From sequence record PZ452591.1: 64,000 bases of DNA; one strand, written 5' to 3'. Of the stretch, positions 1 to 64,000 are shown piece after piece (within the stretch, counting starts at the first letter, position 1; every line of letters starts with the position of its first letter). The notes under the pieces were generated by a model. It saw only the letters and a program-made list of their open reading frames with translations, searched no databases and was not told the origin of the DNA. The DNA comes from a phage. Made by a program: the position numbers and the translations under genes.

Positions 1-32
1 AATATATTAAAGCATATTAAAGAGGATTAAAA

Positions 33-2012
33 ATGACTTTATTATCTCCGGGCATTGAGCTCAAAGAAACTACGGTTCAAAGCACCGTGGTTAATAACTC
101 TACTGGTACAGCAGCTTTGGCCGGTAAATTCCAGTGGGGTCCTGCTTTTCAGATTAAACAGGTTACAAACGAAGTAGATTTAGTTAATACTTTTGGTCAA
201 CCAACCGCTGAAACTGCTGACTATTTTATGTCTGCGATGAATTTCTTGCAGTACGGAAATGACTTACGAGTAGTTCGTGCTGTTGATAGAGATACCGCTA
301 AAAACTCATCTCCGATTGCTGGTAATATTGAATACACAATTTCTACCCCAGGTAGTAACTATGCGGTTGGAGATAAAATCACGGTCAAATATGTTTCAGA
401 TGCTATTGAAACTGAAGGTAAAATTACTGAAGTAGACGCAGATGGAAAAATTAAGAAAATTAATATTCCTACTGCAAAAATTATCGCTAAAGCTAAAGAA
501 GTCGGTGAATATCCGGAATTAGGTTCTAACTGGACTGCGGAAATTTCTTCGTCTTCCTCTGGTTTAGCTGCAGTAATAACTCTTGGAAAAATTATTACTG
601 ATTCTGGTATTTTATTAGCTGAAATTGAAAATGCTGAAGCTGCTATGACAGCGGTTGACTTTCAAGCAAATCTTAAAAAATACGGAATTCCAGGAGTAGT
701 AGCGCTTTATCCAGGCGAATTAGGCGATAAAATTGAAATTGAAATCGTATCTAAAGCTGACTATGCAAAAGGAGCTTCTGCATTACTCCCAATTTATCCG
801 GGCGGTGGTACTCGCGCATCTACTGCTAAAGCAGTGTTTGGATATGGACCACAAACTGATTCACAATACGCTATTATAGTTCGTCGTAATGATGCTATTG
901 TTCAAAGCGTTGTTCTTTCAACTAAGCGTGGTGAAAAAGATATTTACGATAGTAACATCTATATCGATGACTTTTTCGCAAAAGGTGGTTCAGAATATAT
1001 TTTTGCAACTGCACAAAACTGGCCAGAAGGCTTCTCTGGAATTTTAACTCTGTCTGGTGGATTATCATCAAATGCTGAAGTAACAGCAGGAGATTTGATG
1101 GAAGCTTGGGACTTCTTTGCTGACCGTGAATCCGTTGATGTTCAACTGTTTATTGCGGGTTCTTGTGCCGGTGAATCTTTAGAAACAGCATCTACTGTCC
1201 AAAAACATGTTGTTTCAATCGGGGATGCTCGCCAAGATTGCTTAGTATTGTGCTCTCCTCCGCGTGAAACTGTAGTTGGAATTCCTGTAACTCGTGCTGT
1301 TGATAACTTAGTCAATTGGAGAACTGCAGCAGGTTCATACACTGATAATAACTTTAATATCAGTTCAACCTACGCAGCAATTGATGGTAACTACAAGTAT
1401 CAGTATGACAAATATAATGATGTGAATCGTTGGGTTCCATTAGCAGCTGATATTGCTGGTTTATGCGCAAGAACTGATAACGTATCTCAGACTTGGATGT
1501 CACCAGCTGGTTATAATCGTGGCCAAATTTTGAACGTTATTAAACTGGCTATTGAAACTCGCCAGGCTCAGCGCGACCGTTTATACCAAGAAGCTATCAA
1601 CCCGGTAACCGGTACAGGTGGTGATGGTTACGTATTGTATGGTGATAAAACAGCTACTTCTGTTCCTTCTCCATTTGATCGTATTAACGTTCGTCGTCTG
1701 TTTAATATGTTGAAAACGAATATCGGACGTAGTTCAAAATATCGTTTGTTCGAATTAAACAACGCGTTTACTCGTTCATCATTCCGCACAGAAACTGCCC
1801 AGTACTTGCAGGGAATTAAAGCTCTCGGTGGAATTTATGAATATCGTGTAGTTTGCGATACAACAAATAACACTCCGTCAGTAATTGATAGAAATGAGTT
1901 TGTTGCAACATTCTACATCCAACCGGCCAGAAGCATTAACTACATTACCTTAAACTTCGTAGCAACTGCTACTGGTGCAGATTTCGATGAGTTAACTGGT
2001 CTTGCAGGTTAA
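33..2012 (+). CDS. 18: Tail sheath protein gp18 (659 aa)
   Basis: Full-length ORF; N-terminus MTLLSPGIELKETT and length match remembered T4 gp18; position upstream of tail tube gene. Confidence 0.95.
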   Translation: MTLLSPGIELKETTVQSTVVNNSTGTAALAGKFQWGPAFQIKQVTNEVDLVNTFGQPTAETADYFMSAMNFLQYGNDLRVVRAVDRDTAKNSSPIAGNIEYTISTPGSNYAVGDKITVKYVSDAIETEGKITEVDADGKIKKINIPTAKIIAKAKEVGEYPELGSNWTAEISSSSSGLAAVITLGKIITDSGILLAEIENAEAAMTAVDFQANLKKYGIPGVVALYPGELGDKIEIEIVSKADYAKGASALLPIYPGGGTRASTAKAVFGYGPQTDSQYAIIVRRNDAIVQSVVLSTKRGEKDIYDSNIYIDDFFAKGGSEYIFATAQNWPEGFSGILTLSGGLSSNAEVTAGDLMEAWDFFADRESVDVQLFIAGSCAGESLETASTVQKHVVSIGDARQDCLVLCSPPRETVVGIPVTRAVDNLVNWRTAAGSYTDNNFNISSTYAAIDGNYKYQYDKYNDVNRWVPLAADIAGLCARTDNVSQTWMSPAGYNRGQILNVIKLAIETRQAQRDRLYQEAINPVTGTGGDGYVLYGDKTATSVPSPFDRINVRRLFNMLKTNIGRSSKYRLFELNNAFTRSSFRTETAQYLQGIKALGGIYEYRVVCDTTNNTPSVIDRNEFVATFYIQPARSINYITLNFVATATGADFDELTGLAG

Positions 2013-2028
2013 TACGGTGCATTCTAAA

Positions 2029-2046
2029 GGCCTGTTTCGGCAGGCC
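2029..2046 (+). other. Stem-loop after gene 18 stop, abutting gene 19 late promoter
   Basis: GGCCTG-TTTCGG-CAGGCC; no U-run. Confidence 0.5.
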
Positions 2047-2047
2047 A

Positions 2048-2055
2048 TATAAATA
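2048..2055 (+). promoter_or_regulatory. T4-type late promoter TATAAATA (gene 19), first of two
   Basis: Exact TATAAATA. Confidence 0.65.
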
Positions 2056-2106
2056 CACTATATCCTTAATTCTTTAATTCTATATGCCCTAGGTTAAACA
2101 TAGGGA

Positions 2107-2114
2107 TATAAATA
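2107..2114 (+). promoter_or_regulatory. T4-type late promoter TATAAATA (gene 19), second
   Basis: Exact TATAAATA about 15 bp upstream of start codon. Confidence 0.65.
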
Positions 2115-2128
2115 CTACAGAGGCTAAT

Positions 2129-2620
2129 ATGTTTGTAGATGATGTAACACGAGCGTTTGAATCTGGTGATTTTGCTCGACCTAACTTATTCCAAGTAGAA
2201 ATTTCTTATCTTGGACAAAATTTTACGTTCCAATGTAAAGCTACTGCTCTACCAGCTGGTATTGTAGAAAAAATTCCAGTCGGATTTATGAACCGTAAAA
2301 TTAACGTAGCAGGCGATCGTACATTCGATGACTGGACTGTTACAGTAATGAACGATGAAGCTCATGATGCTCGCCAGAAGTTTGTTGATTGGCAAAGCAT
2401 TGCTGCTGGTCAAGGAAACGAAATTACTGGTGGAAAACCTGCAGAGTATAAAAAGAGTGCTATTGTTCGTCAATATGCTCGTGACGCTAAAACAGTAACA
2501 AAAGAAATTGAAATTAAAGGTCTGTGGCCTACTAACGTGGGTGAACTTCAATTAGATTGGGATTCAAACAATGAAATCCAAACATTTGAAGTAACTCTTG
2601 CTCTCGATTATTGGGAATAA
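2129..2620 (+). CDS. 19: Tail tube protein gp19 (163 aa)
   Basis: Length and sequence match T4 gp19; preceded by two TATAAATA late promoter motifs. Confidence 0.95.
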   Translation: MFVDDVTRAFESGDFARPNLFQVEISYLGQNFTFQCKATALPAGIVEKIPVGFMNRKINVAGDRTFDDWTVTVMNDEAHDARQKFVDWQSIAAGQGNEITGGKPAEYKKSAIVRQYARDAKTVTKEIEIKGLWPTNVGELQLDWDSNNEIQTFEVTLALDYWE

Positions 2621-2652
2621 AATGAATGGGGAGAAATCCCCATCCTGCTTAA

Positions 2653-4277
<1,625 letters not shown>

Positions 4278-4278
<1 letters not shown>

Positions 4279-4517
4279 TGGAAGGTTTAATTGAAGCTAT
4301 TAAATCAAACGACCTCGTAGCCGCTCGTAAATTATTTGCTGAAGCCATGGCTGCAAGAACGATTGATTTAATTAAAGAAGAAAAAATCGCTATCGCTCGT
4401 AATTTCTTAATCGAAGGTGAAGAACCTGAAGACGAGGATGATGACGAAGACGAAGATAGTGATGATAAAGACGACAAAAAAGACAAAGACTCTGACGAAG
4501 ACGAGGATGATGAATAA
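4278..4517 (+). CDS. 67: Prohead core protein gp67 (79 aa, acidic Asp/Glu-rich C-terminus)
   Basis: TAATG overlap with gene 20 stop; sequence [13 protein letters not shown] with poly-acidic tail typical of T4 gp67. Confidence 0.9.
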
Positions 4518-4942
4518 TGCTTCTGATCCCTGAAACTCATGAATTAGTTCTCGAGAATGTCGAAGCACTTATTCCTGAAGCACAGGGTCGCTTTGACGAA
4601 TTGTCTTCTGCTTTAAATAAAGACGATATAAATACAATTGTCGAGAATATGCTTGATGATGAAACTGATTTAGCGGTTGCATTAGCTTCTATTAATGAAA
4701 ATATGCCGCTAAATGAATTTATCGTTAAACATGTTTCCGCCCGTGGTGAAATTACTCGCACTAAAGACCGCAAAACGCGTGAACGTAATGCATTTCAAAC
4801 CACTGGGCTGTCTAAAGCAAAACGTAGACAAATTGCCCGTAAAGCTACCAAAACGAAGATTGCCAATCCAGCAGGTCAATCTCGTGCTCAGCGTAAGCGT
4901 AAAAAAGCTCTTAAACGCCGTAAAGCATTAGGATTAAGCTAA
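4517..4942 (+). CDS. 68: Prohead core protein gp68 (141 aa)
   Basis: TAATG overlap with gene 67; size and position match T4 gene 68. Confidence 0.9.
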
Positions 4943-5580
4943 TGAATGAACCCCAATTACTAATTGAAACTTGGGGTCAACCTGGCGAAATTATTGATGG
5001 CGTGCCAATGCTTGAATCTCATGATGGAAAAGACTTAGGTTTAAAACCGGGTTTATACATCGAAGGAATATTCATGCAAGCGGAAGTCGTCAATAGAAAT
5101 AAACGTCTTTATCCAAAACGTGTATTAGAAAAAGCGGTAAAAGACTATATTAATGAGCAAGTTTTAACTAAACAAGCTCTCGGAGAATTAAATCATCCTC
5201 CACGCGCTAATGTTGACCCGATGCAAGCCGCTATCATTATAGAAGATATGTGGTGGAAAGGAAATGACGTATACGGACGAGCTCGTGTTATTGAAGGTGA
5301 CCATGGTCCTGGAGATAAATTAGCAGCTAATATTCGTGCCGGATGGATTCCAGGAGTTTCTTCTCGTGGATTAGGTTCATTGACTGACACAAATAAAGGT
5401 TATCGTATCGTAAACGAAGGATTCAAATTAACTGTAGGTGTTGACGCAGTATGGGGTCCAAGTGCTCCAGATGCATGGGTAACTCCTAAGGAAATTACCG
5501 AATCACAGACGGCGGAAGCCGATACAAGTGCCGATGACGCCTATATGGCTCTCGCAGAGGCCATGAAAAAAGCGTTATAA
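4942..5580 (+). CDS. 21: Prohead core scaffold protein and protease gp21 (212 aa)
   Basis: Length 212 aa and position between 68 and 22 match T4 gp21. Confidence 0.93.
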   Translation: MNEPQLLIETWGQPGEIIDGVPMLESHDGKDLGLKPGLYIEGIFMQAEVVNRNKRLYPKRVLEKAVKDYINEQVLTKQALGELNHPPRANVDPMQAAIIIEDMWWKGNDVYGRARVIEGDHGPGDKLAANIRAGWIPGVSSRGLGSLTDTNKGYRIVNEGFKLTVGVDAVWGPSAPDAWVTPKEITESQTAEADTSADDAYMALAEAMKKAL

Positions 5581-5610
5581 ATATTATTATCTAAACAACA
5601 GGACTACAAA

Positions 5611-6420
5611 ATGCTTAAAGAACAACTGATTGCCGAAGCGCAGAAAATTGATGCTTCCGTTGCTCTTGATAGTATTTTCGAATCAGTTAATATTTCTCCG
5701 GAAGCAAAAGAAACTTTCGGCACTGTATTCGAAGCTACCGTCAAGCAGCACGCCGTTAAATTAGCTGAATCTCATATCGCTAAAATTGCTGAAAAAGCAG
5801 AAGAAGAAGTAGAAAAAAATAAAGAAGAAGCCGAAGAAAAAGCTGAGAAGAAAATCGCTGAGCAAGCTTCTAAATTCATTGACCATCTTGCAAAAGAATG
5901 GCTCGCTGAAAATAAATTAGCAGTTGATAAAGGCATCAAAGCCGAACTGTTTGAATCCATGCTTGGTGGATTAAAAGAGCTCTTTGTTGAACACAACGTT
6001 GTTGTTCCAGAAGAATCAGTTGATGTTGTAGCTGAAATGGAAGAAGAGCTGCAAGAACATAAAGAAGAATCAGCTCGTCTGTTCGAAGAACTCAATAAGC
6101 GTGACGCATATATCAATTATGTGCAGCGTGAAGTGGCATTGAGCGAAAGTACTAAAGATCTGACTGAGTCTCAAAAAGAAAAAGTCTCTGCTCTGGTCGA
6201 AGGTATGGATTATTCAGATGCATTCTCAAGTAAATTGAGTGCAATCGTAGAAATGGTGAAGAAATCTAATAAAGATGAAAGCACTATTACTGAGAGTATA
6301 AATACTCCTGATACTGAAGCAGCCGGACTGAATTTCGTCACTGAAGCTGTAGAAGATAAATCTGCACAGGGTGCAGAAGATATTGTAAGTGTATATGCGA
6401 AAGTCGCATCTCGTTTCTAA
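5611..6420 (+). CDS. 22: Prohead core scaffold protein gp22 (269 aa)
   Basis: Glu/Lys-rich coiled-coil scaffold protein, 269 aa as in T4; contains the gene 23 late promoter in its 3' end. Confidence 0.93.
   Translation: MLKEQLIAEAQKIDASVALDSIFESVNISPEAKETFGTVFEATVKQHAVKLAESHIAKIAEKAEEEVEKNKEEAEEKAEKKIAEQASKFIDHLAKEWLAENKLAVDKGIKAELFESMLGGLKELFVEHNVVVPEESVDVVAEMEEELQEHKEESARLFEELNKRDAYINYVQREVALSESTKDLTESQKEKVSALVEGMDYSDAFSSKLSAIVEMVKKSNKDESTITESINTPDTEAAGLNFVTEAVEDKSAQGAEDIVSVYAKVASRF
6297..6304 (+). promoter_or_regulatory. T4-type late promoter TATAAATA (gene 23), inside 3' end of gene 22
   Basis: Exact TATAAATA about 135 bp upstream of gene 23. Confidence 0.7.
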
Positions 6421-6438
6421 TTTTAAAGGTTAACACAA

Positions 6439-8004
6439 ATGACTATCAAAACTAAAGCTGAACTTTTGAACAAATGGAAGCCATTACTGGAAGGTGAAGG
6501 TTTACCGGAAATTGCTAATAGCAAACAAGCGATTATCGCTAAAATCTTTGAAAACCAGGAAAAAGATTTCCAGACAGCTCCAGAATATAAAGACGAAAAA
6601 ATTGCTCAGGCATTTGGTTCTTTCTTAACAGAAGCTGAAATCGGTGGTGACCACGGTTACAATGCTACTAACATCGCTGCAGGTCAGACTTCTGGCGCAG
6701 TAACTCAGATTGGCCCAGCTGTTATGGGTATGGTACGTCGTGCTATTCCTAACCTGATTGCTTTCGATATTTGTGGTGTTCAGCCGATGAACAGCCCGAC
6801 TGGCCAGGTATTCGCACTGCGCGCAGTATATGGTAAAGATCCAATCGCTTCCGGTGCTAAAGAAGCATTCCACCCAATGTATGGTCCAGATGCAATGTTC
6901 TCTGGTCAGGGTGCTGCTAAGAAATTCCCAGCTCTGGCTGCTAGCACACAAACCACAGTAGGTGATATCTATACTCACTTCTTCCAGGAAACTGGTACTG
7001 TATATCTGCAAGCTTCTGTTCAAGTAACAATCGATGCTGGTGCGACTGATGCTGCTAAATTAGATGCTGAAATTAAGAAACAAATGGAAGCTGGTGCACT
7101 GGTAGAAATCGCTGAAGGTATGGCTACTTCTATCGCTGAACTCCAGGAAGGTTTCAATGGTTCTACTGATAACCCATGGAATGAAATGGGCTTCCGTATC
7201 GATAAGCAAGTTATCGAAGCTAAATCTCGTCAGCTGAAAGCTGCTTACTCTATCGAATTAGCACAAGACCTCCGCGCTGTTCACGGTATGGATGCTGATG
7301 CTGAACTGTCTGGTATTCTGGCTACAGAAATTATGCTGGAAATCAACCGTGAAGTTGTTGATTGGATTAACTACTCAGCTCAGGTTGGTAAATCTGGTAT
7401 GACCCTGACTCCGGGTTCTAAAGCTGGTGTATTTGACTTCCAGGACCCAATCGATATTCGTGGTGCTCGCTGGGCGGGTGAATCCTTTAAAGCTCTGTTG
7501 TTCCAGATTGACAAAGAAGCAGTTGAAATTGCTCGTCAGACCGGTCGTGGTGAAGGTAACTTCATTATCGCTTCCCGTAACGTAGTTAACGTTCTGGCTT
7601 CAGTTGATACCGGCATTTCTTATGCTGCACAGGGTCTGGCTACCGGCTTTAACACTGATACTACCAAGTCAGTATTTGCCGGTGTTCTGGGTGGTAAATA
7701 CCGCGTATATATCGACCAGTATGCTAAACAGGATTATTTCACTGTAGGTTATAAAGGTCCGAACGAAATGGATGCTGGTATTTACTATGCTCCATATGTA
7801 GCTCTGACTCCGCTGCGTGGTTCCGATCCGAAGAACTTCCAACCGGTAATGGGATTCAAAACTCGTTACGGTATCGGTATCAACCCATTTGCAGAATCCG
7901 CTGCTCAGGCTCCGGCTTCTCGCATCCAGAGCGGTATGCCTTCTATTCTGAATAGCCTTGGTAAAAACGCTTACTTCCGCCGTGTATATGTTAAAGGTAT
8001 CTAA
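6439..8004 (+). CDS. 23: Major capsid protein gp23 (521 aa)
   Basis: N-terminus MTIKTKAELLNKWKPLLEGEG and length 521 aa match T4 gp23; high-expression codon usage; strong terminator follows. Confidence 0.97.
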   Translation: MTIKTKAELLNKWKPLLEGEGLPEIANSKQAIIAKIFENQEKDFQTAPEYKDEKIAQAFGSFLTEAEIGGDHGYNATNIAAGQTSGAVTQIGPAVMGMVRRAIPNLIAFDICGVQPMNSPTGQVFALRAVYGKDPIASGAKEAFHPMYGPDAMFSGQGAAKKFPALAASTQTTVGDIYTHFFQETGTVYLQASVQVTIDAGATDAAKLDAEIKKQMEAGALVEIAEGMATSIAELQEGFNGSTDNPWNEMGFRIDKQVIEAKSRQLKAAYSIELAQDLRAVHGMDADAELSGILATEIMLEINREVVDWINYSAQVGKSGMTLTPGSKAGVFDFQDPIDIRGARWAGESFKALLFQIDKEAVEIARQTGRGEGNFIIASRNVVNVLASVDTGISYAAQGLATGFNTDTTKSVFAGVLGGKYRVYIDQYAKQDYFTVGYKGPNEMDAGIYYAPYVALTPLRGSDPKNFQPVMGFKTRYGIGINPFAESAAQAPASRIQSGMPSILNSLGKNAYFRRVYVKGI

Positions 8005-8017
8005 TCTTTGACGATTT

Positions 8018-8049
8018 AAGGGACCTTCGGGTCCCTTTAGTTGTTTTTA
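8018..8049 (+). terminator. Rho-independent terminator after gene 23
   Basis: GGGACC-TTCG-GGTCCC hairpin followed by T-rich run. Confidence 0.8.
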
Positions 8050-8052
8050 TGG

Positions 8053-8060
8053 TATAAATA
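8053..8060 (+). promoter_or_regulatory. T4-type late promoter TATAAATA (gene 24)
   Basis: Exact motif directly after gene 23 terminator. Confidence 0.7.
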
Positions 8061-8087
8061 AATCATATAAACCAAAAGGAAAGCGCA

Positions 8088-9371
8088 ATGGCTAAAATCA
8101 ACGAACTTCTGCGCGAATCAACCACAACGAATAGCAACTCAATCGGTCGCCCAAATCTCGTTGCTTTGACTCGCGCTACCACTAAATTAATATATTCTGA
8201 CATTGTAGCAACGCAAAGAACTAATCAACCTGTTGCTGCTTTTTATGGTATCAAATACCTTAACCCAGACAATGAATTTACATTTAAAACTGGTGCTACT
8301 TACGCTGGCGAAGCTGGATATGTAGACCGAGAACAAATCACAGAATTAACAGAAGAGTCTAAATTAACTCTCAATAAAGGCGATTTATTCAAATATAATA
8401 ATATCGTTTATAAAGTATTAGAAGATACTCCATTTGCTGATATTGAAGAAAGCGACTTAGAGTTAGCTCTTCAGATTGCAATCGTTCTTTTAAAGGTTCG
8501 TCTATTTTCTGACGCAGCGTCAACAAGCAAATTTGAAAGCTCTGATAGCGAAATTGCGGATGCTAGATTCCAGATTAATAAATGGCAAACCGCAGTTAAA
8601 TCTCGCAAACTTAAAACTGGTATCACAGTTGAATTAGCACAAGATTTAGAAGCAAATGGATTCGATGCTCCTAATTTCTTGGAAGATTTGCTTGCAACTG
8701 AAATGGCAGATGAAATCAATAAAGACATTCTGCAGTCTTTGATTACAGTGTCAAAACGCTATAAAGTTACAGGAATTACTGATAACGGATTCATCGATTT
8801 GAGTTATGCATCTGCACCTGAAGCTGGTCGTTCATTATATCGAATGGTATGTGAAATGGTTTCGCATATCCAAAAAGAATCAACTTATACAGCAACGTTC
8901 TGTGTTGCTTCAGCCCGTGCCGCTGCGATTCTTGCTGCATCAGGTTGGTTAAAACATAAACCAGAAGATGACAAATATCTTTCACAAAATGCCTATGGGT
9001 TCTTAGCTAATGGTTTACCACTTTATTGCGATACTAACAGCCCATTAGATTATGTAATCGTTGGCGTAGTAGAAAATATCGGTGAAAAAGAAATTGTTGG
9101 ATCAATTTTCTATGCTCCGTATACAGAAGGTCTTGACTTAGATGACCCTGAACATGTAGGTGCATTTAAAGTTGTTGTTGATCCAGAAAGCTTACAACCA
9201 TCTATCGGTTTATTAGTTAGATATGCTTTATCAGCAAATCCTTATACTGTAGCAAAAGATGAAAAAGAAGCAAGAATAATTGACGGTGGAGACATGGATA
9301 AAATGGCAGGTCGTTCAGATTTGTCTGTTTTATTAGGTGTTAAATTACCAAAAATTATTATTGATGAATAA
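8088..9371 (+). CDS. 24: Capsid vertex protein gp24 (427 aa)
   Basis: gp23 paralog of 427 aa directly after gene 23 terminator and late promoter; no segD between 23 and 24. Confidence 0.95.
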   Translation: MAKINELLRESTTTNSNSIGRPNLVALTRATTKLIYSDIVATQRTNQPVAAFYGIKYLNPDNEFTFKTGATYAGEAGYVDREQITELTEESKLTLNKGDLFKYNNIVYKVLEDTPFADIEESDLELALQIAIVLLKVRLFSDAASTSKFESSDSEIADARFQINKWQTAVKSRKLKTGITVELAQDLEANGFDAPNFLEDLLATEMADEINKDILQSLITVSKRYKVTGITDNGFIDLSYASAPEAGRSLYRMVCEMVSHIQKESTYTATFCVASARAAAILAASGWLKHKPEDDKYLSQNAYGFLANGLPLYCDTNSPLDYVIVGVVENIGEKEIVGSIFYAPYTEGLDLDDPEHVGAFKVVVDPESLQPSIGLLVRYALSANPYTVAKDEKEARIIDGGDMDKMAGRSDLSVLLGVKLPKIIIDE

Positions 9372-9374
9372 AGC

Positions 9375-9402
9375 AAAGGGACCTTTCGGTCCCTTTTTAT
9401 TT
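9375..9402. terminator. Bidirectional rho-independent terminator between gene 24 and rnlB
   Basis: GGGACC-TTTC-GGTCCC hairpin flanked by A-run and T-run. Confidence 0.8.
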
Positions 9403-10405
9403 AGCTCACCAACTCAATCCAAGCTGGACGAAGTACATCTTGCACCATTTTAACTAATTCCTTTTTAATCAAAGAAGGATTATCTGCTTGAGTTAGAGTA
9501 ATACCTTCACGAGAAGTTTCTTCCAAAATATCTTGAACAGTTAGCCCCATCACCTTTCCAAAATCCTTTGGACCAATTTCGCCAATTTTAGAAATAACGT
9601 TATTTACTCGGTTCAGTGTAACGTAACAAGCTAAAATTCCCACCAATTTGTTATCAGCTTCTGATAGTTCAACTTTAGCTTTAATAGGCTTATCAGACTT
9701 TTTCTTTTCACTAAATTTGGAATTCTTGCATTTAATTGCTACACGATTTCCATTATGAAGCCAAGAAGGATAACAAGGTTTCAATACATATCCTTCAGCA
9801 GTAAATACTTCGCCTTTTGCTTCGGCATTCCAAACGCATTTATTTGCATCAACTAATCCAGCATGGTCTACTGTAAAATTATAATCTTGGACGACAGAAT
9901 CTAAATCATTTGGCAATTTAATAAGCTCTTCAAATTTACCGCGACCTAAAAGTGGAGCCATTTTAAATTTAAATGTATTGCAGAATGATTCCATCATATA
10001 ATCGTCGACATAAGTCACATCGCCACTTTCTGTAGTAACAATAATGTCAAATACATAAAAATCTTTATCACCATAATCGACATTCTTCTGAATGCCAGGT
10101 CCAGCGAATTCGCCAAAGACTTGATAAGATACAACCGCTGAGGTTTCCATAATATCTTGTACTGCTTTAATGGAATCAGCGTAATTCTTTAGAATAATTT
10201 CATACCCAAAGAAGTCTTCAGCGGGAAGAATCGGTCCAGTACGTTTAGCACAAGTTACTTTATCACGCTCAATAATCAATGAGAAATTTGTGCCATGAAT
10301 CTTTTCACGAGCTACCCATTCGCCGCCAGTCAATCCCAAGCTATAAAGTTTTTCAATAAATTTAGAGTTGTAATGATTTTCAAGACTGCTATACTTTTTA
10401 AACAT
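9401..10405 (-). CDS. rnlB: RNA ligase 2 (Rnl2, 334 aa)
   Basis: Matches T4 Rnl2 including nucleotidyltransferase motif I KIHGTN (catalytic lysine); 334 aa. Confidence 0.93.
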
Positions 10406-10414
10406 AATTAATCC

Positions 10415-10693
10415 TCAAAATGTAATTTCTAACCAATCACCATCACGCTGATCACTATTGACTTTAAAGCTGAATCCTTCTTTTCTCAGCCAATCACCAA
10501 TTTCTTCAGTAATCAATTTATCACGAGCAATACAATAATAATTAAAATGTGTTTTACCTTGTTCAGCTGCTTTATTAGCAAGTTCCGAAAAATCTTTAAT
10601 AAAACACTCTAGCTTAAACTGTTTACTTTTGAATGCTTTTTCGCGTAATTGATTAGCAAAAGATTCATTTTCATAAAGATCATACTGTTCCAT
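10415..10693 (-). CDS. Hypothetical protein (positional equivalent of T4 24.2)
   Basis: 92-aa ORF with ATG start, synteny with T4. Confidence 0.7.
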   Translation of the reverse strand: MEQYDLYENESFANQLREKAFKSKQFKLECFIKDFSELANKAAEQGKTHFNYYCIARDKLITEEIGDWLRKEGFSFKVNSDQRDGDWLEITF

Positions 10694-10895
10694 TTTTCAC
10701 CTTTTTATTGATATGTCTTTTTCTATAGACAACTTTTTCTCGAGTTTCAAATTTATTCTTAGCAGTCATAGCTCGAGCCCATAATACAGCCACTTCTTTT
10801 GCCTGTAAGTTTAATTCACGAGCAATTTCAATGAATGACTTTCCAGACTCATGAAGAGTAAACACCACAACCTCAGTTCTCATAATCAATCTCAT
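10680..10895 (-). CDS. Hypothetical small protein with helix-turn-helix-like segment (positional equivalent of T4 24.3)
   Basis: 71-aa ORF; segment GKSFIEIARELNLQAKEVAVLWARA resembles a sigma-region-4/LuxR-type HTH. Confidence 0.6.
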   Translation of the reverse strand: MRLIMRTEVVVFTLHESGKSFIEIARELNLQAKEVAVLWARAMTAKNKFETREKVVYRKRHINKKVKNGTV

Positions 10896-10944
10896 GTTAT
10901 CGAGTTGGTGCCATTATATACATCATTTTCTGATTGTGTTTTGC

Positions 10945-10980
10945 GTGCTTTCAAAATGAAGAAAGGGGCCGAAGCCCCTT
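10945..10980 (-). terminator. Terminator after hoc
   Basis: GGGGC-CGAA-GCCCC hairpin, T-rich on minus strand. Confidence 0.65.
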
Positions 10981-10984
10981 ATGA

Positions 10985-12403
10985 TTATGGATAGGTATAG
11001 ATGATACCAGTTTCTAAAGCAGTTTTATGAATGATGTATCCATTACGTGATTCTTGGACATCAACTTCTGGATAATCTTTCATCATCTTCTGAAGAGTGT
11101 AACGATGCAGGTAGTATTTACTATCTGGATCTTCAGTTTTCCAATCTTTACCTTCTTCAGTCATTTTTTGGATTTCATCCATGACCCACCAACCGCACCA
11201 GATGTAAGCTGAGCTACGGTGTGGAAGAGGATGAACATAAGGTAATTCACCTTCTGGTTCTGGAGCAACTTTATCAGTTACCTGAACTTGACCTTCTGCT
11301 GTAATAGTTTTGCTATCATAATCAGTAGCAGTAACAGTTGCAGTAACTTCAATAGTTTGACTTCCAATAGATGAGGTATCAACGGTGTATACATTAGTTG
11401 ACCCTTCTACAGGAGAAGAATCTTTCTTCCATGAATACGCAATTTGTGCTTCTTCTGGAGCATCAGTAACATTAGCAGTAAATGTAGCCGAAGCATCTTG
11501 CTGGACGTTAATAGAAGGAGGAGTCAATGTAACCTGTGGATTCATTGTCTTCTTATTAACCGTTAATGATACTTCATTCGAAGTAACTTCCTTTGCATCA
11601 TAATCTGCCGCAGTTACTTGGGCTACGCATTTAATTCTTTTTACTCCACTTGTAGTTGGAGTATAGCTAAATGTAGAGTTAGTTTCTCCACCAACTTGTG
11701 AATCATCTACATACCACTGATACGTAGCAGACGCTCCAACTGGTTGAGAAGCTAAGGCAGCAGTAAATTGAACTGGGGTTCCAATTACTCCAGCTGAAGG
11801 ACTATCGGGAGTTACTGCCAAAGTAGTTGTCTGTGTCTTTTTATTAACAGTCAGTGACACTTCATTAGAAGTAACGCTTAGTGCATCATAATCTGTTGCG
11901 GTTACTTGAGCCACACACTTAATTGTTTTAACTCCGCTTGTGGTAGGAGTGTAATTGAATGTAGCAGAAGTTGCTTCGACCACAGGAGAACCGTCAACGT
12001 GCCATTGATACGTAGCAGATGCGCCAGGTGGCTGCGAATCTAAGGCAGCGGTAAATTCAACAGCTGTTCCGATTACTCCTTCCGGAGGACTATTAGGAGT
12101 TACAGCTAAGGTAGTCGTTTGTGTCTTATTTTGAACTGTGATAGTTGTAGTAGCTTCTGCTGTTTCAGCATCAGTATCTGGAACTGTATTTGTTGCAACT
12201 ACTTTAATAGTCTTTTGACCGGCAGGTCCTTTTAATACATAATCAAAAGTTGCTTCAGCTCCATCTTGTGGAGCATCATCTACAGTCCAAGCATATGTAA
12301 TAGTTCCGCCTCCAGTTTCACCACTGGGTGTAGCAGTAAACTGCTGAGTTTGATCTATAACTCCAGTAGGTGTTTTAGGAGTTATATCAACTGTAAAAGC
12401 CAT
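10985..12403 (-). CDS. hoc: Head outer capsid protein Hoc, 472 aa, with an extra Ig-like domain
   Basis: N-terminus MAFTVDITPKTPTGVIDQT and C-terminal capsid-binding region PLPHRSSAYIWCGWW match T4 Hoc; contains two adjacent near-identical about 96-aa Ig-like repeats. Confidence 0.9.
   Translation of the reverse strand: MAFTVDITPKTPTGVIDQTQQFTATPSGETGGGTITYAWTVDDAPQDGAEATFDYVLKGPAGQKTIKVVATNTVPDTDAETAEATTTITVQNKTQTTTLAVTPNSPPEGVIGTAVEFTAALDSQPPGASATYQWHVDGSPVVEATSATFNYTPTTSGVKTIKCVAQVTATDYDALSVTSNEVSLTVNKKTQTTTLAVTPDSPSAGVIGTPVQFTAALASQPVGASATYQWYVDDSQVGGETNSTFSYTPTTSGVKRIKCVAQVTAADYDAKEVTSNEVSLTVNKKTMNPQVTLTPPSINVQQDASATFTANVTDAPEEAQIAYSWKKDSSPVEGSTNVYTVDTSSIGSQTIEVTATVTATDYDSKTITAEGQVQVTDKVAPEPEGELPYVHPLPHRSSAYIWCGWWVMDEIQKMTEEGKDWKTEDPDSKYYLHRYTLQKMMKDYPEVDVQESRNGYIIHKTALETGIIYTYP
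11553..12128 (-). repeat. Tandem direct duplication (2 x 288 bp) inside hoc encoding two Ig-like domains
   Basis: DNA motif ttattaac recurs at 11553 and 11841 (offset 288 bp) with long stretches of identity; protein repeats KTQTTTLAVTP...SNEVSLTVNKKT about 80 percent identical. Confidence 0.8.
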
Positions 12404-12412
12404 AAGTTATCC

Positions 12413-13093
12413 TTATTTTAATGTTACGAAAGAAGAGTTGCGTGTTTCACGAATTAAAACTGATCCATCACGATTAATGTAATAAATTAAGCTAAATAAA
12501 GTTTGGTGTGCTGACGCATGTTCAAAACTTGTTGGATGAGATTTCCAATCCGGAGTTTCAGCTATCCATTGATAAATCCACCAAGGAACAGTGCAGAATC
12601 CTGGATTTTTTCCAATCAGTTGAAGATTCGGACTAAAGTTTTCCGGAAGAGTAAATACAGACGGCTTTTCAGATTCAATAATCTCAGCTACAGCCTGTTC
12701 GAATTTTTCTTCAACAAAAGGAGTATCTTCAATCAAAACATCGGTATTTTCAGGAATTTTATCCGTTTCTACTACTTCAATTTTAATGTCAGATTTAACC
12801 GGAGAATCAATCAGAAGTGCTGCTTCTGGATTGACTTCTTCATCGTCATATTTTAATCCCTCTGCGGCATCAGCAGCATCAATTAAGTCTTTAATAGATA
12901 ACCCATCAGTCTCTGGCATAGGTTCACTAGCGAGCTTCTGGAGGGCTTCTTCAATATCAACAACGATATTATCAAAAGATTTATTCTTTTTGACCTTTAT
13001 ACCAAACTGTTCAGCATATTCAGCTAATTTAGCTTTAGCTTCTTTGTTATCATCAAGAGCCTTCAGCTCTGCAATATAATCTTTATCTATCAT
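12413..13093 (-). CDS. inh: Inh, inhibitor of prohead protease (226 aa)
   Basis: Size and position downstream of hoc as in T4; acidic protein. Confidence 0.8.
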   Translation of the reverse strand: MIDKDYIAELKALDDNKEAKAKLAEYAEQFGIKVKKNKSFDNIVVDIEEALQKLASEPMPETDGLSIKDLIDAADAAEGLKYDDEEVNPEAALLIDSPVKSDIKIEVVETDKIPENTDVLIEDTPFVEEKFEQAVAEIIESEKPSVFTLPENFSPNLQLIGKNPGFCTVPWWIYQWIAETPDWKSHPTSFEHASAHQTLFSLIYYINRDGSVLIRETRNSSFVTLK

Positions 13094-13106
13094 AATATTT
13101 CCTCAG

Positions 13107-13114
13107 TATAAATA
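13107..13114 (+). promoter_or_regulatory. T4-type late promoter TATAAATA (uvsW)
   Basis: Exact motif about 30 bp upstream of uvsW. Confidence 0.65.
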
Positions 13115-13143
13115 TAGATATATTTATTACATGGTATTTAGAC

Positions 13144-14655
13144 ATGACTGACATTAAAGTACATTTTTATGATTTTAGTCACGTGAGAATTGATTGTGAA
13201 GAAAGTACATTTCATGAACTCCGTGATTTCTTTAGCTTTGAAGCTGATGGGTATCGTTTTAATCCGAAATACAAATATGGCCACTGGGATGGACGAATCC
13301 GTCTATTAGATTATAATCGTCTTCTTCCATTCGGTTTAGTCGGGCAAATTAAAAAGTTCTGTGATAACTTTGGCTATAAAGCCTGGATTGACCCTCAAAT
13401 TAACGAAAAAGAAGAATTATCAAGAAAAGATTTTGATGAATGGCTTTCTAAATTAGAAATCTATTCAGGAAATAAAAGAATTGAACCACACTGGTATCAA
13501 AAAGATGCAGTGTTCGAAGGATTAGTTAATCGTCGTAGAATTCTTAATCTTCCAACATCCGCTGGTAAATCTTTAATTCAAGCTTTGCTTGCGCGATATT
13601 ATTTGGAAAATTATGAAGGTAAAATTCTTATCATTGTTCCAACAACTGCCTTAACAACTCAGATGGCTGATGACTTCGTTGACTATCGTTTATTCAGTCA
13701 TGCAATGATAAAGAAAATTGGTGGCGGAGCATCAAAAGATGATAAATATAAAAATGATGCACCAGTCGTTGTTGGTACATGGCAAACTGTAGTAAAACAA
13801 CCGAAAGAATGGTTCTCACAGTTTGGAATGATGATGAATGATGAATGCCATCTTGCTACAGGAAAAAGTATTTCATCTATCATATCAGGTTTAAATAACT
13901 GCATGTTCAAATTCGGTTTGTCTGGTTCATTACGTGATGGCAAAGCCAATATCATGCAGTATGTTGGAATGTTTGGTGAAATATTTAAGCCAGTAACGAC
14001 TTCTAAATTAATGGAAGATGGACAAGTAACTGAGCTAAAAATTAATAGTATTTTTCTTCGCTATCCCGATGAGTTCACTACTAAATTAAAGGGAAAAACT
14101 TATCAAGAAGAAATAAAAATTATTACTGGGCTTAGTAAAAGAAATAAATGGATCGCTAAATTAGCTATTAAGCTTGCGCAAAAAGATGAAAACGCTTTTG
14201 TCATGTTTAAACATGTATCGCACGGTAAAGCTATTTTCGATTTAATTAAAAATGAATACGATAAAGTTTATTACGTATCAGGGGAAGTTGATACCGAAAC
14301 CCGCAATATAATGAAAACCTTAGCTGAAAATGGTAAAGGAATAATTATAGTAGCTAGTTATGGTGTATTTTCTACTGGTATTTCAGTTAAAAATCTGCAT
14401 CACGTTGTTTTAGCGCACGGTGTTAAATCAAAAATCATTGTATTACAAGCAATCGGTCGTGTATTACGTAAGCATGGTTCTAAAACAATCGCAACAGTCT
14501 GGGACCTCATAGATGACGCAGGCGTCAAGCCAAAATCTGCTAATACGAAAAAGAAATATGTTCATTTGAACTATCTTTTAAAACACGGCATTGATCGTAT
14601 TCAGCGCTACGCAGATGAAAAATTTAATTACGTAATGAAAACAGTTAATTTATAA
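13144..14655 (+). CDS. uvsW: UvsW DNA/RNA helicase (503 aa)
   Basis: SF2 helicase; Walker A in LNLPTSAGKS, DExH-like MMNDECH; matches T4 UvsW; late promoter upstream. Confidence 0.93.
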   Translation: MTDIKVHFYDFSHVRIDCEESTFHELRDFFSFEADGYRFNPKYKYGHWDGRIRLLDYNRLLPFGLVGQIKKFCDNFGYKAWIDPQINEKEELSRKDFDEWLSKLEIYSGNKRIEPHWYQKDAVFEGLVNRRRILNLPTSAGKSLIQALLARYYLENYEGKILIIVPTTALTTQMADDFVDYRLFSHAMIKKIGGGASKDDKYKNDAPVVVGTWQTVVKQPKEWFSQFGMMMNDECHLATGKSISSIISGLNNCMFKFGLSGSLRDGKANIMQYVGMFGEIFKPVTTSKLMEDGQVTELKINSIFLRYPDEFTTKLKGKTYQEEIKIITGLSKRNKWIAKLAIKLAQKDENAFVMFKHVSHGKAIFDLIKNEYDKVYYVSGEVDTETRNIMKTLAENGKGIIIVASYGVFSTGISVKNLHHVVLAHGVKSKIIVLQAIGRVLRKHGSKTIATVWDLIDDAGVKPKSANTKKKYVHLNYLLKHGIDRIQRYADEKFNYVMKTVNL

Positions 14656-14667
14656 GGGCTTCGGCCC
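14656..14667 (+). other. Short GC hairpin between uvsW and uvsW.1
   Basis: GGGC-TTCG-GCCC immediately before uvsW.1 SD. Confidence 0.45.
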
Positions 14668-14680
14668 TTTGGAGAAAAAG

Positions 14681-14911
14681 ATGTTACTAGAATTTAAACA
14701 ATTTCTTTATGAAGCTTCTATTGATGAATTTATGGGTAAAATTGCCTCTTGTCAAACATTAGAAGGTTTAGAAGAACTTGAAGCTTATTATAAGAAAAGA
14801 GTCAAAGAAACTGAATTAAAAGATACTGATGACATCTCTGTGAGAGATGCTTTGGCAGGAAAAAGAGCTGAATTAGAAGATTCAGATGATGAAGTAGAAG
14901 AAAGCTTTTAA
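14681..14911 (+). CDS. uvsW.1: UvsW.1 (76 aa)
   Basis: ORF-track start is TTG; first ATG at 14681 preceded by GGAG with 6-nt spacer; 76 aa as in T4. Confidence 0.8.
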   Translation: MLLEFKQFLYEASIDEFMGKIASCQTLEGLEELEAYYKKRVKETELKDTDDISVRDALAGKRAELEDSDDEVEESF

Positions 14912-14957
14912 ATTAAAAAAGGCCCAACCAAAAAGGAAGGGCCAAAACTATAGACTA

Positions 14958-15134
14958 AAGGTCACACTATAGCAAAAGTTGTGTTTCATTTAATTGTTCT
15001 TCCGAACTTTCTGAAACTGGTAGTTCTTTAATGTAATTATAGCAAGGCCCAGGATGTACAGGACCTTTGTCTGTTTCAACAACCAATGCAGAATCGATTG
15101 GAGTTTTACAGACAACACAAATCTTATCTGACAT
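14958..15134 (-). CDS. Small Cys-containing protein, 58 aa (positional equivalent of T4 uvsY.-2), below ORF-track size cutoff
   Basis: ORF MSDKICVVCKTPIDSALVVETDKGPVHPGPCYNY... found by manual translation; preceded by strong SD GAGGAG; CxxC...C pattern. Confidence 0.6.
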
Positions 15135-15162
15135 GATTGTCTCCTCTGAATTATATATCTAT

Positions 15163-15387
15163 TTATACAACTCTCATATGCATATCAATGCCCATATCTT
15201 TAGAATAAAAATATTCATCAAGATATCCGGCAAATTTTCCTTTAATATAAAGGACATCTTCACCACACGGGTGGTCGGCCAGGATACGAATATCCTGACG
15301 CTTAAGATTATGCTTTTTCATTAAGAATTGAATTTCCGTTTCAAATTCTTCTTCATAATTAAAAGCATCATCAATGCTATATCTCAT
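15163..15387 (-). CDS. Hypothetical protein (positional equivalent of T4 uvsY.-1), 74 aa
   Basis: ATG start directly abutting uvsY stop; synteny. Confidence 0.75.
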   Translation of the reverse strand: MRYSIDDAFNYEEEFETEIQFLMKKHNLKRQDIRILADHPCGEDVLYIKGKFAGYLDEYFYSKDMGIDMHMRVV

Positions 15388-15800
15388 TATTTTCCAGCCT
15401 CAAATGCCCGCATGTCTTGAATATGCTTAATAGCAAATCCACGTGATTTAATAGCATCAAGAGCTCCGCTACAGAAATCTAATAAAATCCCCCAATACTG
15501 TAACGAGGTATCAACCTTTAAAACATCCTTATCAGCTGATAGAACTGTCTTCATTTCTGATTTCTCGTAACGATCCATACTAAATTCATCACCATCTCCT
15601 CGTCCCGAGTAGTAGTCTAATCTAGCTTTAAGAGCAACTTTTTTCTGTGCGTCAATTCTAAGCATTTCCTTTTTAATACTTGAATGCTTATTAAGCCATT
15701 TACTATATAACATCACATTATTAGCTGCTTCATACTGTAATTTAGTCGAATCTATAAACACATCTTTCTTCAATTCTTCTTGAAGATCTTCTAATCTCAT
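15387..15800 (-). CDS. uvsY: UvsY recombination mediator (137 aa)
   Basis: Sequence MRLEDLQEELKKDVFIDSTKLQYEAANN matches T4 UvsY, 137 aa; MotA-type middle promoter upstream. Confidence 0.95.
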   Translation of the reverse strand: MRLEDLQEELKKDVFIDSTKLQYEAANNVMLYSKWLNKHSSIKKEMLRIDAQKKVALKARLDYYSGRGDGDEFSMDRYEKSEMKTVLSADKDVLKVDTSLQYWGILLDFCSGALDAIKSRGFAIKHIQDMRAFEAGK

Positions 15801-15840
15801 ATTGTTCTCTATTCAATTGTTATTGGATGGACTTAGATTC

Positions 15841-15868
15841 ATTATACCACGTTTTAACGTGAAGCATT
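15841..15868 (-). promoter_or_regulatory. MotA-dependent middle promoter upstream of uvsY
   Basis: Minus strand reads ATGCTTCA (MotA box) - 13 bp - TATAAT about 40 bp upstream of uvsY. Confidence 0.65.
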
Positions 15869-16265
15869 ATACTCTATTACTAGAAGCCAGTTGCAGTTTT
15901 ATCTGCTCAATATCATCGGGGTTATCGATGACCGAAAAGCGTATTTCTACTATCAGAGTATAATCATCATAAACGGGTATCACATTAACTGCTAATTTAT
16001 CAATACGTGGCTCATAGTTTCTTACTGCGCTTTCGATATTACGCTCAACTGTGTCAGCAGTAAGAGGAGTCATATTTTCAAAAAGCTGGTCGGACAAATC
16101 GCATCCAAATTCAGGGTCAAACGGTCTTGAACCTTTTCTTGTTGTAATAATTCCCAAAAGACTGTTTTTAATTGACCTTAATCCAAGCGATCTGGAAACG
16201 TCTTTGTTCCAATCCATTTTCATTTCTGGGTCAATGTCAGAATAAAGCTTATTAATATTTGCCAT
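15867..16265 (-). CDS. 25: Baseplate wedge protein gp25 (132 aa)
   Basis: Matches T4 gp25 length and sequence. Confidence 0.93.
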   Translation of the reverse strand: MANINKLYSDIDPEMKMDWNKDVSRSLGLRSIKNSLLGIITTRKGSRPFDPEFGCDLSDQLFENMTPLTADTVERNIESAVRNYEPRIDKLAVNVIPVYDDYTLIVEIRFSVIDNPDDIEQIKLQLASSNRV

Positions 16266-16891
16266 TACAGTAACTCAAAGAACTCTTTGAGGCCTCTTAT
16301 TACATGAGCATGGGTTTTTCCACACTCTGGACACTTAATTGGAACAGCCAAATAAACGGTAGGCTTTAAAAGCATATCTTTTATAGCTACAATATCTGAC
16401 TCTGTGATGATAGAATATAAATCTTCTAGTTCCTTTTCATTTAAGTCTTCAACTGGAATACTTTCACCGTTAGCATGAATCGTTTCTATGCATGATACTA
16501 TCATGTGGGCTATATTTTTATCATCAAAAATTTTAGGGTATCGGAATTTAATTTTAATGTCACCCAGTGTATACCAGAGGTCTTCTGGTGCATCTATTTG
16601 TGCATGTAATAGATTTATATGGGTTGGTATTTCAGTTCCACAGGTGCACTTCCAGGAGTTTTCGTGATTAACTTCTCCAAGAGAATGTGCCCATAAATGA
16701 ATCAACAATAGTTCTGATTCTTGGCGGTTTAAATCTTTTGCATTTGTGCAGTCTTTGATTAGCTTTTTAACAATTACTTCTACAGAACCATTATTTTTGG
16801 CAGTAATAAGTTCTAGATATTCTTTAAGAGTAAATGCGCGACAATTGATTATTTTAGAACCAACTCTCACATCAAATTTGTATTCATACAT
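16265..16891 (-). CDS. 26: Baseplate hub protein gp26 (208 aa)
   Basis: 208 aa, Cys-rich, divergent from gene 51 as in T4. Confidence 0.9.
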
Positions 16892-16912
16892 ATTTAGCTC
16901 CTTTATTTATCA

Positions 16913-16924
16913 TATTTATAAATA
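16913..16924. promoter_or_regulatory. Overlapping divergent late promoters (palindromic TATTTATAAATA) for genes 26 and 51
   Basis: TATAAATA readable on both strands in the 50-bp gap between divergent late genes. Confidence 0.65.
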
Positions 16925-16941
16925 GAATAAAAGGAGCATCT

Positions 16942-17691
16942 ATGGCAAACATTATTCGTTGTAAATTACCAGATGGTGTTCATCGTTTTAAACCATTTAC
17001 GGTAGAAGATTATCGAGATTTTTTGTTAGTTCGAAACGATATAGAACATCGGTCACCACAAGAACAAAAAGAAATAATTACTGATTTAATTGATGATTAT
17101 TTTGGAGACTATCCGAAGACTTGGCAACCATTTATATTTTTGCAGGTATTTGTAGGGTCAATAGGTAAAACTAAAGTACCGGTCACATTTGTATGTCCAA
17201 AATGTAAAAAAGAAAAGACAGTTCCGTTTGAAATATATCAAAAAGAATTAAAGGAACCTGTTTTTGATGTAGCTAATGTTAAAATTAAATTAAAGTTTCC
17301 TTCTGAGTTTTATGAAAATAAAGCAAAGATGATTACTGAAAATATTCATTCCGTACAAGTAGATGAAATTTGGTATGATTGGAAGGAAATTAGCGAGTCC
17401 AGTCAAATAGAACTTGTTGATGCCATCGAGATAGAAACATTAGAAAAAATTCTCGATGCAATGAATCCTATTAATTTAACTCTACATATGTCATGCTGTA
17501 ATAAGTACATTAAAAAATACACTGATATAGTAGACGTGTTTAAGCTATTAGTTAACCCAGATGAGATATTTACTTTTTATCAAATTAATCACACACTCGT
17601 AAAAAGTAATTATAGCTTAAATTCAATAATGAAAATGATTCCTGCTGAACGTGGATTCGTATTAAAACTGATTGAGAAGGATAAACAATAA
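16942..17691 (+). CDS. 51: Baseplate hub assembly catalyst gp51 (249 aa)
   Basis: 249 aa, CPKCKK zinc-binding motif, position. Confidence 0.9.
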
Positions 17692-18866
17692 TGAGTATGT
17701 TGCAACGCCCCGGATATCCAAATCTCAGCGTTAAATTATTTGAGAGTTACGATGCTTGGAGTAATAATAGATTTGTTGAATTAGCTGCTACTATTACTAC
17801 ATTAACTATGCGTGATTCTCTTTATGGTCGAAATGAAGGAATGCTACAATTTTATGATTCTAAAAACATCCATACAAAAATGGATGGAAATGAAATAATT
17901 CAGATTTCTGTAGCTAATGCAAACGATATTAATAATGTTAAAACACGAATTTATGGATGCAAGCATTTTTCCGTGTCAGTGGATTCAAAAGGTGATAACA
18001 TTATTGCTATTGAATTAGGAACTATTCATTCTATAGAAAACCTTAAATTCGGTAGACCGTTTTTCCCTGATGCAGGTGAATCTATAAAGGAAATGCTTGG
18101 TGTCATTTATCAAGATCGCACATTATTAACTCCAGCAATAAATGCAATAAATGCTTATGTTCCTGATATTCCATGGACTAGTACATTTGAAAACTATTTG
18201 TCATATGTAAGAGAAGTTGCTCTAGCTGTAGGAAGTGACAAATTTGTATTTGTATGGCAAGACATCATGGGAGTTAACATGATGGACTATGATATGATGA
18301 TAAATCAAGAACCATATCCAATGATTGTCGGTGAGCCAACTTTAATAGGTCAATTTGTCCAAGAATTAAAATATCCATTAGCATATGATTTTGTTTGGTT
18401 GACTAAATCGAATCCTCATAAACGTGACCCAATGAAAAACGCTACTATCTATGCTCATTCATTTTTAGATTCTTCATTGCCAATGATTACTACAGGAAAG
18501 GGCGAAAACTCTATTGTAGTGTCAAGGTCAGGTGCTTATTCTGAAATGACTTATAGGAATGGATATGAAGAAGCTATTCGTCTTCAAACTATGGCACAAT
18601 ATGACGGTTATGCTAAATGTTCTACTGTCGGTAATTTTAACTTGACTCCTGGTGTTAAAATTATTTTTAATGATAGTAAAAACCAATTTAAAACAGAATT
18701 TTACGTTGATGAAGTTATCCATGAATTATCCAATAATAATTCAGTAACTCATTTATATATGTTCACTAATGCAACGAAACTGGAAACAATAGACCCAGTT
18801 AAGGTTAAAAATGAATTTAAATCTGATACTACCACTGAAGAAAGTAGTTCTTCCAATAAGCAATAA
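17691..18866 (+). CDS. 27: Baseplate hub protein gp27 (391 aa)
   Basis: 391 aa as T4 gp27; ATGA overlap with gene 51. Confidence 0.93.
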
Positions 18867-19344
18867 AGAAGTTTCTATTCCTAAAATGGGTCTTAAACAT
18901 TATAACATTTTAAAAGATGTTAAAGGTCCTGATGAAAATTTAAAACTTCTTATTGATTCTATTTGTCCGAATTTGTCACCAGCAGAAGTTGATTTCGTTT
19001 CTATTCATTTATTGGAATTTAATGGAAAGATTAAATCTCGTAAAGAAATAGATGGCTATACTTATGACATTAATGATGTTTATGTATGCCAAAGATTAGA
19101 ATTTCAATACCAAGGAAATACATTTTATTTTAGACCTCCTGGAAAATTTGAACAATTTTTAACGGTGAGCGATATGTTATCTAAATGCTTACTTAAGGTC
19201 AACGATGAAGTTAAAGAAATTAATTTTCTTGAGATGCCAGCATTCGTTTTAAAATGGGCAAATGATATTTTTACAACTTTAGCAATTCCTGGCCCTAATG
19301 GTCCAATAACTGGAATTGGCAATATTATTGGATTATTTGAATGA
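18811..19344 (+). CDS. 28: Baseplate hub distal protein gp28 (177 aa)
   Basis: 177 aa, overlaps 3' end of gene 27 as in T4. Confidence 0.88.
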
Positions 19345-21113
19345 AAAAGCCACAAGAAATGCAAACGATGCGTAGAAAAGTTATTTCAGATAATAAACCA
19401 ACACAGGAAGCGGCTAAATCCGCTTCTAACACTTTATCTGGACTTAATGATATATCTACGAAATTGGATGATGCTCAAGCTGCTTCTGAATTAATAGCTC
19501 AAACTGTCGAAGAAAAATCGAATGAAATAGTTGGAGCAATTGGTAACGTAGAAAGCGCAGTGAGTGATACTACTGCCGGTTCTGAGTTAATTGCTGAAAC
19601 TGTCGAAATTGGCAACAATATTAATAAAGAAATCGGTGAATCACTCGGAAGCAAATTAGATAAATTAACAAGTTTACTAGAGCAAAAAATTCAGACAGCT
19701 GGAATTCAACAGACTGGGACTAGTTTAGCCACAGTTGAAAGCGCTATTCCTGTTAAAGTCGTTGAGGATGATACTGCTGAATCTGTGGGTCCTTTATTAC
19801 CGGCTCCTGAAGCAGTTAATAATGATCCTGACGCTGATTTTTTCCCTACCCCTCAACCAGTTGAGCCAAAGCAAGAATCACCAGAAGAAAAACAGAAAAA
19901 AGAAGCATTTAACTTAAAATTATCTCAAGCTTTAGATAAATTAACAAAGACAGTTGATTTTGGATTTAAGAAATCCATTTCAATTACTGATAAAATATCA
20001 AGCATGCTATTTAAGTATACCGTCAGCGCTGCTATTGAAGCCGCTAAAATGACTGCAATGATATTGGCTGTTGTTGTTGGAATAGACCTGTTGATGGTTC
20101 ATTTTAAATACTGGTCAGATAAATTTTCAAAAGCCTGGGATTTATTTAATACTGACTTTACTAAATTCTCTAGCGAAACCGGAACATGGGGTCCTTTATT
20201 ACAGAGCATCTTTAGTTCTATTGATGAAATTAAAAAGTTCTGGGAAGCGGGAGATTGGGGTGGATTGACAGTAGCCATTGTTGAAGGGCTTGGAAAGGTT
20301 CTTTATAATTTAGGAGAACTTATTCAATTAGGTATGGCTAAATTATCTGCAGCAATTCTTCGAGTCATTCCTGGTATGAAGGATACTGCTGATGAAGTAG
20401 AAGGAAGAGCATTAGAAAATTTCCAAAATTCTACTGGAGCATCTCTCAATAAAGAAGACCAGGAAAAAGTTGCAAATTATCAAGATAAACGAATGAATGG
20501 AGACCTTGGTCCGATAGCAAAAGGATTAGATAAAATTGCTAATTGGAAAACTCGTGCATCTAATTGGATTCGTGGGGTTGATAATAAAGAAGCACTAACT
20601 ACCGACGAAGAACGTGCAGCAGAAGAAGAAAAATTAAAGCAACTTTCACCTGAAGAAAGAAAAAATGCTTTAATGAAGGCTAATGAAGCCCGTGCCGCGA
20701 TGATTCGTTTTGAAAAATATGCCGATTCAGCTGATATGAGGAAAGACTCAACGGTTAAATCAGTTGAAGCTGCCTATGAAGACCTTAAAAAACGGATGGA
20801 TGACCCGGATTTAAATAATTCACCGGCAGTTAAAAAAGAACTTGCTGCTAGATTTTCTAAAATTGATGCTACTTATCAAGAGCTCAAGAAAAATCAGCCT
20901 AATGCCAAACCTGAAACTTCTGCTAAATCACCAGAAGCGAAACAAGTCCAGGTAATAGAAAAGAACAAAGCACAACAAGCTCCTGTTCAACAAGTATCTC
21001 CTTCAATCAATAATACTAATAATGTTATTAAGAAAAATACTGTCGTTCATAATATGACACCTGTCACAAGCACAACTGCTCCTGGTGTATTTGGTGCGAC
21101 TGGAGTTAATTAA
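19341..21113 (+). CDS. 29: Baseplate hub / tail length determinator gp29 (590 aa)
   Basis: 590 aa, alpha-helical with hydrophobic central segment; position. Confidence 0.92.
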   Translation: MKKPQEMQTMRRKVISDNKPTQEAAKSASNTLSGLNDISTKLDDAQAASELIAQTVEEKSNEIVGAIGNVESAVSDTTAGSELIAETVEIGNNINKEIGESLGSKLDKLTSLLEQKIQTAGIQQTGTSLATVESAIPVKVVEDDTAESVGPLLPAPEAVNNDPDADFFPTPQPVEPKQESPEEKQKKEAFNLKLSQALDKLTKTVDFGFKKSISITDKISSMLFKYTVSAAIEAAKMTAMILAVVVGIDLLMVHFKYWSDKFSKAWDLFNTDFTKFSSETGTWGPLLQSIFSSIDEIKKFWEAGDWGGLTVAIVEGLGKVLYNLGELIQLGMAKLSAAILRVIPGMKDTADEVEGRALENFQNSTGASLNKEDQEKVANYQDKRMNGDLGPIAKGLDKIANWKTRASNWIRGVDNKEALTTDEERAAEEEKLKQLSPEERKNALMKANEARAAMIRFEKYADSADMRKDSTVKSVEAAYEDLKKRMDDPDLNNSPAVKKELAARFSKIDATYQELKKNQPNAKPETSAKSPEAKQVQVIEKNKAQQAPVQQVSPSINNTNNVIKKNTVVHNMTPVTSTTAPGVFGATGVN

Positions 21114-21121
21114 GGAATAAT

Positions 21122-22216
21122 ATGGCAATTGTTAAAGAAATAACTGCTGATTTAATTAAAAAGTCCGGTGAGAAAATTTCAGCCGGACAGAGTACTAAAT
21201 CAGAAGTAGGAACTAAAACATACACAGCCCAGTTTCCAACTGGGCGTGCTAGTGGTAATGACACTACAGGGGACTTCCAGGTAACAGATCTATATAAGAA
21301 TGGATTATTATTTACTGCATACAATATGTCATCTAGGGATTCTGGAAGTCTTAGAACGATGAGATCTAACTACTCTTCTTCATCTTCGAGTATTTTACGT
21401 ACAGCCAGAAACACTATCAGTAGTACAGTATCAAAACTGTCAAATGGATTAATATCAGATAATAATTCAGGAACAATAAGTAAAGTTCCTGTTGCAAATA
21501 TTCTTTTACCGAGATCTAAATCCGATGTTGATACATCATCACATAGATTTAATGATGTTCAAGATAGTCTTATTACAAAAGGTGGAGGTACTGCTACTGG
21601 TGTGCTAAGCAATATGGCTTCAACTGCAGTATTTGGAGCGCTGGAAAGTATAACACAAGGTATAATGACTGATAATAATGAACAGATTTATACGACAGCC
21701 AGAAGTATGTATGGCGGTGCTGAGAATAGAACTAAAGTGTTCACTTGGGATTTGACTCCGCGCTCTACAGAAGATTTAATGGCTATTATTAATATCTATC
21801 AATATTTTAACTATTTTTCTTATGGTGAAACAGGTAAATCTCAATATGCTGCTGAAATAAAAGGATATCTAGATGAGTGGTACCGTTCTACTTTTATTGA
21901 GCCGTTAACTCAAGAAGATGCAGTTAAAAATAAGACGTTATTTGAGAAAATGACATCGAGTTTAACTAACGTTCTTGTAGTTTCAAACCCGACAATTTGG
22001 ATGGTTAAAAACTTTGGAGCAACTTCTAAATTTGATGGAAAAACAGAAGTGTTTGGACCGTGTCAAATTCAAAGTATAAGATTTGATAAAACACCTAATG
22101 GTAACTTTAATGGATTAGCTATTGCTCCAAACCTCCCTAGTACATTTACTCTCGAGATTACTATGAGAGAAATTATCACGTTAAACCGTGCTTCTTTATA
22201 TGCGGGGACTTTTTAA
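21122..22216 (+). CDS. 48: Baseplate tail tube cap gp48 (364 aa)
   Basis: 364 aa, synteny. Confidence 0.92.
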   Translation: MAIVKEITADLIKKSGEKISAGQSTKSEVGTKTYTAQFPTGRASGNDTTGDFQVTDLYKNGLLFTAYNMSSRDSGSLRTMRSNYSSSSSSILRTARNTISSTVSKLSNGLISDNNSGTISKVPVANILLPRSKSDVDTSSHRFNDVQDSLITKGGGTATGVLSNMASTAVFGALESITQGIMTDNNEQIYTTARSMYGGAENRTKVFTWDLTPRSTEDLMAIINIYQYFNYFSYGETGKSQYAAEIKGYLDEWYRSTFIEPLTQEDAVKNKTLFEKMTSSLTNVLVVSNPTIWMVKNFGATSKFDGKTEVFGPCQIQSIRFDKTPNGNFNGLAIAPNLPSTFTLEITMREIITLNRASLYAGTF

Positions 22217-23181
22217 TGTATTCTTTAGAGGAATTTAATAATCAAGCAATAAACGCAGATTTCCAACGTAATAATATGTTTAGCTGTGTTTTTGCAACAA
22301 CTCCATCAACTAAAAGCTCTTCGTTGATAAGTTCAATTAGCAACTTTTCTTATAATAACTTGGGCCTAAATTCAGATTGGTTAGGATTAACTCAAGGCGA
22401 TATTAATCAGGGAATTACCACGCTAATTACAGCTGGCACACAAAAACTGATAAGAAAATCAGGGGTTAGTAAATATCTTATTGGTGCCATGAGTCAACGT
22501 ACAGTTCAAAGTTTATTGGGCTCATTTACAGTTGGTACATATTTAATTGACTTCTTTAACATGGCATATAACTCATCTGGATTGATGATATACTCTGTAA
22601 AAATGCCAGAGAACAGATTATCCTATGAAACTGACTGGAACTATAATTCTCCTAATATTCGTATAACCGGAAGAGAATTAGACCCTTTAGTTATTTCATT
22701 TAGAATGGATTCAGAAGCTTGTAACTATCGTGCAATGCAAGACTGGGTTAACTCTGTTCAAGACCCAGTAACTGGATTACGTGCTTTGCCGCAAGATGTC
22801 GAGGCAGATATTCAGGTTAATCTTCATTCTCGTAATGGATTGCCTCATACTGCGGTGATGTTCACTGGATGCATTCCAGTGTCCGTAAGCGCTCCTGAGT
22901 TATCATATGATGGAGATAACCAAATAACTACATTTGATGTTACTTTTGCGTACAGAGTGATGCAGGCTGGAGCAGTTGATAGGCAAGCTGCGCTTGAATG
23001 GCTTGAATCTGCTGCTATAAATGGTATTCAAAGCGTTCTCGGAAATAGTGGAGGTGTTACTGGACTATCTAATTCGCTTTCACGACTCAGTAGATTAGGG
23101 GGAACTGCAGGAAGCATTTCAAACATTAATACTATGACAGGAATTGTCAATTCGCAGAGTAAAATATTAGGAGCAATATAA
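22216..23181 (+). CDS. 54: Baseplate tail tube initiator gp54 (321 aa)
   Basis: gp19-like tube fold protein, ATGA-type overlap with gene 48. Confidence 0.92.
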   Translation: MYSLEEFNNQAINADFQRNNMFSCVFATTPSTKSSSLISSISNFSYNNLGLNSDWLGLTQGDINQGITTLITAGTQKLIRKSGVSKYLIGAMSQRTVQSLLGSFTVGTYLIDFFNMAYNSSGLMIYSVKMPENRLSYETDWNYNSPNIRITGRELDPLVISFRMDSEACNYRAMQDWVNSVQDPVTGLRALPQDVEADIQVNLHSRNGLPHTAVMFTGCIPVSVSAPELSYDGDNQITTFDVTFAYRVMQAGAVDRQAALEWLESAAINGIQSVLGNSGGVTGLSNSLSRLSRLGGTAGSISNINTMTGIVNSQSKILGAI

Positions 23182-23184
23182 CAA

Positions 23185-23215
23185 TGGGGACCGAAAGGTC
23201 CCCATATTTTTATTT
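23185..23215. terminator. Bidirectional terminator between gene 54 and the convergent 96-aa ORF
   Basis: TGGGGACC-GAAA-GGTCCCCA hairpin followed by TATTTTTATTT. Confidence 0.8.
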
Positions 23216-23500
23216 ACGGAATGAAATAAAAGCAGAAACTGAAGCAACTAAACTATCTTCAATATAAACTTCAATTTTTACCGGAGCTTCTGACTCAAAT
23301 TTACCTGTTACTACACCCTGAAAAATACTTTCAGTCTGTTCTGGTTTTGAAAAATTTTCAGAAGGAAAAATTCCGAACTTTTTATCTGTTCCAAAAATTT
23401 TAATAAATTCATCGTAAACTGCTTCATTAAAAGCATTATCAGCAGGAATAACGCCTTCAACTACAAGTTCTTGACCTAAAAAGCGTAAAGAAGATTTCAT
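23210..23500 (-). CDS. Hypothetical protein, 96 aa (alt-downstream small gene)
   Basis: ATG start with GAGGAA SD and early-promoter-like element upstream. Confidence 0.7.
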   Translation of the reverse strand: MKSSLRFLGQELVVEGVIPADNAFNEAVYDEFIKIFGTDKKFGIFPSENFSKPEQTESIFQGVVTGKFESEAPVKIEVYIEDSLVASVSAFISFRK

Positions 23501-23508
23501 TTTGTGTT

Positions 23509-23561
23509 CCTCATGTTATGTCAGTAAGAATACTATAACACAACACGAGGGACTTGTAAAC
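23509..23561 (-). repeat. 53-bp direct repeat copy 1 (partner at 39034..39086)
   Basis: cctcatgttatgtcagtaagaatactataacacaacacgagggacttgtaaac versus copy 2 with about 3 mismatches. Confidence 0.8.
23525..23561 (-). promoter_or_regulatory. T4 early-promoter-like element (GTTTAC - 17 bp - TTATAGT) with leader and GAGGAA SD
   Basis: Minus strand GTTTACAAGTCCCTCGTGTTGTGTTATAGTAT...ACATGAGGAACACAAAATG. Confidence 0.6.
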
Positions 23562-25618
23562 TACATTTTGAACTTTTTAGACATTCCGTTGATGTTAACC
23601 AAAGAAGCCAAGATTTGAGAAACTTCGTTTTCCTCTTCTTTTGATTCTTCTACAAGGAATTGATTAAATCCAGCCATTGGACGAACTTCACCAGTTTCCA
23701 TTAGATGGTCTCCATCATATACTGATTCTTCTAATTGTTCAGAAGGAGGAACGATTGTACCTTCAATTAGATACTTGTTATAAGCAGTTTCTTTCATAAA
23801 GTACGTACTTACTTTATTAATCTTCAGTAAAATTCCACGCGGTAGAATAACTTCAGCTTCTGATGGAAATCCTGATAAATGACCTGGAACGATAACTTTG
23901 ATTCGCTCAGCTCCTTTAATTACCATACCCACGCTAGTTTCAGCATCTTCATTAGCATATGTAGAATGACTACCCATATGCATCAAATCTTCTGCATCAA
24001 CGGAATCTTCTCCTTCACCAGAAAATACTGCGCCGGAATCATCTAGAGCCATATAGTTTTTACCATGCTCACCGAAGATATTTGGTTTAAGCGATGTGGA
24101 TACGAAGTTCTTGAAATAAAACATTTTATTTTCAATGTTATGACGCAAAGTTTTAAAGGTAACTTCTTGTCCACGGTAAAGCGTAGTTCCTGGAGGAAGA
24201 ACTGAACCTTTAGCGAATGCAGAATCCAACGTCTCGATGTGCTTAATAGCACGTTCCATATATTCTTCACGGGTAGAATCTGGTTTACCCAAAAGGAACG
24301 AGTTCATTTCAACATATGAATCAGCACAATAATCTTCAATTACGTCAGATTCAGCCTGAGTTAATCCTTTTGGAGTTACTTCGGTGCTTGCGTATTCATA
24401 CGCCTGGGCGGCAGATTCATTAATCAATTTATAAATGCCATTCATGACGAATTGAATAATAGCTGTCTTTTCATCTGGCGTGGCTTTAGAACCTTTAACT
24501 AAATCATTAATAATTTTCTTAATAACATCAAAGCTATTAGAAATATTAATGTCAGCAAGATCGCTTAAAATTTTATCAGTTTTATAATCAAAGAATTCTT
24601 TATTCTTTAAATATTCTTGAGAACCTTGATATGTTATATCGCTCTGCAGCTTGATAGATGGATCACGTAAACGCGCATGGGCCAATGCGATATGATTTCG
24701 GAAGTTTTCTAGTTCATAATCGCTAGATTTAAAACGAGAAGCACTCCTCATACCACCAATAGCTCCTTTGCTGAAGTTTGAACCAATCTGGATAACGCCA
24801 GAGTTCATTGGTCCTTCTGCTTTATATACCGGAACTTTAGATTCAAACTCTTGATATTTCTTGGCAGCGAAGCTATCACCCTGAAGTGAAGCATCGACAG
24901 TAGAATATTGAGCTTGTGCTGCTAATCGACGACTAATTTTAGTTTTCTGAATAACAGCTTGATCCGTGCGCTTATCATTTTCTAAAGCAATAGAAGCAGC
25001 AACAGCAACAGCTTTAGGAACAGCATTACCTGTTTTAACGTCTACATAAACATCACCGACCTTTGATTCAACTTTTGTGAATAACTCAGTTGAAATAGGA
25101 GGTACACCTGGAATGTCTTCTAAATTGGCATTTTTACGGTAAACCATAATATATGCATACTTTTTATCATAATCCCAGATTTCCTTTAAAAGAACATATC
25201 GACCTGCTCCTTTAGTACGTACTAAACGGTCAGCAATAACTTGCATTTGACGAGCTGCGCCATTTGTTTTACTTTTTAGTACGCGGAATAAGCATGCGTC
25301 GATTTTATACTGCTTCATTGTTTGAAGAGCAGTATCAAAAACCGCATTAATGACGCCAATTGGATTTCCACCCAAGTTTCTAAGCTTAACCAGCGATAAT
25401 TTCTCGTTGACGCCTATCATTACGATATGCATCATTTTATCGCCTGGCTTAACGTTTTTATTTGTATCACCGCCAGAGGTGTATGTACAAAATCTAAATC
25501 CAGGAAGCACACTTTCTTCGCCGGCTTGAATAGCAAAAATTTGTGGTATTTTATGCTTAGGATTTAAGTTAACAACCGGCGCCGAAGCGCCGTCAAATAA
25601 TTCTGTAATAAGTTCCAT
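23561..25618 (-). CDS. Alt-like ADP-ribosyltransferase paralog (685 aa)
   Basis: Same length as and N-terminal 220 aa highly similar to alt (MELITELFD...); C-terminal ART-like region with LYRG, FVSTS motifs; central region diverged. Confidence 0.85.
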   Translation of the reverse strand: MELITELFDGASAPVVNLNPKHKIPQIFAIQAGEESVLPGFRFCTYTSGGDTNKNVKPGDKMMHIVMIGVNEKLSLVKLRNLGGNPIGVINAVFDTALQTMKQYKIDACLFRVLKSKTNGAARQMQVIADRLVRTKGAGRYVLLKEIWDYDKKYAYIMVYRKNANLEDIPGVPPISTELFTKVESKVGDVYVDVKTGNAVPKAVAVAASIALENDKRTDQAVIQKTKISRRLAAQAQYSTVDASLQGDSFAAKKYQEFESKVPVYKAEGPMNSGVIQIGSNFSKGAIGGMRSASRFKSSDYELENFRNHIALAHARLRDPSIKLQSDITYQGSQEYLKNKEFFDYKTDKILSDLADINISNSFDVIKKIINDLVKGSKATPDEKTAIIQFVMNGIYKLINESAAQAYEYASTEVTPKGLTQAESDVIEDYCADSYVEMNSFLLGKPDSTREEYMERAIKHIETLDSAFAKGSVLPPGTTLYRGQEVTFKTLRHNIENKMFYFKNFVSTSLKPNIFGEHGKNYMALDDSGAVFSGEGEDSVDAEDLMHMGSHSTYANEDAETSVGMVIKGAERIKVIVPGHLSGFPSEAEVILPRGILLKINKVSTYFMKETAYNKYLIEGTIVPPSEQLEESVYDGDHLMETGEVRPMAGFNQFLVEESKEEENEVSQILASLVNINGMSKKFKM

Positions 25619-25621
25619 GAT

Positions 25622-27679
25622 TTATCCTTGAACGAACTTGTAAGGCATGTTTGTAATATCTATGCAAGACGCAATAATTCCAAGAGATGATTCTACTTTC
25701 TGTTTAACATTTGATGAAACAAATGATGCAAAGTCAACTCTGTCTTCTATTTCAATATCACCTGTCATTGCAACTACTTCGCCGGTTTCCATTAAATGGT
25801 CTCCGTCATAGATTACCGATTCGGTGAGCTCTTCTGTGGTCATAACTTCAGCTTGAATAAGCTTGTTGTTAGTTTTAACTGTTCCATCATTGTAAGATGC
25901 ATCGGTTATTTTATTAACTTTGACCATTAATCCACGTGGCAAAATGACTTCCATTTCATTTGAAGGTGCTAAACTTCCACCTGGTAAAACAACATTGACT
26001 TTATCAGCCCCAGTAATAACCCATCCAATTCCAACTAAATTATCGCTAGAATTTACTAGTCCTTCATCAGTTTTATCAATAGAAACACTTAAACGCTTTT
26101 CGTCTGGTAAAACACCCACAGATGAATCAGTCATCCAGGTACCAAAAATATTTGGATATAATGATGTTGACACAAAATTTCTAAAATAAAAAACTCGATT
26201 TTTTACCAGTGCTTCATATATTGAAGGTAACATTCGTTGTGAACGATACAAAGTAATACCTTTTGGTAATCGTTCACCATTTTTAAAGGCAGAATCTAAA
26301 TTATCAATAGCTTTTTCTATATCAGATGCTGTCAAAATACTTGTACGCTCATCTGGATTATATAATCCCAAAAGAGCGTTATTTATGTCTACATATCCTG
26401 AACCTACGTATTCACGAATTCCGCGTTTTTGTGCCGGTGTGTATTTAGATGAATCTTTATTTTCGACTATAGGATGTAGTGACCATCCAGCGGTAAGAGC
26501 ATATCCACGCAATTCTCTTCGAATAATCTTTGTTTTTATTGCATTCCAAGAATTTTGTACTAACTCATTCACAGCATCTTGATTTAAATGCGAATGCTTG
26601 TTAATGTTTCTTTCTAACCAAGCACCTTTATATTTTTCTAAAGTATCATCAACTATAGAAGCAATAGTTTCTAAAGTTTTTATTGAAGTAATAGATTCTT
26701 TTCGTAATCTTTCTAAAGCTTTATTTTTTATTTCTGCATTAACATCAGATTCTTTATCTTCAGGAATTATAGAAGCTTCTCTGAATGCCATTCCAGCTGT
26801 AACACTACTAAGAGCATTCTCTAATGCAAATCCTGAAGTAGAAATAACAGTTAATTCATTAGCATCAGAAATTAAAGGAGCGTCAGCAGGTTTATTTAAT
26901 TCTGCTGCTGAAGCCTCAAATTTTTGAAACATCGGCGTTTCAAATCTAGAAGATTCCAACGACTGACTTTGCGCAATTGCTCTACGGGAAATTTTAACTT
27001 TAACGATTACAGCTTGGTCAGAACGTTTATCGTTTTCTTGCGCAATAGATGCTGCAATTGCCTCGTTTTTAGTTACTTGAGCTCCAGTATCTTTATTGAT
27101 ATAAACATCACCGACCTTCGATTCAACCTTAGTAAAGAGCTCGGTACTAATTTCCGGAACTCCTGGAATGTCTTCTAGTGATACATTTTTGCGATGTATA
27201 AGAATATATGCATACTTTTTATCATAATCCCAGAGTTCCTTAAGAAGGACGTATCTTCCACCTGAACGACTACGGATAAGTCTATCAGCAATAACTTGAA
27301 TTTGTCGAGCTTGGCCAGCAGTTTTAGACTTAAGAATACGAAGCATACAAGCATCAATTTTATACTGACGCATTGTTTGCATTGCGACAGTAAAAACTGA
27401 ATTGATATAATTAATCGGGCTTGGACCAAGACCTTTTAATTTAGCAATTGAACCTTTAGCAGTTAATGTAAAAGGAACAATGTGCATCATTTTATCGCCC
27501 ATTTTTAAATCGCGATTAGTATCACCTCCAGATGTATAGGTACATAAACGAAAGCCTGGTTGTTCAATTGCATCATCAACGTGAACTGAAAAAATTTGTG
27601 GTATTTTCTTCTTTGGATTTAAGTTTGTAATCGGAAGAGTAGTATCTTCGTCAAATAATTCTGTAATGAGTTCCATCAT
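25622..27679 (-). CDS. alt: Alt, virion-packaged ADP-ribosyltransferase (685 aa)
   Basis: Close match to remembered T4 Alt throughout (MELITELFDEDTTLPITNL ... NMPYKFVQG); two adjacent ATGs at the start. Confidence 0.93.
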   Translation of the reverse strand: MMELITELFDEDTTLPITNLNPKKKIPQIFSVHVDDAIEQPGFRLCTYTSGGDTNRDLKMGDKMMHIVPFTLTAKGSIAKLKGLGPSPINYINSVFTVAMQTMRQYKIDACMLRILKSKTAGQARQIQVIADRLIRSRSGGRYVLLKELWDYDKKYAYILIHRKNVSLEDIPGVPEISTELFTKVESKVGDVYINKDTGAQVTKNEAIAASIAQENDKRSDQAVIVKVKISRRAIAQSQSLESSRFETPMFQKFEASAAELNKPADAPLISDANELTVISTSGFALENALSSVTAGMAFREASIIPEDKESDVNAEIKNKALERLRKESITSIKTLETIASIVDDTLEKYKGAWLERNINKHSHLNQDAVNELVQNSWNAIKTKIIRRELRGYALTAGWSLHPIVENKDSSKYTPAQKRGIREYVGSGYVDINNALLGLYNPDERTSILTASDIEKAIDNLDSAFKNGERLPKGITLYRSQRMLPSIYEALVKNRVFYFRNFVSTSLYPNIFGTWMTDSSVGVLPDEKRLSVSIDKTDEGLVNSSDNLVGIGWVITGADKVNVVLPGGSLAPSNEMEVILPRGLMVKVNKITDASYNDGTVKTNNKLIQAEVMTTEELTESVIYDGDHLMETGEVVAMTGDIEIEDRVDFASFVSSNVKQKVESSLGIIASCIDITNMPYKFVQG

Positions 27680-27699
27680 ATCCTCTCTAGTGTTTATTC

Positions 27700-27707
27700 T
27701 ATTTATA
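27700..27707 (-). promoter_or_regulatory. T4-type late promoter TATAAATA (alt)
   Basis: Exact motif on minus strand about 20 bp upstream of alt. Confidence 0.6.
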
Positions 27708-27730
27708 AAATTAAAGGCCCGAAGGCCTTT
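27700..27730 (-). terminator. Terminator-like hairpin between the 62-aa ORF and alt
   Basis: AAAGGCC-CGAA-GGCCTTT hairpin followed on minus strand by AATTTTAT. Confidence 0.6.
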
Positions 27731-27917
27731 AATAATCTAGTGGTAAGAGAGTACGATATATTTCAAACTTTGGACCTTTTTCATAGGCATCAAATGTTTC
27801 TGTAAATTTATTATAAGCATATGCATCTACAAATTCGAGAACGACTTGTGATACAGAAGTAGAAACATCTCCACCTTCTTTTTGAGCTACGACAACTGTT
27901 TCTAAGTAAGCTTTCAT
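27729..27917 (-). CDS. Hypothetical protein, 62 aa
   Basis: ORF between ligase and alt; overlaps ligase 3' end by 4 nt; terminator hairpin at its stop. Confidence 0.55.
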   Translation of the reverse strand: MKAYLETVVVAQKEGGDVSTSVSQVVLEFVDAYAYNKFTETFDAYEKGPKFEIYRTLLPLDY

Positions 27918-29377
27918 AAACCAGTTACCTCATGAAAATCACCAAATACATCCTCGAATGTATTAGCTTTAGTTTTATCTTCACGTAAACGAATCGCAAT
28001 CGGAAGAAATAATTTGACGTAATCAGTGCGGCCATCAGATTTTAACCAACCGTTACATTCGCACTCTAGAATTTTTCCAATATAATAATTTTGGTTTTCC
28101 ATAATGCGAGTACGGTCAAGTTCATGTGATTTTACGCCGACTTTATCTTTTAAGCCTGAACCGGCATTTACCTTAATTTTTCCACACTCTGACTCAAGAA
28201 TAAATCCACCTGCTTTAGTAGGGTCTTTACGGTGAGGATAAATTCCTACAATTTTTAAATCAACATCAATTACTTCTTTAAATTTATAGAGATTTTTCGA
28301 ACGAGCATTTTCCCATAATCCATCGATATTTTTGAGAATAATACCTTCAAGACCTTGGTCAATATACTTTTTATAAATTACCTTAGCTTCATCTAGGTTA
28401 TTTACTACCTGGTTTTCAATTAAAATTACTTTATCATAGCCTGATGTCATTTGTTCTAATTTAGAAAAACGTACATCATATTTCAAGCGAAATGCTGGAA
28501 GACCGTATATTTCTACCAACGGGACATAATCCCAGACCTGAAACTTCATGCATTGAGCTTCTTTTTCGGAAATGGTTCCCTTTAAAGATTTATTGGCGAT
28601 TCCATTAGAAGCAGTACGTGATTCAGCTACTTCGGCGAATTCTTTAACTTTACTGTTTTCAGGATAAGCATCAAAAAGAAAATCTAAGCCTTCTGGCTCC
28701 TTTTTAACTTGCTCATGGTATACCAATTCGCCATCAATTAACACACCTTCTGGATGAATCTGGCGGGCCTCAGCGGTCATTTTGATTAATTCTTCCTTAA
28801 GAAGATCTAATCCTAAATATTCATTGCCAGCTCGTGATAAAAGACGAACATCATCTAATTCATCACCTCTGACTTCGGCAAAGCACCGAGCCCCATCAGC
28901 TTTTAACTGGGCAAAAGCTGGAAATTTGATATTCTTATTAATGCCTTTTTCATCATAAGAACTTGCCAGCATTTGAGGTTGTTCAGGAATTAAACCTGGC
29001 CAAACTTTGTTTGCAATAGATACTGAAGCACCGCATTCAAGGTCTCGCATCATCACTCGACGCAAGACTTCAACATCATCCTTTTTACCATCGGCGATAT
29101 ATCCAGTTAATTCCTCAATTGCCGCATTTCCAGTCAATTTCCGAGTAGCTAACGTGAATTCAATGAAGTCAAGCATATCGGTAAGAGTCAACATTCCAAA
29201 ACTCTGGGTAGCAATACCAGGTTTAGGCCATTTCTTGATATAATACTGCAATCCACGAGAATAAGTCAGACGATATACCCGTTTAAGCAATTCATTATCT
29301 TTATTCTTTTCAAGAATTGCTTGCTTCTGCTTAGTTGAACCAATAGATGCTATTTCGTTCAGAATTTTAAGAATCAT
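27914..29377 (-). CDS. 30: ATP-dependent DNA ligase gp30 (487 aa)
   Basis: Matches T4 DNA ligase; adenylation motif KADGAR. Confidence 0.95.
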   Translation of the reverse strand: MILKILNEIASIGSTKQKQAILEKNKDNELLKRVYRLTYSRGLQYYIKKWPKPGIATQSFGMLTLTDMLDFIEFTLATRKLTGNAAIEELTGYIADGKKDDVEVLRRVMMRDLECGASVSIANKVWPGLIPEQPQMLASSYDEKGINKNIKFPAFAQLKADGARCFAEVRGDELDDVRLLSRAGNEYLGLDLLKEELIKMTAEARQIHPEGVLIDGELVYHEQVKKEPEGLDFLFDAYPENSKVKEFAEVAESRTASNGIANKSLKGTISEKEAQCMKFQVWDYVPLVEIYGLPAFRLKYDVRFSKLEQMTSGYDKVILIENQVVNNLDEAKVIYKKYIDQGLEGIILKNIDGLWENARSKNLYKFKEVIDVDLKIVGIYPHRKDPTKAGGFILESECGKIKVNAGSGLKDKVGVKSHELDRTRIMENQNYYIGKILECECNGWLKSDGRTDYVKLFLPIAIRLREDKTKANTFEDVFGDFHEVTGL

Positions 29378-29643
29378 TATTCATCCTTCAGAGTTTGGTT
29401 TACAGCTCTATTATAAATCAATTCATCATTAAGCTCAGTCAAAGACCTATGATATGTGGTTCTAACTTTATTTCCTTGCATCCAGTGCTTGACGTAAATG
29501 AAACCTTGCTCTACGCATTTTTTAAAAATTCGTTCGTCTTTTTGAGCTCGAAATTCTGGATTGCATCTAAAAAATTGATTTACGTGACCGTAATCACGTG
29601 TAGTATTACCTTCATTTTCATAAATAGTGTGAACAACAAACAT
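29377..29643 (-). CDS. Hypothetical protein (positional equivalent of T4 30.1), 88 aa
   Basis: ORF, synteny. Confidence 0.7.
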   Translation of the reverse strand: MFVVHTIYENEGNTTRDYGHVNQFFRCNPEFRAQKDERIFKKCVEQGFIYVKHWMQGNKVRTTYHRSLTELNDELIYNRAVNQTLKDE

Positions 29644-30497
29644 TAGAATGCTCCTTGGAAAATATTATCACCACTACCACTAGTAAGTCTATTAAAATAC
29701 CCTGCATCGCCAGGCTTAATATAACTCCATGTATGGAATGGATGCATCTGGTGTGAGTGCGTATAATATGGATGATATGGATTATAAGGATTAAATCCAG
29801 GAGTTCTCCAGGTAGTGTTCCAAGGAAAAGAATCGTTTTTAATCATCTTCTCAATTACATCTTTTATAGCTTTTTCACTATCAAAACTTTCTTTATTTTC
29901 CTTTGGTGAAAAAAGCTTATTCTCTACATCATTCCATGTATAAACTCGCTGAGCAGTTTTTGGAATATTGTCACGCTCCCCTCGAGCCATCCAATAAACA
30001 GGAACACTTAATATTTCACTCGCATGATCGCAGTGGTGAGCGAGATCGTCAATATAACAAATTACGTTATATTTCTCTTTTGCCTTTTTGAACAACTCTT
30101 CTTTTGAAGAATCATGACTACACATCAGTACTTCTGAGAAGGCACCAGGAAAAAGAGCATTCAAATTAAATTGACGATTCAGCAGAGCGTCAATAGAATC
30201 ACCCAGTGCTGTAACAGCTACAAAATTATAATCTTCTTTTAATTTATTGATTACACACAAGGCATCTTTATACGGAGACAAGTAACGAATAAAATCTGAA
30301 CGATTGTATTTTTCAATTAACTTGACGCCAAGTTCTTCATCACAATTAAAAAGTTTACCTGGAGAAATAAATTTCTCATCTTGTATCATTTTTAAAATAT
30401 GTTCTAACGGAAGATTATATTTCTGAGCAAAATAAGGAAGACCTGATTGCCAGCTTAAACATACTCCATCAATATCGGTTAAAATAGTAGGCTTCAT
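29643..30497 (-). CDS. HAD-superfamily-like protein with Pro/Tyr/His-rich C-terminal tail (positional equivalent of T4 30.2), 284 aa
   Basis: N-terminal ILTDIDGV resembles HAD motif I (DxDG); C-terminus NPYNPYHPYYTHSHQMHPFHTW low complexity. Confidence 0.7.
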   Translation of the reverse strand: MKPTILTDIDGVCLSWQSGLPYFAQKYNLPLEHILKMIQDEKFISPGKLFNCDEELGVKLIEKYNRSDFIRYLSPYKDALCVINKLKEDYNFVAVTALGDSIDALLNRQFNLNALFPGAFSEVLMCSHDSSKEELFKKAKEKYNVICYIDDLAHHCDHASEILSVPVYWMARGERDNIPKTAQRVYTWNDVENKLFSPKENKESFDSEKAIKDVIEKMIKNDSFPWNTTWRTPGFNPYNPYHPYYTHSHQMHPFHTWSYIKPGDAGYFNRLTSGSGDNIFQGAF

Positions 30498-30952
30498 AGA
30501 GAGTCTCTTAATAGGTTTAACACATCAATAAATTCAGCTTCGGTTAGTATTGTATCATCTTTTGTTAGACCACTAGCCATGCTGTGCTTCAAAACTTTTC
30601 CTTTCGAGGCTTGTAATGCATCACGAAAGCCCTTGTTTTGGATCGCTGCTTCAAAATATGCATTTGTGTATAATTCTTTCCACGCCGGGGAGTATCTTGA
30701 AAACGGAACTCCAAGCCAGAAGAGGGTCCCACGGTCCTGAGCTCTAGCATAAGACCTTCCAGCTTGTTGGGCGGCAAGCCCGGATAACCCAAATATACGA
30801 CGTTGTTGTTCAACATTTTTCACCTTGCATCCTTGGAGGAATCCTTCAAGACCTCCAAATTGAATACCATCCATAACGAAAGGCCAATGGGCGAAATTAC
30901 TTAATGCACATGATGGCCACCTAAAATTACTTCTAATCTCTAACTCAGACAT
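30494..30952 (-). CDS. NADAR/YbiA-like protein (positional equivalent of T4 30.3), 152 aa from first ATG
   Basis: ORF-track start is TTG; ATG two codons downstream; motif SNFAHWPF resembles FSNFAAWP of the YbiA/NADAR family. Confidence 0.65.
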   Translation of the reverse strand: MSELEIRSNFRWPSCALSNFAHWPFVMDGIQFGGLEGFLQGCKVKNVEQQRRIFGLSGLAAQQAGRSYARAQDRGTLFWLGVPFSRYSPAWKELYTNAYFEAAIQNKGFRDALQASKGKVLKHSMASGLTKDDTILTEAEFIDVLNLLRDSL

Positions 30953-31151
30953 TTTCAATGCTTATAATTTCAACATCAGCCCAATGACCATAGTTTGGTA
31001 GACGAAATTCAACTGGCCAGTCACTGCCTTTTTCTAATATAATAGACTCAACTTGTGGTTCTTCATGTTCATCAGTATATGGATTTTTATCTGTTACTTT
31101 ATATGTGACCTTAATGTACTGAATTCCAAAAATCTTATTAATTATATTCAT
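30945..31151 (-). CDS. Hypothetical protein, 68 aa
   Basis: ORF with ATG start, overlapping neighbours in operon-like array. Confidence 0.6.
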   Translation of the reverse strand: MNIINKIFGIQYIKVTYKVTDKNPYTDEHEEPQVESIILEKGSDWPVEFRLPNYGHWADVEIISIENV

Positions 31152-31345
31152 ACTAATTCCTTTAATCCGTAGATAGGAGATAATTCATCACCCATACGAA
31201 GGTCTTCATTTCCATTTACCCAGGAAACAATATAAGCCTCTTTTATTTGAATACCACTCCATTTAAATGGAGGTAGAACCTTAGAAATTAATCCAGGTAT
31301 ACCAACTCCCTTTAATTCAACAGTTTGACCTAAAAAGAATTTCAT
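31148..31345 (-). CDS. Hypothetical protein, 65 aa
   Basis: ORF with ATG start, 4-nt overlaps. Confidence 0.6.
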   Translation of the reverse strand: MKFFLGQTVELKGVGIPGLISKVLPPFKWSGIQIKEAYIVSWVNGNEDLRMGDELSPIYGLKELV

Positions 31346-31632
31346 TAGAACCTCATCTGAAAACCGTGCGATTTAACATTACCGCCGCCAATATCAGAAA
31401 TGTTAATTTCACGCGCAATTGAAGGGTCAATGTCAATTTCGCGATTGAGTTTAGTGATAGCTAAAGTATCGCGCCCATTTACAGTACGAAACTCTAAAGG
31501 ACAAACCACATCAACGTAGTTTTTAATCGATTCACTGGTAGGTTGCAAATGTGCAGGAAGGTCTTTAGGCGCCTTTGAGAAAACTACTTCGCAGAAGTTT
31601 TTACGAGTATCAAAATAAGTGGTCATAAACAT
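31345..31632 (-). CDS. Hypothetical protein, 95 aa
   Basis: ORF with ATG start. Confidence 0.65.
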   Translation of the reverse strand: MFMTTYFDTRKNFCEVVFSKAPKDLPAHLQPTSESIKNYVDVVCPLEFRTVNGRDTLAITKLNREIDIDPSIAREINISDIGGGNVKSHGFQMRF

Positions 31633-31673
31633 AATAATTTCCTCAGTAAGGGGCTGAAGCCCCTCATTTTATT

Positions 31674-32039
31674 TTAAATATCAAATTCGTTAAGAACTAC
31701 ATCAAAGATTGCTTCCAAGTGCTCAGGTTTAGCTCTGTTACTCAGAATATGACGAATCCAAGTTTTAACTAAGAGTTTACGATTAGCACCATTCCAACAA
31801 GGATGAGTCCCTAAATCGCGTTGACGGAAATCATCATCCAGAGCGATTTTGAAGTTGGAACCTTCCATTGTGATTGAAACCGTGATACCGTTTTCAAATC
31901 GCATATAAACGTAGTTAGGAGTCATATACTGTTCAATTTCGCATACTGATCCATTTTGATGTTTCCAAAGGCAGATGGTATCAATAGAACCTGCAATACC
32001 ATTAGAAACATATTTACGTTCAAAGTTAATGTAGTTCAT
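31674..32039 (-). CDS. Hypothetical protein, 121 aa from first ATG (MNYINFERKYV...)
   Basis: ORF-track start is TTG; ATG four codons in. Confidence 0.65.
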   Translation of the reverse strand: MNYINFERKYVSNGIAGSIDTICLWKHQNGSVCEIEQYMTPNYVYMRFENGITVSITMEGSNFKIALDDDFRQRDLGTHPCWNGANRKLLVKTWIRHILSNRAKPEHLEAIFDVVLNEFDI

Positions 32040-32106
32040 TTTATTCTCCAAGATGTTTAATTTCGGTACAGGTATATAATATCATGTCCTGTACCAAAGT
32101 AAACAA

Positions 32107-32439
32107 TTATTTTACTACTTTCCAATGCTGCATGTCAAGTTTACCAACTTTTTTCATCTTCTCAATTAAGCGTTCAGCACGTTGGCGAGCTGTAACATAA
32201 TGCCATTCGCCTAATTCATTTTGTTCAATTTTTCCAACGATTACTGTATTCAATTCATAAATCCAACCAGTAAAGAAATTATGAACTTGAACTGTAAAGG
32301 TGAAATCTGTTCCCATACCTTCTGTTGTTTCTACTTCAATAATATCACCTTCAACTGCCATTAAGAACCACATAGTTTCATTATATTTACCATTGAAGCA
32401 TTTAGTTTTAACTGTAGCGTTCAGATTAATCGTTTTCAT
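32107..32439 (-). CDS. Hypothetical protein, 110 aa
   Basis: ORF with ATG start; early-promoter-like element upstream. Confidence 0.65.
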   Translation of the reverse strand: MKTINLNATVKTKCFNGKYNETMWFLMAVEGDIIEVETTEGMGTDFTFTVQVHNFFTGWIYELNTVIVGKIEQNELGEWHYVTARQRAERLIEKMKKVGKLDMQHWKVVK

Positions 32440-32461
32440 TTTATTCTCCTTTGTTTGTGTA

Positions 32462-32498
32462 AGATAATACTATCACAAAGGAACCGTTACTGTAAACA
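32462..32498 (-). promoter_or_regulatory. Early-promoter-like element (GTTTAC ... ATAGTAT) upstream of the 110-aa ORF
   Basis: Consensus-like -35 and -10. Confidence 0.5.
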
Positions 32499-32517
32499 AC
32501 TTTGTGCAATCTTTGGA

Positions 32518-32545
32518 AAATAAAAAAGGACTCCCGAAGGAGTCC
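32518..32545 (-). terminator. Rho-independent terminator after the small basic protein gene
   Basis: GGACTCC-CGAA-GGAGTCC hairpin followed by TTTTTT on minus strand. Confidence 0.8.
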
Positions 32546-32550
32546 TCAAC

Positions 32551-32727
32551 TTATGCTTTCTGCTTACCAAAACGAGAAGCATCATCTCGAAGAACCGCAC
32601 GTGCTCGGCGCATGATCTTCTCAACAGTTTGATTGATACGAGAGTTCGACCCACGCTTGTAACCAGCGCGTTTAGAATCACCAACTTTCTTTTCAACTGC
32701 TTTCTTTGCTTTAGCTTGTTTTGCCAT
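32551..32727 (-). CDS. Small highly basic protein, about 58 aa (MAKQAKAKKAVEKK...); alternative upstream ATG at 32769
   Basis: Lys/Arg-rich ORF followed by a strong rho-independent terminator; start uncertain. Confidence 0.55.
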   Translation of the reverse strand: MAKQAKAKKAVEKKVGDSKRAGYKRGSNSRINQTVEKIMRRARAVLRDDASRFGKQKA

Positions 32728-33014
32728 TATAAATTCTCTTTTAAATGAAAATGCAGGACTTATTGGCATTGCCTGCGAAAGCCCTCAAGGGGAACATAGG
32801 TTTTGAATATTTACCGACAGGATAACCATAAACCTCGTCATCATACCACCAAGACTTACACAGATAACACTTTTCTGACGCATGATAGTAACATTCAAGA
32901 GGTACACCGTAAAACTGTCGGGGTCTTAAAACTATAATGATTCGCAAATCATTAATCAGACAGTTCGACGGCTCCTCGATTTAGCTCACACTAAGGCAGT
33001 GAATCTCCAATAAA

Positions 33015-33263
33015 TTACTTCAATGTTACCACAAAGTGACGAACTGCTTTTCGTGCAGCAGAAGCCAGAGGCTTAGCATACTTAAGTTCATCTTTTTCCT
33101 GAAGCTCAGCAGCTAATGCAGTTTGAGCAGGATTCAGATGTTTGAAATAACGCAGGATTTCAAGAGCTTCGGCTTCAACATCAATAGATGCGCCATAGTT
33201 TTCGTGACCATTATTCCATGCGTTTCGTTGCAGTTCAAGAGCGTGTTGTAATTGTTTAATCAT
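33015..33263 (-). CDS. rIII: rIII lysis inhibition accessory protein (82 aa)
   Basis: 82 aa, helical, positioned next to gene 31 as in T4. Confidence 0.7.
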   Translation of the reverse strand: MIKQLQHALELQRNAWNNGHENYGASIDVEAEALEILRYFKHLNPAQTALAAELQEKDELKYAKPLASAARKAVRHFVVTLK

Positions 33264-33402
33264 TTAAAAATTCTCGTTAGAGATTAAAACTCGGTAGTCA
33301 CGTTCTTCTGAATTTCATCTTCTTTCGACAGATCTCTCAGTTGTAGACTACCACATAGAATTGTTCGGTTAACTTATTATTCCGACACCCAATTCATATT
33401 AT

Positions 33403-33410
33403 TATTTATA
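33403..33410 (-). promoter_or_regulatory. Late-promoter-like TATAAATA upstream of rIII
   Basis: Exact motif on minus strand in the 31-rIII gap. Confidence 0.5.
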
Positions 33411-33746
33411 TCACTTATAAAGACACGGAATAGCTTTATAGTGACAAGTAACGAATTTTTGTTTAATTTCTTTTGGCTGCTTAAGACCCAGAGCTACAAA
33501 AGGATGCGGAACATTTCGAATTTGACCAACTGGAAGAGAAGTCAAATCACCAACTTCGCAGAAACCTTCAGGAACATCAGGACCGACAGAGTGAACTACA
33601 CACAGTTCAGGAACTTCACCTTGAACACGTTTACCGATAATAAGTCCTGATTCTGTAACTTCTTCATCACCGGCTTGTGCAGGTTCAGAAACTAAAATAA
33701 CATATTCACCGACAGCACGAATTGGTAGCTGTTGTACTTCAGACAT
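33411..33746 (-). CDS. 31: Co-chaperonin gp31 (GroES-like, 111 aa)
   Basis: 111 aa, matches T4 gp31 length and N-terminus [19 protein letters not shown]. Confidence 0.9.
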
Positions 33747-33802
33747 CGTTTTTCCTTTCTGTTAACAGATGAATTAATAATAACAAATAATTCTTAAAGC
33801 AT

Positions 33803-34111
33803 TTATTTACCAATAAATTGGAGCAAATGCTCAACTTTCATACCATTAACGGAAATCAATTTGTCAATAGAAAAACCTCGCCACGCACCAAGTTCAACAT
33901 CAAATACTGGAATCATGTCAGTAGATTCTTTCCTAGTAGATTCCGTCAATTTACCAGTTTGCATGGTTGGCATAAAGTCTGCATCACGAGTACCTTTCAT
34001 AACACGAATAGTACCATCAGACTTTTCAAAAACTACGTTTGAAACACCCATGGACAATTTAGTTTTCAAAATTTCACGAATTGCTACTTTTTGTTCAGTC
34101 GTCAGTTTCAT
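33803..34111 (-). CDS. Hypothetical protein, 102 aa
   Basis: ORF, synteny between 31 and cd. Confidence 0.65.
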   Translation of the reverse strand: MKLTTEQKVAIREILKTKLSMGVSNVVFEKSDGTIRVMKGTRDADFMPTMQTGKLTESTRKESTDMIPVFDVELGAWRGFSIDKLISVNGMKVEHLLQFIGK

Positions 34112-34348
34112 TTATTTACCTATTACAGTTTTAATATGAGTTGTTCCACGTTCTTTAAGAGTGGAAAGTAATTTTTGGCATTTTTCTAAATCAGATTTCC
34201 AACTATATGGTCTATCATTACAAACCCAATTTGTCTTATAATACTGTTTCCATTTAGAGAAAAAATATTTCTTATACTCTACAGCAAATGAGATGTTCTC
34301 GTTAGAATAAGAACTAATTGCTGTGAGCTTTACCAAACGAAATTTCAT
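34112..34348 (-). CDS. Hypothetical protein, 78 aa
   Basis: ORF, synteny. Confidence 0.6.
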   Translation of the reverse strand: MKFRLVKLTAISSYSNENISFAVEYKKYFFSKWKQYYKTNWVCNDRPYSWKSDLEKCQKLLSTLKERGTTHIKTVIGK

Positions 34349-34929
34349 TATTCACCACAGAATTCGTTGATATTTTCCCAGTTTAACTTATTCAAGTTTT
34401 TCTTAGGAACATTAAACACTTCAATACCTGCATTTCGCAGAATATCATCCCAGCCAGGTTTATTTTTATCGTATGTTTCGCAATAAACCAGCTTTTTAAT
34501 TCCAGATTGAGCTATCGCTTTTGCGCAATCTGGACATGGAGAAAGTGTTACATACATAGTAGCACCTTCAATAGAAGAACCATTTCGTGCAGCAAACAAA
34601 ATTGCATTTAGTTCAGCATGAATTTCATTTTTAGATGACCATTCCGAGTGAGCACTACGATGTTCTTTCGCCAAGACAAAACGATCAGTTGAACCAAATG
34701 ATACGCATTCAGGCTTATGACCTTGAATGATAGTATGTTTAGGCTTATTCAACAACCAACCTTGCTCAGCAGCATAATCACAACAGTTCACACCCCCTGC
34801 AGGTGAACCATTATACCCAGTAGAAATAATACGTCCATTCTTTTCAATTACTGCTCCTACCTTCCAGGAGCAACATTTTGATTCCTGCGATACTAAATAT
34901 GCAATTTGAAGTACTGTACTCGCTTTCAT
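34348..34929 (-). CDS. cd: dCMP deaminase (193 aa)
   Basis: Cytidine/deoxycytidylate deaminase zinc motifs HAE ... PCPDCAKAI; 193 aa as T4 Cd. Confidence 0.93.
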   Translation of the reverse strand: MKASTVLQIAYLVSQESKCCSWKVGAVIEKNGRIISTGYNGSPAGGVNCCDYAAEQGWLLNKPKHTIIQGHKPECVSFGSTDRFVLAKEHRSAHSEWSSKNEIHAELNAILFAARNGSSIEGATMYVTLSPCPDCAKAIAQSGIKKLVYCETYDKNKPGWDDILRNAGIEVFNVPKKNLNKLNWENINEFCGE

Positions 34930-35264
34930 TTCATAATCACCAGATAAGCAGATTTAGCAGTTTCAACCCGATAAATTTCGTGACGAAGTTTAGTTATACT
35001 TTTAATAACAGAACTAATTATATTCTGCCCATCTTTAAAGCGGTTTTTCTTATCAATAAAAACGGCGCCAGTCATCTTTTTGTGAAGCTCAACCGGATAC
35101 TTCGTCACAATAATAGCATCATACACAGAAGGATGAATACTATTCACCAGAGTATCATTCATTAAAGTTATTCTAATGAACTTTGCTGTTTCAGAGTCAA
35201 GCGCTCTATGATCGCCAGTATCATTTTCAAGACAATTATCAATTATATCAGTTAAATTCATCAT
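34926..35264 (-). CDS. Hypothetical protein, 112 aa
   Basis: ORF with 4-nt overlap to cd. Confidence 0.65.
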   Translation of the reverse strand: MMNLTDIIDNCLENDTGDHRALDSETAKFIRITLMNDTLVNSIHPSVYDAIIVTKYPVELHKKMTGAVFIDKKNRFKDGQNIISSVIKSITKLRHEIYRVETAKSAYLVIMK

Positions 35265-35500
35265 AGTACGCCATACACCCTTTGTGCTTCAACTAATCCA
35301 TCAAAATCCAGTTTAAGATGCGATATTTGATCGCCATCACCTGGATTCACAATTACTAATACTGAACGAGGAGTTTCGGTAATAACACGAACCGATGTTT
35401 CAGGAAATCGTTCAGAAACCTTATTTACTAATTCCTGTGCAAATAGTTTAACTTTTTCTTGGAATTCTTTAACAGTAATTGGTTTTTCACTTAGCAGCAT
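35261..35500 (-). CDS. Hypothetical protein, 79 aa
   Basis: ORF. Confidence 0.6.
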   Translation of the reverse strand: MLLSEKPITVKEFQEKVKLFAQELVNKVSERFPETSVRVITETPRSVLVIVNPGDGDQISHLKLDFDGLVEAQRVYGVL

Positions 35501-36021
35501 GTTGATCCCAGCTCCTTACTTTCAACGTTTTTAACTAATTTGACAGAAACTAATTCAGCATCTTGAGTAATCATTACCGGACCTTCTTCATACTCTTCAA
35601 GATATTCTAGAGCTTTCTTTTTAGCTTCTTCCTTCGTATCAGTTTGAGCATAGATATAAAACATACAACCAGTAATACCTACTACTTTCCACTTAATTTC
35701 TTTATCAGTTTTAATTTCAAATTTACTGACAGAATCATCTTTTTGAACTTCTTCGAAAAAAGAATATTCTAACATATAAGCAATTGAAAATAACGGGCTA
35801 TCTTTATAGCATTCACCCATTACATCAACAGCTTTATACCAGCAGTCATCAATTTCGCGTTTAATGCTAATAACATTTTTCGCAAGATCTATTTTTACTT
35901 TAAATGAATTTTCCCCAATAAACTGGGCAATTCGTTTATTAGCCCCGCAAGTTTCATTAAAAATATCTTTATACCCAGTTTTAAAGCGATAAACCTTATC
36001 TTCTTCAAACCATTCGCTCAT
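35491..36021 (-). CDS. Hypothetical protein, 176 aa
   Basis: ORF with early-promoter-like element upstream. Confidence 0.7.
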   Translation of the reverse strand: MSEWFEEDKVYRFKTGYKDIFNETCGANKRIAQFIGENSFKVKIDLAKNVISIKREIDDCWYKAVDVMGECYKDSPLFSIAYMLEYSFFEEVQKDDSVSKFEIKTDKEIKWKVVGITGCMFYIYAQTDTKEEAKKKALEYLEEYEEGPVMITQDAELVSVKLVKNVESKELGSTCC

Positions 36022-36044
36022 TTCAATTTCCTCATTTGTTTTGG

Positions 36045-36082
36045 TAGAGCTATAATATCACAACTCTACCGTAAAGTAAACC
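36045..36082 (-). promoter_or_regulatory. Early-promoter-like element (GTTTAC - 17 bp - ATATTAT) upstream of the 176-aa ORF
   Basis: Consensus-like -35 and -10 with GAGGAA SD. Confidence 0.5.
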
Positions 36083-36083
36083 A

Positions 36084-36359
36084 TTAAATCGCTTTGAATT
36101 CCGCAGTTTGAGATTCAAAGCGAATGTCGCCTTTGATAGCTAGCTCAGCATCAAGACCGAATACAACAATGATATGCGCGGAACCTGGATACAACGTAAT
36201 GGCAATAGAATCCACCTGGTCTGGAAGCAAAGTGTTCAATACATGAGTCACTTGAGCGTGGATTCGAAGCTCAGCTGCGTTATCAAGTTTTTCAAACATA
36301 TTATTAGCGATAATTTGGCTAAACACTACTTCTACGATTTTAGAGTAAGTCGGAAACAT
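36084..36359 (-). CDS. Hypothetical protein, about 91 aa from first ATG
   Basis: ORF-track start is TTG; ATG at codon 11. Confidence 0.6.
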   Translation of the reverse strand: MFPTYSKIVEVVFSQIIANNMFEKLDNAAELRIHAQVTHVLNTLLPDQVDSIAITLYPGSAHIIVVFGLDAELAIKGDIRFESQTAEFKAI

Positions 36360-36361
36360 AT

Positions 36362-36554
36362 TTACCTCGCATAATTTTCTTCGAGCCAATCAATAACATC
36401 CAAAGCGTTATCAAAAGTTGCGCCATCTACTTTGTCTTCTGTTTCATAATCAAGAACATCTAGGCCTACTCTTCCGTCAACAATAGGCCATAGACAAAAT
36501 AGATATTTCTTTTCTTTTTCAATTTTATCACAAAGACGATAAATCTTTTCTAGG

Positions 36555-36562
<8 letters not shown>
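36362..36562 (-). CDS. Hypothetical protein, 66 aa
   Basis: ORF with ATG start. Confidence 0.55.
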
Positions 36563-37657
<1,095 letters not shown>

Positions 37658-37885
37658 TTATTTTTTCTCAACCAGTGATTGAATATAATCATGCAGGTCT
37701 TTAGATGCTTTGCCCCACTTATTTTGATATTCATTTTTGAGATTAGCACGTGATTGAGCTAATAAAACATCATTAGTTGGAGGTAAAGATTCTAACCGCT
37801 GAATCTGGCGTCCATAAATCATTGCAGCCATCTCGGATTCATAAATCAATCCTTTGAGATGTTCAAATTGATGCCATGAAATCAT
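37658..37885 (-). CDS. Hypothetical protein (positional equivalent of T4 pseT.1), 75 aa
   Basis: ORF. Confidence 0.65.
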   Translation of the reverse strand: MISWHQFEHLKGLIYESEMAAMIYGRQIQRLESLPPTNDVLLAQSRANLKNEYQNKWGKASKDLHDYIQSLVEKK

Positions 37886-38181
37886 TTACATTTATCCTCT
37901 TTTAACTCTTGACGATAATAGCATATCATAGTTTTCTGGTCATGTACATATCGTTTTACATCATTAAGCCAAATACGAAATTCCTGAGAATCTTCAAATG
38001 GCATACCGACCCAAGCTTTACCATCGATAACTTTAACTTGCCAAGATAGTTTAGCTTCGTCATATGACTTTATCTGTACAGGCCAATTAGGATGAACTGT
38101 TTCTTTCTTTACTTCTAGAGGCTTTGTCGAACAACCAACTAGAAGACCAATAGATAATATTACTGCTGATAGTTTAATCAT
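37882..38181 (-). CDS. Outer-membrane spanin (o-spanin) lipoprotein, 99 aa
   Basis: Signal peptide with lipobox LLVGC; overlaps upstream i-spanin by 4 nt; corresponds to T4 pseT.2. Confidence 0.8.
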   Translation of the reverse strand: MIKLSAVILSIGLLVGCSTKPLEVKKETVHPNWPVQIKSYDEAKLSWQVKVIDGKAWVGMPFEDSQEFRIWLNDVKRYVHDQKTMICYYRQELKEDKCK

Positions 38182-38531
38182 TTAGAAAGGTCCTGGATGT
38201 CTTCTGCGAACTTGTTGAAGGAGTTGTTGATTTGTTTTTCAACCAATCCTGGCTTATGAGCCACCACATCCGCCTTCTTTGCGTCTTTGCGCAGTTTTTC
38301 ATTTTCACGCTCAATAGCAGCAATTGCCTCACGATTTTTATTATTCATCGCATCAATATAATTATACTGAATTCGCAAATTATTTAATGCTAAAGCGTTT
38401 TCATTGGCTGTTTTTGTAATTTCAGTAACTGATGTTTCTAATCTTTCTACCTTATTTTTTAAAATAATAGATGTTCCGCCAAATGCTATTACAAGTAATA
38501 GCAATCCAGCTGTAAAATTACTTACATGCAT
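38178..38531 (-). CDS. Inner-membrane spanin (i-spanin), 117 aa
   Basis: N-terminal TM helix AGLLLLVIAFGGTSIIL followed by coiled-coil; corresponds to T4 pseT.3. Confidence 0.8.
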   Translation of the reverse strand: MHVSNFTAGLLLLVIAFGGTSIILKNKVERLETSVTEITKTANENALALNNLRIQYNYIDAMNNKNREAIAAIERENEKLRKDAKKADVVAHKPGLVEKQINNSFNKFAEDIQDLSK

Positions 38532-39028
38532 AAAGTTTTAATAACCTCTATAATATCGTCTTGAGAAAGACCGTTAATTAAAATATGATGTTCAGCTGGA
38601 GATTTAGAAATTTTAAAGCATGCCTCAACATCTTCTGCCATATCCGATGCACTACGATTTGGATTACTAATTCCAAGACGATGTTTTCCCGTTAAAGGAT
38701 TAACAATGATATAGCATTTGCAGCTATTGATATGAACATTGGGTTGAGTCTGATTAATGAACACTTCACAATCATACTTAGCGAGTTGATTTTCTAAAAA
38801 GACTTTCATCTCTTCAACCGCATCAGGAAGCATATCACGGGCTTGCTCAAGACGACGATTTCGATATTCTTTAATGGTCGTTTTCCGCTTGACTTGCTTA
38901 GCTAAATCTTTCTTAAGATCGGTGATATATCCAACTCGACGATTTCCTTTGAATACAGAAATCCCATCTGTAGTATCACCGTATGCTTCAACGACCATTT
39001 CAATAGTAATAAGCTGCAAATCCATCAT
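38522..39028 (-). CDS. alc: Alc (unf), host transcription elongation-termination factor (168 aa)
   Basis: Size and position between pseT region and rnlA as in T4. Confidence 0.7.
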   Translation of the reverse strand: MMDLQLITIEMVVEAYGDTTDGISVFKGNRRVGYITDLKKDLAKQVKRKTTIKEYRNRRLEQARDMLPDAVEEMKVFLENQLAKYDCEVFINQTQPNVHINSCKCYIIVNPLTGKHRLGISNPNRSASDMAEDVEACFKISKSPAEHHILINGLSQDDIIEVIKTLCM

Positions 39029-39033
39029 AAAGT

Positions 39034-39086
39034 CCTCATGTTATGCCAGTAAGACTACTGTAACACAACACGAGGGACTTGTAAAC
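39034..39086 (-). repeat. 53-bp direct repeat copy 2 (partner at 23509..23561)
   Basis: cctcatgttatgccagtaagactactgtaacacaacacgagggacttgtaaac. Confidence 0.8.
39050..39086 (-). promoter_or_regulatory. T4 early-promoter-like element upstream of alc (near-identical copy of the 23525..23561 element)
   Basis: Minus strand GTTTACAAGTCCCTCGTGTTGTGTTACAGTAG...CATGAGGACTTTATG. Confidence 0.55.
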
Positions 39087-39089
39087 AGC

Positions 39090-40677
<1,588 letters not shown>

Positions 40678-40685
40678 AATAAAAT

Positions 40686-40699
40686 GGGCCTTGCGGCCC
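40686..40699 (-). other. GC hairpin between nrdB stop and denA start
   Basis: GGGCC-TTGC-GGCCC, followed on minus strand by ATTTTATT then the denA ATG; no obvious SD. Confidence 0.5.
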
Positions 40700-40704
40700 A
40701 CTCC

Positions 40705-41883
40705 TTAAAAGTATTTTTTAAAACTCATCATAACTTTATCATCAACATCATTATCAATCTGTGCAACAAGGTAGGATGACAGTTCTACTTCTTGTGGTGC
40801 GGATTGAACATTATCAGAATTAAGATATTCACGAATCCAAGGATATGGATGTTTAACCGGAGCATCGGTAATTGGGCATGGAAGACCACACTGTTTCATA
40901 CGAGATACAGTTAAGTAATCAATAAAGCTCCACATGCTATTTGTATTTAATCCAGGAACATCGCCATCTTTAAATAAATGAACTGCCCAATCTTTTTCTT
41001 GGCGATTAACTTCCATGAAAATATCAACTGCTTCTTGTTCACACTCTTGAGCAATTTTAACCCATTCATCGCCATCAGTGCCAAGTTGAAGTTGACGAAT
41101 AATATATTGAGTGCCTTTAAGATGAAGCTGCTCATCACGAGCAATGAACTTCATAATCTTGGCATTACCTTCCATGATTTCCATGTTCTTATGGAAGTTA
41201 AAGGTACATGCAAAAGATACATAAAAACGAATAGCTTCTAAGGCATTAATAACGTGCAAACAGAGGTAAAGAGACTTCATTAAAGCACGTTTAGCTTCGG
41301 CTTCTTGTTTAATAGCTCGGTTTAAACGAAAGTCGGCATCAGGAGATTCTTTAGCTAGTTCTACAAATTCTTTAGCATTTTCCCATTCACGGGTTTTAGT
41401 CAGAACATCATCATAATAACGTCCAATTGATTCAGCACGTTTCATAATAGCTTCATCTAATACAATCTCATCAAATACCTTCGATGGATCAGTATAAAGA
41501 TTTCGCATGATATGAGTATATGAACGACTGTGAATAGTTTCACTAAAAGTCCATGTAGCAACCCATGTATCAAGACTTGGGTCTGAAATTAATGACATAA
41601 GTACAGCAGATGGCGCACGACCCTGAATGCTATCCAAAAGTGATTGATACTTCAGGTTGTTAGTAAAAATATTTTGCTGATATTGAGGAAGCTTATTAAA
41701 CTGTGCAGCATCCATCATTAAGTTTACTTCTTCGGGACGCCAGAAAAATGATAAGGACTTCTCTGTAAGTTCTTCAAATACTCGATGCCGTTGAATATCA
41801 TAACGCGCAATACCAAGACCTGAACCAAAAAACATAGGTTCTTTTAAAACATCAACTGGATTTGTATTAAAAACTGTGCTCAT
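40705..41883 (-). CDS. nrdB: Ribonucleotide reductase class Ia small subunit (392 aa), uninterrupted
   Basis: Ferritin-like di-iron protein; continuous ORF, no intron. Confidence 0.93.
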   Translation of the reverse strand: MSTVFNTNPVDVLKEPMFFGSGLGIARYDIQRHRVFEELTEKSLSFFWRPEEVNLMMDAAQFNKLPQYQQNIFTNNLKYQSLLDSIQGRAPSAVLMSLISDPSLDTWVATWTFSETIHSRSYTHIMRNLYTDPSKVFDEIVLDEAIMKRAESIGRYYDDVLTKTREWENAKEFVELAKESPDADFRLNRAIKQEAEAKRALMKSLYLCLHVINALEAIRFYVSFACTFNFHKNMEIMEGNAKIMKFIARDEQLHLKGTQYIIRQLQLGTDGDEWVKIAQECEQEAVDIFMEVNRQEKDWAVHLFKDGDVPGLNTNSMWSFIDYLTVSRMKQCGLPCPITDAPVKHPYPWIREYLNSDNVQSAPQEVELSSYLVAQIDNDVDDKVMMSFKKYF

Positions 41884-41934
41884 AAATTTTCCGCTTAGTT
41901 AATAGTTGGTGACTCGTCCGTGAGTCAAATTATA

Positions 41935-44199
41935 TCATAATTTACAGGATGAACAATCTTCAGCTTTTGGAGTTTCTATTTCATAATCATCAGTACCAGA
42001 ACCATCACGGGTATTATGATAATAGAAATTTTTAATGCCATAATACCATCCGTATAGCATGTCATCAATCATTATTGACATTGGAACCTTTCCTTTTGGA
42101 AAAATCTGCGGGTCATAGTATGTATTCGCTGAAGCTGATTGACATACCCATTTCAGCATAATAGCTACCTGTGTAAGATAAGGTTTATTACCTTTCTTAG
42201 CTAATTTCCATGTATAATCATAGAGGTCTATGTTATGCTCAATATTGGGCACGACTTGATTAAAGGAGCCCTCTTTTGATTCTTTAACAGAGACTGGTCC
42301 ACGTGGAGGCTCGATACCGTTTGTACTGTTAGAAACTTGGGAAGATGACTCACATGGCATAAGTGCTGATAATGTGCTATTACGGATGCCAAAGAGCTTA
42401 AGGTCTTCCCGCAGCGACGACCAGTCACAAACGTATTTTGGAGCTGCGATTTGGTCAATCTTTTTATTGTACCAGTCGATAGGTAATTCGCCTCGAGACC
42501 AACGAGTGTCTGAATAATATTCGCAAGGTCCTTTTTCTTTGGCGAGCTTAATGGATGCTTTAATGAGTCCATACTGTAATCTCTCAAATAGTTCATGTGT
42601 TAAATCGTTAGCATCTTCATAAGAAGCAAAGTTACTTGCCAGCCAAGCTGCATAGTTGGTAACACCTACACCGAGGTTACGACGCTTTTTAGCTTTTTCT
42701 GCTTCAGGAACTGGATATCCTTGGTAATCCAAAAGATTATCAAGAGCACGAACTTGAACTTCTGCCAATTCATTAATTTTATCTTGGTCTTGCCAGTCAA
42801 AATTATCTAGTACGAATGCAGATAACGTGCACAAGCCAATTTCAGCATCGGGGCTATTCACATCATTTGTTGGAATAGCAATTTCACAACATAAGTTACT
42901 CTGACGAATAGGTGCCTTTTCACGAATAAACGGAGTATAGTTATTCGTATTATCAATGAACTGTACATAAATCCTTGCTGTTCCTGAACGTTCAGTCATG
43001 AGCAATTCAAATAGTTCACGGGCTTTAATACGCTTTTTACGAATATTAGGGTCTTTTTCTGCTGCTTCGTATAATTCACGGAAACGGTCTTGGTCTTTAA
43101 AATAAGAATAATAAAGTTCTCCACCCATTTCATGCGGACTGAACAAAGTGATGTAATCGTTCTTTCCGAATCGTTCCATCATCAAATCATTCAGCTGAAC
43201 ACCATAATCCATATGACGAATGCGGTTTTCTTCTACACCTTTGTTATTTTTCAAAACGAGAAGATTTTCAACTTCCAAATGCCAAATAGGATAATAAGCA
43301 GTAGCAGCGCCGCCACGAATTCCACCCTGTGAGCATGATTTAACAGCAGTCTGAAAATGTTTCCAAAAAGGAATAACACCAGTATGGCGTACTTCACCCA
43401 TGCCAATCTTAGAACCTTCGGCGCGAATCATACCAACGTTAATACCAATTCCAGCGCGTTTAGAGATATATTCAACAATTGAAGCAGAAGCCTTATTGAT
43501 AGACTTCAATGAATCTCCTGCCTCAATAACAACACATGAACTAAACTGTCGAGTCGGAGTACGGCAACCAGCCATAATAGGAGTTGGCAGTGAAATCTGT
43601 CGAGTAGATACTGCTTCATAAAAACGAATAACATGTTTTAATCTATCAACAGGTTCATCTTGATGCAATGCCATTCCAATAGTCATAAATGCAAACTGTG
43701 GAGTTTCATAAATTTGACCAGTGGTTTTATCTTTAACTAGATATTTTTCTTTCAATTGCATCGCCCCGGAATAAGTAAATTCCATATCCCGCTCGTGTTT
43801 AATTTTTGATTCTAAAAATGTAATTTCTTCTGCTGAATATTTTGACAATAATTCAGGGTCATATTTACCTTCATTTACACAGTAAGAAATATGGTCAATA
43901 AATGAACGTGGTTCATACTGCCCATAAACATGCTTACGAAGAGCAAACATTAAACAACGTGCAGCTACATATTGATAATCAGGTTCTTCAACCGAAATAG
44001 AATTCGCAGCAGCCTTAATGACAATAGTCTGAATGTCATCAGTTGTCATTCCATCACGGAGATATGATTTAATATTTTCATATAATTCATAAGGATCTAC
44101 TGATGTTCCCTCAGATGCCCAAGATAAAACTTTAATAATTTTTTGTGGGTCAAAGCTCTGAGAAACACCACTACTTTTGATAACATTAATTAATTGCAT
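41935..44199 (-). CDS. nrdA: Ribonucleotide reductase class Ia large subunit (754 aa)
   Basis: 754 aa as in T4 NrdA; C-terminal CSSC redox pair. Confidence 0.95.
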   Translation of the reverse strand: MQLINVIKSSGVSQSFDPQKIIKVLSWASEGTSVDPYELYENIKSYLRDGMTTDDIQTIVIKAAANSISVEEPDYQYVAARCLMFALRKHVYGQYEPRSFIDHISYCVNEGKYDPELLSKYSAEEITFLESKIKHERDMEFTYSGAMQLKEKYLVKDKTTGQIYETPQFAFMTIGMALHQDEPVDRLKHVIRFYEAVSTRQISLPTPIMAGCRTPTRQFSSCVVIEAGDSLKSINKASASIVEYISKRAGIGINVGMIRAEGSKIGMGEVRHTGVIPFWKHFQTAVKSCSQGGIRGGAATAYYPIWHLEVENLLVLKNNKGVEENRIRHMDYGVQLNDLMMERFGKNDYITLFSPHEMGGELYYSYFKDQDRFRELYEAAEKDPNIRKKRIKARELFELLMTERSGTARIYVQFIDNTNNYTPFIREKAPIRQSNLCCEIAIPTNDVNSPDAEIGLCTLSAFVLDNFDWQDQDKINELAEVQVRALDNLLDYQGYPVPEAEKAKKRRNLGVGVTNYAAWLASNFASYEDANDLTHELFERLQYGLIKASIKLAKEKGPCEYYSDTRWSRGELPIDWYNKKIDQIAAPKYVCDWSSLREDLKLFGIRNSTLSALMPCESSSQVSNSTNGIEPPRGPVSVKESKEGSFNQVVPNIEHNIDLYDYTWKLAKKGNKPYLTQVAIMLKWVCQSASANTYYDPQIFPKGKVPMSIMIDDMLYGWYYGIKNFYYHNTRDGSGTDDYEIETPKAEDCSSCKL

Positions 44200-44516
44200 A
44201 AGTCCTCAACTTGAAAATCGTCTTTAAACAATCGGTTAACTATATGAGCTATTATATCACCATGACACGGCTTTGGTTTACATGTGCATCCTAGCCTCAT
44301 TCCACGTAAAGGCTCTAAATGTGCTTTAGTTATTTCTCCGGATTTAATTCGACGTATAAAATCTTTTTTGAATAATTCAATGGCAGCCTCCCGGCTGCCA
44401 GCATCTTTACCGACGTAATTTCCCCAAAATGTACCACGGTGAATATTAACATCAAAGTCGGATTTATATTTATTCACTACCCGACATAGACGGCCCGCGC
44501 GGTGATAATTCGGCAT
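44190..44516 (-). CDS. Hypothetical protein with CxC...CHGD motif (positional equivalent of T4 nrdA.1), 108 aa
   Basis: ORF; motif [12 protein letters not shown]. Confidence 0.65.
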
Positions 44517-44733
44517 ATTGTTTTTCCGTTAAAACAGTAATATCGTAGTAACAGTCAGAAGAAGTTTTAACTGTGGAAATTTTATTATCAAAATACTCAC
44601 GAGTCATTTTATGAGTATAATATTTTTTACCATAAATGATAATAGGCTGATTTGGTCCTGGAACTTCTAGCTCACTTGGATTAGGAAGTGTAAAAAGAAC
44701 TACACCAGAAGTATCTTTAAATCGTAAAATCAT
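44470..44733 (-). CDS. Hypothetical protein, about 87 aa from first ATG
   Basis: ORF-track start TTG; ATG at codon 5. Confidence 0.55.
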
Positions 44734-44756
44734 ATATCCTCGCAATTAAATTGAAA

Positions 44757-45617
44757 TTACACCGCCATCTTTCCTTTAATTGGCGGGTGAGATACATAGT
44801 TGTTAAGAACAAAATTATGCGGCTTTGCGAATTGACTCAACCAAAATACCTGCGATTCTGTGTCCCATTCATCAAATTCATCTGGAAATTTTAATTGCAA
44901 TTCGCATAAATCCATAGGTTCACGACGCAAAATTTCTTTACATTGTTCTACGTGATTCATATAGATATGAGTATTACCACCAGAAAATATCAAATCTCCA
45001 GGAATAAGATTACACATCTTAGCTACAATATGAACTAACGTAGCATATGATGCAATATTAAATGGAAGACCGAGGAAAACATCTACCGAACGTTGATACC
45101 ACTGCAAATCCAAATAGCCATTACGCACATTAAACTGATAGAACATATGACAAGGCGGTAATGCCATATATTTAAGTTCAGCTGGATTCCATGCAGAAAC
45201 AATTTGACGCCTATCATTTGGCAATTTTTTAATACGATCAACAACTTCTATAATTTGGTCTACACCGCCAAAATCGCGCCATTGTTTTCCATAAATTGGA
45301 CCAAGTTCACCGCTATGGTATCCTAAATCTTTTGCTTGATTTTCGTAATTTTCATCCCAGACTGTTTTGCCTTGAATTAATGAATCATGTTGAATTAATC
45401 GTAAATCATTGACATTTGTGCTTCCCGATAAAAACCATATTAGCTCAGCAATGCAAGCTTTCCAGGCGAGCTTCTTAGTTGTTACTGCAGGAAAACCTTT
45501 AGTTAAATCCCAGCGTAATTTAGTACCGAACAAAGCAATTGTTCCTGTGCCCGTTCGGTCATCGGTTTCATAGCCATTTTCAAAAATGTCTTTAATTAAA
45601 TCTTGGTATTGTTTCAT
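44757..45617 (-). CDS. td: Thymidylate synthase (286 aa), uninterrupted
   Basis: Matches T4 Td across full length as a single continuous ORF (no group I intron, no I-TevI ORF). Confidence 0.95.
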   Translation of the reverse strand: MKQYQDLIKDIFENGYETDDRTGTGTIALFGTKLRWDLTKGFPAVTTKKLAWKACIAELIWFLSGSTNVNDLRLIQHDSLIQGKTVWDENYENQAKDLGYHSGELGPIYGKQWRDFGGVDQIIEVVDRIKKLPNDRRQIVSAWNPAELKYMALPPCHMFYQFNVRNGYLDLQWYQRSVDVFLGLPFNIASYATLVHIVAKMCNLIPGDLIFSGGNTHIYMNHVEQCKEILRREPMDLCELQLKFPDEFDEWDTESQVFWLSQFAKPHNFVLNNYVSHPPIKGKMAV

Positions 45618-45662
45618 TTAGTACCTTATATAAATTATAATACATTTTATGAAGCTAAATAA

Positions 45663-46010
45663 TCAATACGGTTTAGCATCAAATTTTCTCTCAATTTCAG
45701 GCGTGAAATATAATTCTTTACCGCGTTTGGAAAAGCGACCAATAATATGATAATTATTCTCATCAAACGTAATATTACCAATATCCATAGCTTTCAACCA
45801 AATATCGATATTTCTATCCAGCTTTATGTCAAAATTCCAATACGGAGAACTATTACCGAAAATACTGCAAGCGGATTCAGTGAAACAGCTACTATAAATC
45901 TTGTCTTTAGGAACTACTAATTGATAGACACCTTTAATAAACTGAGGACCCTGCCACTTTGGCTGTTTCGCGTCTTCTTCTAATAGAATAGGGTAATAAT
46001 TAAAATTCAT
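45663..46010 (-). CDS. Hypothetical protein, about 115 aa, lying between frd and td
   Basis: ORF-track start GTG; first ATG at 46010; not expected at the T4 frd-td junction. Confidence 0.55.
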   Translation of the reverse strand: MNFNYYPILLEEDAKQPKWQGPQFIKGVYQLVVPKDKIYSSCFTESACSIFGNSSPYWNFDIKLDRNIDIWLKAMDIGNITFDENNYHIIGRFSKRGKELYFTPEIERKFDAKPY

Positions 46011-46030
46011 ATTTTCCGTCACGCGTTATT

Positions 46031-46859
<829 letters not shown>

Positions 46860-46869
46860 ATTATTTTCC

Positions 46870-47112
46870 TTAAACAGACTTTTTCACAATTTTCCAATCA
46901 GCTTTAAACTGCTCGACGTCAGAATGGTAAATCCAAAATCCTGCGCTTTCTCCATCCTCATAAAGAGGGCATCCATCACATTCATCTTCCCACCCCATAT
47001 CGCGTAAAAGGTGTTCAGCTTTTTCAACAAGTTCAGAATCTTTACCGATGATATTATAATACCATTTACCTCTAACTTCCGAGTCTTTGATGCTCTGACG
47101 TTGTAATCTCAT
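46870..47112 (-). CDS. Hypothetical protein, 80 aa
   Basis: ORF with GAGGAG SD and promoter-like element upstream. Confidence 0.7.
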   Translation of the reverse strand: MRLQRQSIKDSEVRGKWYYNIIGKDSELVEKAEHLLRDMGWEDECDGCPLYEDGESAGFWIYHSDVEQFKADWKIVKKSV

Positions 47113-47132
47113 TTTATTCTCCTCAAGTTGAT

Positions 47133-47168
47133 AAGGCTATAGTATCATTACCATAGCCTGTTGTAACA
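47133..47168 (-). promoter_or_regulatory. Promoter-like element (GTTACA - 17 bp - TACTAT) upstream of the 80-aa ORF
   Basis: Overlaps a short palindrome ggctat...atagcc. Confidence 0.45.
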
Positions 47169-47169
47169 T

Positions 47170-47397
47170 TTATTTTTGGATTAAGCCCATATAAAATTTA
47201 GCATCTTCAGGATACATGCCATCACAATACTCATTGGTCATAAAACTAATAAGGTCTTCAAGAGGACCTTGGACCTCAATTTGAATACTAAAGAATTGGG
47301 TATCTTTAATGTAAGCCATACTCAAAGAAGGATAACGATTGCGGATAACTTCGTAAGTGTATTCAAAATCAACAATATCAATATTAACCTTAGCCAT
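47170..47397 (-). CDS. Small protein paralog A (about 75 aa from [13 protein letters not shown]...)
   Basis: ATG preceded by GAGGAAA; paralogous to ORF at 47880..48107. Confidence 0.7.
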
Positions 47398-47419
47398 TTT
47401 ATTTTCCTCATGTAGTTGA

Positions 47420-47457
47420 TAGGGTAATAGTATCACACTACTACCCTACTGTAAACT
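47420..47457 (-). promoter_or_regulatory. Early-promoter-like element upstream of small paralog A
   Basis: GTTTAC - 17 bp - TGATACTAT. Confidence 0.5.
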
Positions 47458-47836
47458 ACTTTTTGAAAGTTTTTCGCAAAAGTTCAATGATTTCATCTAC
47501 ATTGTTTTCATCTACAATGCAGTGAATTTTTATTACGCCAGAAACCGGGTCTTTGACTTCAACTTCTTCAGAAGTCGGTTCTTTATACTCACGAAAACAA
47601 TGAAATTCGTCTTCGCAAATTTCTAAAAGTCTATCTTTGAGGTAAAAATGCTTTCCATTTGCGCATTCAATGTGTTTTACTGCTTTATATCCATTAGCGA
47701 CGGAAACTTCTTTAACTTCAAACCATCCGCCATTATCTCGAATCGCTTTAACTATTGATGAATTAGAACGTGGGCTATAATTAATAAATGTATCAATAAG
47801 TCTTGGAACAAGTTCATACTTTTTGCCAATATACAT
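47456..47836 (-). CDS. Hypothetical protein, 126 aa
   Basis: ORF with GAGGAAA SD. Confidence 0.7.
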   Translation of the reverse strand: MYIGKKYELVPRLIDTFINYSPRSNSSIVKAIRDNGGWFEVKEVSVANGYKAVKHIECANGKHFYLKDRLLEICEDEFHCFREYKEPTSEEVEVKDPVSGVIKIHCIVDENNVDEIIELLRKTFKK

Positions 47837-47879
47837 TACGTTTCCTCATTTTGATAGGGGCTTGATAGCCCCTTGATAA

Positions 47880-48107
47880 TTACTGTTCAATAAATCCTGT
47901 GTAAAATTCTACATCTTCAGCATCCATACCGTCGCAGTATTCATTAACCATAAACTGTTTAAGACGATTTAAAGGACCTTCAATAACAACTGAAACATTA
48001 CAATTAGGATCATTTAGTGCGCTTATGATACTAAGTTCAGGATAACGATTACGAATAATTTCTTCAATATATTCAAAATCAACAACATCAATATCAATTT
48101 TAGCCAT
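47880..48107 (-). CDS. Small protein paralog B (about 75 aa from [13 protein letters not shown]...)
   Basis: ATG preceded by AGAGGAAA; shares EYCDGM and FY.G.I motifs with paralog A. Confidence 0.7.
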
Positions 48108-48144
48108 ATTATTTTCCTCTTTAATCATCAGCAGTATTGCCGAT

Positions 48145-48181
48145 AGTTGTATAGTACCATAAAGCTTTATGCTTGTAAACA
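48145..48181 (-). promoter_or_regulatory. Early-promoter-like element upstream of small paralog B
   Basis: GTTTAC ... GGTACTATAC. Confidence 0.5.
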
Positions 48182-48191
48182 GTTTTGTGAA

Positions 48192-48222
48192 AAAATTTTT
48201 TGAAATAAAAAAAGGGACCTCT
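48192..48222 (-). terminator. Rho-independent terminator after gene 32
   Basis: GGGGACCC-TAGA-GGTCCC hairpin followed by TTTTTTT on minus strand. Confidence 0.85.
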
Positions 48223-48253
48223 AGGGTCCCCGATTAATTAGTAATATAATCTG

Positions 48254-49159
48254 TTAAAGGTCATTCAAAAGGTCATCCAGGTCCGTGTCATCAGCACTAG
48301 ATGAACTGCCAGAGCTTGAGCTCATAAAATCATCTTCAGTTTTTGTTTTGAAGTCATCAACATTGAATGCATCCAAATCATCAGCAACTTTATCAGCTTT
48401 CTTAGCAGCAGTTGCAGCGGCACCGCCCATCACAGCAGTTCCCATAACTTGACCGAATTTAGTATTCAGTTCTTCAAACGATTTGAATTTATCTTTAGAA
48501 GTCATTTCAGAAAGGTCAACCATTTGTTCGAACAGTTCTTTCTGGAAAGATTCATCATCAATGTTTGGAATCGCAGATTGATTCAGGAATTTAGATTCGT
48601 CGTAGTTACTAAATCCAGAAACCTGTTTAACTTTCAGTACAAAGTTAGCACCTTCCCACGGGCAAGTTACATCAACCGGAGTTTCACCCATTTCGACATC
48701 AACCGCAATCATTGCATTGATTTTATCCCAGATTTTCTTACCGAAACGGTATTTAAATACTTTACCTTCGTTTTCTGGAGCAGCTGGGTCTTTTACAACA
48801 AGAATATTAGCCCAGTAAGAAGTTTTACGTTTAACAAGACTGTACTCTTTATTGTCAGTGTTGTACAGATCATTTTTACTGATGTATTGACATACTGGGC
48901 AAGAATCGTAATCACCATGGGTAGATGAACATGTTTCAATATACCATTTACCATTTTTCTTGAAACCGTGATTTACAAGAATTGCGAATGGTGCTTGTTC
49001 ATCATTTTTAGACGGAAGAAAACGAATTACTGCTTGACCGTTACCCGCATTATCGAGTTTCAGTTTCCACTCGCCTTTATCTTCAGAAGAAAAACCTTTA
49101 TTGCCATTCAGTTTAGCCATTTGTGCAGCAAGTTCAGCAGTAGATTTACGTTTAAACAT
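48254..49159 (-). CDS. 32: Single-stranded DNA-binding protein gp32 (301 aa)
   Basis: Matches T4 gp32 including zinc-binding Cys/His region and acidic C-terminus. Confidence 0.97.
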
Positions 49160-49225
49160 TTTATTTCCTTTTTAATTTAATTAACAGTTGGTGCTATGAC
49201 ACTTTACCTCATAGCTGGCATAATT
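49160..49225 (-). promoter_or_regulatory. Gene 32 autoregulatory translational operator (pseudoknot plus UUAAA-repeat leader)
   Basis: mRNA-sense leader ...GCCAGCTATGAGGTAAAGTGTCATAGCACCAACTGTTAATTAAATTAAAAAGGAAATAAAATG matches the remembered T4 gene 32 operator. Confidence 0.8.
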
Positions 49226-49841
49226 CGCAATACTCTGGGTCTTCGAGAGGTATCCAACCTGAGTTGAAATACTTTACCATCGATTTAGCAGTTGTATCAG
49301 TTATATTTATATTACCTTTAACTCTTCGCCATCCAGGAGTTTTACCGTACAGATTAGAGGATAATAATAACTCATAATTCTCGTAAGCAATATGAGATAA
49401 TTTCCAAGACTCTATATTAGCTCGTGATGTTTTCCAAGGTCTAAAATCGTCACGGTTCATATAATTAGCCAATCTCATATGCTCTCTAACTTCCGGGTCT
49501 TTGGCTGGATGAGTTTCACCACTCACACCAAATCCACCACCAGCATATACCAGATTAAAATAGTCTGGATTATCTCTGGCATTTACTTCAAGTTGGTATT
49601 TTCGTTCTGCTTCAATAACATCCAAGTCATCATCAATTTGAATTATTTTAACGCTCGGTTTTTGAAGCATTAGCGCATTCAAAAATCTTTTTTGTTTACA
49701 TGAGCTCCAGTATTCCTTTCCGGAAGAGTCATATATTATTCCGTTCTCAAATGAGCAATTTAATTTACTACCGATATAGTAGTATGGCGGAGTCTTATTT
49801 TTGACACGGTCTTCAAATGTAAACCAATATACTATATTCAT
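49209..49841 (-). CDS. segG: GIY-YIG homing endonuclease, SegG-like (210 aa)
   Basis: N-terminal GIY-YIG-like motifs IVYWF ... YYYIGSK; located between genes 32 and 59 where T4 carries segG. Confidence 0.75.
   Translation of the reverse strand: MNIVYWFTFEDRVKNKTPPYYYIGSKLNCSFENGIIYDSSGKEYWSSCKQKRFLNALMLQKPSVKIIQIDDDLDVIEAERKYQLEVNARDNPDYFNLVYAGGGFGVSGETHPAKDPEVREHMRLANYMNRDDFRPWKTSRANIESWKLSHIAYENYELLLSSNLYGKTPGWRRVKGNINITDTTAKSMVKYFNSGWIPLEDPEYCELCQL
49304..49311 (-). promoter_or_regulatory. Late-promoter-like TATAAATA upstream of gene 32 (inside segG)
   Basis: Exact motif on minus strand about 145 bp upstream of gene 32. Confidence 0.5.
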
Positions 49842-49842
49842 A

Positions 49843-50496
49843 TCAATACTTGCAAGATTTCACAGTTTCAATGAAAACACTTTTAGCTTTCTGTGAATCA
49901 ATATTTAAAATTTTTCTATAAGCCTTTAACTTTATAGAATAATTATTCCAGACTAAATTATCAGTCTGTTCATCATGTTTATCAATTATATTTAAAAACG
50001 AATCAAGCAAGATAAACGTCTCAAACGAAATTATGTTCGATTGCAGAAGTTTAAAAATATAACTTGACTGAACCTTTGGATTATATTCAAAGATTTCTTT
50101 AAAAGCAGAAACTTCAACTTTCTTACTAAAATAATAAATGTTGCGAATATCTTCTTCAAACTTAAATTTAATTTGCTTTAAGCGTCCGATATATTCACGA
50201 TAAAACACAAGTGCATCAGCGTCAGAGATGTCACCAATCCAAGCATCTTGGTTAGCAACCAAATTACTTATAAAGATTAAAGCAAGTTCCTTTAATTTAT
50301 ATTTTTCTGATAACTTCTGGAAAAAATACTTATCCCTTCGCTTTTGATAAGCGGCATCAGACACCCGCATGCACCAATTATACTTAATTACATCATACTT
50401 TCCATTCATATGCTGTTTTATCATTAAGTATAATTTATAAACTGATTTACCATCAATGTATCTTTCACCACCAGCAGGCATGCGGAGTTTAATCAT
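49843..50496 (-). CDS. 59: Helicase loader gp59 (217 aa)
   Basis: 217 aa, matches T4 gp59. Confidence 0.9.
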   Translation of the reverse strand: MIKLRMPAGGERYIDGKSVYKLYLMIKQHMNGKYDVIKYNWCMRVSDAAYQKRRDKYFFQKLSEKYKLKELALIFISNLVANQDAWIGDISDADALVFYREYIGRLKQIKFKFEEDIRNIYYFSKKVEVSAFKEIFEYNPKVQSSYIFKLLQSNIISFETFILLDSFLNIIDKHDEQTDNLVWNNYSIKLKAYRKILNIDSQKAKSVFIETVKSCKY

Positions 50497-50831
50497 AGCA
50501 GAAAATCTAGTGTATTAGTTTTTTCACAACGAACAACAGAAGGACGTAAAAGATTTTCGTCAATGGCTTCTGACTGAATTTTTTCAATTATACCCGAAGG
50601 AATAAATTTAGCAAATTGAGTTTCAGGAATAGAGTTTTCTTCCAAGAATGCTGTTGTAGCTTCAAGATAACTCATTCCAAACTCTTCTACCATTTTTTCA
50701 ATAATAAATCCGTTTTCTTGACGATCAAGAAGCTTTGCTATTTCATCCTTTTCTTTCTTGATTGAAAGTTCTTTTTCTGAAAGACCGGTCTCATCGACCG
50801 GACGAATATCATTTAGAGAAAACTGTGTCAT
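50493..50831 (-). CDS. 33: Late transcription co-activator gp33 (112 aa)
   Basis: Matches T4 gp33 from MTQFSLNDIRPV; ORF-track start is upstream TTG. Confidence 0.9.
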   Translation of the reverse strand: MTQFSLNDIRPVDETGLSEKELSIKKEKDEIAKLLDRQENGFIIEKMVEEFGMSYLEATTAFLEENSIPETQFAKFIPSGIIEKIQSEAIDENLLRPSVVRCEKTNTLDFLL

Positions 50832-51078
50832 AAAGTTCAACTACCTCTTCAGTTTCAGCTTCAAACACATCACGATTATCTTTATGATACAAAGCTAATA
50901 GACGATTAAACATCTTACCATCAACGCCAAGTTCATCTTTGGCACGAATTCGAATATCTTTAATCAGTTCATTATAACCGGAAATTTTCAGTTTATGGTC
51001 AGATGCTTCTTTAATAAATTTAGCCAAGTCTTCGCCATGGATAGCTTCATCAAATTCAACCATTTCTTTTTTAGCCAT
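50809..51078 (-). CDS. dsbA: dsDNA-binding protein DsbA (89 aa)
   Basis: 89 aa, position between rnh and 33. Confidence 0.85.
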   Translation of the reverse strand: MAKKEMVEFDEAIHGEDLAKFIKEASDHKLKISGYNELIKDIRIRAKDELGVDGKMFNRLLALYHKDNRDVFEAETEEVVELYDTVFSK

Positions 51079-51086
51079 TATTCACC

Positions 51087-52004
51087 TCAAAATTCATTAA
51101 TGCTATTAGTTAATTTAGAAAGACCCGCTTTTACAAAATATGAATAAATTTTGCCACGCGGTGGTAATTTATATGAATTATAGTAATTCACAATGTTTGA
51201 AGCAATATTATCAGGAATATAATCAAAATCAATTAGAACTAAATTTTCTTTATAACGATTATACTCAGATTCTGAGAGAAGCACCTTAGCTTGCTCACGA
51301 TCATTAGCAATAGCTTCAACGATTGAAGTTTTCATTGAAGGAGTCCGTTCACCTTCAACTCTGGTAAACCAAAAGTCAGAACGTACTTTAACTGAAGCAA
51401 CGTTATCCTTTTTGTCACCCTTAAGAATTTTAGTCATACAATCAATTTCAGCAGAACCGCTTTTAATTTTAACCCATTTCTTGTGCATCGGTGACCATTG
51501 CTTAACATTTGGATATTTGTGAAGTTGAGTAAAGTCACCGTCCGATGAAATGATTAAAATCTTATGTCCTTCTAAAGAGAACTTTTTAACAAGAACAGCA
51601 ATGTGGTCATCTGCTTCATACTTATCAATATCCATAACAATGTATGGCATATAAGCTTTCAATTCATCTATAACTTTATGACTGGATTCAAAATAACCTT
51701 CCCAGTCCCAAGTAGATTCTTCTCGTGCTTTTCCACGGTTTTTCTTATAATAATAAGCGAAATCACGACGCCAGTATCCAGATTTCGCGTTATCAATACA
51801 TAGTACAATTTTAGTGTATCCAAGCGTTTTTGCTTTTTTGACATTAAACTTAATTGAGTTCAATATCAAATGACGAACCATTGATAAATTAATTTTTTCT
51901 TTATCTGGGAAGTTTACCAGAGCAGTTGAAAGAGCAATTTGACTAAAGTCAATAAAGCAAATTCCTTCTTTGTAATCTTCATCCAGCATCATTTCTAAAT
52001 CCAT
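51087..52004 (-). CDS. rnh: RNase H / 5'-3' exonuclease (305 aa)
   Basis: Matches T4 RNase H from MDLEMMLDEDYKEG; ORF-track start is upstream TTG. Confidence 0.92.
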   Translation of the reverse strand: MDLEMMLDEDYKEGICFIDFSQIALSTALVNFPDKEKINLSMVRHLILNSIKFNVKKAKTLGYTKIVLCIDNAKSGYWRRDFAYYYKKNRGKAREESTWDWEGYFESSHKVIDELKAYMPYIVMDIDKYEADDHIAVLVKKFSLEGHKILIISSDGDFTQLHKYPNVKQWSPMHKKWVKIKSGSAEIDCMTKILKGDKKDNVASVKVRSDFWFTRVEGERTPSMKTSIVEAIANDREQAKVLLSESEYNRYKENLVLIDFDYIPDNIASNIVNYYNSYKLPPRGKIYSYFVKAGLSKLTNSINEF

Positions 52005-52066
52005 ATGAACCTCGTTCAATTAGTGAGATTTCTATTATATACTATCTAAATCTTAAAGTAAACAGG

Positions 52067-52074
52067 TATAAATA
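52067..52074 (+). promoter_or_regulatory. T4-type late promoter TATAAATA (gene 34)
   Basis: Exact motif about 35 bp upstream of gene 34. Confidence 0.7.
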
Positions 52075-52108
52075 CTTATTATTGAAAACACAATAGGAGC
52101 CCGGGAGA

Positions 52109-55100
52109 ATGGCCGAGATTAAAAGAAAGTTCAGAGCAGAAGATGGTCTGGACGCAGGTGGCGATAAAATAATCAACGTAGCTTTAGCTGATCGTACCGT
52201 AGGAACTGACGGTGTTAACGTTGATTACTTAATTCAAGAAAACACAGTTCAGCAATATGATCCAACTCGTGGATATTTAAAAGATTTTGTAATCATTTAT
52301 AATAATCGTTTTTGGGCAGCAGCGGATAATATTCCAAAACCTGCTGGAAATTTTAATAGAATTCGTTGGAAAGCATTACGTACTGATGCCGTATATACAA
52401 CCGTATCATCTGGACCATATCAATTAAAATCCGGAGAAGCAATTTCAGTAGATACATCAGTTGGCAATGACATTGAGTTTACTTTACCACCTTCTCCGCT
52501 TGATGGAGAAACCGTAATAATTCAAGATATCGGTGGAAAACCTGGCATAAATCAGGTTAAAATAAATTCTTCAAATCAGAGTATTGTCAATTTTAGAGGT
52601 GAACAGGTACGTTCAGTTTTAATGACTCATCCAAAGTCACAGATGGTATTCATTTTTAATAATCGTTTGTGGCAAATGTATATTGCTGATTATAGCAGAG
52701 AAGCTGCGATTGTTACTCCATCGACTGCATATCAAGCACAATCTAATGATTTTATCGTACGTAGATTTACTTCTGCCGCACCGATTAATGTTAAGCTTCC
52801 AAGATTTGCCAATCATGGAGATATCATTAATTTCGTTGATTTAGATAAATTAAATCCACTTTATCATACAATTGTTACGACATATGATGAAACAACGTCA
52901 GTGCAAGAAGTTGGAACTCATTCCATTGAAGGCCGTACATCGATTGACGGTTTCTTGATGTTTGATGATAATGAGAAATTGTGGAGATTGTTTGACGGGG
53001 ATAGTAAAGCACGTTTACGCATTATAACAACTAATTCTAATATTCGTCCAAATGAAGAAGTTATGGTATTTGGCGCGAATAATGGAACAACCCAAACAAT
53101 TGAACTTCAGCTTCCGACTGATATTTCTGTTGGTGATACTGTTAAAATTTCCATGAATTACATGAGAAAAGGACAAACAGTTAAAATCAAAGCTGCCGGT
53201 GAAGATAAAATTGCTTCTTCAGTTCAATTGCTACAATTCCCAAAACGTTCAGAATATCCGCCTGAAGCTGAATGGGTAACAGTTCAAGAATTAGTTTTTA
53301 ATGGTGAAACTAATTATGTACCAGTTTTGCAACTTGCTTATATAGAAGATTCTGATGGAAAATACTGGGTTGTACAGCAAAACGTTCCAACAGTTGAAAG
53401 AGTCGATTCTTTAAATAATTCTACTAGAGCAAGATTAGGCGTAATTGCTTTAGCTACACAAGCTCAAGCAAATGCTGATTTAGAAAATTCTCCGCAAAAA
53501 GAATTGGCAATTACTCCAGAAACGTTAGCTAATCGTACTGCTACTGAAACTCGCAGAGGTATTGCAAGAATAGCAACTACTGCTCAAGTAAATCAGAACA
53601 CCACATTCTCTTTTGCAGATGACCTTATCATCACTCCTAAAAAGCTGAATGAAAGAACTGCTACAGAAACTCGTAGAGGTGTCGCTGAAATTGCTACGCA
53701 GCAGGAAACTAATACAGGTACTGATGATACTACAATCATCACTCCTAAAAAGCTTCAAGCTCGTCAAGGTTCTGAATCATTATCTGGTATTGTAACTTTT
53801 GTATCTACCGCAGGAGCTACTCCAGCTTCTAGTCGTGAATTAAATGGTACGAATGTTTATAATAAAAACACTAATAATTTAGTTGTTTCACCTAAAGCTT
53901 TGGATCAGTATAAAGCTACTCCAACGCAACAAGGCGCAGTAATTTTAGCAGTTGAAAGTGAAGTAATTGCTGGACAAAGCCAAGAAGGATGGGCAAATGC
54001 GGTTGTAACGCCAGAAACGTTACATAAAAAGACATCAACTGATGCAAGAATTGGTTTAATTGAAATTGCTACACAAAGTGAAGTTAATACAGGAACTGAT
54101 TATACTCGTGCAGTCACTCCTAAAACTTTAAATGACCGTAGAGCAACTGAAAGTTTAAGTGGTATAGCTGAAATTGCTACACAGGTTGAATTCGACGCAG
54201 GCGTCGACGATACTCGTATCTCTACACCATTAAAAATTAAAACCAGATTTAATAGTACTGATCGTACTTCTGTTGTTGCTCTATCTGGATTAGTTGAATC
54301 AGGAACTCTCTGGGACCATTATACCCTTAATATTCTTGAAGCAAATGAGACACAGCGTGGTACACTTCGTGTAGCTACACAAGTTGAAGCTGCTGCAGGA
54401 ACATTAGATAATGTTTTAATAACTCCTAAAAAGCTTTTAGGTACTAAATCTACTGAAGCACAGGAAGGTGTCATTAAAGTTGCAACTCAGTCTGAAACTG
54501 TGGCTGGAACGTCAGCAAATACTGCTGTATCTCCAAAAAATTTAAAATGGATTGTGCAGAGTGAACCTACTTGGGCAGCTACTACTGCAATAAGAGGTTT
54601 TGTTAAAACTTCATCTGGTTCAATTACATTCGTTGGTAATGATACGGTAGGTTCAACACAGCCATTAGAATCATATGAGAAAAATGGTTATGCAGTATCA
54701 CCATATGAATTAAATCGCGTATTAGCAAATTATTTGCCATTAAAAGCAAAAGCTGTAGATAGTAATTTATTAGATGGTCTAGATTCGCTCCAGTTCATTC
54801 GTAGGGACATTGCACAAACAGTTAATGGTTCACTAACCTTAACCCAACAAACGAATCTGAGTGCCCCTCTTGTATCATCTAGTACTGCTACATTCGGTGG
54901 ATCAGTTTCAGCAAATAGTACATTAACTATTTCTAATACTGGAACGGCAACTCGTCTGATTTTTGAGAAAGGACCTCAAACTGGAACAAACCCAGCTCAA
55001 ACGATGACAGTCAGAGTGTGGGGAAATCAATTTAGTGGGGAATCAGACACAACACGTTCTACCGTATTTGAAGTTAGTGATGAAACGTCTAGTCATTTTT

Positions 55101-55978
55101 ATTCTCAGCGTAATAAAGCTGGAAATATAACATTTAATATCAACGGTACAGTAACACCGATAAATGTTAATGCTTCAGGAACATTGAATGCAAATGGTGT
55201 AGCAACATTTGGTAATTCAGTCACTGCAACTGGTGAAATTATTTCTCGAAGCGCAAATGCTTTCCGTGCTATTAGCGGAAATTATGGTTTCATTGTTCGC
55301 AATGACGGGTCAGTAACGAATTTTATGCTTACTGCATCGGGTGATCAGACTGGCGGATTTAATGGATTGCGTCCTTTAGCTATTAATAATGCATCTGGCC
55401 AAGTAACGATTGGTGAAAGCTTAATCATTGCAAAAGGTGCTACTATAAGTTCGGGTGGTTTGACTGTTAACTCGAGAATTCGTTCTCAGGGTACTAAAAC
55501 CTCTGATTTATATACCCGTGCGCCAACATCTGATACAGTAGGATTCTGGTCAATCGATATTAATGATTCAGCCACTTATAACCAGTTCCCGGGTTATTTT
55601 AAAATGGTTGAAAAAACTAATGAAGTGACTGGACTTCCATACTTAGAACGTGGTGAAGAAGTTAAATCTCCTGGTACATTGACTCAGTTTGGTAACACAC
55701 TTGATTCACTTTACCAAGATTGGATTACTTATCCAACGACCCCAGAAGCACGTACCACTCGCTGGACACGTACATGGCAGAAAACCAAAAACTCTTGGTC
55801 AAGTTTTGTTCAGGTATTTGACGGAGGTAACCCTCCTCAACCTTCAGATATAGGAGCGATCCCATCTGATAATGGAATAATAGGTAATCTTACTATTCGC
55901 GATTTCTTGCGAATTGGTAATGTTCGCATTATTCCTGACCCAGTGAATAAAACTGTTAAATTTGAGTGGATTGAATAA
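52109..55978 (+). CDS. 34: Long tail fiber proximal subunit gp34 (1289 aa)
   Basis: 1289 aa as T4 gp34; internal repeats; late promoter upstream. Confidence 0.95.
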   Translation: MAEIKRKFRAEDGLDAGGDKIINVALADRTVGTDGVNVDYLIQENTVQQYDPTRGYLKDFVIIYNNRFWAAADNIPKPAGNFNRIRWKALRTDAVYTTVSSGPYQLKSGEAISVDTSVGNDIEFTLPPSPLDGETVIIQDIGGKPGINQVKINSSNQSIVNFRGEQVRSVLMTHPKSQMVFIFNNRLWQMYIADYSREAAIVTPSTAYQAQSNDFIVRRFTSAAPINVKLPRFANHGDIINFVDLDKLNPLYHTIVTTYDETTSVQEVGTHSIEGRTSIDGFLMFDDNEKLWRLFDGDSKARLRIITTNSNIRPNEEVMVFGANNGTTQTIELQLPTDISVGDTVKISMNYMRKGQTVKIKAAGEDKIASSVQLLQFPKRSEYPPEAEWVTVQELVFNGETNYVPVLQLAYIEDSDGKYWVVQQNVPTVERVDSLNNSTRARLGVIALATQAQANADLENSPQKELAITPETLANRTATETRRGIARIATTAQVNQNTTFSFADDLIITPKKLNERTATETRRGVAEIATQQETNTGTDDTTIITPKKLQARQGSESLSGIVTFVSTAGATPASSRELNGTNVYNKNTNNLVVSPKALDQYKATPTQQGAVILAVESEVIAGQSQEGWANAVVTPETLHKKTSTDARIGLIEIATQSEVNTGTDYTRAVTPKTLNDRRATESLSGIAEIATQVEFDAGVDDTRISTPLKIKTRFNSTDRTSVVALSGLVESGTLWDHYTLNILEANETQRGTLRVATQVEAAAGTLDNVLITPKKLLGTKSTEAQEGVIKVATQSETVAGTSANTAVSPKNLKWIVQSEPTWAATTAIRGFVKTSSGSITFVGNDTVGSTQPLESYEKNGYAVSPYELNRVLANYLPLKAKAVDSNLLDGLDSLQFIRRDIAQTVNGSLTLTQQTNLSAPLVSSSTATFGGSVSANSTLTISNTGTATRLIFEKGPQTGTNPAQTMTVRVWGNQFSGESDTTRSTVFEVSDETSSHFYSQRNKAGNITFNINGTVTPINVNASGTLNANGVATFGNSVTATGEIISRSANAFRAISGNYGFIVRNDGSVTNFMLTASGDQTGGFNGLRPLAINNASGQVTIGESLIIAKGATISSGGLTVNSRIRSQGTKTSDLYTRAPTSDTVGFWSIDINDSATYNQFPGYFKMVEKTNEVTGLPYLERGEEVKSPGTLTQFGNTLDSLYQDWITYPTTPEARTTRWTRTWQKTKNSWSSFVQVFDGGNPPQPSDIGAIPSDNGIIGNLTIRDFLRIGNVRIIPDPVNKTVKFEWIE

Positions 55979-55986
55979 GAGGTATT

Positions 55987-57102
55987 ATGGAAAAATTTAT
56001 GGCAGAGTTTGGACAAGGATATGTCCAAACGCCATTTTTATCGGAAAGCAATTCAGTAAGATATAAAATAAGCATAGCGGGTTCTTGCCCGCTTTCTACT
56101 GCGGGACCATATGTTAAATTTCAGGATAATCCCGTTGGAAATCAAACATTTAGTGCAGGTCTTCATTTAAGAGTTTTTGACCCTTCTACGGGAGCATTAG
56201 TTGATAGCAAGTCATATGCTTTTTCTGCTTCAAACAATACAACATCTGCCGCTTTTGTCAGTTTCATGAATTCTTTGTCAAACAATAGACTTGTTGCTAT
56301 ATTAACTAGCGGAAAGGTTAATTTTCCTCCTGAAGTGGTATCTTGGTTAAGGGGAGCAGGAACTTCAGTTTTTCCATCAGATTCAGTATTGTCAAGATTT
56401 GACGTGTCATATGCTGCTTTTTATACTTCTTCTAAAAGAGCTATTGCATTAGAGCATGTTAAACTAAGTAATAGAAAAAGCACAGATGATTATCAAACTA
56501 TTTTAGATGTTGTATTTGATAGTTTAGAAGACGTCGGAGCTACAGGATTTCCTAAAAGAACATACGAAAGCGTTGAGCAATTTATGTCTGCGGTTGGAGG
56601 AACTAATAATGAAATTGCGCGATTGCCAACTTCAGCTGCTATAAGTAAACTTTCTGACTACAATTTAATTCCTGGTGATGTTCTTTATCTTAAAGCACAA
56701 CTATATGCTGATGCTGATTTACTTGATCTTGGAACTACAAATATATCTATTCGTTTTTATGATGCATCAAATGGATATATTTCCTCGACCCAAGCTGAGT
56801 TTACTGGGCAAGCTGGGTCTTGGGAATTAAAAGAAGATTATGTAGTTGTTCCTGAAAATGCAGTAGGATTTACGATATATGCACAAAGAACTGCCCAAGC
56901 AGGTCAAGGCGGCATGAGAAATTTAAGCTTTTCTGAAGTATCAAGAAATGGCGGCATTTCAAAACCTGCCGAATTTGGCGTCAACGGTATTCGCGTTAAT
57001 TATGTCTGCGAATCGGCTTCACCTCCAGATATAATGGTACTTCCTACACAAGCCTCTTCTAAAACTGGCAAAGTGTTTGGGCAAGAATTTAGAGAAGTTT
57101 AA
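55987..57102 (+). CDS. 35: Long tail fiber hinge connector gp35 (371 aa)
   Basis: Matches T4 gp35 MEKFMAEFGQGYVQTPFLSESNSVRYKISIAG. Confidence 0.93.
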   Translation: MEKFMAEFGQGYVQTPFLSESNSVRYKISIAGSCPLSTAGPYVKFQDNPVGNQTFSAGLHLRVFDPSTGALVDSKSYAFSASNNTTSAAFVSFMNSLSNNRLVAILTSGKVNFPPEVVSWLRGAGTSVFPSDSVLSRFDVSYAAFYTSSKRAIALEHVKLSNRKSTDDYQTILDVVFDSLEDVGATGFPKRTYESVEQFMSAVGGTNNEIARLPTSAAISKLSDYNLIPGDVLYLKAQLYADADLLDLGTTNISIRFYDASNGYISSTQAEFTGQAGSWELKEDYVVVPENAVGFTIYAQRTAQAGQGGMRNLSFSEVSRNGGISKPAEFGVNGIRVNYVCESASPPDIMVLPTQASSKTGKVFGQEFREV

Positions 57103-57107
57103 ACTGA

Positions 57108-57134
57108 GGGAGCCTTCGGGTTCCCTTTTTCTTT
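57108..57134 (+). terminator. Rho-independent terminator after gene 35
   Basis: GGGAGCC-TTCG-GGTTCCC hairpin followed by TTTTTCTTT. Confidence 0.8.
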
Positions 57135-57141
57135 ATAAATA
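57134..57141 (+). promoter_or_regulatory. T4-type late promoter TATAAATA (gene 36)
   Basis: Exact motif directly after gene 35 terminator. Confidence 0.7.
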
Positions 57142-57164
57142 ATATTAAAATAAAGGGGCATATA

Positions 57165-57815
57165 ATGGCTGATTTAAAAGTAGGTTCAACTGTAGGTGGA
57201 TCTGTCATTTGGCATCAAGGAAATTTTCCATTGAATTCAGCCGGTGACGATGTACTCTACAAATCATTTAAAATATATTCAGAATATAATAAACCGCAGG
57301 CAGCTGATAACGATTTCGTTTCTAAAGCTAATGGTGGTACTTACACCGGTCCAATTACTATTAATTACGGGGTAAATAGTTATCTTCAATTAAGTAATAA
57401 TGAAACCCCCATTCGAATTCGTTCTGGTGGCGGTACCGGTAATACTCTTGTAGTTGGTGGCTCTTCCGGCGGTATTAGTTTTAGACCTGCAGGTAGTGAA
57501 ATCACTACTGGACAAATTACTATTACACCAGAAGGTTTGACAACATTTACCAGGGCTGTAACGGCTCCATCGGTAACTGTTACATCTACTCCTTCCGCAG
57601 CATCTGATGTTACTCGTAAAGATTATGTTGATGGAGCAATAAATACTGTTACAGCAAATGCAAACTCTAGGGTATTACGCTCTGGAGACACTATGACAGG
57701 AAATTTAACTGCGCCAAACCTTTTTTCACAGAATCCTGCATCTCAACCTTCACACGTTCCACGATTTGACCAAATCGTAATTAAGGATTCTGTTCAAGAT
57801 TTCGGCTATTATTAA
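57165..57815 (+). CDS. 36: Long tail fiber distal connector gp36 (216 aa)
   Basis: Size, position, late promoter upstream. Confidence 0.9.
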
Positions 57816-57823
57816 GAGGACTT

Positions 57824-60808
57824 ATGGCTACTTTAAAACAAATACAATTTAAAAGAAGCAAAACTGCAGGTCAACTTCCTGCTGCTTCAGTATTAGCCGA
57901 AGGTGAATTGGCTATTAATTTAAAAGATAAAACAATTTTCACAAAAGATGACTCAGGCAATGTTATAGAATTAGGTTTAAAATATGGAGGAACAATTGAT
58001 GGTTCTTTAACTGTTAATGGAAATATAATTGGAAATTTAACAGGTAACGCTGCAACTGCAACGAAATTAAAAACAGCACGAAAAATTAATGGTATATCCT
58101 TTGATGGGTCAAAAGATATCACGCTAACTCCATCTGACATAAATGTCAATAGCACAACGTTTATAAAAAATAATGGCGAATTACCTGTTGATGCTAATTT
58201 AGATACGTATGGGCCTGTTGAAGAATATCTTGGAGTTTGGTCGAAAGCAACTTCAACCAACGCTCAACCAGCAAATAAATTTCCAGAAGAAAATGCTGTA
58301 GGTGTGCTAGAAGTATTTGTGGCCGGTCAATTTGCTGGTACTCAGAGATATACAACTAGATACGGAAATGTTTATATTCGTTCCTTGACTGCTACATGGA
58401 ACGGAGTAAATGGTCCGTGGAGTGTGTGGCGAAATATTCAATCCGGTACTCGTCCACTGTCAACAACAATTGATCTTAATGATCTAGGAGGCGCTGAACA
58501 CTTTGGTTTGTGGCGAAATAGTTCAAATTCCATTGCTACCTTTGACAGAAATTTCCCAGAAGAGGGGTCGTCAGCTCAAGGTCTTTTGGAAGTATATGAA
58601 GGTGGAAACTATTCTCGTACACAAAGATATACAACCAGATTTGGTGTTGTATATACTCGTTGTCTTGCTGCCGCGTGGGATGCTTCCGCGCCTAAATGGG
58701 GACCGTGGCAACAAGTCGGTAATGTCACACCAGCGACTTTCTATGACGGAGATCTGAATGATTTTAAAACCCCTGGGTTATATAATATTTTAGGCACTGA
58801 TGCCGTTATTAACTGTCCTACAGGTGAAGGTTTGCCGACTGTTATTGTTGGTTTGCTGGAAGTTAAACAACGTGCTTCTGGCGGTGCTATTTTCCAAAAA
58901 TTTACTACTGCCGGAACGGGTGCAACTACTCGCGATCGTATTTTTGAGCGTGCATATACTGGTGGTGTGTGGGGTGCATGGAACGAAGTATATACATCTT
59001 ACTCTCTGCCAATTACTTTAGGTATGGGTGGTATTAAAACTCAATTAGCGGAGCTAGATTGGCAAACATTTGATTTTGTTCCTGGTAGTATGTTTAGCGT
59101 TCCTTTGAACAAAATAAAGAACATGCCAGCTAATATGAATTGGGGCACGATTGACGGAAACTTAATTATGTTTTCTGTTGGTCCTAGCGAGCACACCAGC
59201 ACAGGACGTACTGTTCAGGTTTGGCGTGGAACTGTATCCCAGACAAACTATCGTTATTTTGTCGTTCGTGTGTTCGGTAATTCTGGAAATAGAACTTGCA
59301 CAGTTCGCCGTGTTGTTCTTGAAGACGGATCACATACTTGGACTGCTAAACAAGATTTTAATGGCGCAGTTAACTTCGGTGCTCCTACCAATTTTAACTC
59401 TACTGTTAACCTTAATAACACTACCACATTTAAAACAGAAGTTAAATTTCGCTCATTGAATGCATTCCGTATGTATGGCGGAAAATTTGGTACATTTTTA
59501 CGTAATGATGGAGAGAGTCTTTATATTCTTTCCACCGACGAAGATGATCAAGATGGAAACTTTAATACAAATAGACCTTTCCGTTATGAATTAAGAACTG
59601 GTGATGTTACTTTGGGTGGTGCTAGTGGTGCTAACGTTTTAAAATTAAAACGTGATTCTCTCACCGCATTTTTTGGCGGTGATATTAACATTAAAGGCAC
59701 GATGACTTTTGACGCCGGACGTTTAGGATCACGAGATTATTTTAAATTTAACCATTGGGGTGATAGTAATAATGCGCGTGATAACATTATTCAGTTAGAA
59801 GACAGCAAAGGCGCTCATTTTTCCACTGAACGTACTTTAGCGACTGGTGCAATTAAGACTAAATTTTTTGGTGAAATTGAATCCGATGGTAAATTGGTTA
59901 TTAAACGTCCGGGTGATTCTATTGTATTATCAACAACTGCTAGTAATTCTTTGCATATTCGTGGTGACATAGACGGGACTGGTAACTGGTATATTGGTAA
60001 GGGTGGTGCTGATAATGGATTAGCGTTATATAGTTATGCTACTAATGCTGGTGTATACATTACAAACGCAGGAGATATCACGCTAAGTCCAAAAGGCGTC
60101 GAAATGGCCCATGTCAATAACGTTCGATTATATGTTCATGGTGAACGTTGGACTGCTAGTCAACCAGGTGATTGGGGTAGTCAGTGGCAAGTGGAAGCGC
60201 CAATATTCGTCGATCATGGTTATGTTTCACAGGATTGTTATTATCCAATTATTAAAGGAAGAAGTGTAATCACCAATCAAGGGTTTGTAACTGCCGTCGA
60301 TCTTGGTATTCGTCGTGTCAATAACAATTGGGGACAAGCAATTATTCGTGTTGGATCTGCGGAGGCATCGCCAGCGGCTGGACACCCTAACGCGGTATTT
60401 GAATTTCATTACGACGGTACTTTCTATTCTCCTGGTAATGGTAACTTTAACGATGTGTATATTCGTTCCGATGGTCGTCTTAAGATTAATAAAAAAGAGC
60501 TAGAAAACGGAGCACTTGAAAAAGTATGCCGACTGAAAGTTTATACATACGATAAGGTTAAGTCTATTAAAGATCGTAGTGTTATTAAACGTGAAGTTGG
60601 TATTATTGCTCAGGATCTTGAAAAAGAATTACCGGAAGCTGTGTCTAAAGTTGAAGTTGATGGATCTGATGTTCTGACAATTTCTAACTCTGCTGTGAAT
60701 GCTCTTTTAATTAAGGCTATTCAGGAAATGAGTGAAGAAATTAAAGAATTGAAAACGCCTCTCTTTACTAAAATTGCTCGCAAAATTAGTAAATATTTTA
60801 AATTCTAA
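57824..60808 (+). CDS. 37: Long tail fiber distal subunit gp37 (994 aa) with C-terminal intramolecular-chaperone-like domain
   Basis: N-terminus matches gp37 family; shorter than T4 gp37 (1026 aa); C-terminal about 110 aa ([21 protein letters not shown]...) resembles the self-cleaving chaperone domain of T2-type fibers. Confidence 0.9.
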
Positions 60809-60814
60809 CAACAA

Positions 60815-60835
60815 GGGGGAAATGCCCCCTTTGGA
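60815..60835 (+). terminator. Hairpin after gene 37 (weak terminator or RNA-stability element)
   Basis: GGGGG-AAATG-CCCCC followed by short TTTGG, then GGAG SD of gene 38. Confidence 0.45.
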
Positions 60836-60844
60836 GTATAAATT

Positions 60845-61636
60845 ATGGCAGTAGTTGGAGTTCCTGGCTGGATTGGAAGTTCAGCCGCAAATGAAACAGG
60901 ACAACGCTGGATGAGTCAAGCGGCTGGTCAATTAAGATTGGGTGTTCCTTGCTGGATGAGTCAATTTGCAGGTCGCTCACGAGAAATTATTCACACGCTT
61001 GGAGCAGACCATAACTTCAATGGTCAATGGTTCCGAGATAGATGTTTTGAGGCAGGTAGTGCACCTATAGTGTTTAATATTACAGGTGATTTAGTATCAT
61101 ATTCTAAAGATGTTCCTTTATTCTTCATGTACGGAGATACACCAAATGAATATGTTCAGTTAAATATACATGGCGTAACGATGTATGGTCGTGGAGGTAA
61201 TGGTGGTAGCAATAGTCCTGGCTCAGCTGGGGGTCATTGTATTCAAAATAATATTGGTGGGAGACTAAGAATTAATAATGGCGGAGCTATTGCTGGCGGC
61301 GGTGGCGGCGGTGGCGGCGGCTACTGGAATGCCGGTATAACGAGATATAGATCTGTTGTTGGTGGCGGTGGCGGACGTCCATTTGGGGCGGCTGGCGGGT
61401 ATTCTGGAGGATCAGCTTCTACCGCGGGCACTTTGACTGGGGCGGGCATTGGTTCTAAACCGGGAAATGCGATTTATGGTGGAAACGGAGGAAATGTGGG
61501 ATCTGCTGGTGGAGCTTGTGGCGGAATCTCAGGCTCTCGTTATGCTCGTTATGGTGGCGGCGCTGCTGGTTATGCTGTCATAGGGTCCGCTCCAACATGG
61601 CAAAATGTTGGAGCAATATATGGTCCAAGAGTATAA
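60845..61636 (+). CDS. 38: Tail fiber adhesin gp38, T2/T6-type with glycine-rich motifs (263 aa)
   Basis: Conserved N-terminus [28 protein letters not shown] and multiple poly-Gly motifs separated by variable segments; unlike the 183-aa T4 gp38 chaperone. Confidence 0.88.
61315..61342 (+). repeat. (GGC GGC GGT)n glycine-codon microsatellite inside gene 38
   Basis: ggcggcggtggcggcggtggcggcggc encoding a poly-Gly motif; a shorter second run about 40 bp downstream. Confidence 0.8.
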
Positions 61637-61666
61637 TGTGAATAAATACCCTTAAAAGGAGGGTCT

Positions 61667-62323
61667 ATGGCAGCACCTAGAATATCATTTTCGCCCTCTG
61701 ATATTCTATTTGGTGTTCTAGATCGCTTGTTCAAAGATAATGCTACCGGGAAAGTTCTTGCTTCCCGGGTAGCTGTCGTAATTCTTTTGTTTATAATGGC
61801 GATTGTATGGTATAGGGGAGATAGTTTCTTTGAGTACTATAAGCAATCAAAGTATGAAACATACAGCGAAATTATTGAAAAGGAAAGAAATGCACGCTTT
61901 GAATCTGTCGCCCTGGAACAACTCCAGATAGTTCATATATCATCTGAGGCAGACTTTAGTGCGGTGTATTCTTTCCGCCCTAAAAACTTAAACTATTTTG
62001 TTGATATTATAGCATATGAAGGAAGATTACCTTCAACAATAACTGAAAAATCACTTGGAGGATATCCTGTTGATAAAACTATGGATGAATACACAGTTCA
62101 TTTAAATGGACGTCATTATTATTCCAACTCAAAATTTGCTTTTTTACCAACTAAAAAGCCTACTCCCGAAATAAACTACATGTACAGTTGTCCATATTTT
62201 AATTTGGATAATATCTATGCTGGAACGATAACCATGTACTGGTATAGAAATGATCATATAAGTAATGACCGCCTTGAATCAATATGTGCTCAGGCGGCCA
62301 GAATATTAGGAAGGGCTAAATAA
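61667..62323 (+). CDS. t: Holin T (218 aa)
   Basis: Matches T4 holin: N-terminal TM segment and large periplasmic domain, 218 aa. Confidence 0.93.
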   Translation: MAAPRISFSPSDILFGVLDRLFKDNATGKVLASRVAVVILLFIMAIVWYRGDSFFEYYKQSKYETYSEIIEKERNARFESVALEQLQIVHISSEADFSAVYSFRPKNLNYFVDIIAYEGRLPSTITEKSLGGYPVDKTMDEYTVHLNGRHYYSNSKFAFLPTKKPTPEINYMYSCPYFNLDNIYAGTITMYWYRNDHISNDRLESICAQAARILGRAK

Positions 62324-62596
62324 TTATTTGTTCGTATACATTTCTAGATATCGATATACACCCTCAAAACCCTCGTTGAATTCATCGATGAGGGTTTTCT
62401 TATCTTCTTGAGTTAATTCAGAAACAATTTTACGGAATGAATTCTGATTTAACTTTCTACCTTCATGCGTTACTCCAATCTCATTTAGAAATGCAATAAA
62501 ATTAGCACGATTTTCGACAATATCTTCTCTAGAAAATTTAATCAAAATAGATGCAACAGTAATAATTTCACGAACTGTATCAATATTTTTATTCAT
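62324..62596 (-). CDS. asiA: Anti-sigma-70 factor AsiA (90 aa)
   Basis: Matches T4 AsiA MNKNIDTVREIITVASILIKFSREDIVENRANFIAFLNEIG. Confidence 0.93.
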   Translation of the reverse strand: MNKNIDTVREIITVASILIKFSREDIVENRANFIAFLNEIGVTHEGRKLNQNSFRKIVSELTQEDKKTLIDEFNEGFEGVYRYLEMYTNK

Positions 62597-62607
62597 TGAC
62601 TATACCA

Positions 62608-62757
62608 CTCAATTAGTTGACTTTGTTATAATATCATCAGACGCTTGATTTGTAAACTGGTCTGTGTTATTTTCTTCAAAAATTTTTTCTACGAATTCCT
62701 TGAACGACTCACGTTCCTGAGCTACATTATGCTCGATTACCATTTCAAGATTATAAC
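62608..62757 (-). CDS. Small hypothetical protein, 49 aa, below ORF-track cutoff
   Basis: Manual translation MSYNLEMVIEHNVAQERESFKEFVEK...; ATGA start/stop overlap with upstream gene suggests translational coupling. Confidence 0.4.
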
Positions 62758-63036
62758 TCATTCGAAATAATCTTCAATTTCGTAATCATGGACATAAATC
62801 ATTATAGTTTTTAATACATCATCAATGCTTTTTCCTGGGGCTGGAATTACGTAGAAATATCCTGCTTTTGAGAGGTCTTTATAAGTTCCAATTAAGAAAT
62901 CGTTATTCTCAAGATGTAGTTCTTCAACTAATTCATTAATAATTGAATGGTATAAATTTGGTAGAAACTTATATAGCTTTTCTAGAATATCAATTTTGAT
63001 TGTATATTGAACCACGGACTGAGAATCAATAATCAT
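62758..63036 (-). CDS. arn: Probable Arn (anti-restriction, McrBC inhibitor), 92 aa
   Basis: 92-aa protein next to asiA as in T4; assignment from size and position. Confidence 0.5.
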   Translation of the reverse strand: MIIDSQSVVQYTIKIDILEKLYKFLPNLYHSIINELVEELHLENNDFLIGTYKDLSKAGYFYVIPAPGKSIDDVLKTIMIYVHDYEIEDYFE

Positions 63037-63119
63037 AGACCTTCCCCTTATGTTTCTGTTTGCGATTAGATTCTTTAAACGCTTTCTTCTTATCCTTATG
63101 AACAGAAGCTTTATTAAAA

Positions 63120-63338
63120 TTATGCTTTGCGACTAAATTGTTCATAGTGCTGAATTACCTCTCTTAAACATTTGCATGTGAATGAAAACTTTTTAGCTAC
63201 ACCACATTCAAATATATGTTCTCTTAAATCGCGTGTATCAGTATATCCCATCTCAACGATAAAATGTCGTATTAGATTTTTATCTTTATCGTTTAGAGAA
63301 TTAAAATAATCAGATTTTGAATTAATTTCCCTGGCCAA
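63120..63338 (-). CDS. Hypothetical protein, 72 aa
   Basis: ORF. Confidence 0.55.
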   Translation of the reverse strand: MAREINSKSDYFNSLNDKDKNLIRHFIVEMGYTDTRDLREHIFECGVAKKFSFTCKCLREVIQHYEQFSRKA

Positions 63339-63618
63339 ATTGAATCACCTTCAGTTGACGTTTTAGTTCTTTTATCATCTCTTCGTTCATTGCAATATAA
63401 AGATCGCGTAGAGCAGGTTTTAGCATTCCATTTACCGGAGAACTAAATGGGCATACATAATCTTTTCCTACGAGCTTTTTAGTGAATTCCATATCACAGA
63501 ACTTAAATCCCGGCTCATTGGTATAAATTCCCCAATTAGTTGACATCATTTTATTGGCATATTCTAGTGCCTTAATTTGATTCATAATTCCATCAATTTG
63601 AAACTTTTTAATATTCAT
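63322..63618 (-). CDS. Hypothetical protein, 98 aa
   Basis: ORF. Confidence 0.55.
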   Translation of the reverse strand: MNIKKFQIDGIMNQIKALEYANKMMSTNWGIYTNEPGFKFCDMEFTKKLVGKDYVCPFSSPVNGMLKPALRDLYIAMNEEMIKELKRQLKVIQFGQGN

Positions 63619-64000
63619 TAGTAAAGGTCCTCAGAGTAAAGTTCTTTTTCACTACCACCACGTTCAATACGTACTTGTCCAGCGTAAGTTGCAATAATCA
63701 TTGCTTCTTCACGTGTCCAATAATTACTATATTGGTCAATAAATCCTTGGTCATCATCACAAACTTGTTGAGTAACTAATTGAGGTTTAACTACATCTAA
63801 AACTTCTGCCATATCTTTAGAATAATGACGAGCACCTGGAATAATAAGAGTTCGTCCATCTTTTAATTTAAAACGGTTGGCTGCACAGACAATTCGTCGT
63901 TGATACTTTTGGTTTTCATCCCAATATGCAGTCTGCCAACAGATTTCAGGAACTTCTGTGAGAATATCTTCTTCGGTACATTTATAACCATGCGCTTTAA
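63618..64000 (-). CDS. Hypothetical protein, 3' part only (N-terminus beyond window end)
   Basis: Reading frame of the 64-aa ORF stays open upstream to the window edge and lacks an SD before its internal ATG. Confidence 0.5.

Follow-up and report, generated by a model that had tools for sequence, protein, structure and literature searches.

Among T-even phages, the predominant long tail fibre tip is of the adhesin form (PMC3157838, PMC6851490). In T2 and T6, gp37 is processed and then capped by gp38 (PMC3157838), and the S16 structure has gp38 attaching to gp37 via three tryptophans, with the distal loops formed by hypervariable segments (HVSs) binding the receptor (PMC6851490). Adsorption of phage Mi is OmpA-dependent; its adhesin does not recognize Tsx despite a T6-like HVS1, and effects of LPS may, according to Trojet et al., be indirect (PMC3157838). 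The same source indicates for PST that regions outside the HVSs, such as the gp38 N terminus, also affect receptor choice (PMC3157838).

The window analysed here is a 64,000-nucleotide stretch of phage DNA (PZ452591.1), in which genes 36, 37, 38 and t follow one another on the same strand.

57165–57815, plus strand: gene 36 (gp36, 216 aa), distal hinge connector, T6-like (open reading frame; Pfam Phage_T4_gp36)
57824–60808, plus strand: gene 37 (gp37 precursor, 994 aa), distal half-fibre subunit (open reading frame; phrog_1699 over the full length, E = 8e-225)
60845–61636, plus strand: gene 38 (gp38 adhesin, 263 aa), capping the gp37 trimer and receptor-recognizing (Pfam, PHROG and PDB matches)
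61667–62323, plus strand: holin gene t, forming the conserved flank on the 3′ side (Pfam Phage_holin_T, E = 4e-117; 98% aa identity to T4)

This region very probably encodes the distal, receptor-binding end of a T6/M1-type Tequatrovirus long tail fibre, with self-cleavage of gp37, capping by gp38 and probable use of OmpA. The reading frames match exactly the lengths of 994 and 263 residues that a sequence-only reading had given for gp37 and gp38. PHROGs agree with Pfam for both proteins, and NCBIfam returned a match for neither. A protein collection search found the exact gp36 sequence to be common across Tequatrovirus; that of gp37 has no copy in a 15-billion-protein collection. Scanned over its full length, the window gave no Rfam or tRNA match. 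Small reading frames inside gene 37 (60227–60409, minus strand; 60303–60503, plus strand), which lie in another frame or on the opposite strand, were taken as chance occurrences.

The gp37 precursor is bounded by a conserved N terminus and a C-terminal chaperone.

57824–57978, plus strand: conserved gp37 N terminus (about 52 codons), the presumed gp36 junction and final part to share homology with T4 and T2 (blastn matches end at 57978 for T4 and 57973 for T2)
60467–60472, plus strand: predicted autocleavage site Ser882/Asp883 in YIRS-D-x-R-L-K (motif conservation; putative cleavage)
60470–60805, plus strand: Peptidase_S74 intramolecular chaperone (aa 883–994, 112 aa), with predicted release after trimerization (PF13884; match to the 6f45_A construct)

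Overall aa identity of gp37 is 96% to GADU22, 95% to BW-1, 91% to T6, 22% to T2 and 21% to T4. Only aa 1–66 align well with T4 gp37 (79% identity), and the C terminus does not align with it. Pfam places Gp34_trimer at aa 521–587 and, at the extreme C terminus of the 994 residues, Peptidase_S74 (PF13884, ‘chaperone of endosialidase’) at aa 882–940 (E = 1e-11; 45.4 bits against a cutoff of 22), bearing out the chaperone-like segment proposed from sequence. The S74 domain is present in T2 and T6 gp37 and absent from T4 gp37, which carries Collar and Phage_fiber domains; Pfam finds neither of these in the gp37 of the window.

The YIRS-D-x-R-L-K motif is invariant in this gp37 and those of T6, T2, M1, BW-1 and GADU22, aligns with ‘SSDRRIK’ of S16 gp37, and has its serine at the first position of the S74 model in Pfam (aa 882). 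The catalytic dyad of S74 domains consists of a serine and a lysine. Both S882 and K887, five residues downstream, are invariant in the six T-even gp37 sequences; a literature search on the Ser911/Lys916 dyad of S74 returned nothing. By analogy with related tips, gp37 would be made as a 994-aa precursor in which the S74 domain (aa 883–994) drives trimerization of the β-helical fibre and, once this is complete, cuts itself off after Ser882.

The second component, gp38, is a member of the adhesin family over its entire length (aa 1–263; phrog_2056, E = 7e-105). Pfam assigns Gp38_N (PF21721) to aa 1–42 (E = 4e-20, 71.9 bits, cutoff 25) and the GP38 adhesin (PF05268) to aa 47–263 (E = 4e-68, 230.1 bits, cutoff 25), and sequence matches in the PDB are to 9v85 (E = 3e-78) and 6f45_D (E = 1e-48). 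An AF2 model (pLDDT 87.2, pTM 0.81), whose input alignment was built without the locus-derived T2 sequence, matches these two structures only (E ≤ 1e-20, TM 0.72–0.85), and predicts the fold of 6F45_D and 9V85, which has three domains and a polyglycine-II sandwich. We found no similarity to T4 gp38, the best BLASTP match having E = 1.7 over 12 residues. The proposal that gp38 is a glycine-rich adhesin, and not a T4-type chaperone alignable over its full length, has therefore held up.

60845–60970, plus strand: gp38 N-terminal attachment domain (aa 1–42; W9, W22 and W37) (PF21721; tryptophans conserved in alignments)

Within this domain, all of 55 homologues keep W9 and W22, and W37 is invariant in a 15-sequence alignment. 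Further along, poly-glycine runs occupy aa 151–159, 173–177 and 237–239 (glycine makes up 39% of aa 115–245), and alignments of the C-terminal domain show invariant glycine columns flanking variable blocks. A tblastn search with gp38 covered aa 1–132 only, as the low-complexity filter masks the glycine-rich half, which was compared instead by MAFFT and by blastn (dust off) on fetched loci. Although the GC content of gene 38 is elevated (0.47–0.51), foreign origin was discarded as its cause, since glycine codons of the form GGN account for it. On the model of the homologous structures, one gp38 monomer would dock onto the newly exposed end of the gp37 trimer via its N-terminal three-helix domain (W9, W22 and W37), giving a predicted gp37:gp38 stoichiometry of 3:1, and the polyglycine-II sandwich would present the hypervariable distal loops for binding to the host receptor.

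Between genes 37 and 38 lie two short elements.

60812–60833, plus strand: G+C-rich hairpin in the intergenic region (sequence; RNA fold −14.7 kcal/mol, a weak z = −1.9)
60837–60844, plus strand: TATAAATT, a T4 late-promoter-like box with one mismatch, directly 5′ of the gene 38 ATG (sequence; putative function)

The Shine-Dalgarno GGAG of gene 38 is at 60833–60836. Perfect TATAAATA boxes lie 5′ of gene 34 (52067) and gene 36 (57134). Scanning 59800–62400 for sigma-70 promoters and terminators gave nothing exceeding shuffle expectation.

Within gene 38, dense mismatches to BW-1, GADU22 and T6 are restricted to 61321–61554, delimiting a specificity cassette that contains two tandem repeats.

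61294–61321, plus strand: poly-glycine motif G151–G159, (TGGCGGCGG)x3, the recombination boundary on the upstream side of the cassette (TRF; mismatch map)
61321–61554, plus strand: specificity cassette of 234 bp, HVS2–4, M1/Mi type (mismatch map against BW-1, GADU22 and T6)
61343–61354, plus strand: AGATAT repeat (Arg-Tyr) in HVS2, two units, the second mutated (DNA and protein alignment)
61536–61553, plus strand: perfect 9-bp tandem duplication in HVS4, CTCGTTATG x2, encoding SRYARY (TRF; alignments)

When BW-1 and GADU22, the closest relatives, are taken as reference, the 234-bp HVS2–4 cassette, with glycine-rich motifs at both ends, is the sole exchange with sharp limits. Its M1/Mi type is rare, occurring in 4 of about 800 gp38-bearing phage records; in the collections searched, three complete genomes have it, all of Salmonella phages, and in each the gp38 allele differs from that of Mi. 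The specificity domain is 92–93% identical to those of M1, UAB_60 and Manna and 47–66% identical to all other types, with HVS3 100% identical inside the M1 group and 28–41% identical to all others. Against M1 itself, the alignments show differences in the number of short tandem-repeat units in two of the loops. HVS2 has one AGATAT unit in UAB_60, two in this phage and Mi, and three in M1; Arg-Tyr units in HVS4 number one or two, the 9-bp duplication being absent in M1, UAB_60 and Manna.

M1 reportedly uses OmpA, as described by Montag et al. in 1987. Compared with the Ox2/FL08/AV119 group as with the FL18 group, the M1/Mi specificity domain is only 47–61% identical. A speculative reading, which we think rather doubtful, is that the M1/Mi HVS set is a third, independent gp38 route to OmpA, whose discrimination among the OmpA variants of E. 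coli, Yersinia and Salmonella is fine-tuned by slipped-strand changes in the copy number of the Arg-Tyr repeats.

All 263 residues of gp38 are identical to those of the phage Mi adhesin AET36511.1. This identity, together with the rare M1/Mi HVS set, indicates by analogy that the primary receptor is most probably OmpA, with some LPS dependence. The sequence-only reading had held that the receptor cannot be read from sequence; identity to the gp38 of an OmpA-dependent phage nevertheless allows it to be predicted. Hosts other than E. coli may lie within range, Yersinia being one for Mi; the other carriers of the cassette are Salmonella phages. The gp37 allele of the window is identical to no known one, a caveat on transferring the receptor from Mi.

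Use of Tsx, as in T6, might be expected from the T6-like character of gp34–gp37, the gp38 N terminus and HVS1: identity to T6 is 98–99% for gp34–gp36, 91% for gp37 and 100% for HVS1, and the nearest gp37–gp38 relatives, BW-1 and GADU22, have T6-like HVS2–4. The remaining segments of this gp38 are, however, only 20% (HVS2), 38% (HVS3) and 31% (HVS4) identical to those of T6, and the identical Mi adhesin is reported not to recognize Tsx (PMC3157838), making use of this receptor very unlikely. Hardly credible at all is a T4-like arrangement in which gp38 acts solely as an assembly chaperone and gp37 binds the receptor itself. Some database records do label T6 gp38 a ‘distal long tail fiber assembly catalyst’, but the gp38 of this phage is without similarity to T4 gp38 and can be matched from end to end with the adhesin family and with the two adhesin crystal structures, and the mature gp37 tip would be without the T4 Collar and needle domains. 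An OmpA-binding adhesin is the reading we prefer.

The origin of the tip needs to be considered against its genomic background. Over window positions 1–52108, nucleotide identity is 96.6% to T4, 96.4% to T6 and 95.9% to T2, which makes the supposed T4-type backbone a generic Tequatrovirus one, about equally near all three (~96%). Gene 34 has 97.6% nucleotide identity to T6 versus 89.4% to T4; gp34, gp35 and gp36, said to match T4 closely, share 91%, 95% and 66% of residues with T4 against 98–99% with T6 for all three. By sequence comparison, we regard the fibre operon as T6-like throughout. In blastn searches, neither T4 nor T2 gives a nucleotide match across the central part of gene 36 (57344–57585), and T4 homology is again missing over 57979–61641, returning at 61642. 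The expected breakpoint in the gp37 C terminus is thus replaced by one at gp37 codon ~52 (nt 57979), with the first break inside gene 36 (57344); there is no boundary at 59800 (about gp37 residue 660), where the module had been taken to start, S74 beginning at nt 60467. Of the label ‘T2/T6-type’, membership of the T2/T6 adhesin family stands, but the module is of T6/M1 type: T2 gp37 (1341 aa) is 22% identical and T2 gp38 52%.

Flanks 92–97% identical to T4, enclosing a stretch (57979–61641) without detectable T4 nucleotide homology, could be taken to mean that a T4-lineage genome recently gained a foreign T2/T6 tip (gp37 C terminus plus gp38) by horizontal transfer. The same pattern implies that module replacement separates the two lineages, and to that extent the proposed horizontal exchange of the tip was correct; exchange into a T4 genome, by contrast, inverts the likely polarity. 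Adhesin-type gp38 occurs in 805 phage records and the T4 type in 297, a number that includes distant lambda Tfa-like matches. With the adhesin type in the majority, the T4 tip is more likely the derived state. Recent acquisition is further opposed by a backbone equidistant from T4, T6 and T2, an entire operon nearer T6 from gp34 onward, breaks located within gene 36 and where gene 37 begins instead of in the gp37 C terminus, the predominance of the adhesin type (PMC3157838, PMC6851490) and a GC content (0.47–0.51) explained by glycine codons and not by foreign origin. We consider it improbable, and favour an ordinary T6-like operon in which T4 is the lineage that differs.

The system is one already known, and what is offered here is the correct annotation of an ordinary T-even fibre tip. 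The gain lies in the receptor call—a T6-like long tail fibre with an M1/Mi-type gp38 and OmpA as predicted receptor—which can serve host-range forecasting or the design of phage cocktails. A common bias is put right as well: in the T-even group it is T4 that is exceptional, so that finding a tip of the adhesin type in a Tequatrovirus is, alone, no sign of recent gene transfer.

Among described systems, phage Mi is the closest in gp38 (AET36511.1), from which that of the window shows no difference. Trojet et al. (2011, PMC3157838) present Mi gp38 as a chimera that combines a T6-like HVS1 with novel HVS2–4, and our HVS comparison agrees. The M1 record (X05676, comprising the 3′ end of gene 37, gene 38 and a gene t fragment) is 98.8% identical in nucleotides over 60053–61769. 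M1 gp38 (P08234) is 97% identical and shares the HVS set, and the C-terminal 251 aa of M1 gp37 are 99% identical; relative to M1, the gp38 of the window has three substitutions, one AGATAT unit fewer in HVS2 and an extra 9-bp unit (Ala-Arg-Tyr) in HVS4.

T6 (MH550421) is collinear over 51825–64000 at 94.3% nucleotide identity, and its gp37, also of 994 aa, has the S74 domain at identical residues. The two gp37 proteins differ in two divergent patches (aa ~200–300 and ~800–900, 72–78% identical), and the HVS2–4 of T6, which uses Tsx, are unrelated to those of the window. For genes 37–38, the closest complete-genome matches are the Escherichia phages GADU22, KK4 and BW-1 (95–97% nucleotide identity), a group that differs by a 6-aa indel at gp37 517–522 and by an HVS2–4 cassette that is T6-like, not M1-like.

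More distantly, the S16 gp37–gp38 tip (Salmonella phage, PDB 6F45) and the PP01 gp38 receptor-binding domain (PDB 9V85) have the three-domain gp38 fold in common with the window, and S16 gp37 also has the S74 domain. The gp38 proteins of S16 and PP01 are 45% and 63% identical, respectively; OmpC is the receptor in both cases, and the hypervariable loops are not those of the window. In T4, the positions of genes 37 and 38 are as in the window and the gp37 N terminus is conserved, but T4 gp37 binds the receptor itself by a Collar/needle tip without S74, and T4 gp38 is an unrelated chaperone.

The distal tip of the long tail fibre combines an adhesin-type gp38 with a gp37 that ends in a Peptidase_S74 (S74) domain. 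Both are encoded in a canonical T-even long-tail-fibre operon on the + strand, for which the lengths of gp37 and gp38 in an earlier sequence-only reading were exact.

Genes of the fibre locus (ORF scan), with amino acid identity of the product to its counterparts:
52109–55978, + strand: gene 34, 1289 aa (T4 91%, T2 90%, T6 99%)
55987–57102, + strand: gene 35, 371 aa (T4 95%, T2 95%, T6 98%)
57165–57815, + strand: gene 36, 216 aa (T4 66%, T2 64%, T6 98%)
57824–60808, + strand: gene 37, 994 aa (T4 21%, T2 22%, T6 91%)
60845–61636, + strand: gene 38, 263 aa
61667–62323, + strand: holin gene t

Perfect TATAAATA boxes lie upstream of genes 34 (52067) and 36 (57134). A G+C-rich hairpin directly 3′ of the gene 37 stop codon (within 60812–60844; −14.7 kcal/mol, z = −1.9) is followed by GGAG and TATAAATT; the latter deviates from the T4 late-promoter box at a single position and abuts the gene 38 ATG.

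Pfam places a Gp34_trimer motif (aa 521–587) and a Peptidase_S74 'chaperone of endosialidase' domain (aa 882–940) in gp37, and Gp38_N (aa 1–42) and GP38 adhesin (aa 47–263, E=4e-68) in gp38; PHROGs are consistent for both proteins. T4 gp37 carries Collar and fibre-repeat domains without S74, whereas S74 is present in the gp37 of T2 and T6. Sequence comparison found no similarity between gp38 and the T4 gp38 chaperone, and gp37 resembles T4 gp37 over its first 66 residues alone (79% identical; about 25% at best thereafter). With neither a T4 gp38 similarity nor a T4 gp37 C-terminal match, the proposed pairing of adhesin-type gp38 with S74-ended gp37 is confirmed.

Unmasked blastn of the locus (low-complexity filter off) delimits the exchanged region. 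T4 homology is continuous over 50000–57343, missing over 57344–57585 in mid gene 36, back at 57586–57978 (the end of gene 36 and ~52 codons of gene 37), then absent until 61642, six bases past the stop codon of gene 38. Divergence from T4 thus covers ~3.7 kb (57979–61641), plus the separate patch in gene 36, and the module start proposed at 59800 (1.8 kb) coincides with no boundary. The central third of gene 36 (57344–57585) shares no nucleotide homology with either T4 or T2 but is ~97% identical to T6, so the mosaic boundary of the fibre locus already falls inside gp36. T6 is collinear across the whole locus (94.3%); T2 resembles T4 here, its gp37 (1341 aa) being 22% and its gp38 52% identical to ours. 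Judged by identity, the fibre operon is specifically T6-like. The remaining backbone (1–52108) is nearly equally close to T4 (96.6% nucleotide identity), T6 (96.4%) and T2 (95.9%), and its closest complete genomes (ES19, ES21, Pinarejo and others) reach only ~97%; on these values it is of generic Tequatrovirus type, not the 'T4-type' first assigned. The close match of gp34–gp36 to T4 described earlier holds loosely for gp34 (91%) and gp35 (95%) and fails for gp36 (66%).

Adhesin-type gp38 occurs in 805 phage records and T4-type gp38 in 297, ~90 of the latter at <60% identity and including lambda Tfa-like proteins. The adhesin form has been described as predominant and T4 as unusual (Trojet et al., PMC3157838; Dunne & Leiman, PMC6851490). 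Of the horizontal exchange originally suggested, the data uphold a module replacement between this phage and T4 but do not support import of the tip into a T4 genome.

An exact-sequence look-up identified gp38 (263 aa) as identical to 'tail fiber adhesin [Enterobacteria phage Mi]' (AET36511.1), and it is 97% identical to M1 gp38. Mi was assayed on Keio mutants by Trojet et al. (PMC3157838), who reported its adsorption to be OmpA-dependent. Their description of Mi gp38 is reproduced by alignment with T6: hypervariable segment (HVS) 1 is 100% identical, HVS2–4 only 20%, 38% and 31%. Since receptor use is shared among closely related gp38 proteins (Lutz et al., PMC12032242), OmpA can be inferred as the probable receptor, which the sequence-only reading had considered beyond reach. 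By identity, the M1/Mi specificity domain is unlike both other OmpA-binding groups compared (Ox2/FL08/AV119, 47%; FL18, 61%).

Sliding-window identity and mismatch maps reveal a finer mosaic. Genes 37–38 are 95–100% identical to those of Escherichia phages BW-1 and GADU22, their nearest relatives (zero mismatches to BW-1 over 60905–61248), except in one block, 61321–61554, where identity drops to about 57–65%. This block, containing HVS2, HVS3 and HVS4, begins just where the poly-glycine stretch G151–G159, encoded by (TGGCGGCGG)x3 (61294–61320), ends, and stops at the GGG of aa 237–239, matching the exchange at glycine-rich motifs described before for gp38 (PMC3157838). Its counterpart is found in X05676, an old fragment of phage M1 that is 98.8% identical over 60053–61769 (blastn). 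The only other carriers in the phage database are three complete genomes, Salmonella phages Manna, UAB_60 and F13076. In Manna and in P0002, a protein from the gp38 comparison, the M1/Mi cassette is joined to a different N-terminal attachment domain (54–56% identical), showing that the two domains of gp38 reassort independently of each other. That all three complete genomes with the cassette belong to Salmonella phages hints that the M1/Mi adhesin type recognizes OmpA in several enterobacterial genera.

M1 gp38 differs by three substitutions and two indels, both indels being tandem-repeat copy-number changes inside loops. HVS2 is shorter than in M1 by a single AGATAT (Arg-Tyr) unit (ITRYRSVV; M1 ITRYRYRYVV; UAB_60 ITRYVV), and HVS4 has a perfect 9-bp duplication, CTCGTTATG x2 (61536–61553), giving SRYARY against SRY in M1. 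Such repeat-number variation could tune OmpA or host specificity, the sole point deserving wet-lab attention.

The S74 model starts at gp37 residue 882, and the motif YIRS882-D883-G-R-L-K887, invariant in the window, T6, T2, M1, BW-1 and GADU22, aligns with 'SSDRRIK' of S16 gp37. S74 cleavage presumably uses a Ser/Lys dyad, an assignment for which our literature search found no confirmation. T2 and T6 gp37 are proteolytically processed, then capped by gp38 (PMC3157838, citing Drexler 1986). By homology, a cut after Ser882 would free a 112-aa chaperone domain (nt 60470–60805) and leave a mature gp37 of 882 aa, onto which gp38 would then dock via W9, W22 and W37, the role given to these tryptophans in PMC6851490. 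The AlphaFold2 model of gp38 (pLDDT 87.2, pTM 0.81) matches only the two solved gp38 structures, PP01 9V85 (TM 0.72–0.85; identified via PMC12892980) and S16 6F45_D (TM 0.76–0.80).

Elsewhere in the window, the head-decoration protein Hoc (10985–12403, −) has 472 aa against 376 in T4; BLASTP aligns it in two overlapping registers, equivalent to one extra Ig-like/PKD repeat of ~95 aa, with aa ~96–190 duplicating the following domain. The mobile endonuclease set is unlike that of T4 (8004–8088, 13093–13144, 40705–41935, 44757–45617, 49209–49841), lacking segD between genes 23/24, segE between inh/uvsW and mobE between nrdB/nrdA; nrdB (392 aa) and td (286 aa) each form one unbroken ORF, hence without introns, I-TevIII or I-TevI. 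The 210-aa ORF at the segG position (49209–49841) aligns with T4, is absent from T2 and has no Pfam match. Tandem alt-like (ADP-ribosyltransferase) paralogues (23561–25618 and 25622–27679, −; each full-length, 685 aa) also occur in T6 and T2, whereas T4 has only alt.-1/alt.-2 remnants there; 23581–24934 has no T4 match, and a patch inside alt (26450–26861) has a match in T4 and none in T6 or T2. Two accessory ORFs absent from T4, 35491–36021 (−, 176 aa; also absent from T2) and 45663–46022 (−, 119 aa), have T6 positional counterparts ('RB32ORF214c' and 'RB32ORF229c') and are typical hyperplastic-region indels.

The exact gp37 sequence is absent from a 15-billion-protein collection, and the August 2025 INPHARED collection holds no record at ≥99% identity over 30000–54999 (best 97.0–97.5%), so the phage genome appears unrepresented in the collections searched. 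The gp37 allele alone is new, and it is 96% identical to its nearest match; gp38 is already public with its receptor experimentally assigned, and the original observation describes a textbook system correctly.
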